A stretch of DNA of 25,481 nt from assembly GCA_964608295.1 (NCBI GenBank), contig CAZSOM010000001.1, positions 1 through 25,481 on the forward strand. The letters are read 5' to 3'. Shown here piece by piece: positions 1 through 25,481 of the stretch. Both the position numbers and the translations under genes were made by a program. This DNA is from an uncultured Candidatus Cloacimonadota bacterium (GTDB taxonomy: Bacteria > Cloacimonadota > Cloacimonadia > Cloacimonadales > TCS61). The notes beneath the pieces were generated by a model. That model did no database searches. It was given only the letters and a program-made list of their open reading frames with translations, and had not been told where the DNA came from. The first letter of the stretch is position 1; the number at the start of each line of letters is the position of its first letter.

Positions 1-2
1 CT

Positions 3-626
3 GTAATTCTGGGACTTCTTATCGCAATTACTTCCATGTTCTGGGGAAGAAGATTCTGTGGATACGTGTGTCCATTTGGTACAGCTCAGGAAATGATCTT
101 CAATTTAAATCCAAACTATAAAAAGAAAAAGCCGCTCAATCTTCCGGTTTGGCTGTACAGATTTCTTAATGTCTTAAAATATGTGATCATGCTCATCACC
201 ATTATAGCTGTTTTCCGTTCCGCCCAGTATGTTTACATGAAGTTTTGTCCGGTGCTGGCAGTATCTCATCCGCAGAATATCACACTTTATTCTTTAGCCA
301 CGTTGTTTGTGATCTTCATTATTGGATTCTTTATAAACAGATTCTGGTGCAGGTATTTATGCCCTTATGCTGCTTTGATGAATGTATTTCAATATATTGG
401 GAAATTACTACATATCAAAACCAGCAAAATTCATGTCAGTGAGGATCATTGTTTAGATTGCCGGTTATGTACAAAAGCCTGTCCAATGCAGATCGTGATC
501 CATGAAGTTAAACGGGTGGAAGATGTGAATTGCATTTTTTGTTTGAAATGCCAACAGAGCTGTCCGGTTGAGAATTGTATAGTTCTTGATACAATTAAAT
601 TGAAGAACAAGAAGAAATTGGATTAA
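3..626 (+). CDS. Membrane-bound 4Fe-4S-binding polyferredoxin (NapH/MauN/CcoG-like), 5'-truncated by the window edge
   Basis: The frame is open from base 3 (VILGLLIAITSM...), so ATG 36 is probably internal. It has two CxxxCP motifs (GRRFCGYVCPFG, RFWCRYLCPYA) between hydrophobic helices and a C-terminal 2x[4Fe-4S] domain (CLDCRLCTKACP, CIFCLKCQQSCP). Confidence 0.88.
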   Translation, partial: VILGLLIAITSMFWGRRFCGYVCPFGTAQEMIFNLNPNYKKKKPLNLPVWLYRFLNVLKYVIMLITIIAVFRSAQYVYMKFCPVLAVSHPQNITLYSLATLFVIFIIGFFINRFWCRYLCPYAALMNVFQYIGKLLHIKTSKIHVSEDHCLDCRLCTKACPMQIVIHEVKRVEDVNCIFCLKCQQSCPVENCIVLDTIKLKNKKKLD

Positions 627-666
627 TTATTGCGTACATAAATACAATTAATAAATGGAGATAAAA

Positions 667-1197
667 ATGAATAAAAGATTAATGATCTTGATCGCAATTT
701 TAAGTATAATTGCTTTCAATGTATACGCGCAGACAGAAGAGAAAATTGAATTAACTAAATATTCCGGTAAACTGAAACAGATAGCCGGAAGTTGGTTTTT
801 GAATACAGGCGAAGATGTGATAGAACTATCACTTGCACCCGATGAATTTCTGAAAGAGAATGAACTCGAACTTACTTCAAAAATGGAATTAATCTTGAAT
901 GGAATAATGCAGGAAGAGCAGCTGGTGGTTCATTCTATCATAATTGAAGAAACTGAACTCAAACTAAGAGATGAAGCAGGTGCACAGTTGTGGCAGATCA
1001 AACCATATTATGTGGAAGCTGATAAATGTATTGGTTGCCGGATGTGTGTTTCGCCTTGTCCTCAAGGTGCAATAACAATGGTAAAAGGTGTTGCTGTGAT
1101 CGATGCTGATAAATGTGATGGTGATGGTATTTGTGCGAATGGTGATGGCAAAAGATACAAAGGCTGTCCGGTAAATGCTATTAAACAAACTGAATAA
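667..1197 (+). CDS. Secreted protein with an N-terminal beta-rich (OB-fold-like) domain and a C-terminal ferredoxin domain
   Basis: GGAG at 657-660 favours ATG 667 over 655. Sec-type signal MNKRLMILIAILSIIAFNVYA|Q, followed by CIGCRMCVSPCP and an atypical CDGDGIC-x10-CP. Confidence 0.8.
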   Translation: MNKRLMILIAILSIIAFNVYAQTEEKIELTKYSGKLKQIAGSWFLNTGEDVIELSLAPDEFLKENELELTSKMELILNGIMQEEQLVVHSIIIEETELKLRDEAGAQLWQIKPYYVEADKCIGCRMCVSPCPQGAITMVKGVAVIDADKCDGDGICANGDGKRYKGCPVNAIKQTE

Positions 1198-1224
1198 ATT
1201 ATTATAAATTAGATTTGGGAAAAA

Positions 1225-3021
1225 ATGAATAAATTATTTTTATTACTTTTGCTCATCGGACTTTTTGTTATCAGTTGTACCGATACTCTTGATAAAACAA
1301 CTAATCTTAACAGCAATCCCCGTATTGAATATTCTTCCTGTACCAGTTGTTATGAATGTGTTGATCTTTTCAACTGTCCCGAGAATGCGATCAAGTTGGA
1401 TAATCGAACACAAACCATGTACATTGATGCAGATCTCTGCACGGGATGTATGGATTGTATCAATCTGTTTTCCTGCCCGGATGATGCGTTTACAATTGAT
1501 GTAGACAATATAAAACCTGCTCAGATCAATGATGTCATTGCAGCATCAGACTCAATTGGGAAGATGAATATTCAATTTACTGCAACAGGTGATGATTCAA
1601 CTACAGGTAGAGCTTTCAAGTATGAACTGGTGCTTAAAGATTCTAATAATCAGATCATTGAGAATGATTTTATCACACCTTTACCGCAAAATGCCGGCGC
1701 AATTGAGAATTGGGATTTGGAGAATTTACCGGAAGACGAACTGGTGACTCTGGAGATTGAAGCATTCGATGAACTTGATCAAGTTTCTCTTCCAGCAATA
1801 CAAGAAGTACAGATCTTGGGTGAGATAATTGATGAAGAACCTCCCTGCTCAATTGATGATATAGCAGTCAGCTCTATGTCTATGAATTCGTTCCAGGTAA
1901 ATTGGACTGCACCCGGAGATGATGGTGATCTTGGAATTTCAAGCTATTATATTGTTAAAGTTCACACAGAAAATATTAATGATTCAAATTGGGAAATAAT
2001 AGAGGAATATGAGCAGAATATAGTTCCTCAAGAAGCAGGAAATGAAGAAGTTATAATCATCGTAAATCTTGATCCGGTTACGGAATATTTTGTCGGGATT
2101 AAAGCAGTTGATGAAGTTGAAAATATCTCTCAGCTTTCTAATATAGCACAAGCGGCAACAACAGCTATTCCAGACGAAACTTCTCCTTCTGCAATTACGG
2201 ATCTGCAGGCTGATCCTACTGACGAGTTGATCGAACTAACATGGACTGCAACTGGTGATGATGGAGATGAAGGAACAGCTTATAATTATGAGATCAGGAT
2301 TTCACAATCGGTAATTACATCAGGCAATTGGAGTGATGCTGAACTTCTGGAAGGTGCTCCCTGGCCTTTGGAATCAGGTTCATCTCAGAATTATACTGTA
2401 GAAGATCTGCAACTTGGGATCACCTATTATTTTGCGATCAAAGCATTTGATGAAAGTGATAATGTCTCTCCGCTTTCGAATGTTCCCGATGCAAGCTTAA
2501 TCAACGATATTACCGCACCGGCAGATATTACAGATCTGGTAGTTTATGAAGGTAGTACATCTAATTTAAGCACAATAAAGATCATGTGGACTGCACCGGG
2601 TGATGATGGATCGCAAGGAATTGCAAATCATTATGAGATCAGGTATTCAACTTCTTTGATCACAGCATCAAACTGGGGAAATGCCACTATCTTCAATGAT
2701 CCACCAGTACCACAAAATGCCGGAACTTCCCAATATTGTTATGTTAATGTGCTGGAAGCTGCAACGATCTACTATTTTGCCATTAAAGCTTATGATGAGA
2801 ATGGTAACGTAAATCAGGTTTCTAATTCACCGGCAGGCAAAATAGTCTTTCAGATCAATACAGGAGCATGTCGCAATTGCAGTAACTGTATTTATGATTG
2901 TAATTATGATGCCATCCTGCAGGGTCCCGGTTATAAATATATAGATCCTGATCTATGCCAGGCTTGTGGAGATTGCACCTGTCCCTGGAATTTAATCTAT
3001 AAAGCAGTTGTTGCATATTAG
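1225..3021 (+). CDS. Lipoprotein: 2x[4Fe-4S] domain, four fibronectin type III repeats, 2x[4Fe-4S] domain
   Basis: Lipobox-like VIS|C18. N-terminal CTSCYEC-x5-CP and CTGCMDC-x5-CP. Four ~110-aa repeats with (W/F)TA(P/T)GDD and (Y)xxxIxAxDE motifs. C-terminal CRNCSNCIYDC and CQACGDCTCP. Confidence 0.85.
   Translation: MNKLFLLLLLIGLFVISCTDTLDKTTNLNSNPRIEYSSCTSCYECVDLFNCPENAIKLDNRTQTMYIDADLCTGCMDCINLFSCPDDAFTIDVDNIKPAQINDVIAASDSIGKMNIQFTATGDDSTTGRAFKYELVLKDSNNQIIENDFITPLPQNAGAIENWDLENLPEDELVTLEIEAFDELDQVSLPAIQEVQILGEIIDEEPPCSIDDIAVSSMSMNSFQVNWTAPGDDGDLGISSYYIVKVHTENINDSNWEIIEEYEQNIVPQEAGNEEVIIIVNLDPVTEYFVGIKAVDEVENISQLSNIAQAATTAIPDETSPSAITDLQADPTDELIELTWTATGDDGDEGTAYNYEIRISQSVITSGNWSDAELLEGAPWPLESGSSQNYTVEDLQLGITYYFAIKAFDESDNVSPLSNVPDASLINDITAPADITDLVVYEGSTSNLSTIKIMWTAPGDDGSQGIANHYEIRYSTSLITASNWGNATIFNDPPVPQNAGTSQYCYVNVLEAATIYYFAIKAYDENGNVNQVSNSPAGKIVFQINTGACRNCSNCIYDCNYDAILQGPGYKYIDPDLCQACGDCTCPWNLIYKAVVAY
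1504..2840 (+). repeat. Four tandem FN3-like protein repeats (about 1504-1830, 1831-2172, 2173-2505, 2506-2840)
   Basis: Each repeat starts D-x-x-x-P-x-x-I-x-D and contains FTATGDDS / WTAPGDDG / WTATGDDG / WTAPGDDG and a terminal I(E/K)A(F/V/Y)DE strand. Confidence 0.85.
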
Positions 3022-3090
3022 ATAATAAAACTAATCAATCTTGTTTGAGATAATCATGATCAAAATGAATATTAAAAATATTGAGGATAA

Positions 3091-3333
3091 ATGAAAAATA
3101 AAATAATAATAGTTATAATTATCTTAGCCGCAATTTCACTTTTCGCGATCTCCAAGAGTAATATTTTCGTAGAATCAAATTCTTGTATAGGTTGTGGAGA
3201 CTGTGTTAGTGTCTGTCCTGTAAATGCAATTGAAATAATTGATGGAAAAGCTGTTATCGATGCGGAATTATGTATAGATTGTGAAATCTGTATAACAAGT
3301 TGTACTTATAAAGCAATAAGGAAAAATAAATGA
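3091..3333 (+). CDS. Small 2x[4Fe-4S] ferredoxin with an N-terminal signal peptide or membrane anchor
   Basis: GAGGA RBS. MKNKIIIVIIILAAISLFA precedes CIGCGDCVSVCP and CIDCEICITSC. Confidence 0.88.
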   Translation: MKNKIIIVIIILAAISLFAISKSNIFVESNSCIGCGDCVSVCPVNAIEIIDGKAVIDAELCIDCEICITSCTYKAIRKNK

Positions 3334-3575
3334 AAAAAATAGGAATAATATTTTTCCTAATTGTGATCTTCGTAAGTATTATTAGCTGTGAAAAAGTGAG
3401 TAATCCTGAATATAATGTAGATAAAATAGCTTGTAATGCCTGTGGAAATTGTATTAATATCTGTCCGCAGGATGCAGTTGAAATCGGTGAAGACGGCAAG
3501 GCAATAATAGATCAAACTAAATGCAATCAGTGTGGTAAATGTATTACTGTCTGCCCGGAAGATGCTATCTATTAA
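3330..3575 (+). CDS. Small 2x[4Fe-4S] ferredoxin lipoprotein
   Basis: ATGA overlap with the previous gene. Signal MKKIGIIFFLIVIFVSIIS|C, then CNACGNCINICP and CNQCGKCITVCP. Confidence 0.88.
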   Translation: MKKIGIIFFLIVIFVSIISCEKVSNPEYNVDKIACNACGNCINICPQDAVEIGEDGKAIIDQTKCNQCGKCITVCPEDAIY

Positions 3576-3587
3576 AGTGTGAATGAT

Positions 3588-4466
3588 ATGAAGAAAATTT
3601 TAATAATACTTCTAATATCAATCTCATTTTCTCAAGGATTTTCTGAGGAAAAGCAAAATAATAACTTAGAAACAAAATCTAAAAACAAGTATTATAAAAT
3701 AGCCAGGTCATTATATCAAAAACCGTTTGGATCAACCTTATGTATACCATTTATCTGGTTAGGTGATTTAGCAGAAAATAAAAGAGTTAAATCTGATCTA
3801 TCCAACGAGCAAAAATTAGAAGATCCAGATCAACGAAGAAAATTCAACTTAACAAACTGGTCACAACTTTCTCTTAAATACTTCACTACGAATGCTGAGC
3901 ATGATATTGAAATAATCACTGGAGCTTCTCAAGATGCTGATAAAATAAAGGCTCAAGGTAAGTTTGGGCTGAATTATCAACATGAGGTAACAGGTAAGAT
4001 AAGTAAGAAACTTTCTTTTAATGTGAAGGATAATTTTTTCTTCTCTGAGAAAAGTCATGAGCGACGCAATTCATTTCTCACAAATGACCTGAAGCTAGGT
4101 TTTCTATATAATCATGAAACAACTTATCTTAACTTCAAATTGAATAATCGTTATTACGATCCAGATGAAACTAATTTCTTATCATTACCAGCCCTGGGGC
4201 AACATACACAACTAAAAATGGTTTCCAGTGCTGTTGTGCATTTAAAACAGAATTTTGGAAATCTGAACCTGAATGTTTATACGAACTTTAGGGATTTGCA
4301 GTATAGATATGTTGTTCCTATAGAAGAAGAGGATGATGAATATGACGCCCACAGAGCTAGAGATTATGATAGCTATACCGATTCTAAACTTTCTTATCCA
4401 ATCATGGATCATCTGAAGATTTTCGGGAGAGTATACTATAAAGACGAACTTAGGGGGAGGATTTGA
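3588..4466 (+). CDS. N-terminal part of a probable outer-membrane beta-barrel protein (frameshift-split)
   Basis: ATG 3588 gives signal peptide MKKILIILLISISFSQGFS. Alternating amphipathic strands follow (QGKFGLNYQHEV, TNDLKLGFLYN). The ORF ends just where the +1 frame becomes barrel-like. Confidence 0.6.
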   Translation: MKKILIILLISISFSQGFSEEKQNNNLETKSKNKYYKIARSLYQKPFGSTLCIPFIWLGDLAENKRVKSDLSNEQKLEDPDQRRKFNLTNWSQLSLKYFTTNAEHDIEIITGASQDADKIKAQGKFGLNYQHEVTGKISKKLSFNVKDNFFFSEKSHERRNSFLTNDLKLGFLYNHETTYLNFKLNNRYYDPDETNFLSLPALGQHTQLKMVSSAVVHLKQNFGNLNLNVYTNFRDLQYRYVVPIEEEDDEYDAHRARDYDSYTDSKLSYPIMDHLKIFGRVYYKDELRGRI

Positions 4467-4509
4467 ATATGACAATAACATTAATCTCTTCAGTTCTCTC
4501 AAAGCAAAA

Positions 4510-4992
4510 GTGCAATACTACAAAAGAATTTCTGCTAAGATCAATAATGAACAGGATCATAACCTGATCACACAATTGCGTTATTCAAGGAGATTCCGTA
4601 ATGGGATTTCCGGTTTTGTTTCCTATATAAACCGTTCTTGTTATGATGATGAAACTTCTCAAGTTTATCGTGTTTCTAATATGCTCAGAGTTCATACGAT
4701 GTATTCCTATGCACTTGAAAACCTTAATAACTCTTATGTCTTGGTTGGAATTAAATATAACCCTGAAAATGAAGGCTCGCTTGGTTTTATTGAACAAAAT
4801 CAGTATCTGGTCAAAGATATTTATTCAACTGTTGCTATAAAATATTCAGTTGATCTTTTTACTTCATACTCAGTGAAAATGGAATATTTCCTGAATTCAT
4901 TACAATCATTTTGGATCAAAGATGAATTTGTAGATTATTATAATATTCATACTCAGAATTTAATTTTCATTGGTTCTACAATAATATTTTAA
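4510..4992 (+). CDS. C-terminal part of the same beta-barrel (frame open from 4417; GTG 4510 is probably not a true start)
   Basis: The upstream in-frame sequence reads TNLGGGFEYDNNINLFSSLKAKVQYY. Amphipathic strands continue to a terminal Phe (GSTIIF*), typical of a BAM recognition signal. Confidence 0.6.
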   Translation: MQYYKRISAKINNEQDHNLITQLRYSRRFRNGISGFVSYINRSCYDDETSQVYRVSNMLRVHTMYSYALENLNNSYVLVGIKYNPENEGSLGFIEQNQYLVKDIYSTVAIKYSVDLFTSYSVKMEYFLNSLQSFWIKDEFVDYYNIHTQNLIFIGSTIIF

Positions 4993-5004
4993 AAAAAGGT
5001 AAAT

Positions 5005-5985
5005 ATGATAAAAACATTAATTGAAGGAGCAATTCTAGGGTTAACTACAGGAACAACATGCTTGATCACCTGTTCTCCTATCTACTTGCCTTATTTGATC
5101 TCTGAAGATAGAAAATTAGGTAAAAGCCTTTTGGCTGTTTTGGAGATCTCTGCTGGAAGGTTTATTTCCTATCTTGCTTTTGGCGCTATTGCTGGATATA
5201 CCGGAGCTCAAATTGCTTCAGTTAACCGTGAGTTGTTTACTTCGATTGCCTACATTTTACTCTCAGCTTATCTTGTGCTTTCTGCAGTAAGGACCAATAA
5301 AAAAACTAAAAGTTGTCATGTACCCAAAATGGCTAAATTCACTAAAAGCGGTTTTATCCTGGGGATTCTCACCGGTATAAATTTTTGTCCTTCCTTCTTG
5401 ATTGCACTCTCTAAAGCTGTAGATCTAGGTGGTGCTCTCAGTGGTATGATGCTGTTTATGGGATTTTTCTTTGGAACATCCATCTTCCTGCTGCCACTTG
5501 CCTTTATTGGTCAAATTTCTAAAGTCAGCAAAATGAAACTAATTGCCCAATATGCTTCAATTCTTGTTGCTATCTGGTTTACATTTGCTGGAGTTAAAGG
5601 GCTTATTCATTATCAGGAACATGTTAGATTGGAAGCTCAGCCAGCAAGATTAGTGGAAGCATTTAATCCAAATATACCGTTGGCTGTTGTTGCTTCAAAA
5701 GAAAATTCCGTTTATTTTACATCATTACAAGATTCCTTGAAGAAATACACACCGCAGGACGTTCATTATTTTCAATATCATAAATCAGTACTTGATTCTT
5801 TGAATAAATTTCAAGAAATTGTCTTGGTTATAGACTCCACAATTTTAAATGAGAGTTTCGATAACTATGATTACTTCCAGGTTGAACCGGATTATAATTT
5901 ACCCAGAATGCTAAAATTTATGAAATTCTATACATTCAAAACAAGAACTCATCTGCACTGGGAATTTATTGAAAAAGAAAAATAG
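5005..5985 (+). CDS. DsbD_2 / TauE-SafE-like (CcdA-like) membrane thiol protein with a C-terminal soluble extension
   Basis: About six hydrophobic helices with intramembrane Cys motifs GTTCLITCSP and GINFCP, GR motif in TM2, and a ~120-aa hydrophilic tail. Confidence 0.72.
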   Translation: MIKTLIEGAILGLTTGTTCLITCSPIYLPYLISEDRKLGKSLLAVLEISAGRFISYLAFGAIAGYTGAQIASVNRELFTSIAYILLSAYLVLSAVRTNKKTKSCHVPKMAKFTKSGFILGILTGINFCPSFLIALSKAVDLGGALSGMMLFMGFFFGTSIFLLPLAFIGQISKVSKMKLIAQYASILVAIWFTFAGVKGLIHYQEHVRLEAQPARLVEAFNPNIPLAVVASKENSVYFTSLQDSLKKYTPQDVHYFQYHKSVLDSLNKFQEIVLVIDSTILNESFDNYDYFQVEPDYNLPRMLKFMKFYTFKTRTHLHWEFIEKEK

Positions 5986-6030
5986 TACTTTCAGCATGGT
6001 TGTTAAAATCTCTATAAAATAGATATCTTT

Positions 6031-6082
6031 CCTGTCATCCTGAGCCCTTCGACAAGCTCAGGACAGGCTTAGTCGAAGGATG
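6031..6082. repeat. REP-like palindromic element, nested form (GTCATCCTGAGC / CCTTCGAC family)
   Basis: CCTTCGAC 6046-6053 is the inverted repeat of GTCGAAGG 6072-6079, and CCTGAGC 6039-6045 pairs with GCTCAGG 6056-6062. The same family occurs at 18626-18689. Confidence 0.75.
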
Positions 6083-6144
6083 GAATTATCTCTCATATTT
6101 CTTAGATACATTACTTCTATAGGATTAAATTTTTGCTTATCAAA

Positions 6145-6172
6145 TTGACAATTACACAAACAAAATTATTTC
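6145..6172 (+). promoter_or_regulatory. Putative sigma70-type promoter for the 6192 gene pair
   Basis: Perfect TTGACA at 6145-6150 upstream of RBS GAGGA. The -10 element is unclear. Confidence 0.4.
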
Positions 6173-6191
6173 TCTTCTCATGAGGAAAGTT

Positions 6192-7337
6192 ATGAAATTA
6201 AAATTCGTATTCTTACTAATTATGGGATTATCATTCTTAAATGCGAAACCAGTAGATAAATCTATAACGCTTGGAATTTTCTATCCCTGGTCCACAAACA
6301 AATCCAAACTGGAATCTACTAATTTTAACTTATCTCTTTTTCAAAATAGTGTAGGCAATGTTGAAGGTGCCAGCATTTCAGGATTCTCAGCAATCTGTAA
6401 TGGCAGTGTAAATGGAATTCAGGCATCACTTCTATATTCCCAGATTAATAAAGATCTACAGGGCATCTCGTTCTCCACTGTGAATGTGGTGAACCAAAGC
6501 ATTTTGGGTGTTCAAGCCGGGATTGCATTCAACCTTTTGGGAAAAAGTTTTTCCGGATATCAGGTCGTAGGAGCGATGAATTTTGTGGGTGGATATTTCA
6601 GGGGAATGCAACAGTCTGCTGTTTTTAATATTGTAGGAAGAGATTTTTACGGGCTGCAGTCAGCCGTAGTCGGGAACGTTGTAGGTGGTGGTTTTAAAGG
6701 CGCTCAGTTTGGAACAACTTTCAATTTTGTTGCACGTAAAATGTCTGGTCTCCAAACCGCAAGTTTGAATGTGTGCGCAGAGCTTAAGGGTGTTCAATTG
6801 GGCATTGGGAACATCACCCAGTTAAATCGGGGTTGGCAGATCGGATTGATGAATCTCGCGGAGCAACAAGAAGGTGTACCAATTGGACTTATTAATATTT
6901 CGGATGATGGAAATATCCGCTGGCAGAACTACATCAGTAATTTTGCTGGTTTTGTTACTGCTATCCGGTTTGAATCCAATAATTTTGTTTCCAGTTTGGA
7001 AATAGGAGCACCCAATTTAGAATCTGAAATTGAAGAATCTGTTTTGTTCGGGTTTCATTACGGTTATAGAGTTCCCTGGAAAAGATTAGGATTTGAGACC
7101 GATTTCGGTTTCTTCCATGTAATTTATGAACCCGATAATGAAGAGAGTGATATTCCCAATAGTTTTGCGCTACAACTGCGTTTTTCCTGTTCTTTACGTA
7201 TAACTGAGAATGTTTCAATTTTCGGAGGAATCGGGGGTTCCACCATGGCTGACTATCCTGATTTGGATGATGAGGACGCAGAAACAGTAACTTCGGAAGA
7301 TAGGCTACTCTATTTCTGTGGAATAAATCTATTTTGA
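6192..7337 (+). CDS. LA_2272-type surface-repeat protein (beta-solenoid) with a probable C-terminal beta-barrel
   Basis: GAGGA RBS favours ATG 6192. Signal peptide, then tandem 14-16-aa G-x-Q-x4/5-N repeats. The C-terminal amphipathic strands end CGINLF*. Confidence 0.75.
   Translation: MKLKFVFLLIMGLSFLNAKPVDKSITLGIFYPWSTNKSKLESTNFNLSLFQNSVGNVEGASISGFSAICNGSVNGIQASLLYSQINKDLQGISFSTVNVVNQSILGVQAGIAFNLLGKSFSGYQVVGAMNFVGGYFRGMQQSAVFNIVGRDFYGLQSAVVGNVVGGGFKGAQFGTTFNFVARKMSGLQTASLNVCAELKGVQLGIGNITQLNRGWQIGLMNLAEQQEGVPIGLINISDDGNIRWQNYISNFAGFVTAIRFESNNFVSSLEIGAPNLESEIEESVLFGFHYGYRVPWKRLGFETDFGFFHVIYEPDNEESDIPNSFALQLRFSCSLRITENVSIFGGIGGSTMADYPDLDDEDAETVTSEDRLLYFCGINLF
6507..6896 (+). repeat. G-x-Q-x4/5-N protein repeats (five of 16 aa, then 14-aa units)
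   Basis: GVQAGIAFNLLGKSFS / GYQVVGAMNFVGGYFR / GMQQSAVFNIVGRDFY / GLQSAVVGNVVGGGFK / GAQFGTTFNFVARKMS / GLQTASLNVCAELK / GVQLGIGNITQLNR / GWQIGLMNLAEQQE / GVPIGLIN. Confidence 0.85.
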
Positions 7338-7345
7338 GGTTACTT

Positions 7346-8722
7346 ATGATAAAATATATAATTTTCCTATTCCTTATCTCAATCAGTTTGATCCATGCTC
7401 AATCAGTTTCTACAGATTCTTTACAAACCAATTCTGCTGTAAAATGTTCGAATCCTAAGAATTTTAAACTAGCTGCCAGTGAAGCGATTGGCATAAATTT
7501 AGGGGTGTGGAGTGTTGATAACTATATTGCTAAAGCGGAATGGGCTAATATCAGTATAAAATCTGTTAAGCATAATTTGCAAAGCGGTTTTGTGTTTGAT
7601 GATAGTGACTTCTTGATGAACCAATTTCTACATCCTTATCATGGCAATCTCTACTTCAACTCTGCACGCAGTAACGGTTTCAATTTTTGGGAATCAACAC
7701 CATTCTCTCTGGCTGGAAGTTTCATGTGGGAAATGTTCATGGAGATCGAAGAACCTTCCAATAACGATTTGATAACAACAACCATGGGTGGTATCATGCT
7801 GGGTGAAATTACCTGGCGTGTTTCTTCTTTAATATTGGATGATTCCGCTACCGGATCGGAACGAACCTGGAGAGAAATTGGGGCTGGAGTTATTAATCCA
7901 ATACGCGGTATAAACAGACTATTCCAAGGTAGAACCAAAACAAAAAGTCGATTTCATAATCAGCAACGTGAAGATGTGTTGGCAGAGATTTCACTGGGTG
8001 GAAACACTGTAGGGGAAGGAATGAATATTTTTCAAGGTAAAGAATCGCCTCTTCTTAAAGCCCAGCTTGTTTATGGAACTCCTTTCAAAAATGAAAAACG
8101 TAAACCATTTGATTATTTTAATCTGCATTTAGGAATTAACCTGAAAGGTGTGGATACAATAACTAATTTCTATGGTGATGCCCTGCTTTGGGGCAGTAAT
8201 TTCAATTTTCAGGGAAACACGGGTGAGATGGCGCAAGACAATCTTTTTGGTGCTTTTCAACACTTTGATTATCTGGCAAATGATGTTTATAAGATAGCTG
8301 CCAGTGGAGTTGGGGGTGGAGTGATCTCTCGTTTTTCAGCCTACGAAGGAATGAACCTTTTCACATCCTGTCATGTTTCCGCCATCATCATGGGTGGCAG
8401 CAACTCTGTTTATGCACAACAGGCTCATCGCGATTACAATCTTGGACCAGGTTACAGTAGTAAATTTGAAGGTTGGTTGATTAACGAAAAATATGGAGAA
8501 ATGTATGTAGGTTATCTGCGTTACTGGCTTTATACTCTAAGTGGGGCAGATGGTACTGAAGCAATTGAGATTTCTAATTACCGGGTGGATACACCGATCA
8601 GTAAACACTTCAAGCTAGGTTTGGAGTATTTATATTATTTAAGAAATGGTAAATATGACAATTACAAAGATGTTGTAGCCAAAAACAACGAACTGCGAAG
8701 CTTTATTTCTTATCGATTTTAA
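7346..8722 (+). CDS. DUF3943-domain outer-membrane protein
   Basis: GAGGT RBS favours ATG 7346. Signal peptide, motif NQFLHPYHG-x-LYFNSARSNG...WEMFME-x-EEPS-x-NDLITTT-x-GG-x2-LGE, and a beta-barrel-like C-terminus ending SFISYRF*. Confidence 0.8.
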   Translation: MIKYIIFLFLISISLIHAQSVSTDSLQTNSAVKCSNPKNFKLAASEAIGINLGVWSVDNYIAKAEWANISIKSVKHNLQSGFVFDDSDFLMNQFLHPYHGNLYFNSARSNGFNFWESTPFSLAGSFMWEMFMEIEEPSNNDLITTTMGGIMLGEITWRVSSLILDDSATGSERTWREIGAGVINPIRGINRLFQGRTKTKSRFHNQQREDVLAEISLGGNTVGEGMNIFQGKESPLLKAQLVYGTPFKNEKRKPFDYFNLHLGINLKGVDTITNFYGDALLWGSNFNFQGNTGEMAQDNLFGAFQHFDYLANDVYKIAASGVGGGVISRFSAYEGMNLFTSCHVSAIIMGGSNSVYAQQAHRDYNLGPGYSSKFEGWLINEKYGEMYVGYLRYWLYTLSGADGTEAIEISNYRVDTPISKHFKLGLEYLYYLRNGKYDNYKDVVAKNNELRSFISYRF

Positions 8723-8738
8723 CTTCAGTATTCCCACA

Positions 8739-8826
8739 TTTTGAACAATTTAATAAATAATTCAAAAAAGGTGTTGACACATTTTCTCTATCTAAATTTT
8801 TGAACTTATGAATGAAAAGTTAAAAT
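8739..8826 (+). promoter_or_regulatory. Promoter and operator region of efflux operon 1 (TTGACA 8774-8779; two 29-bp pseudo-palindromes)
   Basis: TTTTGAAC-N13-ATTCAAAA at 8739-8767 and TTTTGAAC-N13-GTTAAAAT at 8798-8826. Homologous to 15335-15421. Confidence 0.6.
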
Positions 8827-8840
8827 TAGGAGGAAGAGAT

Positions 8841-9410
8841 ATGAATCGTCGTGAAGAAATCTTGGCAGCGGCTCAAAATGCCTTCCAGAAATTTGGGATC
8901 GAAAAGATCACACTGGAGGATATTGCCGGAGAATGCGGAATCCAGAAGACAGCACTTTACTATTACTTTAAGAGTAAAGACGAGATTTTGTCAGAAATGA
9001 TTCTGCTAAAGATCAGAGAGTATCAAACCGACATAGTGGAAGCACTAACAGCAGCAGAAGACGTGAAGGAAAAACTTCGAACCTACATGACAATGAAGAT
9101 CAACATGATGCGTGAGAATATATCCTTTATGCGTTTATTCGAGAAAGAAAGATTGCCGAATAAAGCAAAAAATTTCCTGGAGAAGCACAGAAAGGACATT
9201 ATGGAAACGGATTTTTGTCTTATTAAAGACATAATCGAGCAGGGGATCAGAAATCACCGGGTTTCTTTTAAATTGAATGATTCTCTGGTTTTGATGATCT
9301 TGGGTGTAACTTACGGTACTTTTATTGGACGTTTCTTGGAAAATGAAGATTGGGATATCGACGAAATGATCAATACATCTATCGAAGTTATCTTCAACGG
9401 GATTAGATAA
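8841..9410 (+). CDS. TetR/AcrR-family transcriptional regulator (copy 1)
   Basis: AGGAGG at 8828-8833 favours ATG 8841. N-terminal HTH ITLEDIAGECGIQKTALYYYFKSKDEI. Confidence 0.95.
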   Translation: MNRREEILAAAQNAFQKFGIEKITLEDIAGECGIQKTALYYYFKSKDEILSEMILLKIREYQTDIVEALTAAEDVKEKLRTYMTMKINMMRENISFMRLFEKERLPNKAKNFLEKHRKDIMETDFCLIKDIIEQGIRNHRVSFKLNDSLVLMILGVTYGTFIGRFLENEDWDIDEMINTSIEVIFNGIR

Positions 9411-9421
9411 ACGGAGGTTTT

Positions 9422-10837
9422 ATGAAGAAATTTAACAATATATCTGTATTAATGTGTTTAGCTTTTATGTTGTTGCTATCTCCGGCAGCAGCGACCCACC
9501 ACAAGTTATCTCTGGAAGAATGCAAACAGCTGGTCTTGGAAAATAATAAGACTATTGCAGCTGTACAGGAAGAAGCAGATGCGGCAAAATGTAATAAAAA
9601 CTCTGTCTTTACCAATTTTCTTCCCCAGGTAAAAGCAATAGGAAATTACACACACTTGCATCAGGAAGTAGAGTATGATTTGAATGATACTTTTACTGAT
9701 TTATTAAATGGAATGCAGGAATTTAGCAATTTTGCGGGTCTTGGTGTAGAAAACGATATTTTCTATCAAACACTTTCAGCTATGTATGCCAATGGATTGC
9801 TGGATGAATCTCTGGCTCTTCAGCTTCTACCGAAAGATAACTATGCAATCAGCGTTGTTTTATCACAACCAGTTTTTACAGGTGGAAAGATCATTGAGCA
9901 ATACAGGATCAGTAATTCTCAGGAAAAAATAAGTCAAGCTCAGCAGGTCTTAACACGTCAGGAAGTTTTGCAGCGTACGGAAGAGTTGTATTGGCAGACT
10001 GTAAGCCTGAAAGAAAAAGTAGAATTAGCCAACCAATATAAAACCACGGTTAATGTACATTGGCAGGATCTGAAAAACTTGGAAGCTGAAGGTATTATTA
10101 CTAAAAGTGATCTGCTTAGAGTGGAAGTAATGTACAACAAAGCAGAACTGCAGCTGCAGAGAGCACAGAACGGTTTAACTTTGGTCAAGCTTGCTTTGAA
10201 GCAGGTTATCGGATTACCTTTAAATGAAGAATTAGAAATCTCTGATGATAGAATTGAAAATGATTCTTCCTGGGAAAATTCTTCAGAATCAGGTGACCGA
10301 CCTGAACTTCTTATGCTCCAGCAGGGCATAAATATCAGTAAAAGTCTGAAACGTATAAACCTGGCACGCTATTGCCCGAATATAATGTTTAATGCCGGTT
10401 ACAACTGGTTGAATCCCAATCCCTACGATAATTTTACAGAAGAATTCGGTGAAGATTGGTCGGTGGGAGTTAGTTTCGAGATGGATATTTTTGGTTGGAA
10501 CAAACGAGGCTTTGATTATAGAGCTAGTAAACATCTGCAACGCGCTGCCGAAAAGAGATATCAAGAAACTGAGGAAATGATAGATCTGGAAATTGAGCAA
10601 TGTAAATTCAAAGTGGCAGAAAGTAGAACCAGGATAAACATGTGCAAAAAGAATTATGCCAAAGCAGATGAAAATTTAAAAGAAACAACTAATCGCAATC
10701 ACGAAGGTCTGGTTAGCAGTTCAGATGTTCTTGATGCCCAGGTTTTGTGGCAGGAAGCATATTCCAGTCTGATCGACGCAAAGTCAGAATTTAAAATTGA
10801 ACAGGTAAGTCTAAAAAAAGCAATGGGAATTTTATAA
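9422..10837 (+). CDS. TolC-family outer-membrane efflux channel (copy 1)
   Basis: Signal peptide, LSLEEC-x3-V-x-ENN start, QPVFTGGK and EGLVSSSDVLDAQ motifs, and its position in a TetR-OMF-MFP-RND operon. Confidence 0.93.
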   Translation: MKKFNNISVLMCLAFMLLLSPAAATHHKLSLEECKQLVLENNKTIAAVQEEADAAKCNKNSVFTNFLPQVKAIGNYTHLHQEVEYDLNDTFTDLLNGMQEFSNFAGLGVENDIFYQTLSAMYANGLLDESLALQLLPKDNYAISVVLSQPVFTGGKIIEQYRISNSQEKISQAQQVLTRQEVLQRTEELYWQTVSLKEKVELANQYKTTVNVHWQDLKNLEAEGIITKSDLLRVEVMYNKAELQLQRAQNGLTLVKLALKQVIGLPLNEELEISDDRIENDSSWENSSESGDRPELLMLQQGINISKSLKRINLARYCPNIMFNAGYNWLNPNPYDNFTEEFGEDWSVGVSFEMDIFGWNKRGFDYRASKHLQRAAEKRYQETEEMIDLEIEQCKFKVAESRTRINMCKKNYAKADENLKETTNRNHEGLVSSSDVLDAQVLWQEAYSSLIDAKSEFKIEQVSLKKAMGIL

Positions 10838-10847
10838 GGAGAATACA

Positions 10848-11882
10848 ATGAAAAAAAATCTATTGATGATAATGTTGGTAAGCTTTGCCGTATGGAGCTG
10901 CAGTAATAAAGAAATAACAGAAACTCAGGAACAGGTAATACCAGTGAAAGTGGTTAAAAGCCAGTTAAAAACATTTGAACCTGTAATGGAATTTGCCGGT
11001 ACTCTAATGCCTAATCAGGAAACAAATTTGGGAGCCATTTTACCTGGTAGAGTAGAAGAAATCTATTACAATGAAGGAGATATAGTAGAAGAAGGCGCAC
11101 TTCTTGTTGAACTTTCCGGAGAATTGCTTGCCCAGGCAGAAATCGAATATAAAACCTACGAAAAAGATTATTTGCGTATGAAACGTCTTTTCGAAAAAGG
11201 ATCGATACCGGAAATAGATTATGACCATGTAAAAGCCCAGTATGAGGCAAAATACGAACGCTATAAACTTTTGAAAAAAAACACTCAAATCAGGGCACCA
11301 TTCAGTGGTGTTATTGCTCAGCATCTGGTGAATAAAGGAGAAAATTATATGTTTGTTCCGGCTTTAAAGATGGGTTATTCTCATGCTCCAGGTGTGATCA
11401 GGCTGATGCAGATCGATCCCGTTAAAGTACGCATTGAAGTGAATGAAGAAATGCTAGCCGCAATCTGGACTGGTCAGTTGGCAGAAGTGTCATTTGATGC
11501 AGTAGCAGGAAAAACATTTACGGGTAAGATCACTCTTATTCAGCCTTTTATCGATCAGATGAGCCATACTTCACAAGTGGAAATTACCATTGCTAATCCC
11601 AATGGAATTCTCAAACCTGGTATGTTCAGCCGTGTCAAAATTGCTCAGAGATCCCAGCAAGCTGTTTTTGTACCTTTACAAAGCATTATTCACCTGTCCG
11701 GAACAGCTCGTGATTATGTGATTACTATAGAATCCGACAAACCGGAGAGAATTGAAATAGAAAAACTCTACACTATCGATAATGAAGTTGCTGTAAAAGG
11801 TATAAATGAAAATATATTCGTCATTACAGCTGGGAAAAGCCGTGTTGATGAAGATAGTAAGATCAAGATTATCGAAGATTAG
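10848..11882 (+). CDS. RND periplasmic adaptor (membrane fusion protein) lipoprotein (copy 1)
   Basis: Lipobox VWS|C, lipoyl half-motifs GRVEEIYYNEGDIVEEG and IRAPFSGVI, and LKPGMF. Confidence 0.94.
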   Translation: MKKNLLMIMLVSFAVWSCSNKEITETQEQVIPVKVVKSQLKTFEPVMEFAGTLMPNQETNLGAILPGRVEEIYYNEGDIVEEGALLVELSGELLAQAEIEYKTYEKDYLRMKRLFEKGSIPEIDYDHVKAQYEAKYERYKLLKKNTQIRAPFSGVIAQHLVNKGENYMFVPALKMGYSHAPGVIRLMQIDPVKVRIEVNEEMLAAIWTGQLAEVSFDAVAGKTFTGKITLIQPFIDQMSHTSQVEITIANPNGILKPGMFSRVKIAQRSQQAVFVPLQSIIHLSGTARDYVITIESDKPERIEIEKLYTIDNEVAVKGINENIFVITAGKSRVDEDSKIKIIED

Positions 11883-11890
11883 GAGAAATT

Positions 11891-14800
11891 ATGCAACTTC
11901 CTAAAATAGCAGTAAAAAGACCTATTTCCACGATTATGTTTTTCCTGGCAATTCTGTTGTTGGGTCTGGTTTCGTTAAAAATGCTTCCGCTTGATGTTAT
12001 GCCGGATATGGAACTTCCTACATTAACCGTTATTACGGTTTTTCCGGGAGCATCAGCAGAAGAAGTGGAACAGCAGGTTACAAAAGAATTGGAAGGAACA
12101 CTTTCAGGTGCCGAAAACCTGAAAAAACTAACTTCAACCTCCAAGGAAAATGTTTCATTTGTATCTATGCAGTACAGCTGGGGAGCCGATATTACCGAGG
12201 CTGCTAATAATGCCCGTGATCTATTGGAACTGTCTAAAAGGCATTTACCAAATGATGCTCACGATCCCATAATCTACAAAATCAATAGCAGCATGATGCC
12301 GGTGATTGTAATAGGAATATCAGCAGAAGAAAATTTCTACGGGCTGGAGAATATCATCGAAGATAAAATCACCACCAGACTGCGTAAGATTGAAGGCGTG
12401 GGTTCGGTGCTTTCATTAGGTTACCCAGAGCGTGAGATCAAGATCAATGTGGATCCACAGAAATTATATGCCTACAAGATATCCATGCAGATGATCTCTA
12501 CGATATTACAAGCAGAAAACATAACCATCCCGGGTGGTAGTATCAAGGTCGGCAGCAGTGAATTTACTGTGAAAGTACCTGGAGAATTTTCCAATATTGA
12601 AGAAATAAAAGAGATCGTTCTAATAAATTTCAACGGCAGGATCGTACGGGTTGCTGATATAGCTGAGGTACAAGACGGTTTCAAGGAAAAGGATGAGTTT
12701 GCTCATACCAGAGACAGTCGTTCAGCTGTCGTAATGATCCAGAAACAGAGTGGTACTAATACTCTGAAAGTAGTCAATGCACTACGAAACGAATTGAAAC
12801 TGATAGAGAATACACTTCCGGAAGATGTAGAATTAAACGAAGTAATAGCAACAGACGAACTTGTTACAGAATCAATTCGTAATCTTTCCAGTACTCTCTG
12901 GTATGCCTTCATCTTTGTAATCTTAGTAGTTTTTGCTTTCCTGCGTGAATGGAGATCTTCACTCATCATCTCACTTACCATACCCTTTTCTCTGATCAGT
13001 GCATTTATCCTGATGTTCCTGGCTGGATATTCCATCAATATCTTTTCCTTGATGGCATTGGTTATTGCGATCGGAATGGTTGTGGATAATGCGATTGTAG
13101 TAATGGAAAACATAACCCAGCATATAGAAAAAGGAACCCGTCCCGACCAGGCAGCAATTTATGGAACCAGCGAAATGGGAACGGCAATTGTTGCTTCTAC
13201 AGCTACTACGCTCATGGTTTTTCTGCCCATGGTGTTTATGGGTGGAATTGTAGGAGTAATGTTTAAGCAGCTGGCTATTATTACAACTGTAACTCTTTTC
13301 GCTTCTTTGATCGCAGCAATGAGTTTAACTCCTATGCTGGCTTCAAGGTTCATCAGACCGCACAGTAAAGAGAAGACAAAACATGGTCGGTTGTTCCAGG
13401 TTACAGAAAGACTATTTACTTCGGTGGAAAACCGCTACAAGAAAATTTTGATTTGGTCTGTGACAAATAGGAAACTGGTATATGTTATTGTAATTGTAAT
13501 ATTTGGAGTAACTATGTGGATGGGTACTACTCTGGGAACAGATTATATTGCCGAATTTGATGCTGGAGATGTGAGTACTGTATTCAAATTGGAAGTAGGA
13601 TCTACAGCCGAGGAGACAGACAGGGTTGCACAAAATGTTAAGCAGATCTTTATTGAAGAGATACCAGAAATGAATCCCAGCAGTTTGATAACAGTTGCCG
13701 GGCAAACAGAGAGTGGTTTACTCTCTATGGTAGGTTTTTCCGAAGGTAAAAATGTGAGTACTGTTCTGTGTCATCTTTCCCTTTGCAACGAACGTGACCG
13801 AAGTGCAAAAGAGATTGCTGATGTGATCAGGAAAAGAATGACGGAAATTCCTGAAATTGTTGATTATCATGTAACAGGTGGCAGTATTCTCTCGGCTGGA
13901 TTATTGGGAAATCTGAAACCGATTGAAATTGAAATTTCGGGAGATGATCTCGTTCAGATTAATGCTATAGCTGATACCCTGGAAAAATATCTACAAAAAG
14001 AAAACGGATTCAAAGATGTACAAACAACCGTTGATCCAGGGAAACTGGAGATCCAGATCATCGTTGATAAGAAGAAAGCTTCTCAACTGGCTTTAAATAC
14101 AGCTATGATCGGTTTGCAGATTCGTCAGAGTATTTTCGGTACGGAATCAGGTGAGTTTACCGAAAATGGAGAAGATTATGATATTACCCTGAGATATAAT
14201 CCGGAAAGCAGAAATGATATAAATAAGCTTCATAATATAACTCTCACAAACCTGACAGGGAATCAGATAAAATTAGAACAGGTTGCCCGAATCGTTGAAG
14301 ACAGTGGTGTACTGGAAATTGAACATAAAGCTCAGCAACGTATTGTGTATGTGAAATCTGAAGTTGAGGATCTTTCACTGGGAGATGCAGCTCAGAGAGC
14401 AGAAGAGATCATTTCGCAGATAGATAAACCGGAAAATATTGATATTCGCTTGGGTGGTCAGGTTACGGAACAGCAGGATTCATTTGGAGATCTCTATCTG
14501 ATCCTGATTTTAGGTATTCTTCTGGTTTACATGATCATGGCTGCACAGTTTGAGTCATTTAAGGATCCTTTCATTATCATGTTTGCTGTTCCTTTTACAT
14601 TTATCGGCATTATCTGGGCTTTTAAACTTACCGGCTTGACTCTGAGTGTTACAACCTTTATCGGTATGATTATGTTGATGGGAATTGTGGTGAATAATGG
14701 TATCGTTCTGGTAACTTACACGAACCTATTACGTGCTAGAGGGAATACACTTGTTAAAGCAGTAACTGATGCAGGTCATTCCAGGCTTCGTCCGGTTTTG

Positions 14801-14992
14801 ATGACTTCACTGACTACAATTCTGGCGATGGTGCCGATGGCTTTGAGTAAAGGAATGGGTAAAGAAATGTATTCACCGCTAGGTGTAACTTTGATCGGAG
14901 GACTGCTGGTTTCCACCTTGATCACGCTGATTTTAGTACCGGTTATCTACACCAGCTTGAATCGTAAATCTCTAGTAGAGGAGGAAAAATAA
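11891..14992 (+). CDS. RND efflux permease, AcrB/AcrD/AcrF (HAE1-like) family (copy 1)
   Basis: 1033 aa with two large periplasmic domains. TM4 GMVVDNAIVVMENI, TM10 GIVVNNGI, TM11 RLRPVLMTS. Confidence 0.96.
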   Translation: MQLPKIAVKRPISTIMFFLAILLLGLVSLKMLPLDVMPDMELPTLTVITVFPGASAEEVEQQVTKELEGTLSGAENLKKLTSTSKENVSFVSMQYSWGADITEAANNARDLLELSKRHLPNDAHDPIIYKINSSMMPVIVIGISAEENFYGLENIIEDKITTRLRKIEGVGSVLSLGYPEREIKINVDPQKLYAYKISMQMISTILQAENITIPGGSIKVGSSEFTVKVPGEFSNIEEIKEIVLINFNGRIVRVADIAEVQDGFKEKDEFAHTRDSRSAVVMIQKQSGTNTLKVVNALRNELKLIENTLPEDVELNEVIATDELVTESIRNLSSTLWYAFIFVILVVFAFLREWRSSLIISLTIPFSLISAFILMFLAGYSINIFSLMALVIAIGMVVDNAIVVMENITQHIEKGTRPDQAAIYGTSEMGTAIVASTATTLMVFLPMVFMGGIVGVMFKQLAIITTVTLFASLIAAMSLTPMLASRFIRPHSKEKTKHGRLFQVTERLFTSVENRYKKILIWSVTNRKLVYVIVIVIFGVTMWMGTTLGTDYIAEFDAGDVSTVFKLEVGSTAEETDRVAQNVKQIFIEEIPEMNPSSLITVAGQTESGLLSMVGFSEGKNVSTVLCHLSLCNERDRSAKEIADVIRKRMTEIPEIVDYHVTGGSILSAGLLGNLKPIEIEISGDDLVQINAIADTLEKYLQKENGFKDVQTTVDPGKLEIQIIVDKKKASQLALNTAMIGLQIRQSIFGTESGEFTENGEDYDITLRYNPESRNDINKLHNITLTNLTGNQIKLEQVARIVEDSGVLEIEHKAQQRIVYVKSEVEDLSLGDAAQRAEEIISQIDKPENIDIRLGGQVTEQQDSFGDLYLILILGILLVYMIMAAQFESFKDPFIIMFAVPFTFIGIIWAFKLTGLTLSVTTFIGMIMLMGIVVNNGIVLVTYTNLLRARGNTLVKAVTDAGHSRLRPVLMTSLTTILAMVPMALSKGMGKEMYSPLGVTLIGGLLVSTLITLILVPVIYTSLNRKSLVEEEK

Positions 14993-15294
14993 TGAACATG
15001 ATCTATATAACCTGTGATATTGCCGTTCTTGAGCAGGTCAGGTTTCTAATTGAGAAATTGAATATTAATAGTTATCAGATGATTGAAGAGATCCTGGGAA
15101 AAGCACCCCTGGGAATTCCTCATCTGAATAACGATGTGTGGCCGGGTCATAACTCAATTATTATGGCTCAGCTGCAGGATGATAAAACTGCAGAATTGAA
15201 AAAGGAACTGCAGGGATTCAATCAGAATGTTATGAATAAAAATGAGTTGATAACCTTTGCCTGCTGGTCGCTGGCAGAATACTTCTCTCAATAG
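14992..15294 (+). CDS. Small P-II-like transporter-associated protein (PG0541-like)
   Basis: TAATG overlap with the RND stop. 100 aa with a ferredoxin-like alpha/beta pattern and motif G-x5-PH-x4-WP-x2-NS as recalled for this family. Confidence 0.7.
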   Translation: MNMIYITCDIAVLEQVRFLIEKLNINSYQMIEEILGKAPLGIPHLNNDVWPGHNSIIMAQLQDDKTAELKKELQGFNQNVMNKNELITFACWSLAEYFSQ

Positions 15295-15301
15295 ATGATT
15301 C

Positions 15302-15329
15302 GAGAGCCGGTATTTCCGGCTCTCTTTTT
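15302..15329 (+). terminator. Rho-independent terminator of efflux operon 1
   Basis: Perfect 9-bp stem GAGAGCCGG / CCGGCTCTC, loop TATTT, followed by TTTTT. Confidence 0.85.
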
Positions 15330-15334
15330 CCATA

Positions 15335-15421
15335 ATTTGAACAAAATGGTAAAAAATTAAAAAAGTATTTGACATTATAACACAATTTTAGATTTTGAAT
15401 TTATGAATTAAAAGTTTAAAA
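15335..15421 (+). promoter_or_regulatory. Promoter and operator region of efflux operon 2 (TTGACA 15369-15374; two 29-bp pseudo-palindromes)
   Basis: ATTTGAAC-N13-ATTAAAAA at 15335-15363 and TTTTGAAT-N13-GTTTAAAA at 15393-15421. Homologous to 8739-8826. Confidence 0.6.
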
Positions 15422-15436
15422 TATAAAGGAGGAAAC

Positions 15437-16006
15437 ATGGAACGACGTGAAGAAATTCTAAACGCAGCTCAGAAAGCCTTTCTTAAGTATGGAATAAATA
15501 AGATCACTCTTGATGATATAGCGCAAGAATGCGGAGTAAAAAAAACAGCACTTTACTACTACTTCAAAAGCAAAGATGAGATTCTTGCAGAAATGCTTTT
15601 ATTAAAAATTAACGAATTTGAAGTAAAAGTGAAAGAAGCTGTTGAAGGCGCTAGCAATGTACGTGAAAAATTACGTACATATATGAAGATGAAAATCAAT
15701 CTGATGCGGGAAAATATGCCATTCTTGAAATTGTTTGAGAAGGAATTTTTACCACTCAAAGCTAAAGAGTTTATACATATGCATAAAGCTAGGATTATGG
15801 AATCAGATTTTAGACTGGTAAAGGATGTGATCAAACAGGGTATTGAAAATCAGCGTGTGAGCTTTGAACTTAGTGATTCACTGGTTTTGATGATCCTGGG
15901 AGTGACATATGGATCATTTATTGGACGTTTTTTGGAAAACGCTGATTGGGATATCGATGAGATGATCGATACATCCATTGAAGTTATTTTTAAAGGAATT
16001 GAATAG
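15437..16006 (+). CDS. TetR/AcrR-family transcriptional regulator (copy 2, close paralog of copy 1)
   Basis: AGGAGG RBS and HTH ITLDDIAQECGVKKTALYYYF. Aligns without gaps to copy 1; hand count 135/189 identical. Confidence 0.95.
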   Translation: MERREEILNAAQKAFLKYGINKITLDDIAQECGVKKTALYYYFKSKDEILAEMLLLKINEFEVKVKEAVEGASNVREKLRTYMKMKINLMRENMPFLKLFEKEFLPLKAKEFIHMHKARIMESDFRLVKDVIKQGIENQRVSFELSDSLVLMILGVTYGSFIGRFLENADWDIDEMIDTSIEVIFKGIE

Positions 16007-16017
16007 AGAGGAATTTA

Positions 16018-17385
16018 ATGAAACGGAATTTAATTTCAATTATATTGCTGTTACTGACTATATCATTGTTTGGTCAAACATCACTGACTTTGCAAGAAAG
16101 TGTGGAAATGGCGAAAGAGAACAACAAAGATTTGCAAAAAGCCAGGGAAGAAGTGGGCAAATACCGTCAGGAATACAACAATGTTCGTGGTAATTTGTTT
16201 CCACAGATTTCACTTTCCGGTGGATATCAGTACAAACATATGAAATATCCGGATTCTTCCCAATTGGGATTTACGTTCACCAGTTTGCTGGATTCTACAG
16301 GTTCAGATTTCGAGAATGCAGTAGCTGGAGCAGTTGATGGCATGCTTCCTAGTGACACTTCAGATGAATATTCACTGGCAGGGAAAGTCTCACTTAATCA
16401 GGTTATCTTCATGGGCGGCAAGTTGATTAATGGTATCAATGTTGCTAATAAATTATACCATTTGCAGGAGAAGAAGTATTTTCTGGATGAACAGAATTTG
16501 ATTTTTAATACAATTGATCTGTATTACAAAACTAAACTGGCAGCAGAAGTTGCCGAGATTCAAGCAGAAGCCTTGGATTTTGCCAATCTCTATTTTCAAC
16601 AGGTTGAAGATATGAATGAAGAAGGATTGGTTTCCGAATATGATCTACTGCGTGCAGAATTGGAAGTTCAAAAGCTGGAACCGGAAGTACTGGAAGCAGA
16701 AAAAAATTCTAAGCTGGCAATGGAAAGTTTTACCAACCACTTGGATATAAAAGAATCTAAATTGTTGCTTATTGATGATATTACTCTACCGGAAATGGAA
16801 GAGATTGATTTGGATAATGCAGTTGAAAGCGGTTTGAAGAATAGGATGGAAATTGAACTTTCTGAGATAGGTGTGGATGTGAGTAAGGTTTTGCTGCGTT
16901 ATGAAAAAGGTAATTTCTTGCCCAATATCGGTTTAACTGCAGATTATACTTATTTCGGAACTGATGAAGAGAAGATAGAAAGTGATGACTGGGGGAGTTC
17001 TTACCAGGTTGGATTAGGTTTTTCCATGCCGCTTTTTACTGGACTTTCTAATAGTTCCAAGATCAAAAAAGCCAAACATACCTTAAATCAATCTAAACTT
17101 GATCATAGAACTTTGCAGGAAATGATCGAGTTGGATGTACGCAATTCTTATTGGCAATGGAAAGCAGATCTGGAAAAGGTGACTACTCAGAACAGAAATG
17201 TAGAACTTGCAACGAAAGGATTAGAAATTGCCAACGCCCGATACGAAAATCAAGTTTCTAACCAATTAGAAATTATCGATGCACAACTGCAGTTGAAAGC
17301 TGCTAAACTAAGCTTTATGAATGCCAAATATGCCGCTGTGATCTCATATACAAAGTTGCGGAAAGCAATGGGCAGAGAATTATAA
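16018..17385 (+). CDS. TolC-family outer-membrane efflux channel (copy 2)
   Basis: Signal peptide, LTLQESVEMAKENN, QVIFMGGK, EGLVSEYDLLRAE, PLFTG. Confidence 0.93.
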   Translation: MKRNLISIILLLLTISLFGQTSLTLQESVEMAKENNKDLQKAREEVGKYRQEYNNVRGNLFPQISLSGGYQYKHMKYPDSSQLGFTFTSLLDSTGSDFENAVAGAVDGMLPSDTSDEYSLAGKVSLNQVIFMGGKLINGINVANKLYHLQEKKYFLDEQNLIFNTIDLYYKTKLAAEVAEIQAEALDFANLYFQQVEDMNEEGLVSEYDLLRAELEVQKLEPEVLEAEKNSKLAMESFTNHLDIKESKLLLIDDITLPEMEEIDLDNAVESGLKNRMEIELSEIGVDVSKVLLRYEKGNFLPNIGLTADYTYFGTDEEKIESDDWGSSYQVGLGFSMPLFTGLSNSSKIKKAKHTLNQSKLDHRTLQEMIELDVRNSYWQWKADLEKVTTQNRNVELATKGLEIANARYENQVSNQLEIIDAQLQLKAAKLSFMNAKYAAVISYTKLRKAMGREL

Positions 17386-17390
17386 ATTAT

Positions 17391-17504
17391 GTCTTTGCGA
17401 GTTTTTGCTCTTGCTGGAACAAACGAAACAATCTCAATTGTTAACATTGTTGGCAATACAAGATTGCTTCGAAAGAATTTCACTGTGAGGACCCTCGCAA
17501 TGAC
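17391..17504. repeat. REP/MITE-like paired palindrome (GTCATTGCGAG...CGAAGCAATCT family)
   Basis: GTCTTTGCGAG 17391-17401 pairs with CTCGCAATGAC 17494-17504, and CGAAACAATCT 17424-17434 pairs with AGATTGCTTCG 17461-17471. Confidence 0.75.
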
Positions 17505-17537
17505 AGATGAATTTAATAAAATATAAACGGAGATAAA

Positions 17538-18563
17538 ATGAAATCAAAATTAATGATTCTATCTGTACTTACAACGATGCTTTTCTTTGGTTGTGCCAAA
17601 CAGGAAAAAGCCGAATCCAAAAATATGGAACAGATCTATAAAGAAGAAGGAATTCCGGTGGAAGTACAGGTAATGCAACCAGAAATTTTCATCAAAGAAC
17701 TAACCTATAATGCCAATCTTAGTGGTATTCGTCAGTCGGCAGCGGCAGCCATGATCGGTGGCAGAATAGAAAAAGTGAACGTGAAAGTGGGAGATTATGT
17801 AACTAAAGATCAGGTGATGTTTGAATTTCCTGAAGATGCTCCTGCCGGTCAACTCACCCAGGCAAGATCTGCTTTTAAACTGGCAGAATCTACCTACAAT
17901 CGTATGAAGAATTTATATGCTAAAGGCGGCATTTCCCAGCAAGATCTGGATGGAGTGGAAACACAGTATAAAGTTGCTGAAGCTAATTTAGATGCTGTAA
18001 TGCAAATGCTGAAAGTAAGAGCACCAATCGACGGATTTGTAATCGCTGTAAACGTGCGGGAAACTGATGGTGTTCATGCAGAAGATGTTCTAGCTTTTGT
18101 ATCAGAGACTAAACAGATGAAAGCACGTATCTGGGCTACAGAAGATGAAGTGTGTCAGATCAAAAATGATCAAAATGCAACTGCTACTTGGAATAATAAA
18201 GTTCTAACCGGCAAAGTTACAGAAGTGGCAATATCAATGGATCGAAGCCACAATGCTTTTGGTGTTGACCTGGTATTTGATAATACTGAAAACCTTTGTA
18301 AAAGTAATGTTATAGGTGATATTGCCATTCAAACCTATAAAAATGAGGATGCTTTATTAGTAGCCAGGGCAAATGTTAAAAAAGATACAAACGGTTACTA
18401 TGTATATAAAATTAACGGTGAAAAAGCCCATAAATCTCCTGTGACAACCGGACTGGAAAATGATCATTTTGAAATTACAAACGGTTTGGAGATTGGTGAT
18501 AAAGTTATCATAAAGGGGTTGAACCTGGTATATGATGGAGCGAAAGTGAAGGTAGTTGATTAG
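17538..18563 (+). CDS. RND periplasmic adaptor lipoprotein (copy 2)
   Basis: GGAG RBS, lipobox FFG|C, GRIEKVNVKVGDYVTKDQ and VRAPIDGFV. Confidence 0.94.
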   Translation: MKSKLMILSVLTTMLFFGCAKQEKAESKNMEQIYKEEGIPVEVQVMQPEIFIKELTYNANLSGIRQSAAAAMIGGRIEKVNVKVGDYVTKDQVMFEFPEDAPAGQLTQARSAFKLAESTYNRMKNLYAKGGISQQDLDGVETQYKVAEANLDAVMQMLKVRAPIDGFVIAVNVRETDGVHAEDVLAFVSETKQMKARIWATEDEVCQIKNDQNATATWNNKVLTGKVTEVAISMDRSHNAFGVDLVFDNTENLCKSNVIGDIAIQTYKNEDALLVARANVKKDTNGYYVYKINGEKAHKSPVTTGLENDHFEITNGLEIGDKVIIKGLNLVYDGAKVKVVD

Positions 18564-18625
18564 ATGGCAAATAGCCTTTTGCTCTTAGCGCTATGCTTTT
18601 TATATTAAATAAGTAATCAATAACT

Positions 18626-18689
18626 GTCATTGTGAGTGGAGTCGAACCATAATGAAGGAAAATAATCCTTCGACTACGCTCAGGATGAT
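18626..18689. repeat. REP doublet (REPIN-like), GTCATCCTGAGC-x3-GTCGAA family
   Basis: 23-bp arms at 18626-18648 and 18667-18689 are inverted with 16/23 matches. Same family as 6031-6082. Confidence 0.72.
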
Positions 18690-18711
18690 AATCAGATAAA
18701 TGGAGAAATAA

Positions 18712-21700
18712 ATGTTTTTATCAAAAGTATCAATAAACAAACCGGTGATGATGACAATGGTTATCCTGGTATTCGTAGTATTTGGAACATTAGCCTACTT
18801 TGGATTATCTTTGAACCTGATGCCGGAAGCTGATATTCCTTTTGTAACTGTTCAAACTATATATGCCGGAGCTGGACCCAATGAAGTAGAGACTCTTATT
18901 ACCAAAAAAATTGAGGATGCAGTTTCTACAATCAGCAAAATAGATTATATGGAATCATATTCCATGGATAATGTTTCTATATTGATAATAGCCTTTGAAT
19001 TGGGCAAAGATATTGATGTTGCTGTGGCAGAAGTTAAGCAGAAAGTTGATGCTATAAATAGAAATTTACCTTCTGAGGCAGATAAACCAAGTGTTGATAA
19101 ATTGGATTTTACAGCTTTTCCAATTATGGAATTAATTCTCACCGGAGACCTGGACGGACGCGAACTCTATGAAATCGCAGATAAACAACTCAAGGATAGA
19201 CTTTCACAAATCGAAGGAGTAGCCAATGTTGATGTGACGGGTGGTCAGAAGAGAGAAATTCACGTGCAGCTGGATGACCGAACCGTATATCAAAATATGA
19301 TCTCGCTTCCCCAGCTTACACAAATTTTATCTGCTCATAATATGGATATGCCCGGTGGACAATTTCAGCAGAAAGATCAAGAATACTCTGTTCGATTGGA
19401 AGGCGAACTGGCTTCAATAAAGGAATTGGAAGATCTGGAAATTCCTACTGCTTTTGGCACAAAGAAATTGCATCAAATTGCCGATGTAAAAGATAGCGGT
19501 GAGGAGATTCGCAAACGTTCAATATTCTTTAATAATGCTAAGAAAGATAGAAAAGAAAATGTGATTCAGCTTTCCATCGTGAAAACTTCTGATGGAAATC
19601 CCGTCAATGTGTCGGAAGCAGTTCAAAAGGAAATTGCCAAGTTGAAGAAATCTTTACCGGCCGGAACAGAGCTTTCTATCGTCATTGATGGATCAGAGTA
19701 TATCAAAAGCTCGGTTTCCGATACCCTCAGCAATGTTTTTCTGGGGATTCTTTTTACTGGTATTGTACTTTTGTTCTTTCTGCACGATCTGCGCTCTACG
19801 CTCATTGTAGCTATAGCTATGCCAACTTCAATCATCTCTACTTTTATGGTGATGCAATGGGCAGGATTTAGTTTGAACATTTTATCTTTGATGGGGTTAT
19901 CCACTTCGGTGGGAATTTTAGTTACCAATTCTGTGGTGGTGCTGGAAAATATTTTCCGGCATAAGGAAATGGGTAACAGTCGTAGAGTAGCTGCTGATGT
20001 GGGAACAGCTGAGATCACAGTGGCAGTGATGGCATCTGCCCTAACCAATATTGTTGTATTTGTACCTTTGGCTATGATGAATACAATGATTGGTCAATTC
20101 CTGCGGGAATTTGCCCTTACAGTTGCTTTTGCTACCGTGTTCTCACTGATTATTTCATTTACACTTACTCCCATGCTGGCTTCACTGCTTATTCCAGAAA
20201 AACAAAAGAAAAATAAAATTGGTAAAACTCTAGAAGCAATGTTTCATCGTTGGGAAGCCGATTATCGCAAAACTCTGGCTTTTGTATTAAAAAATAAAGG
20301 TGTTGCGATTGCAACTACAGTACTGGCTTTCCTTATTTTTATTGGAAGCATGAGTATCTTTGGCTCAAAGTTAGGATTTGAGCTTTTCCCAAGTTCAGAT
20401 GAAGGGAACATCTCTATTGATTTTGAGCTTCCTGCTGGTTATAATCTGGATGAAACTGCGGGGAAATATGATGAAATCGAATCTGTTATTTCTCAACATC
20501 CTGAAGTGAAGCAGATCCTTACCGGCCTGGGAAGTCAGGGTAGAATCGATGAAGGTGTTAATCTAGCCACGATATACGTGATGCTGACCGATGTAGAAGA
20601 TCGCAATATTTCTACTGACGAGATGGTGAATGTTTTAATTAATGAATTATCTACAGTTTCTAATATCAAGATCAAAGTATCTCCCCAATCATCAATAGGA
20701 ACTGGAAGCTCTCCGGTTGAATTCTATTTAAAAGGTACAAATATGGAGGAACTTACAGAGATTACTGATAAATTCCTGACAGAAGCGAAAGAGATTAAAG
20801 GTCTTATAAATTTTGATAGTAATCTGAAATCTGGAAAACCTGAGATAACATTAATTCCACAGCGGGATAAATTATCAGCTGCCGGTCTTACGATTTACGA
20901 TTTGGCTCTCACTCTTAGATCTTCGGTAGAGGGCTTGAATGCATCTTCGTATCGTGAAGAAGGTGAAGAGTATGATATGATCATTTCATTGATGGATGAA
21001 TCGGTAGATTCACCGGAAGAAGTGAAGAATATTCCCGTGGTCGGTCCGATGGGTGTTTATAGATTATCTCAACTGGCTGATATTAAATTCACCAGTGGCA
21101 GTACAATGATCGTACATCGTGATAAAATTAAATCCGTCAAATTCACAGGTGATGTTGCTGCTGGATCAGTTCTGGGTAATATTGTAAATGATATACAAGC
21201 ATTGCAGGATGAGGTTGATCTACCCGAAGGTTTCAGTTTCAATTGGGGTGGAGCCAGTGAAATGATGGAAGAAAATAATCGCGAAATGGGAAAAGCTTTC
21301 ATGATAGCAATCTTGCTTACTTACATGCTGCTGGCTGCGATCCTGGAAAGTTTTACAAAACCAGTTCTGATCTTGATGACCATGCCTTTAGCTATGATCG
21401 GGGTTGTGATAAGTCTTTATTTAACCGGTCAGAATATTGGTATGATCGTGATGATGGGAATAATTATGCTGTTGGGAATTGTGGTGAATGCAGCTATTTT
21501 AATCATGGATTACACTCAGCAGTTGCGTGAACAAGGTAAAACTACCAAAGAAGCATTATTGGAAGCCGGTCCTACCAAACTGAAACCAATCCTGATGAGT
21601 GGTATTGCTATTATTTTTGGAATGCTGCCGATGGCTTTGGGAATTGGTGAATCCGGTGCAGAGATGCGTCAACCGCTTGGTATTGTTAGTATTGGAGGAA

Positions 21701-21792
21701 TTATTGTATCCACCATTATGACGCTTTACGTGATTCCAGCAATGTACTACTTTACTACCAAAAAGCATATTGAAGTAAAAGAAAGAGTATAG
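18712..21792 (+). CDS. RND efflux permease, AcrB/AcrD/AcrF family (copy 2; atypical proton-relay residues)
   Basis: 1026 aa with RND topology. TM4 GILVTNSVVVLENI, TM10 GIVVNAAI, TM11 KLKPILMS. Confidence 0.95.
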   Translation: MFLSKVSINKPVMMTMVILVFVVFGTLAYFGLSLNLMPEADIPFVTVQTIYAGAGPNEVETLITKKIEDAVSTISKIDYMESYSMDNVSILIIAFELGKDIDVAVAEVKQKVDAINRNLPSEADKPSVDKLDFTAFPIMELILTGDLDGRELYEIADKQLKDRLSQIEGVANVDVTGGQKREIHVQLDDRTVYQNMISLPQLTQILSAHNMDMPGGQFQQKDQEYSVRLEGELASIKELEDLEIPTAFGTKKLHQIADVKDSGEEIRKRSIFFNNAKKDRKENVIQLSIVKTSDGNPVNVSEAVQKEIAKLKKSLPAGTELSIVIDGSEYIKSSVSDTLSNVFLGILFTGIVLLFFLHDLRSTLIVAIAMPTSIISTFMVMQWAGFSLNILSLMGLSTSVGILVTNSVVVLENIFRHKEMGNSRRVAADVGTAEITVAVMASALTNIVVFVPLAMMNTMIGQFLREFALTVAFATVFSLIISFTLTPMLASLLIPEKQKKNKIGKTLEAMFHRWEADYRKTLAFVLKNKGVAIATTVLAFLIFIGSMSIFGSKLGFELFPSSDEGNISIDFELPAGYNLDETAGKYDEIESVISQHPEVKQILTGLGSQGRIDEGVNLATIYVMLTDVEDRNISTDEMVNVLINELSTVSNIKIKVSPQSSIGTGSSPVEFYLKGTNMEELTEITDKFLTEAKEIKGLINFDSNLKSGKPEITLIPQRDKLSAAGLTIYDLALTLRSSVEGLNASSYREEGEEYDMIISLMDESVDSPEEVKNIPVVGPMGVYRLSQLADIKFTSGSTMIVHRDKIKSVKFTGDVAAGSVLGNIVNDIQALQDEVDLPEGFSFNWGGASEMMEENNREMGKAFMIAILLTYMLLAAILESFTKPVLILMTMPLAMIGVVISLYLTGQNIGMIVMMGIIMLLGIVVNAAILIMDYTQQLREQGKTTKEALLEAGPTKLKPILMSGIAIIFGMLPMALGIGESGAEMRQPLGIVSIGGIIVSTIMTLYVIPAMYYFTTKKHIEVKERV

Positions 21793-21811
21793 AAGAACTC
21801 ACCCTTGCTAT

Positions 21812-21875
21812 TTCCCTCTCTTTTGGGTAAGCTGAGAAGTTTTCTTACAGGAAGTCAACGCGTAAAGAGAGGGAA
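21812..21875. repeat. Inverted repeat (12-bp arms)
   Basis: TTCCCTCTCTTT 21812-21823 and AAAGAGAGGGAA 21864-21875. Confidence 0.6.
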
Positions 21876-21894
21876 CATGAGACGCCGCTGAAAG

Positions 21895-21965
21895 ATGAGT
21901 TTATTTCTCGTTCCCAAATTCTGGTTTGGGAACGAGATTTATTTTGAACTCATATTTTGCAAAAT
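21895..21965. repeat. REP/MITE-like hairpin (CTCGTTCCCAAA family); may also act as a terminator for operon 2
   Basis: Perfect 12-bp stem CTCGTTCCCAAA / TTTGGGAACGAG at 21907-21936, outer arms ATGAGTT / AACTCAT, adjacent palindrome ATTTTGCAAAAT. Confidence 0.7.
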
Positions 21966-22002
21966 GCAATCTTGCAGCTTACTTTACTTACAAATTTTAC
22001 GC

Positions 22003-22028
22003 TTGACGTTTGTATACAAATATAAAAC
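22003..22028 (+). promoter_or_regulatory. Putative promoter of the M42 peptidase gene
   Basis: TTGACG at 22003-22008 and TATAAA at 22021-22026, with non-canonical spacing. Confidence 0.3.
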
Positions 22029-22093
22029 ATCCAAAATAAAAATCTAGAGGTCGTTTCCGTCTTTGTCGGAAGCCGACTAATTAAGGAGCAAAA

Positions 22094-23161
22094 ATGGAAA
22101 GAATAGAACTGCTGAAGAAACTAACCTTAACACCAGGAATTTCCGGTCATGAACATAGAGTAGCAAAAATAATGCAGGAAGAACTTGGAAGCATTTCAGA
22201 ATTCTCTAAAGACAATATGGGCTCCTGCACTTTTAAGTTGAAAGGAAGCAGCGAGAAACCAAAGATCATGTTAGTAGCTCACATGGATGAGATCGGGTTC
22301 ATCGTAGCAGATATTCTACCGAGTGGGTTCATTAAAATGCAGAATATTGGCGGTTGGAATCCTAACACATTACTTTCTTCGCCCATGGAAATTATCAATT
22401 CCAAAAGTGATAAATATCCCGGGATCATTGGTGCAATTCCGGTACATTTTCTTAAGAATAGGGAAGACTCCAAACCGGATATAAATAGTATGTTCATTGA
22501 TATTGGCGCAGATTCCAAAGAGGAAGTGGAAAGAGAATTCGGCATCCAACTGGGTGATGAAATAGTTCCAATTTCTCATTTTCATTACGATGAGAATAAA
22601 CGAAAAATGATGAGCAAAGCTTTTGACGACAGAGCCGGTGTAGCGGCAGTGATTGAGATAGGCAAGATTGCTTCAGAAATGGAACATCCGAATACAGTTT
22701 ATTGTGTGGGAAGTGTACAGGAAGAAGTTGGTACACGCGGTGCAACAACATTGGCTAATTACACTGATGCTGATGTTTGTTTTGTGCTGGAAGGCGCTCC
22801 GGCTGACGATATTCCGGGAATTCCTTTTACATCTCAAACAGGAGTTGGTAAAGGTGCTCATGTGCGGGTTTTCGATCCTACCATGATCGTGAATCCAAAA
22901 CTGAAGAATTTTGTTGCTGAATTAGCTGAGAATAACAATATTAAGATTCAGTTAACTGTGCGCAAAGGTGGTAGAACAGACGGCAGACAAATGCACACAG
23001 CTCAAAGGGGAATTCCTACAATTGTGCTGGGAATACCGGTACGTTATGCCCACAGTCATAATTGCCTGAGTAGTATGAATGACTTTGATGAACTAGTAAA
23101 ATTACTGACAGCTATTGTGCAAAATTTAGATGAGAAGAAATTGGGAGAGATATTAGGGTAA
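22094..23161 (+). CDS. M42-family metalloaminopeptidase (TET/FrvX/YsdC-like)
   Basis: AAGGAG RBS and motifs PGISGHE, VAHMDEIG, SKAFDDRAG, SVQEEVG, GGRTDG, RYAHSH. Confidence 0.94.
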   Translation: MERIELLKKLTLTPGISGHEHRVAKIMQEELGSISEFSKDNMGSCTFKLKGSSEKPKIMLVAHMDEIGFIVADILPSGFIKMQNIGGWNPNTLLSSPMEIINSKSDKYPGIIGAIPVHFLKNREDSKPDINSMFIDIGADSKEEVEREFGIQLGDEIVPISHFHYDENKRKMMSKAFDDRAGVAAVIEIGKIASEMEHPNTVYCVGSVQEEVGTRGATTLANYTDADVCFVLEGAPADDIPGIPFTSQTGVGKGAHVRVFDPTMIVNPKLKNFVAELAENNNIKIQLTVRKGGRTDGRQMHTAQRGIPTIVLGIPVRYAHSHNCLSSMNDFDELVKLLTAIVQNLDEKKLGEILG

Positions 23162-23163
23162 CG

Positions 23164-23269
23164 CTCCCCTTTAGAAGGGGAGAAACGACTTTAGCAAACC
23201 CCCTTTAGTTGCCCCTTATGAAGGGGGACAGTTAAGACAGGATGTTCTGTGTGTACAGCGAGACCCTAC
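23164..23269. repeat. Cluster of short REP-like palindromes (CCCCTT-N3/4-AAGGGG twice, plus a GCGAGACCCTAC half-site)
   Basis: CTCCCCTTTAGAAGGGGAG 23164-23182, CCCCTTATGAAGGGG 23212-23226, GCGAGACCCTAC 23258-23269. These lie between convergent genes and may double as terminators. Confidence 0.6.
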
Positions 23270-23307
23270 CAACGATAAGCTTGTTAGACGATGATTTAAA
23301 TACTGAT

Positions 23308-24612
23308 TTATGAAAGAATAGCATCATCGATTTCATTAATTAATTCCTGAAGTGTTTTATACTTCTTTTGATTGATTAAGGCTTTCATAAAACAATTTTG
23401 AGCTATTCCTAAAAAACGTTTAAATAGCTTTAAGTCATTAATAGTTTTACCATGATGAATAAATTTTGATCTTAGATCATAAGTTCTTTTAAAACAATCA
23501 ATTATTTCTTTTCTGCTTTCGAGATTATCACCTAAAAAAAATGCAAGTCTTCGACTTACTGTATCTTGAATTGGAGCACTTGAGTTATTTAATAAAAAAG
23601 TTTCTAATGAAACAAGTATATAAACCAATTTGTCTGCATAATCTGTTACTAAAGTGCACTTGGAAAAATAAACTATTGATTCAAAAAGTTTTTGCTGGTA
23701 ATTAGTTAAAGATTTTTTAAGTAATGGCTCAATTAATGGAATTGAATGCAAAATTATTTTTGCTAAAGATTTATCAATTTGCCAAAAAGGAGGTCCTTGA
23801 GATACATAGGATTCAGTTGAAGTTATTCGTTTATACATATTATCTATTTCAAGAATCTCAAGAATGTTTTTGGTGTTTTTACTATAAACTGAACAATAAG
23901 AAAGTGTTTGTGGAAAAAAAGCAGCTGGAGAAAATAAGCTTAATAGACGTAACGTATTTTCAATATCATTTACAGCTAATTCACAAGCACGATTTTGTTC
24001 AGCTGTAATAGATATTTCTGCAAAAGTTTGATTATGGATCTTTTTTAATTCTTCTATATTCGCTATTTTGTTTATATTCCAATAATCACAGAAATTCTTA
24101 TCAAATTTCTTCAAATATACTTTTCCAATTTTTAAATCAGAACTTAATATTATTGAAGGTAAAGGAATCCATATTATTCGATTCTTTATATCTTGTTCTG
24201 ACTTTTGTGATAAATATTCTATAAAATTCATGAAATCAGCATTTTTTCGTTTATTTATTATCCATTTATTGAATTTATTTTCGATATATTGTTTACTTAA
24301 AAAATTAGAAATTTTTTTTAGCTTAAATATCTTTTCTAATAACTGACTAAACGTTTTGTAATTATTTTGATCAATTTGGATTTCTTCATTTTTCTCCGTT
24401 AAAGTAATAGACTTCTTATTACCAAAGTGATCTGTTTCATATGTACATAATCCTTTAATATCTTTAGGATCAATTATTGTTACATATTCAGTATCATTTG
24501 AAACAGTTTTCTTTGATCTTGATTTTTTCTTTGATACAATTAAATTAGAAAATATTTCATTTGCTATATTATTGAAATTCTCTAATGCTTTAGAATGAAA
24601 TTCTAATTTCAT
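23308..24612 (-). CDS. ApeA-like HEPN-domain protein (putative defence or toxin RNase)
   Basis: GGAG RBS favours ATG 24612 over TTG 24624. The C-terminal helical region contains LVSLETFL and YDL-RSKFIH-HG (RxxxxH at 23455-23472). The gene is visibly more AT-rich than its neighbours and in the opposite orientation. Confidence 0.78.
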   Translation of the reverse strand: MKLEFHSKALENFNNIANEIFSNLIVSKKKSRSKKTVSNDTEYVTIIDPKDIKGLCTYETDHFGNKKSITLTEKNEEIQIDQNNYKTFSQLLEKIFKLKKISNFLSKQYIENKFNKWIINKRKNADFMNFIEYLSQKSEQDIKNRIIWIPLPSIILSSDLKIGKVYLKKFDKNFCDYWNINKIANIEELKKIHNQTFAEISITAEQNRACELAVNDIENTLRLLSLFSPAAFFPQTLSYCSVYSKNTKNILEILEIDNMYKRITSTESYVSQGPPFWQIDKSLAKIILHSIPLIEPLLKKSLTNYQQKLFESIVYFSKCTLVTDYADKLVYILVSLETFLLNNSSAPIQDTVSRRLAFFLGDNLESRKEIIDCFKRTYDLRSKFIHHGKTINDLKLFKRFLGIAQNCFMKALINQKKYKTLQELINEIDDAILS

Positions 24613-24757
24613 TTTTATCTCCAAGTAGTTAGTTGCTTCTTTTAATATTAAATGCCAGTAATATCTGCATCACGCCTTTTCAATTCCATTCAGAATTTCT
24701 TTTTAATAATTCCTGAACCTAAATTTCGGACATATTATATCAAAATAAAAAATATAT

Positions 24758-24803
24758 TTGACAAAAATAGCACAAAATAATTTATACATACTGAACGGTC
24801 GGT
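24758..24803 (+). promoter_or_regulatory. Promoter (TTGACA 24758-24763) and TetR-type operator ACTGAACGGTCGGT (24790-24803)
   Basis: The operator differs at 2 positions from the perfect palindrome ACCGACCGGTCGGT and lies immediately upstream of a TetR gene. Confidence 0.55.
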
Positions 24804-24834
24804 TTATAAATTGATCGATTGATTAGGAGGTGTC

Positions 24835-25443
24835 TTGGCAGTTAAAGAAAGGATCATAAAAGCAGCTCTCAGGATCTTTATGATCAAAGGTTTTGATGCT
24901 GCTTCCATGAGTGATGTTGTTACAGAAGCCCAACTTTCCAAAGGTGGTATTTATCACCATTTTAAAAACAAGAAAGATCTTTTCCTACAGTGTGTAGATC
25001 ATATGTTTGATGAATTAGTGAAATGGGAAGAAAAGATGTATTCTCTTAATATGACCGTAAAAGAAATTTTACAAATCTATTTTAGTTCATTTGAAGAAAT
25101 TCACAATTTTGTAGGTGAACTAACTGGTTCCAATGAGATTGATATTGATAGTTTTTATAAACTTATGATGGATGCATTTATAAAATTTCCCGAGATCAAA
25201 GAGAAACACTTTCACACGCATGAACATAACATGTTGAACTTAGTACAACTTTTGGAAAATGCAAAACAAGAAGGAATTATCAAACCGGAATTAGATTGTT
25301 CAACACTTGGTTTTATGATAAATGCTCTGGCAGAGGGTACGATTATGTATCACATTTTGAATGAGGAAATTGATCTGGAAGAGATGGGAAACAAACTTTT
25401 CACAACATTGTGGAATGGAATATCAACAGAAAATAGATTATAA
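24835..25443 (+). CDS. TetR/AcrR-family transcriptional regulator (third, unrelated subfamily)
   Basis: TTG start with AGGAGG RBS and HTH ASMSDVVTEAQLSKGGIYHHFKNKKDL. Confidence 0.92.
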   Translation: MAVKERIIKAALRIFMIKGFDAASMSDVVTEAQLSKGGIYHHFKNKKDLFLQCVDHMFDELVKWEEKMYSLNMTVKEILQIYFSSFEEIHNFVGELTGSNEIDIDSFYKLMMDAFIKFPEIKEKHFHTHEHNMLNLVQLLENAKQEGIIKPELDCSTLGFMINALAEGTIMYHILNEEIDLEEMGNKLFTTLWNGISTENRL

Positions 25444-25458
25444 AATAAAGAGGATATT

Positions 25459-25481
25459 ATGAAGAAATTACTTTTGTTTTT
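25459..25481 (+). CDS. Start of a probable secreted protein, truncated by the window edge
   Basis: GAGGA RBS then MKKLLLF..., which resembles a signal-peptide start. Only 7 codons are visible. Confidence 0.45.

Follow-up and report, generated by a model that had tools for sequence, protein, structure and literature searches.

Organization of the operon

The window, a 25,481-nucleotide stretch of DNA from an uncultured marine fermenting bacterium of the phylum Cloacimonadota (genome G000, 73%-complete), begins with an operon at positions 3-5985. ORF calling recovered the same genes as the first-pass annotation, all on the + strand and separated by gaps of -4 to 69 nt. The first gene (3-626) encodes a NapH-like membrane polyferredoxin (Pfam Fer4_5, 4e-17, plus Fer4) and is followed by genes for a secreted ferredoxin-domain protein, g2 (655-1197; Pfam Fer4 families, SPase I-type signal), and for a lipoprotein with FN3 and ferredoxin domains, g3 (1225-3021; Pfam fn3, 8e-19, and Fer4 families, lipobox). 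Two mini-ferredoxin genes come next: f4 (3091-3333; Pfam Fer4, 1e-13; Sec signal) and f5 (3330-3575; Pfam Fer4 family; lipobox), the latter translationally coupled to f4 through a 4-nt overlap. The following gene, at 3579-4992, encodes an outer-membrane beta-barrel, as indicated by the AlphaFold2 model of an intact homologue, and is split in this assembly into two parts (3579-4466 and 4510-4992). Finally, the seventh gene (5005-5985) encodes a DsbD_2 membrane protein (Pfam DsbD_2, 3.5e-19, 69.9 bits against a cut-off of 24.9).

A recount of the cysteine motifs agreed with the earlier one. The operon contains 12 motifs (11 CxxCxxC and one CxxDxxC), of which the NapH-like protein carries two and the four proteins with export signals 10, and CxxCH is absent from every operon ORF. 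A promoter and terminator scan of positions 1-6400 returned sites no more numerous than expected by chance. An operon of this composition was not found described in a full-text search of the literature.

Conservation across Cloacimonadota

Of 52 loci, drawn from many genera, 51 show the order f4-f5-barrel, with f4 directly upstream of f5, and the barrel and f5 genes often overlap. In 31 of these loci the DsbD_2 gene comes next after the barrel. The invariant core of the locus is f4, f5 and the barrel gene, usually followed by DsbD_2, and constitutes a phylum-wide envelope module. This core is variably preceded by genes for g2-type proteins, g3-type FN3-rod lipoproteins and the NapH-like polyferredoxin. 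The conserved gene neighbourhood and the co-occurrence of barrel and ferredoxin genes, named by the first-pass annotation as points on which its proposal could fail, are strong within the phylum and did not refute it. The suggestion that six or seven families travel as a block holds only for the genus to which the window belongs and for a few further genera; what is invariant is the core.

In distant versions of the cluster (L105 and L106) there is an additional gene for an extracytosolic FMN_bind protein or for a Fer4_5 protein, and L105 also carries a DUF2271 gene. Proteins of the FMN_bind and Fer4_5 types belong to systems for extracytosolic electron transfer that have been published (Meheust et al. 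2021, eLife, PMC8238504). Other neighbours are related to metals. In L039 (genome G182), which belongs to a genus without DsbD_2, a Fur regulator gene and feoB, which encodes a ferrous-iron transporter, follow the barrel in the slot usually taken by DsbD_2. HMA-type P-type ATPases adjoin the cluster in L033 and L105, and RND efflux operons and metal ATPases neighbour some loci. Metal-related neighbours were found in only three of roughly 70 tabulated loci (L039, L033 and L105). Upstream of 57 operons, the search for Fur boxes gave a mean of 7.3 mismatches vs 7.5 in shuffled sequence; because these matches are not better than those of shuffled sequence, we do not claim iron regulation.

Ferredoxin-domain proteins with export signals

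The f4 protein combines a Sec signal, with a cleavage-like A-x-S/T site, and a 55-aa core of the 2x[4Fe-4S] type. In f5, which carries the lipobox IIS↓C, the core of the same type lies about 13 residues past the lipid cysteine. Across 28 distinct sequences, 8/8 cluster cysteines of f4 are invariant; the lipobox cysteine and seven of the eight cluster cysteines of f5 are likewise invariant in 28 sequences, one of which has Asp at ligand 2. Both proteins keep the canonical spacing CxxCxxCxxxC(P), the D/E-A-I turn and the 55-aa length, and match the motif of clostridial-type 2x[4Fe-4S] ferredoxins (Pfam Fer4, E about 1e-13). Their best solved relatives are polyferredoxin units of MvhB, FwdF and RnfB, which are of the electron-wire type. 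Position +2 of f5 is Asp or Glu in many sequences and Glu in the window. In E. coli, Asp at this position retains lipoproteins in the inner membrane, a rule that is not universal.

The g2 protein consists of an N-terminal domain of about 90 aa with no known fold and a C-terminal ferredoxin domain (CxxCxxCxxxCP and CxxDxxC...CP), whose Asp variant motif is C154/D157/C160. Its signal is conserved in five orthologues, and 19 of the 52 loci contain g2-like genes. ESM Atlas searches with g2 and with the C-terminal domain of the DsbD_2 protein retrieved either the queries' own clusters or matches scoring about 0.6, which we consider as leads only. The g3 protein presents, in order, the lipobox VIS↓C, an N-terminal ferredoxin domain with two motifs, FN3 repeats and a C-terminal ferredoxin-like domain with two motifs. 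Its relatives vary in length between 178 and 1720 aa and in the number of FN3 repeats; the lipobox is conserved.

The distant g3 homologue of L008 starts with MSRRKK; signals of the window's clade lack any twin-arginine motif, and the Tat motif S/T-R-R-x-F-L-K was absent from all operon signals inspected. The four operon proteins are the only signal-bearing Fer4 ORFs of G000. Conserved signal peptides and the invariant lipobox cysteine argue, at the level of sequence, that the ferredoxin domains are exported rather than cytoplasmic, in line with the first-pass annotation.

Membrane proteins at the two ends of the operon

The 5' end of the NapH-like gene is cut by the start of the contig and about 66 residues are absent; in relatives, the full-length gene is the first of the operon and encodes 261-273 aa. 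The protein presents the architecture of NapH/MauN, with four TM helices, two CX3CP motifs and a C-terminal 2x CxxCxxCxxxC ([4Fe-4S]-type) domain, and all of these motifs are predicted to be cytoplasmic. Invariant in eight sequences are C90/C94-P, C187/C191-P, C224/227/231-P and C248/251/254/258. Besides these cytoplasmic clusters, His44, Cys47, Cys53 and Cys153 are invariant on the predicted periplasmic face; in the window, the first three fall in the missing N-terminal part and the cysteine of KFCP is present. Scores were far below the cut-offs of the named families: 65.0 bits for the window fragment and 74.3 bits for the full-length L007 protein vs 213 for NapH/MauN (TIGR02163), 55.8-57.5 vs 234 for PRK09477, and 27-36 vs 316.7 for CcoG/RdxA/FixG (TIGR02745). 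The cbb3-oxidase or copper context of CcoG was likewise not found, and neither were cytochrome c maturation genes. The NapH-like gene is near-universal in the phylum (177 of 232 genomes) and usually located away from the operon; at five of eight such loci, a signal- or anchor-bearing ferredoxin gene follows it, which resembles the pairing of NapGH.

The DsbD_2 protein has six TM helices; Cys19 and Cys23 of TM1 and Cys128-Pro of TM4 are invariant. Both its score and its cysteines are those of the DsbD/CcdA family, C23-x-P25 and C128-P129 being invariant in 35 sequences, and its predicted topology is N-out/C-out. Its C-terminal alpha/beta domain (about 110 aa), devoid of cysteines and predicted to be periplasmic, shows weak likeness to flavodoxin/CheY-like alpha/beta folds and no thioredoxin match; Foldseek of the AlphaFold2 model (pLDDT 87.6) returned nothing from the PDB at E <= 0.001. 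The usual clients of the family, Ccs/Ccm proteins or a thioredoxin-like partner, were not found. DsbD_2 occurs in 94 of the 232 phylum genomes, and genera g9 and g40 keep the f4-f5-barrel triad without any DsbD_2. Relatives elsewhere adjoin CcoG-like Fer4_5 proteins, and Pfam groups DsbD_2 with LysE-superfamily families annotated as exporters or metal-related. Proteins of the DsbD family carry thiol-disulfide equivalents and do not deliver single electrons to Fe-S clusters. For the distant relatives P0187, P0208 and P0129, the contigs are too short to be informative on gene context.

An outer-membrane barrel disrupted by a deletion

The AlphaFold2 model of an intact 482-aa homologue confirms the beta-barrel of the first-pass annotation, with 20 strands, no plug and a pLDDT of about 90 in the barrel, as a single gene that is disrupted in this assembly. 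DNA contigs of runs X2 and X3 revealed that the gene has lost 32 bp between 11-bp direct repeats AGACGAACTTA (4442-4452) and that it is intact in related strains. This deletion replaces a single-base slip, previously considered as the cause of the break. Read-through of the restored gene gives 481 aa, collinear with L007; the barrel is a single ORF in L001-L010 and is intact, at 395-506 aa, in all relatives examined. Owing to the deletion, this strain may lack a working system.

Neither barrel half matched a Pfam family. The best Foldseek matches of the model were only generic TBDT, Occ and porin structures, with TM below 0.5, and the Atlas matches were generic porin or BBP2_2 clusters. The barrel profile found matches in 96 of the 232 phylum genomes; in loci without such a match, an OMP-like ORF of 376-429 aa occupies the barrel slot. 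For the barrel-slot ORFs of L105 and L106, hhalign detected no similarity to the profile or a weak C-terminal one, and we therefore claim position alone for these ORFs and not homology.

Searches for Tat, cytochrome c and quinone genes

TatC was found over its cut-off in none of 31 related genomes (20 of high quality), and a search of five genomes did not find TatA. The cytochrome c maturation proteins CcsA/CcmC were also not found in five genomes, nor were MenA, MqnA and cytochrome bd; a UbiA match was DGGGP-synthase-like. No ORF of the 73%-complete G000 contains two or more CxxCH motifs. With no Tat, cytochrome c maturation or multihaem proteins found, any envelope conduit of these bacteria could only be haem-free.

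The exported proteins show neither of the two marks of a Tat substrate, a twin-arginine signal and a Tat translocase. Likewise, neither the link to the quinol pool nor the Tat-exported NapG partner of NapH/MauN was found, the partners here carrying Sec-type signals. The role of quinol dehydrogenase that the first-pass annotation had borrowed from NapH was rejected since quinone genes were not found, and the scores are also far under the NapH cut-off. Textbook rules hold that extracytoplasmic Fe-S proteins need Tat and that trans-outer-membrane conduits are multihaem cytochromes. We know of no precedent for Fe-S cluster binding outside the cytoplasm without Tat, and of no route that loads Fe-S clusters into Sec-exported proteins.

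Comparison with known systems

The locus resembles the Mtr/Pio/Pcc conduits (MtrCAB of Shewanella, PioAB/MtoAB, Pcc of Geobacter) in that genes for periplasmic redox proteins, lipoprotein redox proteins and a barrel are adjacent, with an inner-membrane entry protein nearby; this adjacency holds in 51/52 loci. It differs in having no CxxCH, no cytochrome c maturation genes and none of the multihaem proteins of these conduits, and its carriers are 55-aa 2x[4Fe-4S]-type ferredoxins with no quinol link found. The barrel has about 20 strands, whereas that of MtrB has 26, and no MtrB was among Foldseek's best matches, so that it does not group with the MtrB/PioB type. With NapGH, MauMN and NosGH, the locus shares the placement of extracytoplasmic ferredoxin-domain genes beside one for a 4-TM protein, which combines a pair of CX3CP motifs with a cytoplasmic 2x[4Fe-4S] domain. 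In contrast to these systems, it scores 65-74 bits vs 213, its partners are Sec or lipoprotein substrates and not Tat substrates, quinone synthesis genes were not found, and there is no nitrate reductase, N2O reductase or methylamine dehydrogenase.

Flavinylation-associated NapH-like/DsbD systems (PMC8238504) are similarly modular and combine NapH-like (PF12801) or DsbD-family membrane proteins with secreted or lipidated carriers. These systems are defined by ApbE and FMN-binding carriers, however, both of which are absent from the window operon, with its ferredoxin domains and barrel. The text of Meheust et al. (2021) mentions "ferredoxin" in other contexts only and "Cloacimon" nowhere, and does not describe a system of the window's type. 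CcdA/DsbD transporters share with the seventh gene the DsbD_2 match over cut-off, the six TM helices, the invariant Cys-Pro in TM1 and TM4 and the N-out/C-out topology of the DsbD core; the window protein differs in that no cytochrome c maturation client or thioredoxin-like partner was found for it, and by its extra cysteine-free periplasmic alpha/beta domain and the additional invariant Cys19. Finally, a small lipoprotein gene lies beside that of a large plug-less barrel, as for LptD-LptE and RcsF-OmpA. Those are lipoprotein-in-barrel complexes, and the likeness is architectural, with no relation of sequence or fold. By analogy, this arrangement suggests that the f5-type lipoprotein may plug or thread the barrel.

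A candidate haem-free electron conduit and its alternatives

The first-pass annotation proposed a haem-free Fe-S electron conduit. Synteny, co-occurrence and export signals support this proposal in part; its quinol role did not survive, the NapH-like gene is usually elsewhere, g3 contains an FN3 rod, and the barrel is broken here. We consider the conduit the best available reading, with a chance somewhat short of even. The ferredoxins would cross the inner membrane unfolded through Sec, a route suggested because no Tat system was found in these genomes. The DsbD_2 protein would keep their cysteines reduced, and [4Fe-4S] clusters would be acquired outside the cytoplasm; the habitat is anoxic and probably offers ample Fe(II) and sulfide. 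Reduced cytoplasmic ferredoxin, not quinol, would supply the NapH-like protein, which would pass electrons on to the ferredoxins of the periplasm. Sitting in or beneath the barrel, as MtrA and LptE do in theirs, the f4/f5 pair could then lead electrons through the outer membrane, where the g3 lipoprotein would take them at the surface to an external acceptor or partner.

This scheme is favoured by the conserved ligand cysteines of f4/f5 and their likeness to electron wires, by the f4-f5-barrel adjacency, by the NapGH-like pairing and periplasm-facing cysteines of the NapH-like protein, and by the redox partners in L105 and L106. Against it, the NapH-like and DsbD_2 proteins are both doubtful as the inner-membrane entry point, the former for its usual location elsewhere and the latter for the thiol-disulfide chemistry of its family, the barrel lacks specific MtrB likeness, genera g9 and g40 do without DsbD_2, the Fur/feoB genes of L039 hint at iron uptake, and the FN3 rod between the ferredoxin ends of g3 cannot itself conduct electrons. 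The full version, with DsbD_2-aided [4Fe-4S] assembly after Sec export without Tat and a haem-free, quinone-independent wire of porin and ferredoxins that would lead low-potential electrons of fermentation to minerals, sulfur or syntrophic partners, is on the unlikely side. If the exported domains truly hold Fe-S clusters, the Tat rule and the multihaem-conduit rule would need amending. The system would then also offer a molecular handle on reductant disposal or iron supply in the abundant uncultured Cloacimonadota of anoxic sediments and digesters, and direct interspecies electron transfer by cytochrome-free bacteria would become testable.

Alternatively, the operon might serve iron or FeS acquisition, which we regard as unlikely. 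Exported apo-ferredoxins would capture Fe or FeS from sulfidic water or mineral surfaces, with the g3 rod as mineral-binding arm, the barrel as entry channel and DsbD_2 or FeoB importing the iron; electron flow, if any, would be limited to reductive dissolution. Sec export of apo-proteins requires no unfamiliar periplasmic assembly system, and the Fur/FeoB genes of L039, the ATPases of L033 and L105 and the LysE superfamily, which holds DsbD_2 and also metal transporters, are consistent with such a role. However, metal-related neighbours are confined to those three loci, Fur-box-like sequences are no better than shuffled ones, the ferredoxin cores are closest to electron-wire polyferredoxins, and the NapH-like, FMN_bind and Fer4_5 partners point to redox work.

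It is less probable still that electrons stay inside the outer membrane and that the ferredoxins reduce a substrate entering through the barrel, such as polysulfide/S0, selenite, another metalloid or an oxidant to be detoxified. As far as the periplasm, the evidence for this equals that for the conduit, and the generic, porin-like barrel and the Asp or Glu at +2 of f5 agree with it. The conserved core nevertheless contains no catalytic reductase subunit (molybdopterin, haem or flavin). Moreover, g3 relatives reach 1720 aa and, judging by repeated alignments, contain many FN3 repeats; at that size they would far exceed the width of the periplasm, which argues for surface display.

About as improbable is the possibility that the Cys-rich domains bind Zn, Cu, Ni, Co or Cd or form disulfides and act in metal buffering, detoxification or envelope structure, with DsbD_2 as thiol reductant or metal transporter. 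It is in keeping with the lack of a known route of Fe-S clusters into Sec-exported proteins, with the RND efflux operons and metal ATPases near some loci, and with the CcoG-like Fer4_5 proteins that adjoin DsbD_2 relatives elsewhere. CcoG is referred to as a cupric reductase in the part of PMC8267372 that cites Marckmann 2019. The full signature is kept, however (CxxCxxCxxxCP, D/E-A-I turn, 55-aa length), and the Cys-to-Asp change at ligand 2 seen here is a known Fe-S variation. Even under FeS capture or metal buffering, the locus would represent an uncharacterised conserved module in more than half of the phylum genomes. Finally, cytoplasmic ferredoxins whose N-termini are membrane anchors of an ordinary membrane-attached redox complex, with the barrel as a mere neighbour gene, would remove the conflict with the Tat rule but are highly improbable, given that Lys/Arg before the hydrophobic stretch predicts N-in, C-out, that a lipobox with small -1 residues and an invariant Cys is present in 28/28 f5 sequences and in the g3 family, and that the barrel and f5 genes are closely linked, often through overlap, in 51/52 loci.

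A conserved ferredoxin-barrel module

A conserved pair of exported, cysteine-invariant ferredoxins stands in tight coupling with an outer-membrane barrel; the genomes searched yielded no genes for Tat, haem c or quinone synthesis. The window is the opening 25.5 kb of contig C1 in a metagenome-assembled genome (G000; 73% complete, 450 contigs). Loci related to it were found in Candidatus Cloacimonadota, including Ca. Tenebribacter, and DNA near-identical to the window is present in marine and marine-sediment metagenomes.

Positions 3-5985 are occupied by seven co-oriented genes with intergenic gaps of -4 to 69 nt; our ORF map therefore bears out the operon proposed by the first-pass annotation. 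Gene 1 (3-626, + strand) encodes a NapH-like membrane polyferredoxin (Fer4_5, 4e-17) whose 5' end is lost at the contig start; in relatives, this protein is 261-273 aa long and its gene is the first of the operon. In the related locus L007, the NapH-like gene stands after a divergently transcribed AIPR gene. The operon contains 11 CxxCxxC motifs and one CxxDxxC motif, ten of these on exported proteins, and a motif count over its ORFs found no CxxCH, which reproduces the earlier tally of 12 such motifs (one with Asp) and no haem motif.

The barrel profile matched 96 of the 232 Cloacimonadota genomes, corresponding to 65 of the 151 high-quality genomes and 29 of the 66 genera, and 52 loci were fetched around these matches. 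The conserved block expected from the window was recovered in part. A Sec ferredoxin of about 80 aa (f4; 3091-3333 in the window), a lipoprotein ferredoxin of about 80 aa (f5; 3330-3575) and the barrel (3579-4992) are found in this order in 51 of the 52 loci, the sole exception beginning at a contig end, and a DsbD_2 gene directly follows the barrel in 31 of the 52. The other genes are not constant members: NapH-like genes lie within or beside the operon in a minority of loci, and the accessory, variable parts include proteins similar to those of genes 2 (g2) and 3 (g3), the latter being FN3 lipoproteins between 178 and 1720 aa long, as well as extra exported ferredoxin proteins (about 178 aa).

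The DsbD_2 profile matched 94 genomes, of which 61 also have the barrel (either one: 129/232). In genomes with DsbD_2 but no match to the barrel profile, the slot between f5 and DsbD_2 mostly holds an ORF of 376-429 aa; since these ORFs present a signal peptide and an aromatic C-terminus, they resemble divergent barrels. Two genera (coded g9 and g40) keep f4, f5 and the barrel and wholly lack a DsbD_2 of this kind. At L039 (G182), a Fur-family regulator and FeoB (10710-13431) come after the barrel in the usual DsbD_2 position, and the DsbD_2 gene is absent from that genus. Two metagenome contigs whose DsbD_2 relatives are 43-49% identical (L105 and L106) carry several small Fer4 proteins, a barrel-sized ORF and DsbD_2 arranged as in the window, with an additional FMN_bind protein in the L105 cluster and an additional Fer4_5 protein in L106.

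The outer-membrane barrel and its deletion

In the window, the barrel is split into two ORFs without any Pfam match (3579-4466 and 4510-4992), and the two halves form a single ORF of 409-482 aa in ten related loci. The family comprises 44 clusters at 90% identity and is named only in Cloacimonadota, every time as 'hypothetical'. The suggestion that the operon encodes a beta-barrel was confirmed by an AlphaFold2 model of the intact L007 homologue (38 sequences), which presents 20 strands with a pLDDT of about 90 and no plug; about the first 70 mature residues are disordered. A Foldseek search with this model gave TM values below 0.5 and generic barrels only (TonB-dependent receptors, Occ and porins), and the ESM Atlas matches of the barrel were also generic, falling in porin or BBP2_2 clusters.

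Two sediment runs independent of each other (X2 and X3) gave contigs, about 95% identical, that at the site of the break have 21 additional letters and the 11-nt repeat AGACGAACTTA (4442-4452) a second time; the related strains in these two metagenomes thus retain the barrel as an uninterrupted 481-aa ORF. The barrel gene of the window has a 32-bp deletion between the two copies of this direct repeat, and restoring the 32 nt yields one ORF of 481 aa that is gap-free and collinear with the L007 protein. The presence of the 32 nt in the X2 and X3 contigs rules out a one-base slip as the cause of the break. Because a contig from the probable source run (X1) shares the deletion, the latter is likely to be real in this population, the barrel of the window being a pseudogene or a split gene.

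Inner-membrane proteins

The NapH-like protein keeps two CX3CP motifs and a C-terminal two-cluster domain, which are predicted by the positive-inside rule to face the cytoplasm, as in NapH. Four residues (His44, Cys47, Cys53 and Cys153) are invariant across our alignment of the NapH-like proteins of the phylum (A3; e.g., L007 7409-8230) and fall in two predicted periplasmic loops, where they may constitute an outward-facing metal or cluster site. To our knowledge, no outward-facing His/Cys site of this kind has been described for NapH. Membership of the NapH or CcoG families was rejected by score, the proteins lying far below both cut-offs (65-74 bits vs 213 for NapH and 27-36 vs 317 for CcoG). 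The gene is nearly universal (177/232 genomes) and mostly located away from the operon; another ferredoxin gene, for a signal- or anchor-bearing protein, came directly after it in five of the eight such loci examined, forming a NapGH-like pair.

The first-pass annotation invoked NapH-type electron exchange with quinol. Nothing found supports this quinol-dehydrogenase role: searches of five genomes for MenA, MqnA and cytochrome bd gave none, and the only UbiA-family match in G000 is a DGGGP-synthase-like gene that belongs to an ether-lipid cluster of archaeal type. This cluster (L104, contig C138, 1468-3934) encodes an FPP/GGPP synthase, the DGGGP-synthase-like UbiA prenyltransferase and a GGGP synthase (274.8 bits vs a cut-off of 247), an archaeal-type gene set in a bacterial genome. 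Archaeal-type ether-lipid genes have been reported in FCB-group bacteria. In published metabolic reconstructions, these organisms are Rnf- and ferredoxin-based fermenters, and the operon is not mentioned (PMC8542988; PMC7382037).

Gene 7 (5005-5985) encodes the DsbD_2 protein (69.9 bits vs a cut-off of 24.9). Its model is confident (pLDDT 87.6), has six TM helices and a cysteine-free C-terminal alpha/beta domain of about 110 aa, and gave no PDB match. Loop charges predict an N-out/C-out topology, such that the C-terminal domain would be periplasmic. TM1 has an invariant Cys23-x-Pro and TM4 an invariant Cys128-Pro, as in CcdA. More distant relatives consist of the TM domain only (about 204 aa) and adjoin CcoG/NapH-like Fer4_5 proteins on unrelated contigs.

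Possible roles of the module

We tentatively favor a role in electron transfer across the envelope, in which f4 and f5 would relay electrons through Fe-S clusters. The closest parallel is the porin-cytochrome conduit: f4 would take the place of MtrA, f5 that of MtrC (or of an LptE-like plug) and the barrel that of MtrB. By our own estimate, two stacked two-cluster ferredoxins would reach across the outer membrane. The g3 lipoproteins (1225-3021 in the window) present a ferredoxin domain at both ends of an FN3 rod, and relatives reach 1720 aa, which exceeds a periplasm and suggests that g3 is displayed at the surface. Because the FN3 rod is non-conducting, g3 would have to be a tethered shuttle or a binding arm. 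The composition of the operon matches no described system known to us, and a full-text literature search found no description of it. NapH-like, DsbD and FMN-binding proteins are building blocks of catalogued extracytosolic electron-transfer systems (Meheust et al. 2021; PMC8238504); neither exported ferredoxins nor a barrel are described there.

Capture of iron or FeS would account for the one locus with Fur and FeoB in the usual place of DsbD_2; however, a search upstream of 57 operons gave no Fur-box signal, and we regard this role as unlikely. It is quite unlikely that the system is a reductase confined to the periplasm and supplied via the barrel.

It is also rather doubtful that the exported domains are metal or disulfide domains that lack Fe-S clusters. 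In f4, the canonical spacing is kept and none of the eight cluster-ligand cysteines varies across 28 distinct sequences. The eight of f5 are likewise kept across 28 distinct sequences, save one with Asp at one position, and the nearest solved relatives of f5 are repeat units of the MvhB, FwdF and RnfB polyferredoxins, which are electron wires. Genes 2-5 (gene 2 at 655-1197) each encode an N-terminal signal and a Fer4 domain: the signal is SPase I-type in gene 2 and Sec with an A-x-S/T site in gene 4, and lipoboxes are present in gene 3 (VIS|C) and gene 5 (IIS|C). These predicted signals and the lipobox cysteine of f5, invariant in the 28 sequences, agree with the proposed export of the ferredoxin proteins, and it is very improbable that the N-termini are anchors with the ferredoxin domains facing the cytoplasm.

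The four operon proteins are the only Fer4-motif ORFs of G000 with a signal-like N-terminus, and no ORF with two or more CxxCH was found in this genome (73% complete). Searches of five genomes gave no CcsA/CcmC, for cytochrome c maturation. A twin-arginine motif is missing from every signal in the window's clade, TatC was over the cut-off in none of the 31 genomes of the order (20 of high quality) and TatA was found in none of five. With no Tat found and Sec-type signals, the clusters of the proposed relay, if carried, must be acquired after Sec export, for which we know of no precedent. Were clusters bound, the Tat rule for extracytoplasmic Fe-S proteins would be broken.

Neighboring genes

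In one genus (L035, 11840-14332 on the - strand; also L062, L075, L100 and L101), the gene directly upstream of the g2-like gene, on the same strand, encodes an Fe-S flavoprotein (about 830 aa). Its domains (Pyr_redox_2, Fer4_20, DHO_dh and Fer4) resemble a GltD/PreA fusion, and the protein could act as a cytoplasmic partner linked to NAD(P)H or could be an unrelated neighbor. Four genomes of one genus (L033, L041, L064 and L065) have a palindrome-like site (GATAATGTTAAATAATATC in L033) at almost identical distances from the g2-like gene (about 155 nt upstream; offset 195-197), with 4-6 mismatches to the E. coli Fur box. The site may bind a regulator or may only reflect common ancestry. Genes flanking the L105 cluster (4855-5637 and 9031-12465) encode a DUF2271 protein that faintly matches a T9SS sorting tail, an FMN_bind protein, an ArsR-type regulator and an HMA P-type ATPase.

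Next to the operon on its 3' side, the window encodes two proteins, one with LA_2272-type surface repeats (6180-7337) and one with DUF3943 (7334-8722); since neither was found beside the operon in any related locus, they are not part of the system. Two successive efflux operons, each TetR / TolC-like / membrane-fusion / RND, cover 8808-21792, and the first RND operon is followed by a 100-aa ORF (14992-15294) that has no Pfam match and overlaps the RND stop codon.

Follow-up and report, generated by a model that had tools for sequence, protein, structure and literature searches.

The locus described here raises the question of how ferredoxin-type proteins with Sec-type or lipoprotein signal sequences obtain their Fe-S clusters. 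It lies at the start of a contig of 25,481 nt (hereafter the window), which belongs to a Candidatus Cloacimonadota MAG near Ca. Tenebribacter with a completeness of 73% and a genome of 2.1 Mb. The textbook view is that extracytoplasmic Fe-S proteins must be loaded inside the cell and exported folded by Tat, and a Tat signal is the mark of a cofactor loaded ahead of export. The first-pass annotation of the window had proposed that four Fe-S proteins (B–E, Table 1) are exported without Tat and that their clusters would have to be assembled outside the cytoplasm, possibly with the help of a DsbD-like protein. Tat-type signals, or N-out anchors that leave the Cys domains in the cytoplasm, would have refuted this proposal. 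The first was not encountered and the second is unlikely; export without Tat is supported, while the holding of clusters by these proteins and the help by the DsbD_2 protein remain inferred.

Table 1 Genes of the operon at the start of the window (positions in nt)
Gene	Product	Position	Strand	Features
A	NapH/NosR-like membrane polyferredoxin	3..626	+	Pfam Fer4_5 (62 bits) and Fer4 dicluster; 5'-truncated at contig end
B	Predicted exported ferredoxin, 176 aa	667..1197	+	Sec/SPase I-type signal, residues 1-21 (VYA↓Q); C-terminal Fer4 dicluster
C	Predicted lipoprotein, 598 aa	1225..3021	+	Lipobox VIS↓C, Cys18; Pfam fn3 (68 bits), Fer4_6/10/7
D	Predicted 2x[4Fe-4S] ferredoxin, 80 aa	3091..3333	+	Signal of Sec type, or N-in signal anchor; ends in signature C[ST]YxAI[RK]
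E	Predicted 2x[4Fe-4S] ferredoxin lipoprotein, 81 aa	3330..3575	+	Lipobox IIS↓C, Cys20; C-terminus CPxxAIY
F	Outer-membrane beta-barrel gene	3579..4992	+	Split in assembly: 3579-4466 and 4510-4992
G	DsbD_2/CcdA-like six-helix membrane protein	5005..5985	+	Pfam DsbD_2 (PF13386)

Gene content and conservation of the operon

The conserved module is composed of a NapH-like membrane polyferredoxin, exported ferredoxins, an outer-membrane barrel of approximately 22 strands and a DsbD_2 protein. The ORFs of D and E overlap by 4 nt (ATGA). The order ferredoxin–ferredoxin–barrel–DsbD_2 is retained around the most distant barrel homologues and across two phyla, and both the ligands and the gene order of the module are conserved. 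In many contexts, the core module occurs without an adjacent NapH-like gene. The search for loci across phyla used the DsbD_2 alignment as query; the divergent barrel alignment has no conserved block. For a cultured carrier among Chitinispirillaceae, the search returned the query MAG alone. Genes located 3' of position 5985 (6180–8722) were excluded from the module, because their synteny is absent in relatives.

Fer4-family domains of Pfam were found above the curated cut-offs in all four proteins B–E, which confirms their annotation as Fe-S-type proteins, with cluster binding being inferred. D and E each feature two canonical CxxCxxCxxxC[PT] motifs. Protein B contains one full ferredoxin motif as well as Cx2[D/C]x2Cx10CP, and an N-terminal domain of approximately 90 aa with unknown fold precedes its Fer4 dicluster domain. 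The B family comprises 72 clusters, and every named one belongs to Cloacimonadota. Across 69 sequences, with identity falling to approximately 30%, all seven Cys residues of B are invariant, as is the Pro following the ligand Cys. Position 153, a ligand position, holds Cys in 37 sequences and Asp in 31, the substitution known from characterised [4Fe-4S]/[3Fe-4S] ferredoxins. C has a ferredoxin-like domain at both ends of a stalk of Fn3 repeats, with variant spacings of the Cys residues (Cx2Cx2Cx5CP and Cx2Cx2CxCP). Its strong homologues (E below 1e-60), with lengths from 598 to 1720 aa, are spread over several families of the order. B–E appear to be real ferredoxin-type proteins working beyond the cytoplasm; clusters in the exported proteins are inferred, as biochemical evidence is absent.

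For A, hydropathy and the positive-inside rule predict an N-in topology with four TM helices, in which the CX3CP motifs and two [4Fe-4S] clusters are cytoplasmic. Conserved Cys residues are present in both periplasmic loops, and in the relative L017, A has a length of 273 aa. When compared to NCBIfam, A scored 74 bits for napH (TIGR02163, cut-off 213) and 57 bits for the NapH equivalog (cut-off 234). The architecture fits but the scores are below the cut-offs, and on these sequence criteria A appears to be a relative and not a member of the NapH/MauN quinol dehydrogenase subunits.

The barrel gene F is interrupted in the source assembly by a 32-nt gap near position 4452 relative to relatives. 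Its counterpart in L017 is intact and encodes 482 aa with a signal peptide and a terminal Phe. Given the interrupted barrel gene and the 73% completeness of the MAG, the module may be inactive in the source genome. The AF2 model of F (pLDDT 84.8) shows approximately 22 strands. The top Foldseek matches are 22-strand barrels of TonB-dependent receptors, the plug of which is absent in F; these matches are generic and do not point to a specific relative. The family is small, with 69 representatives among 1.84 billion proteins, and F is present in 60 of 150 high-quality Cloacimonadota genomes.

Export signals and the near-absence of Tat

The short and strongly hydrophobic N-termini without RR quoted in the first-pass annotation match the window ORFs exactly. 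They read MNKRLMILIAILSIIAFNVYA↓Q in B, MNKLFLLLLLIGLFVIS↓C in C, MKNKIIIVIIILAAISLFA in D and MKKIGIIFFLIVIFVSIIS↓C in E. Signal classes were assigned by sequence rules and not by a signal or TM predictor, yielding two SPase I-like signals or anchors (B and D) and two lipobox signals (C and E). An RR hidden upstream was not found, since B–E begin at the first possible start codon past an in-frame stop; the sole possible upstream extension consists of four residues (MEIK) on B.

The signal of B is laid out as MNKR, a core of 14 residues and VYA↓Q and meets the rule-based Sec/SPase I criteria. All 69 full-length members of its family carry an SPase-I-like signal, with a cleavage-type c-region VYA↓Q or NVFS↓Q. 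In D, the n- and h-regions fit a Sec signal. Where the protein would be cleaved is uncertain (LFA↓IS), with no obvious AXA and a Lys after the helix, and the protein may be an uncleaved N-in anchor. In the orthologues of C and E, [GS]-C closes the hydrophobic core in 14 of 14 cases each. A strict lipobox rule similar to PROSITE PS51257 was passed by 12/14 orthologues of C and by 4/14 of E, and C and E of the window pass it as well. The other ten E orthologues fail because of a Tyr at position −3 (LIYIG↓C), which was treated as a relaxed lipobox and not counted against lipidation. LspA (PF01252) is present in the source genome. The criteria for SPase II lipoprotein signals are met by C and E, from which lipidation itself is inferred. 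E is lipoprotein-type in every carrier examined, TatC-bearing genomes included, and RR occurs only sporadically and without conservation in orthologues, in contrast to the Fibrobacterota D proteins described below.

In a genome-wide control, 20 ORFs with a strict CxxCxxCxxxC[PGAS] motif were obtained, among which a signal-like N-terminus was confined to the ORFs of this operon. Since the other motif ORFs do not carry them, the signal-like N-termini on the Fer4 ORFs of the operon are not explained by chance. The only other hydrophobic N-terminus in this set is that of RnfB, which has no K/R before the helix and KK after it.

TatC (PF00902) and TatA (PF02416) were not found in the source genome (73% complete), and none of its 2475 ORFs has a convincing Tat-type N-terminus. 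TatC was found in 0 of 32 genomes of the source's family, most of which are more than 90% complete, in one of 53 high-quality genomes of the order and in three of 150 of the phylum. The same profile detected TatC in 11 of 14 control genomes. Tat is thus nearly absent from Cloacimonadota. The peak hydropathy (Kyte-Doolittle, 12 residues) of B, D and E of the window is 3.2–3.6. For D, the hydrophobic core ranges from 3.0 to 3.9 in Cloacimonadota, compared to 1.7–2.4 in Tat-type orthologues. With RR absent, cores too hydrophobic and no TatC or TatA found in the genome, the expectation of non-Tat signals held. The KR of B, which had been named as a conceivable functional Tat variant, was rejected as such, because the translocase was not found and the position varies in relatives (KK, KR, TK, FK, SR).

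Orthologues in Fibrobacterota and the DsbD_2 protein

Orthologues of D in Fibrobacterota cluster with the D protein of the window in the tree. TatC is present in 11 of the 12 carrier genomes, and a canonical Tat signal, MNRR[STA][LIM][LI][KR] with a weakly hydrophobic core, was observed on D in seven of the 12. Going by this signal, D is a Tat protein in those seven genomes, and the D family is therefore regarded as a family of exported cofactor proteins that is run through Sec in Cloacimonadota. Five TatC-bearing Fibrobacterota carriers have Sec-like D signals. In the Fibrobacterota operons whose D is Tat-type, E and the upstream ferredoxins are Sec- or lipoprotein-type. As far as signal types can tell, the Tat and Sec routes interchange for D in Fibrobacterota, which leaves maturation on the Sec route unexplained.

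Protein G reaches 69.9 bits against PF13386 (cut-off 24.9). Its invariant Cys residues are C19 and C23 (TM1, CxxxCxP), C104 and C128 (TM4, NFCP). The positive-inside rule predicts an N-out/C-out topology, in which a Cys-free C-terminal alpha/beta domain of approximately 130 aa faces the periplasm. This domain has only a weak flavodoxin/CheY-like resemblance, and the AF2 model of G (pLDDT 84) gave no Foldseek match in the PDB at E ≤ 0.001. A thioredoxin-like partner is not encoded in the operon. DsbD_2 is the one conserved accessory gene of the module: it is located immediately 3' of the barrel gene in all Cloacimonadota contexts that extend beyond this gene, as well as in at least 9 of 13 Fibrobacterota loci. 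It is also retained in Fibrobacterota operons whose D uses Tat; therefore, DsbD_2 does not merely replace Tat and its role need not be maturation.

Proposed cluster insertion after export

Given Sec and lipoprotein signals in a phylum that almost entirely lacks Tat, the insertion of the clusters probably takes place outside the cytoplasm. With somewhat better than even confidence, we favour the reading that apo-proteins are exported by Sec and that Fe-S assembly follows under the reducing conditions of the periplasm, perhaps with the aid of DsbD_2. This reading is inferred, as biochemical, proteomic or transcript evidence is absent and the signal classes are rule-based. B and D would cross SecYEG unfolded as apo-proteins and be cleaved by SPase I, unless D remains anchored, and C and E would be lipidated via Lgt and LspA. 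The Cys residues would be kept reduced in the periplasm of a strict anaerobe without an oxidising DsbA/VKOR system; DSBA and VKOR were each found in 0 of 29 high-quality genomes of the family. After export, [4Fe-4S] clusters would form from Fe2+ and sulfide, either spontaneously or with the co-inherited DsbD_2, which could carry reductant, or perhaps iron or sulfur, through the inner membrane. Clostridial-type apo-ferredoxins form clusters spontaneously in vitro. The loaded ferredoxins would then constitute a haem-free electron path leading from the NapH-like polyferredoxin of the inner membrane via ferredoxins that are soluble or anchored, and via the lipoprotein with the Fn3 stalk, to the barrel. 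Cytochrome c assembly (PF01578) was found in 0 of 26 high-quality genomes of the family, and the CXXCH motif is absent from every operon protein.

A more far-reaching version is put forward only tentatively, as possible rather than probable. It assumes a dedicated extracytoplasmic maturation, in which DsbD_2 supplies reductant (or iron/sulfur) for periplasmic [4Fe-4S] clusters of Sec-exported apo-ferredoxins, giving a haem-free conduit across the envelope in Cloacimonadota, and which would extend to the lipoprotein ferredoxins of Fibrobacterota that possess Tat. In the literature searched, work on Cloacimonadota included, exported Sec-type ferredoxins, this operon or periplasmic Fe-S assembly were not found described.

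The role of DsbD_2 could also lie outside maturation, namely as an entry point for electrons or ions (reducing equivalents or metal) at the inner membrane, with purely spontaneous cluster insertion after Sec. Its persistence beside the barrel even with a Tat-exported D and the frequent lack of an adjacent NapH-like gene are in line with such a role. The same applies to the four invariant Cys residues, three of them in helices (two in the CxxxC of TM1 and the third in TM4), unlike the one-plus-one arrangement of CcdA, and to the Cys-free periplasmic domain without a thioredoxin-like partner in the operon. Still, we consider this reading rather unlikely, since E and the upstream ferredoxins of the same Fibrobacterota operons are Sec- or lipoprotein-type and would still need maturation, and since the DsbD/CcdA superfamily is known as a conduit of thiol reductant serving cofactor attachment. 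It is less likely again that the proteins are exported by Sec but hold no Fe-S cluster, their Cys motifs serving another metal (mononuclear Zn, Fe or Ni), disulfide modules or the scavenging of sulfide or metal. Evidence for holo-proteins is absent, the spacings in C are non-canonical, and we know of no periplasmic Fe-S assembly factor; none is recognisable in the operon, nor is an extracytoplasmic Fe-S scaffold recognisable. These points are opposed by the canonical double motifs of D and E, the invariance of ligand Cys and following Pro, the Cys/Asp alternation falling on a ligand position, the Tat signal of the Fibrobacterota D orthologue, the NapH-like polyferredoxin in the operon and the failure to find DsbA or VKOR for making disulfides.

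Very little credence is given to the export of folded holo-proteins by an unrecognised route, whether a strongly diverged Tat, hitch-hiking or a novel translocon. TatA is small, MAGs are incomplete and three genomes of the phylum do encode TatC. However, TatC is a robust marker judging from the controls, yet it was found in none of the 32 family genomes. The signals lack RR and exceed the hydrophobicity range of Tat, and lipobox signals without RR, as found here, are substrates of Sec, Lgt and LspA. Hardly credible, finally, is an N-out orientation as in RnfB, which would leave the ferredoxin domains to normal maturation in the cytoplasm. RnfB does show that an N-terminal helix can tether ferredoxin domains, and D lacks an obvious AXA site, with a Lys after its helix. 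Nevertheless, K/R precedes the helix in all four proteins, the reverse of RnfB of this genome, the lipobox Cys is conserved in C and E with LspA present, and in 69 sequences B has a c-region of the cleavage type. The Tat export signal on the D orthologue also speaks against this orientation, as do the Fn3 repeats and the outer-membrane barrel encoded in the same operon.

Sec export followed by cluster assembly can be compared to known systems. Similar to NapGH, MauMN and NrfCD, a protein with four helices, two CX3CP motifs and cytoplasmic 2x[4Fe-4S] (A) adjoins genes of small, Cys-rich (poly-cysteine) ferredoxins that would work in the periplasm. NapG and NrfC are Tat substrates, whereas the ferredoxins of the window are Sec- or lipoprotein-type in a phylum almost without TatC. 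Moreover, a nitrate or nitrite reductase is absent, and the operon instead encodes a lipoprotein with an Fn3 stalk, a barrel of the outer membrane and DsbD_2. The proposed logic matches that of cytochrome c maturation by System II, i.e. Sec export of the apo-protein and subsequent CcdA-dependent cofactor attachment, and here too the operon encodes a membrane protein of the CcdA/DsbD superfamily, the intramembrane Cys of which are conserved. It differs in that the cofactor would be an Fe-S cluster instead of haem, in the lack of CXXCH, CcsBA/Ccm genes and a thioredoxin-like acceptor, and in that the role of DsbD_2 is inferred. With porin-cytochrome conduits (MtrCAB, PioAB/MtoAB, Geobacter Pcc), the module shares an operon that combines a large barrel without a plug with two kinds of redox protein, one periplasmic and the other a lipoprotein. 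Haem proteins and cytochrome c maturation are missing, and [4Fe-4S] centres would serve in their place. The porin-cytochrome barrel has 26 strands, compared to approximately 22 in F, and no sequence relation was detected; the module does not belong to this class and the resemblance is one of analogy only. Shewanella DmsAB, a surface-exposed Fe-S enzyme that is loaded in the cytoplasm and exported by Tat and then T2SS, likewise functions past the inner membrane beside an outer-membrane barrel, but no Tat is available in the bacterium of the window.

A phylum almost without Tat that keeps a conserved set of exported ferredoxins, together with a sister phylum using Tat or Sec for the same protein, is a natural experiment which suggests that clusters can be installed after Sec. 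Because the orthologues form a Tat/Sec pair, E. coli would allow a direct test of the question. If true, this would be a third compartment-specific route of cofactor insertion, beside haem attachment and metal loading in the periplasm, and would account for periplasmic redox chains in Tat-less anaerobes. It would also imply cytochrome-free electron transfer to the surface in abundant fermenters of digesters and sediments, which would bear on syntrophy and on electron transfer between species.

Gene content and conservation of the operon

Seven narrowly spaced genes, A to G, all facing in one direction, occupy the window's first 6 kb. Pfam assigned Fer4-family domains above the curated cut-offs to proteins A to E, three to four Fn3 repeats to C and a DsbD_2 domain to G. 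No NCBIfam equivalog was found for any of A to G.

Genes of the operon and their positions in the window
Gene	Position	Length	Assignment	Remark
A	3-626		NapH/NosR-like membrane polyferredoxin	truncated at contig end
B	667-1197	176 aa		
C	1225-3021	598 aa		
D	3091-3333	80 aa		
E	3330-3575	81 aa		ATGA overlap with D
F	3579-4992		outer-membrane protein gene	split in present assembly
G	5005-5985		DsbD_2	

Related loci carry Candidatus Cloacimonadota titles. The full order A-B-C-D-E-F-G was found again in four relatives and C-D-E-F-G in five further ones; the closest named relative is Ca. Tenebribacter burtonii (73% identity for C). A literature search found no paper describing this operon type. 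The length of C differs between genomes (598 aa here, approximately 1050 aa at L083:530-3691 and 1720 aa at L018:5367-10529, both related loci) and its repeat number varies, with both terminal ferredoxin domains retained. The B family comprises 72 clusters at 90% identity, and its named members are all Cloacimonadota. Across 69 B sequences, all seven cysteines and the proline behind each motif are invariant; at position 153, 37 sequences have Cys and 31 have Asp. In the window's B, with Asp at this position, the second cluster motif is Cx2Dx2C (1114-1134, residues 150-156). A Cys/Asp swap is known at cluster-ligand positions of Pyrococcus and Desulfovibrio ferredoxins.

Protein F bears a signal peptide, ends in Phe and was modelled with high confidence (pLDDT about 95 across residues 88-478) as a barrel of ~22 strands without a plug. 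The barrel family is very small (69 representatives among 1.84 billion proteins), and even its most distant members lie within a ferredoxin-ferredoxin-barrel-DsbD_2 core. In the window, a gap of 32 nt at 4440-4460, rather than a slip of one base, splits the gene (ORFs 3579-4466 and 4510-4992). About 32 additional bases, encoding ...NELSLFDQMNL..., are present there in L017 and L020, both related loci, and in contigs from two further sediment sequencing runs (X2, X3). Since the source-run contig shows the gap at 5.7x depth only, a real deletion and an assembly collapse are both possible. It is possible that this strain carries a broken module, or that the assembly is in error.

Downstream of the operon (6180-8722) lie genes for two proteins with signal peptides, one a DUF3943 protein and the other carrying LA_2272-type surface repeats. 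They show no synteny with it in relatives and are therefore probably unrelated.

Export signals and the Tat pathway

The first-pass annotation had reported Sec or lipoprotein signals without a twin-arginine motif on four Fe-S proteins, and the N-termini it quoted match the window exactly. Each of the four ORFs starts at the first start codon available past a stop, so no twin-arginine is concealed upstream. The signal classes are predictions assigned by rules only. All full-length members of the B family open with an SPase-I-like signal (e.g. MKKKWIII...NVFS/Q). In orthologues of C and E, the hydrophobic core invariably ends in [GS]-Cys, and 12/14 C and 4/14 E orthologues satisfy a strict PROSITE-like lipobox rule; the others fail owing to Tyr at -3. 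LspA is encoded in the genome. D may be a membrane anchor.

The annotation had also proposed a search for tatABC. In line with its claim, TatC and TatA profiles had no match in the window's own genome (73% complete). Among high-quality genomes, TatC was found in none of 32 from the family, 1/53 from the order and 3/150 from the phylum; the positive control gave a match in 11 of 14 control genomes. None of the three genomes of the phylum with a TatC match (G042, G110, G142) is among the listed genomes that have the barrel. When 2475 ORFs were scanned with a loose Tat motif, ten matched (FabF, an RND pump and membrane proteins), none of them Tat-substrate-like.

Tat and Sec signals in Fibrobacterota orthologues

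Beyond Cloacimonadota, a DsbD_2-subtype search located the module in Chitinivibrionales and Chitinispirillaceae, both Fibrobacterota. The barrel profile matched 11/201 Fibrobacterota genomes; together with G175, a genome from the DsbD_2 search, this gives 12 carriers, 11 of which encode TatC. The gene at the position of D has the C-terminal signature of D (C[ST]YxAI) and clusters with it in the tree. Its product bears a canonical Tat signal in 7 carriers, with starts such as MNRRSLLKLFGALGAAMVLPVAG, MNRRSMIK..., MNRRTILRLIAGAGALIAMPVLAAKSK, MKRRLLLK... and RRRTILK..., and a Sec-like signal in 5. In peak core hydropathy, Tat-type signals lie at 1.7-2.4, the Sec-type ones of Fibrobacterota at 2.7-2.9 and those of Cloacimonadota at 3.0-3.9. 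Both types are intermixed in the tree (loci L112, L114, L116-L119 and L108 versus D of the window), which suggests that the export route of the small ferredoxin switched repeatedly within Fibrobacterota.

Tat use means that a protein is folded round its cofactor prior to export. The D family is therefore a bona fide extracytoplasmic Fe-S protein, sent through Sec in Cloacimonadota, and we regard this contrast as the decisive comparative evidence. The E-type ferredoxin is of the lipoprotein/Sec type in nearly all carriers, even where TatC is present, indicating that Sec export of ferredoxin domains is not merely a by-product of Tat loss. The Fibrobacterota module extends downstream, with a NapH-like polyferredoxin of 529 aa that has four Fer4 motifs (L108:8044-9633) and, at locus L107 (8008-8634), a membrane-anchored protein resembling an RnfG/NosR FMN-binding domain by eye only.

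Proposed cluster acquisition and alternative explanations

DsbA and VKOR were each found in none of the 29 high-quality family genomes searched, a CcmC/CcmF/CcsA-type cytochrome c assembly protein was found in none of 26, and no operon protein contains CXXCH. The exported cysteines should therefore remain reduced, and the DsbD_2 gene cannot serve cytochrome c maturation. On balance, we lean towards export through Sec with cluster acquisition afterwards. Apo-B to apo-E would cross by Sec, C and E would then be lipidated, and clusters would assemble in an anoxic periplasm containing sulfide and Fe(II). Assembly may be spontaneous, given that apo-ferredoxins of the clostridial type can be reconstituted by chemical means with Fe2+, sulfide and thiol. 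Alternatively, G might assist, as CcdA does for apo-cytochromes, although we hold such a helper role only tentatively. Equally conjectural is that G serves electron or ion entry instead of maturation, which is compatible with cluster acquisition after Sec export. In Cloacimonadota G comes immediately after the gene for the barrel, as it does in at least 9/13 Fibrobacterota loci. It is predicted to be N-out, with six helices and a periplasmic, Cys-free alpha/beta C-domain of ~130 aa. Four of its cysteines are invariant: C19 and C23, both within helix 1 (CxxxCxP), C104, which lies in a cytoplasmic loop, and C128 of helix 4 (NFCP). The AF2 model is confident, yet it has no significant structural neighbour.

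That B to E are exported Cys modules without clusters appears improbable: ligand conservation, genomic context and the Fibrobacterota comparison all say that these are real cofactor proteins working outside. An unknown exporter of folded proteins is a still weaker candidate. Least credible are N-out anchors. Whether the pairing of ferredoxin motif and export signal exceeds chance was judged by a six-frame scan of the 2.1-Mb genome: of 20 ORFs with a strict ferredoxin motif, only those of this operon also have an N-terminus that looks like a signal (hydropathy 3.2-3.6). Among the rest, only RnfB starts with a hydrophobic stretch; it lacks K/R before the helix and has KK behind it, which is the N-out arrangement and the opposite of the operon's N-termini. 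The analysis shows the signal types, the almost complete lack of Tat in the phylum, conserved ligands and gene order, and an orthologue that uses Tat; all evidence is computational, and the MAG is incomplete.

Protein A is predicted to be N-in with four helices; as is the case for NapH, its dicluster domain and its two CX3CP motifs would face the cytoplasm. Each of the two predicted periplasmic loops also contains conserved cysteines (GFCPYSSIC behind TM1, KFCP behind TM3; A of the window and L017:6401-7222). Judged from sequence, these cysteines could make up a redox or metal site on the periplasmic side; no such site is known to have been described for NapH.

The operon resembles NapGH-type pairs in architecture, but uses Sec instead of Tat and has no reductase. 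Its inferred maturation logic is similar to that of System II cytochrome c biogenesis, though for Fe-S, and its envelope-spanning layout to that of porin-cytochrome conduits, though haem is lacking. The operon is a member of none of these systems. Once loaded, its ferredoxins would pass electrons on from A as far as the barrel.

Follow-up and report, generated by a model that had tools for sequence, protein, structure and literature searches.

To our knowledge, all characterized electron routes across the Gram-negative envelope use multiheme cytochromes; flavin-based routes are known from Gram-positive bacteria. In the flavin-based extracellular electron transfer locus of Listeria, the last protein-bound carrier is PplA, a surface lipoprotein with two redox-cofactor domains; these are FMN-binding domains, to which FmnB attaches FMN covalently in an extracellular step. 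The periplasmic Fe-S proteins known to us are all exported in a folded state via Tat, and we know of no route for loading Fe-S clusters outside the cytoplasm. The NapGH, MauMN, and NosGH modules consist of a membrane NapH-like polyferredoxin and a periplasmic, Tat-exported polyferredoxin. Clostridial-type 2x[4Fe-4S] ferredoxins (for example, PDB entries 9g03_E, 1clf, and 1fca) are 55-80 aa long and occur as soluble proteins in the cytoplasm. In MtrCAB of Shewanella and the porin-cytochrome (Pcc) conduit OmbB-OmaB-OmcB of Geobacter, a dedicated outer-membrane barrel is encoded beside periplasmic and lipoprotein carriers, with no catalytic subunit; Geobacter OmbB has been predicted to have 20 strands (PMC4282303).

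Here, we analyzed a window of 25,481 nucleotides from an uncultured marine-sediment anaerobe of the phylum Cloacimonadota. Close to its 5' end, the window contains a cassette of seven genes, one of which encodes a predicted lipoprotein with a ferredoxin domain at each end of a stalk of fibronectin type III (FN3) domains. This protein is referred to below as the FN3-Fd lipoprotein.

Domain architecture of the FN3-Fd lipoprotein

The FN3-Fd lipoprotein (P0001; 598 aa) is encoded by the + strand ORF at positions 1225..3021. Its translation contains, in this order, the lipobox cysteine Cys18, an N-terminal dicluster ferredoxin domain (FdN), four FN3 repeats, and a C-terminal dicluster ferredoxin domain (FdC). 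A first-pass annotation had claimed this arrangement, and the translation, Pfam, Foldseek, and PDB sequence matches agreed with it, placing the domains within a few codons of the boundaries proposed there. The same annotation had not recognized the architecture; in our analysis, no NCBIfam family scored above its cut-off for any cassette protein, and no description of the protein or its cassette was found in the literature searched. A Sec/SPase II signal peptide is predicted at aa 1-17, followed by the lipobox residue Cys18 (codon 1276-1278; whole feature at 1225..1278, + strand), based on the translation and the invariance of the Cys. It comprises M-N-K, a hydrophobic run, and then V-I-S-C18, which is the pattern expected of an SPase II lipoprotein, and no twin-arginine (RR) motif is present. 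Cys18 and Asp20 were invariant in the 24 orthologs aligned, and Cys18 was also invariant in a 24-member alignment spanning 36-88% identity. A check for a Bacteroidota-like acidic lipoprotein export signal placed the protein among the 12 of 63 candidate lipoproteins of this MAG that have at least two acidic residues at positions +2 to +6, with no clear consensus. The mature protein has a net charge of -75 and a pI of about 4.05.

The proximal head, FdN (aa 33-94; 1321..1506, + strand), begins 15 residues past the lipid anchor and was assigned by Pfam, PDB sequence matches, and Cys invariance. It scored above the Pfam gathering thresholds of Fer4_6 (42.0 versus 25), Fer4_10 (34.7 versus 25.5), and Fer4_7 (33.2 versus 27), and it matched the Fe-S subunit of AOR (8c0z_C; E value, 5e-6) and also RnfB. 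Both of its motifs, formed by C39, C42, C45, and C51 and by C72, C75, C78, and C84, read C-x2-C-x2-C-x5-C, the canonical spacing being x3. The distal head, FdC (aa 539-598 plus the stop codon; 2839..3021, + strand; coding part without the stop, 2839-3018), scored below the cut-offs of Pfam Fer4 (19.8 versus 21.1) and NCBIfam FdxA_fam (34.2 versus 65). Its assignment is based on sequence matches to the solved 2x[4Fe-4S] ferredoxins 9g03_E (E value, 1.1e-5) and 1bqx, on dN/dS, and on distant orthologs, in which the C-terminal head has two canonical C-x2-C-x2-C-x3-C-P motifs. In the protein studied here, the first FdC motif (C549, C552, C555, and C559) has the x3 spacing, and the second (C578, C581, C584, and C586-P587) reads C-x2-C-x2-C-x-C-P; a single residue separates its last two Cys, which corresponds to a two-residue deletion before the final Cys relative to clostridial-type ferredoxins. 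A V-V-A-Y sequence is conserved at the C terminus of FdC.

All 16 ferredoxin Cys, eight in each head, were invariant together with Cys18 across the 24 orthologs and were retained while loop lengths differed. Both heads thus show, with variant spacing, the ligand pattern of bacterial-type 2x[4Fe-4S] ferredoxin domains. They align with clostridial-type ferredoxins over all eight ligand Cys, from which they differ in their predicted export, FN3 fusion, lipid anchor, and altered Cys spacing. From these sequence features we infer that both heads bind [4Fe-4S] clusters; AlphaFold2 modelled each with a pLDDT of about 50. The dN/dS ratio was about 0.1 over the whole gene, with a minimum of 0.02-0.07 in FdC. 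The gene is therefore under purifying selection, which acts most strongly on the C-terminal head. A lipid-anchored, extracytoplasmic protein with two small redox modules, as predicted here, resembles PplA. However, the modules of the FN3-Fd lipoprotein are of the ferredoxin type and lie 3-14 FN3 units apart in the family, and Pfam gave no match to the FMN-binding domain (FMN_bind) of PplA-type flavinylated lipoproteins.

The region between the heads (aa 95-538) scored 68.1 with Pfam fn3 (PF00041; cut-off, 25), was modelled by AlphaFold2 with a pLDDT of 85-95, and had the LAR FN3 1-4 tandem as its best Foldseek match (E value, 2e-16), so that both profile score and fold identify FN3 domains. 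The four repeats, all on the + strand, cover aa 95-203 (1507..1833; net charge, -17), aa 204-314 (1834..2166; -19), aa 315-425 (2167..2499; -20), and aa 426-538 (2500..2838; -8). Repeat 1, the most divergent, was delimited using AlphaFold2 and Foldseek, and repeats 2 to 4 using Pfam fn3 as well. The AlphaFold2 model of the entire lipoprotein (pTM, 0.42) is uninformative on rod geometry and domain arrangement. Matches in the representative library and the ESM Atlas were dominated by FN3 repeats of giant surface proteins and were uninformative on the architecture.

Among 113 full-length relatives, the number of FN3 units varied from 3 to 14. Most members (98) had 4-6 units, forms with 8 and 14 units also exist, and 27 members had odd numbers. 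The rod was strongly acidic in every member (-13.6 ± 2.3 charges per 100 aa; n = 113), as compared to -6.1 per 100 aa in FN3 relatives without ferredoxin ends, which are often T9SS-sorted surface proteins. One FN3 unit is about 3.5 nm long, so the stalk is estimated at roughly 14 nm in this protein, with relatives reaching up to about 50 nm. The earlier inference that direct electron exchange between the two redox heads is prevented if the FN3 rod is extended was judged sound on textbook distances. With 3 to 14 units across the family, the rod is not a fixed-gap spacer, a finding that favors a tether or swinging arm and speaks against a wire or ruler of fixed distance. A hairpin model joining the two heads was not adopted, since odd repeat numbers are common.

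Gene cassette and its relation to described systems

The cassette begins with a NapH/MauN-like membrane polyferredoxin gene that is cut by the 5' end of the window (3..626, + strand), identified by Pfam Fer4_5 (4e-17), NCBIfam napH_ (65 bits), and synteny. Its score remained below the cut-off of the NapH/MauN family (TIGR02163; 65 versus 213.05 bits) and is a lower bound because the copy is truncated. The protein carries a pair of CX3CP motifs and, at its C terminus, a dicluster domain for which topology assignment by hand predicts a cytoplasmic location; a full-length ortholog and Cys conservation were also examined. The next gene encodes a secreted protein of 180 aa that ends in a ferredoxin domain (655..1197, + strand; Pfam Fer4 and synteny). 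Downstream of the FN3-Fd gene are two small 2x[4Fe-4S] ferredoxin genes, both on the + strand and supported by synteny: Fd80 (3091..3333; 80 aa) matches Pfam Fer4 families at 1e-13 and has a Sec-type signal or anchor, and Fd81 (3330..3575; 81 aa), also assigned by Pfam, has the lipobox I-I-S-C. Canonical low-potential ferredoxin motifs are retained in the small ferredoxins. Next come an outer-membrane beta-barrel gene (3579..4992, + strand) and a gene for a DsbD_2 membrane protein (CcdA-like or "TauE-SafE"-named) with a C-terminal soluble domain (5005..5985, + strand; Pfam DsbD_2, 3.5e-19, and synteny). The order FN3-Fd, Fd80, Fd81, barrel, DsbD_2 was found in nearly all of the 38 loci, with Fd80 directly 3' of the FN3-Fd gene and the DsbD_2 gene closing the conserved core. 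The NapH-like and secreted-ferredoxin genes were present upstream of the FN3-Fd gene in about half of the loci.

The barrel gene was assigned from the model of its ortholog P0250, Foldseek, and related contigs. The intact ortholog was modelled as a 20-strand barrel (pLDDT, 78; pTM, 0.69), and its Foldseek matches were generic outer-membrane barrels, with MtrB at rank 33. No Pfam family covers it, and all taxon-giving names in the 40 clusters of its family were Cloacimonadota or Cloacimonetes. In this MAG, the gene is split into ORFs 3579-4466 and 4510-4992. The first-pass annotation had ascribed the frameshift to one extra G in a G5 run; comparison with related contigs instead revealed a 32-nt deletion adjoining an 11-nt repeat at 4442-4452.

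The modules named by Pfam and NCBIfam in the seven cassette proteins were Fer4, fn3, Fer4_5, and DsbD_2 only, the barrel giving no hit, and these searches identified no catalytic subunit among them. The cassette shares the operon logic of MtrCAB and Pcc conduits, with a large outer-membrane barrel, broken in this MAG, beside periplasmic and lipoprotein carriers, and the barrel was modelled with the strand number predicted for OmbB. Nevertheless, no sequence homology of the cassette to Mtr or Pcc proteins was detected, and the cassette is heme free: the FN3-Fd translation contains no CXXCH motif, and cytochrome c maturation proteins of the CcsA/CcmF type (PF01578) were found in 0 of the 5 cassette genomes. 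Its cofactors would be [4Fe-4S] clusters, and the FN3-Fd lipoprotein, instead of a continuous cofactor chain, has two redox modules that are held apart by an insulating stalk of FN3 units.

The pairing of a NapH-like gene with extracytoplasmic ferredoxins recalls the NapGH, MauMN, and NosGH modules. In contrast to these modules, the cassette partners bear Sec or lipoprotein signals rather than twin-arginine signals, every export signal in the cassette being of the Sec or SPase II type; the NapH-like protein scores 65 versus 213 bits; no terminal reductase is present; and the FN3 stalk has no counterpart. The FN3-Fd lipoprotein also differs from Tat-exported periplasmic Fe-S proteins of the NapG, NrfC, HybA, and DmsB type, as its signal lacks an RR motif and, of 80 high-quality Cloacimonadota genomes, just one yielded TatC (PF00902), which was not found in this MAG (73% complete) either. 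The phylum appears to be without Tat.

The 113 full-length relatives of the FN3-Fd lipoprotein were nearly all labelled Cloacimonadota, and the architecture was kept from 36 to 88% identity. The family was present in 12-14 of the 81 Cloacimonadota genomes sampled and is hence dispensable. Among the best 120 homologs of the DsbD_2 protein, all taxon-giving names were Cloacimonadota or Cloacimonetes except for one Delongbacteria label. In this MAG, no signal-bearing ORF with a canonical ferredoxin motif was found outside the cassette; this includes a search for T9SS-tailed ferredoxins, in which about 80 T9SS tails were found.

A possible heme-free electron route and competing readings

The reading that we prefer, with a probability of about 40%, is that the cassette moves electrons outside the cytoplasm without heme and that the distal ferredoxin head serves as a mobile carrier on a tether. 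Equally tentatively, the FN3-Fd lipoprotein may be an extracytoplasmic, lipid-anchored, two-headed ferredoxin in an Fe-S electron-transfer cassette specific to some Cloacimonadota. We infer the cellular location of the system, the direction of electron flow, and the mobility of the tether. According to this model, FdN would sit at the membrane, near the lipid anchor, where the small ferredoxins of the cassette and the barrel or inner-membrane modules could be its redox partners. FdC would be carried on the strongly acidic FN3 tether, whose length would be lineage specific. Since the FN3 units hold no cofactor, we propose that electrons do not tunnel along the stalk; FdC would instead act as a swinging arm or "fishing rod", picking up electrons close to the membrane and passing them on to whatever it can reach, for instance a mineral, sulfur species, humics, or a partner cell. 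Electrons could also flow in the reverse direction. Cluster insertion would have to follow Sec export, and the DsbD_2 protein might provide thiols or metal for it. This reading draws on the ferredoxin homology and invariant Cys of both heads, the purifying selection, the conserved gene order, the lack of an identified catalytic subunit and of CcsA/CcmF-type genes, the 20-strand barrel model, the variable FN3 number, and the rod acidity. Weighing against it are the near absence of TatC from the phylum together with the Sec or SPase II signals, the low AlphaFold2 confidence of both heads, the x1 spacing in FdC, the broken barrel gene of this MAG, and the occurrence of the family in just 12-14 of 81 genomes.

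An alternative that retains the redox function is a static scaffold or ruler, in which the lipoprotein spans the periplasm, one head docks at the outer-membrane barrel and the other at the inner-membrane module, made up of the NapH-like protein and the secreted ferredoxin, and the small soluble ferredoxins are the real carriers, diffusing along or between the heads. Two mini-ferredoxins are indeed co-encoded in nearly all loci, the interdomain linkers were modelled with a pLDDT of about 80-85, and the 4-6 FN3 units of 98 of the 113 members, together with two heads and the linker, would measure roughly 20-30 nm, which is near the typical width of the periplasm. However, we consider this reading unlikely: the 8- and 14-FN3 forms far exceed any known periplasm, about half of the loci lack a NapH-like gene beside the core, and a spacer role alone leaves the extreme, conserved acidity unexplained. 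Quite improbable is an uptake route for iron rather than a redox chain, in which apo-ferredoxin-like heads scavenge aqueous FeS clusters or Fe(II) from sulfidic water and pass them via the barrel and the small carriers to the DsbD_2-type permease. All related records originate from marine or lake environments that are anoxic or sulfidic, cations could bind to the acidic stalk, and besides a barrel and small soluble binders the cassette has a permease-like membrane protein that is annotated in its source records as a TauE/SafE-type exporter. A precedent is the Fus system by which Pectobacterium imports ferredoxin for iron (PMC6042079). Yet Pfam and NCBIfam revealed no TonB-box receptor, ABC importer, or protease family, as in Fus, among the cassette proteins, the small proteins keep their low-potential ferredoxin motifs, and electron transfer is the better fit for a NapH-like polyferredoxin whose dicluster domain is predicted to be cytoplasmic.

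The reading to which we assign the lowest probability, and which we regard as very improbable, is that of a non-redox surface protein, in which the Cys-rich ends, stabilized by Zn or disulfides, cap an acidic FN3 adhesin or capsule-like fibril and the ferredoxin likeness reflects ancestry only. The off-canonical Cys spacing (x5 in FdN and x1 in FdC), the low AlphaFold2 confidence of both heads, the apparent absence of a Tat route for folded Fe-S proteins, and the frequency of this FN3 subtype in adhesin-like giant surface proteins are consistent with it. On the other hand, exactly eight Cys are kept per head despite varying loops, distant orthologs are fully canonical, including the Cys-Pro, and the heads match solved ferredoxins with E values of about 1e-5. 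Furthermore, the neighboring genes also encode ferredoxin-type or thiol/metal membrane proteins, and structural disulfides are unlikely in strict anaerobes.

A broader form of the preferred reading, the tethered ferredoxin head, is doubtful at present: in some Cloacimonadota, electrons would travel from the cytoplasmic membrane out of the cell by an all-Fe-S, cytochrome-free route, in which ferredoxins are Sec-exported unfolded and receive their clusters outside the cytoplasm. The last carrier would be a ferredoxin head that reaches minerals, sulfur species, or syntrophic partners by swinging on an acidic FN3 tether, the length of which is tunable. If true, extracellular electron transfer would gain a new class, and extracytoplasmic assembly of Fe-S clusters its first case. 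The cassette consists solely of ferredoxin modules, a thiol/metal membrane protein, and an outer-membrane barrel of its own. If functional, it would imply that the loading of Fe-S clusters is possible outside the cytoplasm and that fermenting or syntrophic anaerobes of sulfidic sediments have an unrecognized means of low-potential electron disposal or uptake. Of all parts of the cassette, the two-headed FN3 protein lends itself best to testing, as its heads are small, expressible, and reconstitutable, and the natural series of 3-14 FN3 units provides a ready-made experiment on reach versus function.

Architecture and conservation of the FN3-ferredoxin protein

The FN3-ferredoxin protein (598 aa) is encoded on the forward strand at 1225..3021. 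Its translation starts with M-N-K and a hydrophobic run ending in V-I-S-C18, a lipoprotein signal that lacks twin arginines. (i) The proximal dicluster ferredoxin domain (FdN; aa 33-94) matches Pfam Fer4_6, Fer4_10, and Fer4_7, each above the gathering score, and, among solved structures, the Fe-S subunit of aldehyde oxidoreductase (8c0z_C, E 5e-6) and RnfB. (ii) Four mutually alignable FN3 units follow (aa 95-203, 204-314, 315-425, and 426-538); the region scores 68 bits with Pfam fn3, AlphaFold2 models the units at pLDDT 85-95, and the top Foldseek matches of the model are tandem FN3 arrays, e.g., LAR FN3 1-4 (2e-16). (iii) The distal domain (FdC; aa 539-598) has in Pfam just a sub-threshold Fer4 match (aa 572-584); the C-terminal 63 aa resemble solved clostridial-type 2x[4Fe-4S] ferredoxins over both motifs (9g03_E, E 1.1e-5); in that alignment, two residues are missing ahead of the final Cys. 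The ORF, lipobox, Pfam and PDB sequence matches, and FN3 modeling bear out the first-pass annotation, which had placed at these coordinates a lipoprotein with ferredoxin domains at both ends of a four-FN3 rod. Both heads were modeled with low confidence (pLDDT about 50) and the pTM is 0.42, so the model gives no information on the shape of the rod. After removal of the signal, the protein has a pI of about 4.05 and a net charge of -75.

A word-indexed search retrieved hundreds of relatives; the source names of those with both Cys-rich ends, where given, are Candidatus Cloacimonadota/Cloacimonetes. Cys18 and 16/16 ferredoxin Cys are invariant among 24 four-FN3 orthologues (47-87% identity). A set of 24 members with identities of 36-88% likewise shows no variation in the nine N-terminal Cys, R33, E35, F49, P52, and the I67-D68 pair. 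Throughout the family, FdN has the unusual spacing C-x2-C-x2-C-x5-C; in FdC the third-to-fourth Cys spacing is variable (x1, x2, or x3), and distant members carry two canonical C-x2-C-x2-C-x3-C-P motifs. Ligand Cys that are kept while loops vary are the pattern expected of a cluster-binding module. Against seven orthologues, dN/dS was 0.09-0.13 overall, 0.10-0.16 for the rod, and 0.02-0.07 for FdC, rough values with saturated dS.

The 113 full-length members with both heads contain 3 (2 members), 4 (39), 5 (23), 6 (36), 7 (2), 8 (10), or about 14 FN3 units, the latter in a single 1720-aa protein of a Cloacimonadota MAG (L035:9001-14136). In other genomes, frames are open over 1521 aa and 1726 aa. 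The rods of these 113 members are uniformly very acidic (net charge -13.6 +/- 2.3 per 100 aa), lying within the lowest 2% or so among the long ORFs of this MAG, and are twice as negative as FN3 homologues that lack the ferredoxin ends (-6.1 +/- 2.2 per 100 aa), many of which are T9SS-sorted surface proteins from other phyla. In this MAG (G000) itself, about 80 proteins spread over many contigs end in a T9SS sorting domain (PF18962, above cut-off), a very large surface proteome given the 2.1-Mb assembly.

A search with one genome per species yielded 35 related loci, all from Cloacimonadota MAGs except two labeled Armatimonadota and Delongbacteria; sources include Ace Lake (Tenebribacter), the Black Sea, Guaymas, Laguna El Tobar, and comparable anoxic environments. 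Matches to the N-terminal 205 aa were found in 12-14 of 81 sampled Cloacimonadota genomes, namely, in 5/10, 4/4, and up to 4/8 genomes of families f1, f2, and f11 within the phylum and in 0/37 of family f3. The window's own population was seen in marine and marine-sediment metagenomes. Full-text literature searches (on the architecture; on exported, periplasmic, or extracellular ferredoxins; and on Tat-independent Fe-S export) returned nothing describing this architecture, and the passages of Cloacimonadota genome papers reached by term searches mention neither protein nor cassette. The architecture is real, conserved, and apparently undescribed: its parts (Fer4, FN3, and lipobox) are known, and their combination, context, and export route are not.

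The gene cassette and export of its ferredoxins

Gene order on three long contigs and at the 35 loci from genomes reveals a conserved core consisting of the FN3-ferredoxin, an 80-aa and an 81-aa ferredoxin (3091-3333 and 3330-3575), a 365-481-aa protein without a Pfam family (3579-4992), and a DsbD_2 membrane protein (5005-5985). About half of the loci, like the window, encode upstream a NapH-like Fer4_5 membrane polyferredoxin (3-626) and a secreted ferredoxin about 180 aa in length (655-1197); one locus adds a thioredoxin and another a further Fer4 protein. Neither Pfam nor NCBIfam pointed to a catalytic subunit in the cassette, and no cassette protein reached an NCBIfam cut-off. The NapH-like protein has two CX3CP motifs and a C-terminal dicluster domain, which is cytoplasmic according to a hand topology of a full-length orthologue (L016:7401-8222) with four membrane helices; three further invariant Cys (47, 53, and 153, L016 numbering) on predicted periplasmic loops could together bind a cluster at the outer face.

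The core protein without a Pfam family falls into 40 clusters, and all source names giving a taxon are Cloacimonadota/Cloacimonetes. It was modeled as a 20-strand barrel with an aromatic last residue (pLDDT 78, pTM 0.69), and its fold matches are generic outer-membrane barrels (OprD family, TonB-dependent receptors, and, at rank 33, MtrB). [quoted passage not shown]

All four exported ferredoxin-type cassette proteins have Sec or SPase II signals, and no signal-bearing ORF outside the cassette has a canonical ferredoxin motif in this MAG. Searches for TatC (PF00902) gave no hit in this MAG, which is 73% complete, and a hit in just one of the 80 Cloacimonadota genomes with a completeness of 90% or more. 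Five cassette-bearing genomes searched for the CcsA/CcmF family (PF01578) gave no hit either; DsbD_2 therefore does not serve cytochrome c maturation, and the phylum seems to lack both this process and Tat. Fe-S clusters, if the heads hold any, must be inserted once the protein has been exported. Apo-ferredoxins reconstitute spontaneously in vitro with Fe(II), sulfide, and thiol, and the cassette habitats are anoxic and sulfidic; we know of no in vivo pathway for loading after export.

Possible function

Each FN3 unit adds a cofactor-free length of about 3.5-4 nm, and electrons tunnel over distances of up to about 1.4 nm; direct electron transfer between the heads is therefore impossible when the molecule is extended. 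Between lineages the repeat number ranges from 3 to 14, which speaks against a wire or ruler bridging a fixed gap and fits a tether that sets reach. On these two grounds we favor, with a probability of roughly 0.4, a tethered electron carrier. FdN would stay on the membrane side, beside the mini-ferredoxins and the barrel, and FdC would shuttle by chain motion between donors close to the cell and partners that are external or distant. Being polyanionic, the stalk would be kept away from the anionic envelope, and cations or the positively charged surfaces of Fe(III) oxides could attach to it. There is a substantial chance that this protein, classed here with trans-envelope electron carriers, is something categorically new.

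Other readings give the two heads and the rod between them different roles. We consider it unlikely that the protein is a static scaffold spanning the periplasm. Capture and import of FeS or iron appears quite improbable, and a non-redox adhesin capped by Cys-rich ends, in which the invariant Cys would not hold clusters, slightly more so.

Barrel deletion and variation around the cassette

The barrel gene is split in this MAG at 4442-4466. A G-run error, to which the split had been ascribed, was ruled out: compared with contigs that two other studies obtained from related populations, the gene lacks 32 nt, namely, 21 nt and the second copy of an 11-nt repeat at 4442-4452, and adding them yields a single ORF that matches the family consensus. 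Since the same deletion recurs in the independent assembly of the source sample, this population may have a decaying cassette, although its FN3-ferredoxin gene is intact.

Cassette genes travel as a set whose order is not fixed, as seen in a locus (L030:1-5628) with the permuted order mini-ferredoxins, barrel, secreted ferredoxin, FN3-ferredoxin, and DsbD_2. At a locus of a 3.96-Mb genome (L007), genes for a DUF1573/rhodanese-domain protein and a B12-binding radical SAM protein precede the cassette and a thioredoxin gene follows it; these flanking genes (L007:14919-15266 and L007:7513-8310) may be thiol or sulfur handling partners. The DsbD_2 proteins of the eight-FN3 lineage (P0395, P0399, P0402, and P0409 of loci L038, L039, L043, and L044) have about 455 aa versus about 330 aa and therefore carry an extra domain. 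Directly downstream of the cassette in the window, 6180-7337 encodes a secreted 385-aa protein with matches to the LA_2272 surface-repeat domain (31.2 bits, cut-off 25) and to VC2662_fam (32.3, below the cut-off of 140).

Follow-up and report, generated by a model that had tools for sequence, protein, structure and literature searches.

The operon and the gene at its end

The window analyzed in the present study is a stretch of 25,481 nucleotides from an uncultured Candidatus Cloacimonadota bacterium. It contains an operon of eight co-oriented ORFs with gaps of -4 to 69 nt, which begins with a NapH-like gene and ends with a DsbD_2 gene. Its genes are as follows.

3 to 626, + strand: NapH-like membrane polyferredoxin, truncated at its 5' end by the contig boundary (Fer4_5, E 4e-17; NapH/MauN TIGR02163, E 7e-18)
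655 to 3575 (655-1197, 1225-3021, 3091-3333, and 3330-3575), + strand: four signal-peptide or lipoprotein ferredoxin-domain proteins (Pfam Fer4 families)
3579 to 4992, + strand: putative gene for an outer-membrane beta-barrel, present here as two ORFs, 3579-4466 and 4510-4992 (most loci have an intact orthologue of 400-430 aa directly before the DsbD_2 gene)
5005 to 5985, + strand: DsbD_2 and C-terminal-domain protein gene, the terminal gene of the operon, encoding 326 aa

The NapH-like protein contains two CxxxCP motifs and is likely the functional partner of the DsbD_2 protein. The ferredoxin-domain proteins carry hydrophobic N-terminal signals without a twin-arginine motif, and the two barrel ORFs matched no Pfam family. 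An initial, sequence-only reading of this DNA described the DsbD_2 gene as the end of an operon without c-type cytochromes. This description holds; the gene is terminal, and the CxxCH haem motif was not found in any of the eight ORFs. Pfam also revealed no thioredoxin family in any ORF of the operon.

The ORF at 5005-5985 is translated on the + strand without a stop into 326 aa. It starts 12 nt past the stop of the barrel ORF, with a gap of 195 nt on its other side. Since full-length homologues (43-90% identity) are present in approximately 77 of 201 Cloacimonadota genomes, it is a real ORF and not a chance frame. The named homologues were from Cloacimonadota throughout.

Elsewhere, the genome encodes a canonical DsbD of 568 aa (DsbD_N, DsbD_TM, and Thioredoxin_7), a CcdA-like protein adjoining a thioredoxin, and a NicO/DUF1007 pair. 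Standard transmembrane routes for thiol reductant are, therefore, already present in the form of DsbD and the CcdA/thioredoxin pair. The NicO protein (G000:C27) matched NicO and also gave a weak secondary match to DsbD_2. PF01578 (CcsA/CcmC/CcmF) was not found in this 73%-complete genome. TatC (PF00902) was detected in 7 of 201 Cloacimonadota genomes and in none of the 13 searched genomes of this genus, while controls behaved as expected. Because TatC is this rare, cluster insertion into the exported ferredoxins must be extracytoplasmic.

Family assignment

Pfam DsbD_2 (PF13386) matched residues 10-190 of the protein with an E-value of 3.5e-19 and 69.9 bits against a cut-off of 24.9, spanning profile positions 4-195 of 199. 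It was the sole Pfam match at E<=0.01, and NCBIfam gave none. The DsbD_2 label originally assigned to the protein is supported by this score. The accompanying term "CcdA-like" is correct at the level of the DsbD superfamily, but not as membership in the CcdA family: PF02683 (CcdA/DsbD_TM) did not match at E<=0.01, and a search of PDB sequences with the family profile at E<=10 returned no CcdA or DsbD chain, only spurious helix matches. An hhalign comparison with the CcdA-like protein encoded in this genome covered 56 columns with a probability of 63% and aligned the TM1 cysteines.

Rnf-Nqr (PF02508) gave no Pfam match, and hhalign of the membrane domain against the NqrE and NqrD proteins of this genome gave probabilities of 0.1-0.2%, indicating no sequence relation. 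The TauE and NicO families of Pfam also did not match, and the H-x4-DH motif of the NicO type is absent. By the tests run, the sequence is that of a Pfam DsbD_2 member outside CcdA/DsbD_TM, Rnf-Nqr, TauE, and NicO.

Homologues are named "sulfite exporter TauE/SafE family protein" at NCBI and JGI. This label is probably wrong for the whole four-cysteine subfamily described below. A literature search on DsbD_2/PF13386, Sec-exported Fe-S proteins, and Cloacimonadota ferredoxins found no description of the protein or of its pairing with ferredoxins.

Membrane domain, cysteines, and topology

The protein is divided into the following parts.

5005 to 5604, + strand: six-helix membrane domain (residues 1-200), predicted N-out/C-out (PF13386, AF2 pLDDT 83, charge bias, and fusions)
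5059 to 5073, + strand: TM1 motif C19-x3-C23 (codons 19-23), invariant in 29 orthologues and in 63 of 63 subfamily members
5314 to 5316, + strand: C104 codon in the basic cytoplasmic loop 3-4, invariant in the orthologues and kept in 61 of 63 subfamily members
5380 to 5391, + strand: TM4 motif N126-F-C128-P129; of 63 subfamily members, all have C128 and 61 have P129
5605 to 5982, + strand: C-terminal soluble domain (approximately residues 201-326), Cys-free and acidic, predicted to be periplasmic with a flavodoxin/CheY-like alpha/beta fold

The 326 residues include only four cysteines, namely, C19 and C23 in TM1, C104 in loop 3-4, and C128 in TM4. There is no CxxC, and no cysteine occurs beyond residue 128. 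The intramembrane motifs TCxxTCxP and NFCP named at the outset were located at T18-C19-L-I-T22-C23-S-P25 in TM1 and at N126-F-C128-P129 in TM4. Invariance among 29 full-length orthologues (46-82% identity) covers all four cysteines, P25 and P129, and, within the membrane domain, several residues of Gly, Arg, and Tyr. The conservation of the cysteines in the subfamily extends to every architecture, fusions included. The orthologue and subfamily alignments contain no conserved Asp, Glu, or His at transport-site positions.

The AlphaFold2 model of the full protein (pLDDT 83) has six membrane helices, some of them broken, followed by an alpha/beta domain. Foldseek of this model against the PDB returned nothing at E<=1e-3. 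The mean number of Lys and Arg residues in loops 1-2, 3-4, and 5-6 was 2.9, 6.6, and 2.9, respectively, against 0.4, 1.0, and 0.0 on the opposite side. This strong positive-inside bias places both termini outside and, therefore, the C-terminal domain in the periplasm. We infer the N-out/C-out topology from this bias together with the architecture of the fusion proteins described below.

C-terminal domain

The sequence-only reading also noted an extra soluble C-terminal domain without a thioredoxin CxxC, and the protein indeed ends in a Cys-free domain of approximately 125 aa. Residues from approximately 200 to 326 matched no family in Pfam or NCBIfam. Foldseek of the domain against the PDB, which had been suggested as a way to identify it, returned no match at E<=1e-3, and a search of the ESM Atlas gave no usable match. 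The AF2 model of the domain has a pLDDT of 83. With VIA-align, its best match was BaeR (Z 8.6, rmsd 2.4 A over 87 residues), and dozens of receiver domains followed at Z 7-8. The model thus predicts a CheY/flavodoxin-like domain, a generic fold class without a functional signature. These top matches alone do not rule out a thioredoxin fold.

Length and predicted fold are kept among the orthologues, while the sequence diverges rapidly (18-42% identity outside the genus). Few residues are conserved; there is no conserved Cys or His, and the catalytic residues of receivers are not conserved. A receiver-like metal site (D277 and K312) was considered and rejected as a general feature, as both residues vary in the genera g24 and g30. 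None of the other candidate identities, a degenerate thioredoxin, FMN_bind, or DUF59 domain, was supported. The domain showed no relation by hhalign to a 150-aa secreted neighbour from Clostridium or to the DUF59 partner.

Co-occurrence with exported ferredoxins

Synteny was assessed at 20 loci drawn from across those families of the phylum in which the gene occurs. The gene lies on the same strand as and directly downstream of one to five signal-peptide ferredoxins at 18 of these loci, and a barrel gene of approximately 400 aa is immediately upstream at approximately 15, often with overlapping start and stop codons. Exceptions were L041, in which a two-domain form adjoins a NosD/beta-helix protein, and L052, in which the gene adjoins a xanthine-dehydrogenase-type enzyme. 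Co-occurrence with exported ferredoxins had been proposed as a test of function, and the position of the gene at the end of the cassette in 18/20 loci does not refute the function then proposed. A NapH-like gene is part of the cassette at five of the 20 loci and in the window. Therefore, the DsbD_2 protein is the sole encoded inner-membrane component of most cassettes.

The gene was found in 87 of 201 Cloacimonadota genomes, approximately 77 of which have the form with the C-terminal domain. It was not found in any of the 62 genomes of three well-sampled genera. In at least 25 genomes of these same genera, the exported OB-ferredoxin family was matched at full length. Furthermore, a PF13386 family search of five genomes (95-99% complete) that carry cassettes of signal-peptide ferredoxins and barrel detected nothing genome-wide; one of these PF13386-less cassettes is complete, with NapH-like and FN3-ferredoxin genes. 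The single-protein barrel query was insensitive, missing gene-adjacent barrels in several genomes, and no strict presence/absence table was drawn from it. The dependence is one-sided: the gene follows the ferredoxins, and ferredoxin cassettes exist without the gene. This distribution would fit an accessory module.

These observations bear directly on the proposal that the protein is a maturase for exported Fe-S proteins. In its present form, this proposal holds that a CcdA-like dithiol/disulfide shuttle keeps the cysteines of apo-ferredoxins reduced or repairs their clusters, with the C-terminal domain as a substrate adaptor. The tight one-way synteny with signal-peptide ferredoxins, the rarity of TatC in the phylum and its absence from the searched genomes of the genus, membership in the DsbD superfamily, and the alignment of the TM1 cysteines with those of the CcdA-like protein all speak for it, and a patchy presence suits an accessory or repair role. 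However, exported ferredoxins are common in genomes without a PF13386 gene. Since cassettes persist in such genomes, the protein is not a general or essential maturase, and the original proposal is supported only in part. In addition, neither the C-terminal domain nor the cassette provides a thioredoxin-like CxxC partner, the DsbD and CcdA/thioredoxin pair of the genome could fill the role, and CcdA requires two cysteines while four are invariant here. We consider the maturase unlikely, although it ranks next after the reading that we favour.

The same loci argue against an unrelated housekeeping transporter that happens to lie at the end of the operon, such as a TauE/SafE sulfite or anion exporter or a metal-resistance permease. 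The names given to the homologues in NCBI and JGI would suggest such a protein. A paralogue with a different C-terminus is located between an M42 peptidase and an ABC ATPase, outside any cassette, which also agrees with a transporter. However, Pfam TauE and NicO did not match, and the position of the gene is kept across 42-90% identity, with a gap of 0-12 nt or a start/stop overlap with the upstream barrel gene. The repeated fusion to the NapH-like module described below also counts against it. This is the least probable of the explanations considered, and we regard it as very unlikely.

The wider four-cysteine subfamily

The 1.84 billion cluster representatives were searched exhaustively with HMMER, which gave only 683 matches at E<=1e-3. 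Those that were not orthologues were of three kinds: stand-alone proteins of approximately 200 aa, proteins with other C-termini, and long fusions. Ten long forms were tested; nine have a fusion to Fer4_5 (the NapH/NosR membrane polyferredoxin module), with FMN_bind between the two parts in eight of the nine. FMN_bind follows TM6 in the fusions, exactly where the window protein has its C-terminal domain, and so provides independent support for a C-out topology. A tree of the membrane domains indicated at least three independent origins of the fusions. Forms bearing the C-terminal domain grouped together, for which a single origin is possible.

With a narrow alignment as the query, species-representative genomes yielded 80 loci, 73 of which had a callable DsbD_2 ORF. 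They were from Clostridium, Methanosarcina, Methanospirillum, Omnitrophota, Elusimicrobia, Planctomycetes, CPR, and others. A NapH-like gene, called by Fer4_5 plus two [4Fe-4S] motifs and Pfam-checked in five examples, was located within three genes in 42/73 stand-alone loci and was directly adjacent in 35/73. A gene for a membrane-tethered DUF59/FeS_assembly_P protein lay directly upstream of short homologues at three of the 73 loci and in two class-level Cloacimonadota relatives. Neither neighbour was present at 28/73. CPR-type loci had radical SAM and Memo/AMMECR1 genes as neighbours instead.

The recurrent partners of the subfamily are NapH-like polyferredoxins and periplasmic redox domains, and not Fe-S apoproteins as such. 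Since the closest relatives have NapH-like and FMN-binding proteins as partners or fused modules in organisms without exported-ferredoxin cassettes, electron transfer is indicated rather than cofactor loading. This also weighs against the maturase, because a cysteine core whose periplasmic domain is FMN_bind, and not an Fe-S domain, cannot serve the reduction of Fe-S ligands in these fusions.

The DUF59 neighbours are among the arguments for another explanation, in which a Cys-lined cavity moves Fe2+, sulfur species, or a preformed Fe-S cluster to the periplasm by alternating access for extracytoplasmic Fe-S assembly. The DUF59/FeS_assembly_P genes are translationally coupled to the short homologues in Cloacimonadota, WOR-3, and Spirochaetes, and an Rrf2 regulator is adjacent at one of these loci. 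The LysE superfamily, including DsbD, consists mostly of metal-ion exporters (PMC4608589), a conserved site made of cysteines only fits soft metals or clusters, and the phylum is largely Tat-less. Nevertheless, DUF59 neighbours are few (3/73 stand-alone loci and the two further Cloacimonadota loci) against 42/73 for NapH-like genes, and the membrane side of these DUF59 domains is ambiguous by charge bias. The lack of conserved Asp, Glu, and His at transport-site positions and the existence of cassettes without the gene are further arguments against an exporter, and Fe2+ and sulfide would be available outside the cell anyway in sulfidic sediment. We find an exporter improbable, more so than a maturase.

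Proposed function

We tentatively propose that the protein relays electrons across the membrane through its cysteines, by an Fe-S cluster or a dithiol, and in this way supplies the periplasmic ferredoxins; we assign this reading a probability of approximately 45%. The carriage of electrons across the membrane is more likely than a general maturase role. The DUF59 genes directly before short homologues at five loci also count in favour of the relay, and the 28/73 stand-alone loci with neither neighbour count against it. The electron relay is followed in our ranking by the thiol-reductant maturase, the exporter of iron or clusters, and finally the unrelated transporter.

The protein would act as the inner-membrane redox relay of a haem-free cassette of exported ferredoxins. 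C19 and C23 in TM1, C128 near the middle of the membrane in TM4, and C104 in the cytoplasmic loop may form a redox centre, provided that they are in proximity, as we assume. For this centre we infer one of two forms, a Cys-ligated Fe-S cluster like that of NqrD/E and RnfA/E or a dithiol/disulfide of the CcdA type. Electrons would enter it on the cytoplasmic side, from a NapH-like polyferredoxin or another reductant, and leave it toward the periplasm, where the exported ferredoxins or the barrel complex may dock to the flavodoxin-like, Cys-free C-terminal domain. Because many cassettes work without the gene, the relay cannot be their only point of electron entry. The donation of electrons by a dithiol to low-potential [4Fe-4S] ferredoxins would be thermodynamically awkward, which counts against the relay reading.

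A more specific and rather doubtful version of the electron relay is that the four invariant cysteines are ligands of an Fe-S cluster within the membrane. The protein would then be a stand-alone "wire" and a convergent counterpart of NqrD/E and RnfA/E. It would connect the polyferredoxins of the cytoplasm with FMN domains in the periplasm of clostridia, methanogens, and other anaerobes and, in Tat-less Cloacimonadota, with a chain of Sec-exported haem-free ferredoxins that runs through an outer-membrane barrel.

The question addressed here is by which route Sec-exported ferredoxins of a mostly Tat-less phylum receive electrons or Fe-S cofactors through the inner membrane. If the cysteine core holds a cluster, Fe-S relays within the membrane would have arisen a second time, independently. 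If the protein is instead a thiol shuttle or cofactor exporter, it would offer a first handle on the maturation of extracytoplasmic Fe-S proteins. The four-cysteine module lies beside or is fused to NapH-like polyferredoxins in Clostridium ljungdahlii, C. carboxidivorans, and Methanosarcina. Since these organisms are cultivable and genetically tractable, its function is directly testable.

Comparison with known systems

CcdA and DsbD (PF02683) belong to the same Pfam clan as the protein. Both have six helices in a 3+3 arrangement with an N-out/C-out topology, predicted in the case of the present protein, and cysteines with a proline close by in TM1 and TM4, but the motif here (C19, C23-x-P25, and C128-P129) differs from the canonical one. 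In contrast to the two cysteines of CcdA, the protein has four invariant ones (a CxxxC in TM1, one in a cytoplasmic loop, and one in TM4), and it lacks a thioredoxin-like partner and a context of cytochrome c maturation.

NqrD/NqrE and RnfA/RnfE (PF02508) are small six-helix inverted-repeat subunits with cysteines in TM1 and TM4, as in the present protein. NqrD/E holds an intramembrane [2Fe-2S] cluster on four conserved cysteines, through which electrons pass by alternating access from a ferredoxin-like domain in the cytoplasm to FMN in the periplasm (PMC10643135). The triad found in the fusions, a six-helix Cys module, periplasmic FMN, and a cytoplasmic polyferredoxin, corresponds to the core architecture of Rnf and Na+-NQR. 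In a VIA fold search with the full model, RnfA (8ahx_A, Z 8.3 over 140 residues) and NqrE (7xk3_E, Z 8.2 over 138 residues) were both among the top five chains, with an rmsd of 4.8-5.0 A and in a Z range that helical bundles reach by chance. Unlike the NqrD/E heterodimer, a single chain supplies the four cysteines here, one of them on a loop, and they form a candidate cluster site only. The periplasmic partner in the window is a set of ferredoxins and not FMN.

The protein is also linked to NapH/NosR/PceC-type systems, since the window operon opens with a NapH-like gene and relatives of the protein are adjacent or fused to FMN_bind and Fer4_5 proteins. However, most NapH-like systems have no DsbD_2 partner. 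UreH-type nickel permeases, which are linked to PF13386, form another point of comparison. The FMN_bind domains of NapH-like proteins are extracytosolic (PMC8238504). The main text and part of the supplements of the same eLife flavinylation survey cover systems of NapH-like proteins plus DsbD, with DsbD defined by PF02683, and do not contain PF13386 (PMC8238504).

Metal transporters of the LysE superfamily (NicO/RcnA and UreH-type) have the superfamily and the 3+3 architecture in common with the protein (PMC4608589), whereas its conserved site consists of cysteines only. Its context also differs from that of NicO and UreH, comprising Fe-S redox proteins and not urease, hydrogenase, or metal-resistance genes. 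Compared with these systems, the superfamily scaffold is known, while the distinct four-cysteine signature, the periplasmic domain, and the conserved context are new.

Relatives of the DsbD_2 protein

In one Cloacimonadota family, the DsbD_2 orthologues (434-458 aa; proteins P0104, P0108 and P0110) carry the C-terminal domain in two copies, and were located at:

L042, 9529-10905, + strand, orthologue with a doubled C-terminal domain
L041, 8937-10301, - strand, orthologue with a doubled C-terminal domain

The linker between the two copies contains three conserved Cys (C-x10-12-C-x2-C), which would form a periplasmic Cys cluster. This cluster is absent from the protein encoded in the window.

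Short four-Cys DsbD_2 genes were found in two other settings. Acetogenic clostridia possess a conserved three-gene module, represented by that of Clostridium carboxidivorans (L103, 5995-8267) and also present in L102, L116, L117, L120, L135 and L147. The first gene encodes a 211-aa DsbD_2 protein of this short four-Cys type. The second, whose start codon overlaps the preceding stop codon, encodes a NapH-like polyferredoxin of 391 aa, and the third, present in 13 loci, encodes a secreted or anchored protein of approximately 150 aa that had no Pfam family. Elsewhere, translational coupling links DsbD_2 genes of the same short four-Cys type to DUF59/FeS_assembly_P genes:

L067, 8054-9117, - strand, DsbD_2 and DUF59/FeS_assembly_P pair
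L068, 8234-9276, - strand, DsbD_2 and DUF59/FeS_assembly_P pair
L104, 5495-6615, DsbD_2 and DUF59/FeS_assembly_P pair
L131, 5415-6606, DsbD_2 and DUF59/FeS_assembly_P pair

These DUF59 partners have an N-terminal membrane anchor, and a membrane-tethered DUF59 is unusual. Their charge bias did not clearly indicate which side of the membrane they face.

Variation in the ferredoxin cassette

A complete cassette (OB-ferredoxin, NapH-like protein, FN3-ferredoxin, mini-ferredoxins and barrel), followed by a Fur-family regulator gene (9210-9638), was present at L060 in a genome harboring no DsbD_2 gene. At L062 (4713-7668), L063 and L064, a DsbD_2 paralogue (340-346 aa) whose C-terminus is unrelated is flanked by M42 peptidase and ABC ATPase genes, away from that genome's own ferredoxin cassette; an M42 peptidase gene is also present in the window (22094-23161).

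In one genus, genes for a xanthine-dehydrogenase-type molybdoenzyme, consisting of FAD/[2Fe-2S], MoCo and GltD-like (Fer4_20, Pyr_redox_2 and Fer4) subunits, lie directly upstream of the ferredoxin/DsbD_2 genes (L050, 2283-10342; L051; L052). This enzyme is a possible cytoplasmic electron source.

Sequences flanking the DsbD_2 gene in the window

The 195-nt gap 3' of the DsbD_2 gene contains an interleaved inverted repeat (6027-6085) with the arms CCTGAGC..GCTCAGG and CCTTCGAC..GTCGAAGG. Across the 2.1-Mb assembly, four copies of its 24-nt core (0-3 mismatches) were found, against none in the reversed control, and the RNA fold z-score is only -1.6. The repeat appears to be a small intergenic element of the REP-like kind.

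Directly upstream of the DsbD_2 gene, the putative outer-membrane barrel gene (3579-4992, + strand) is broken into two ORFs in this assembly, which may reflect a frameshift or an assembly error; in contrast, its orthologues are each one undivided ORF of 400-430 aa.
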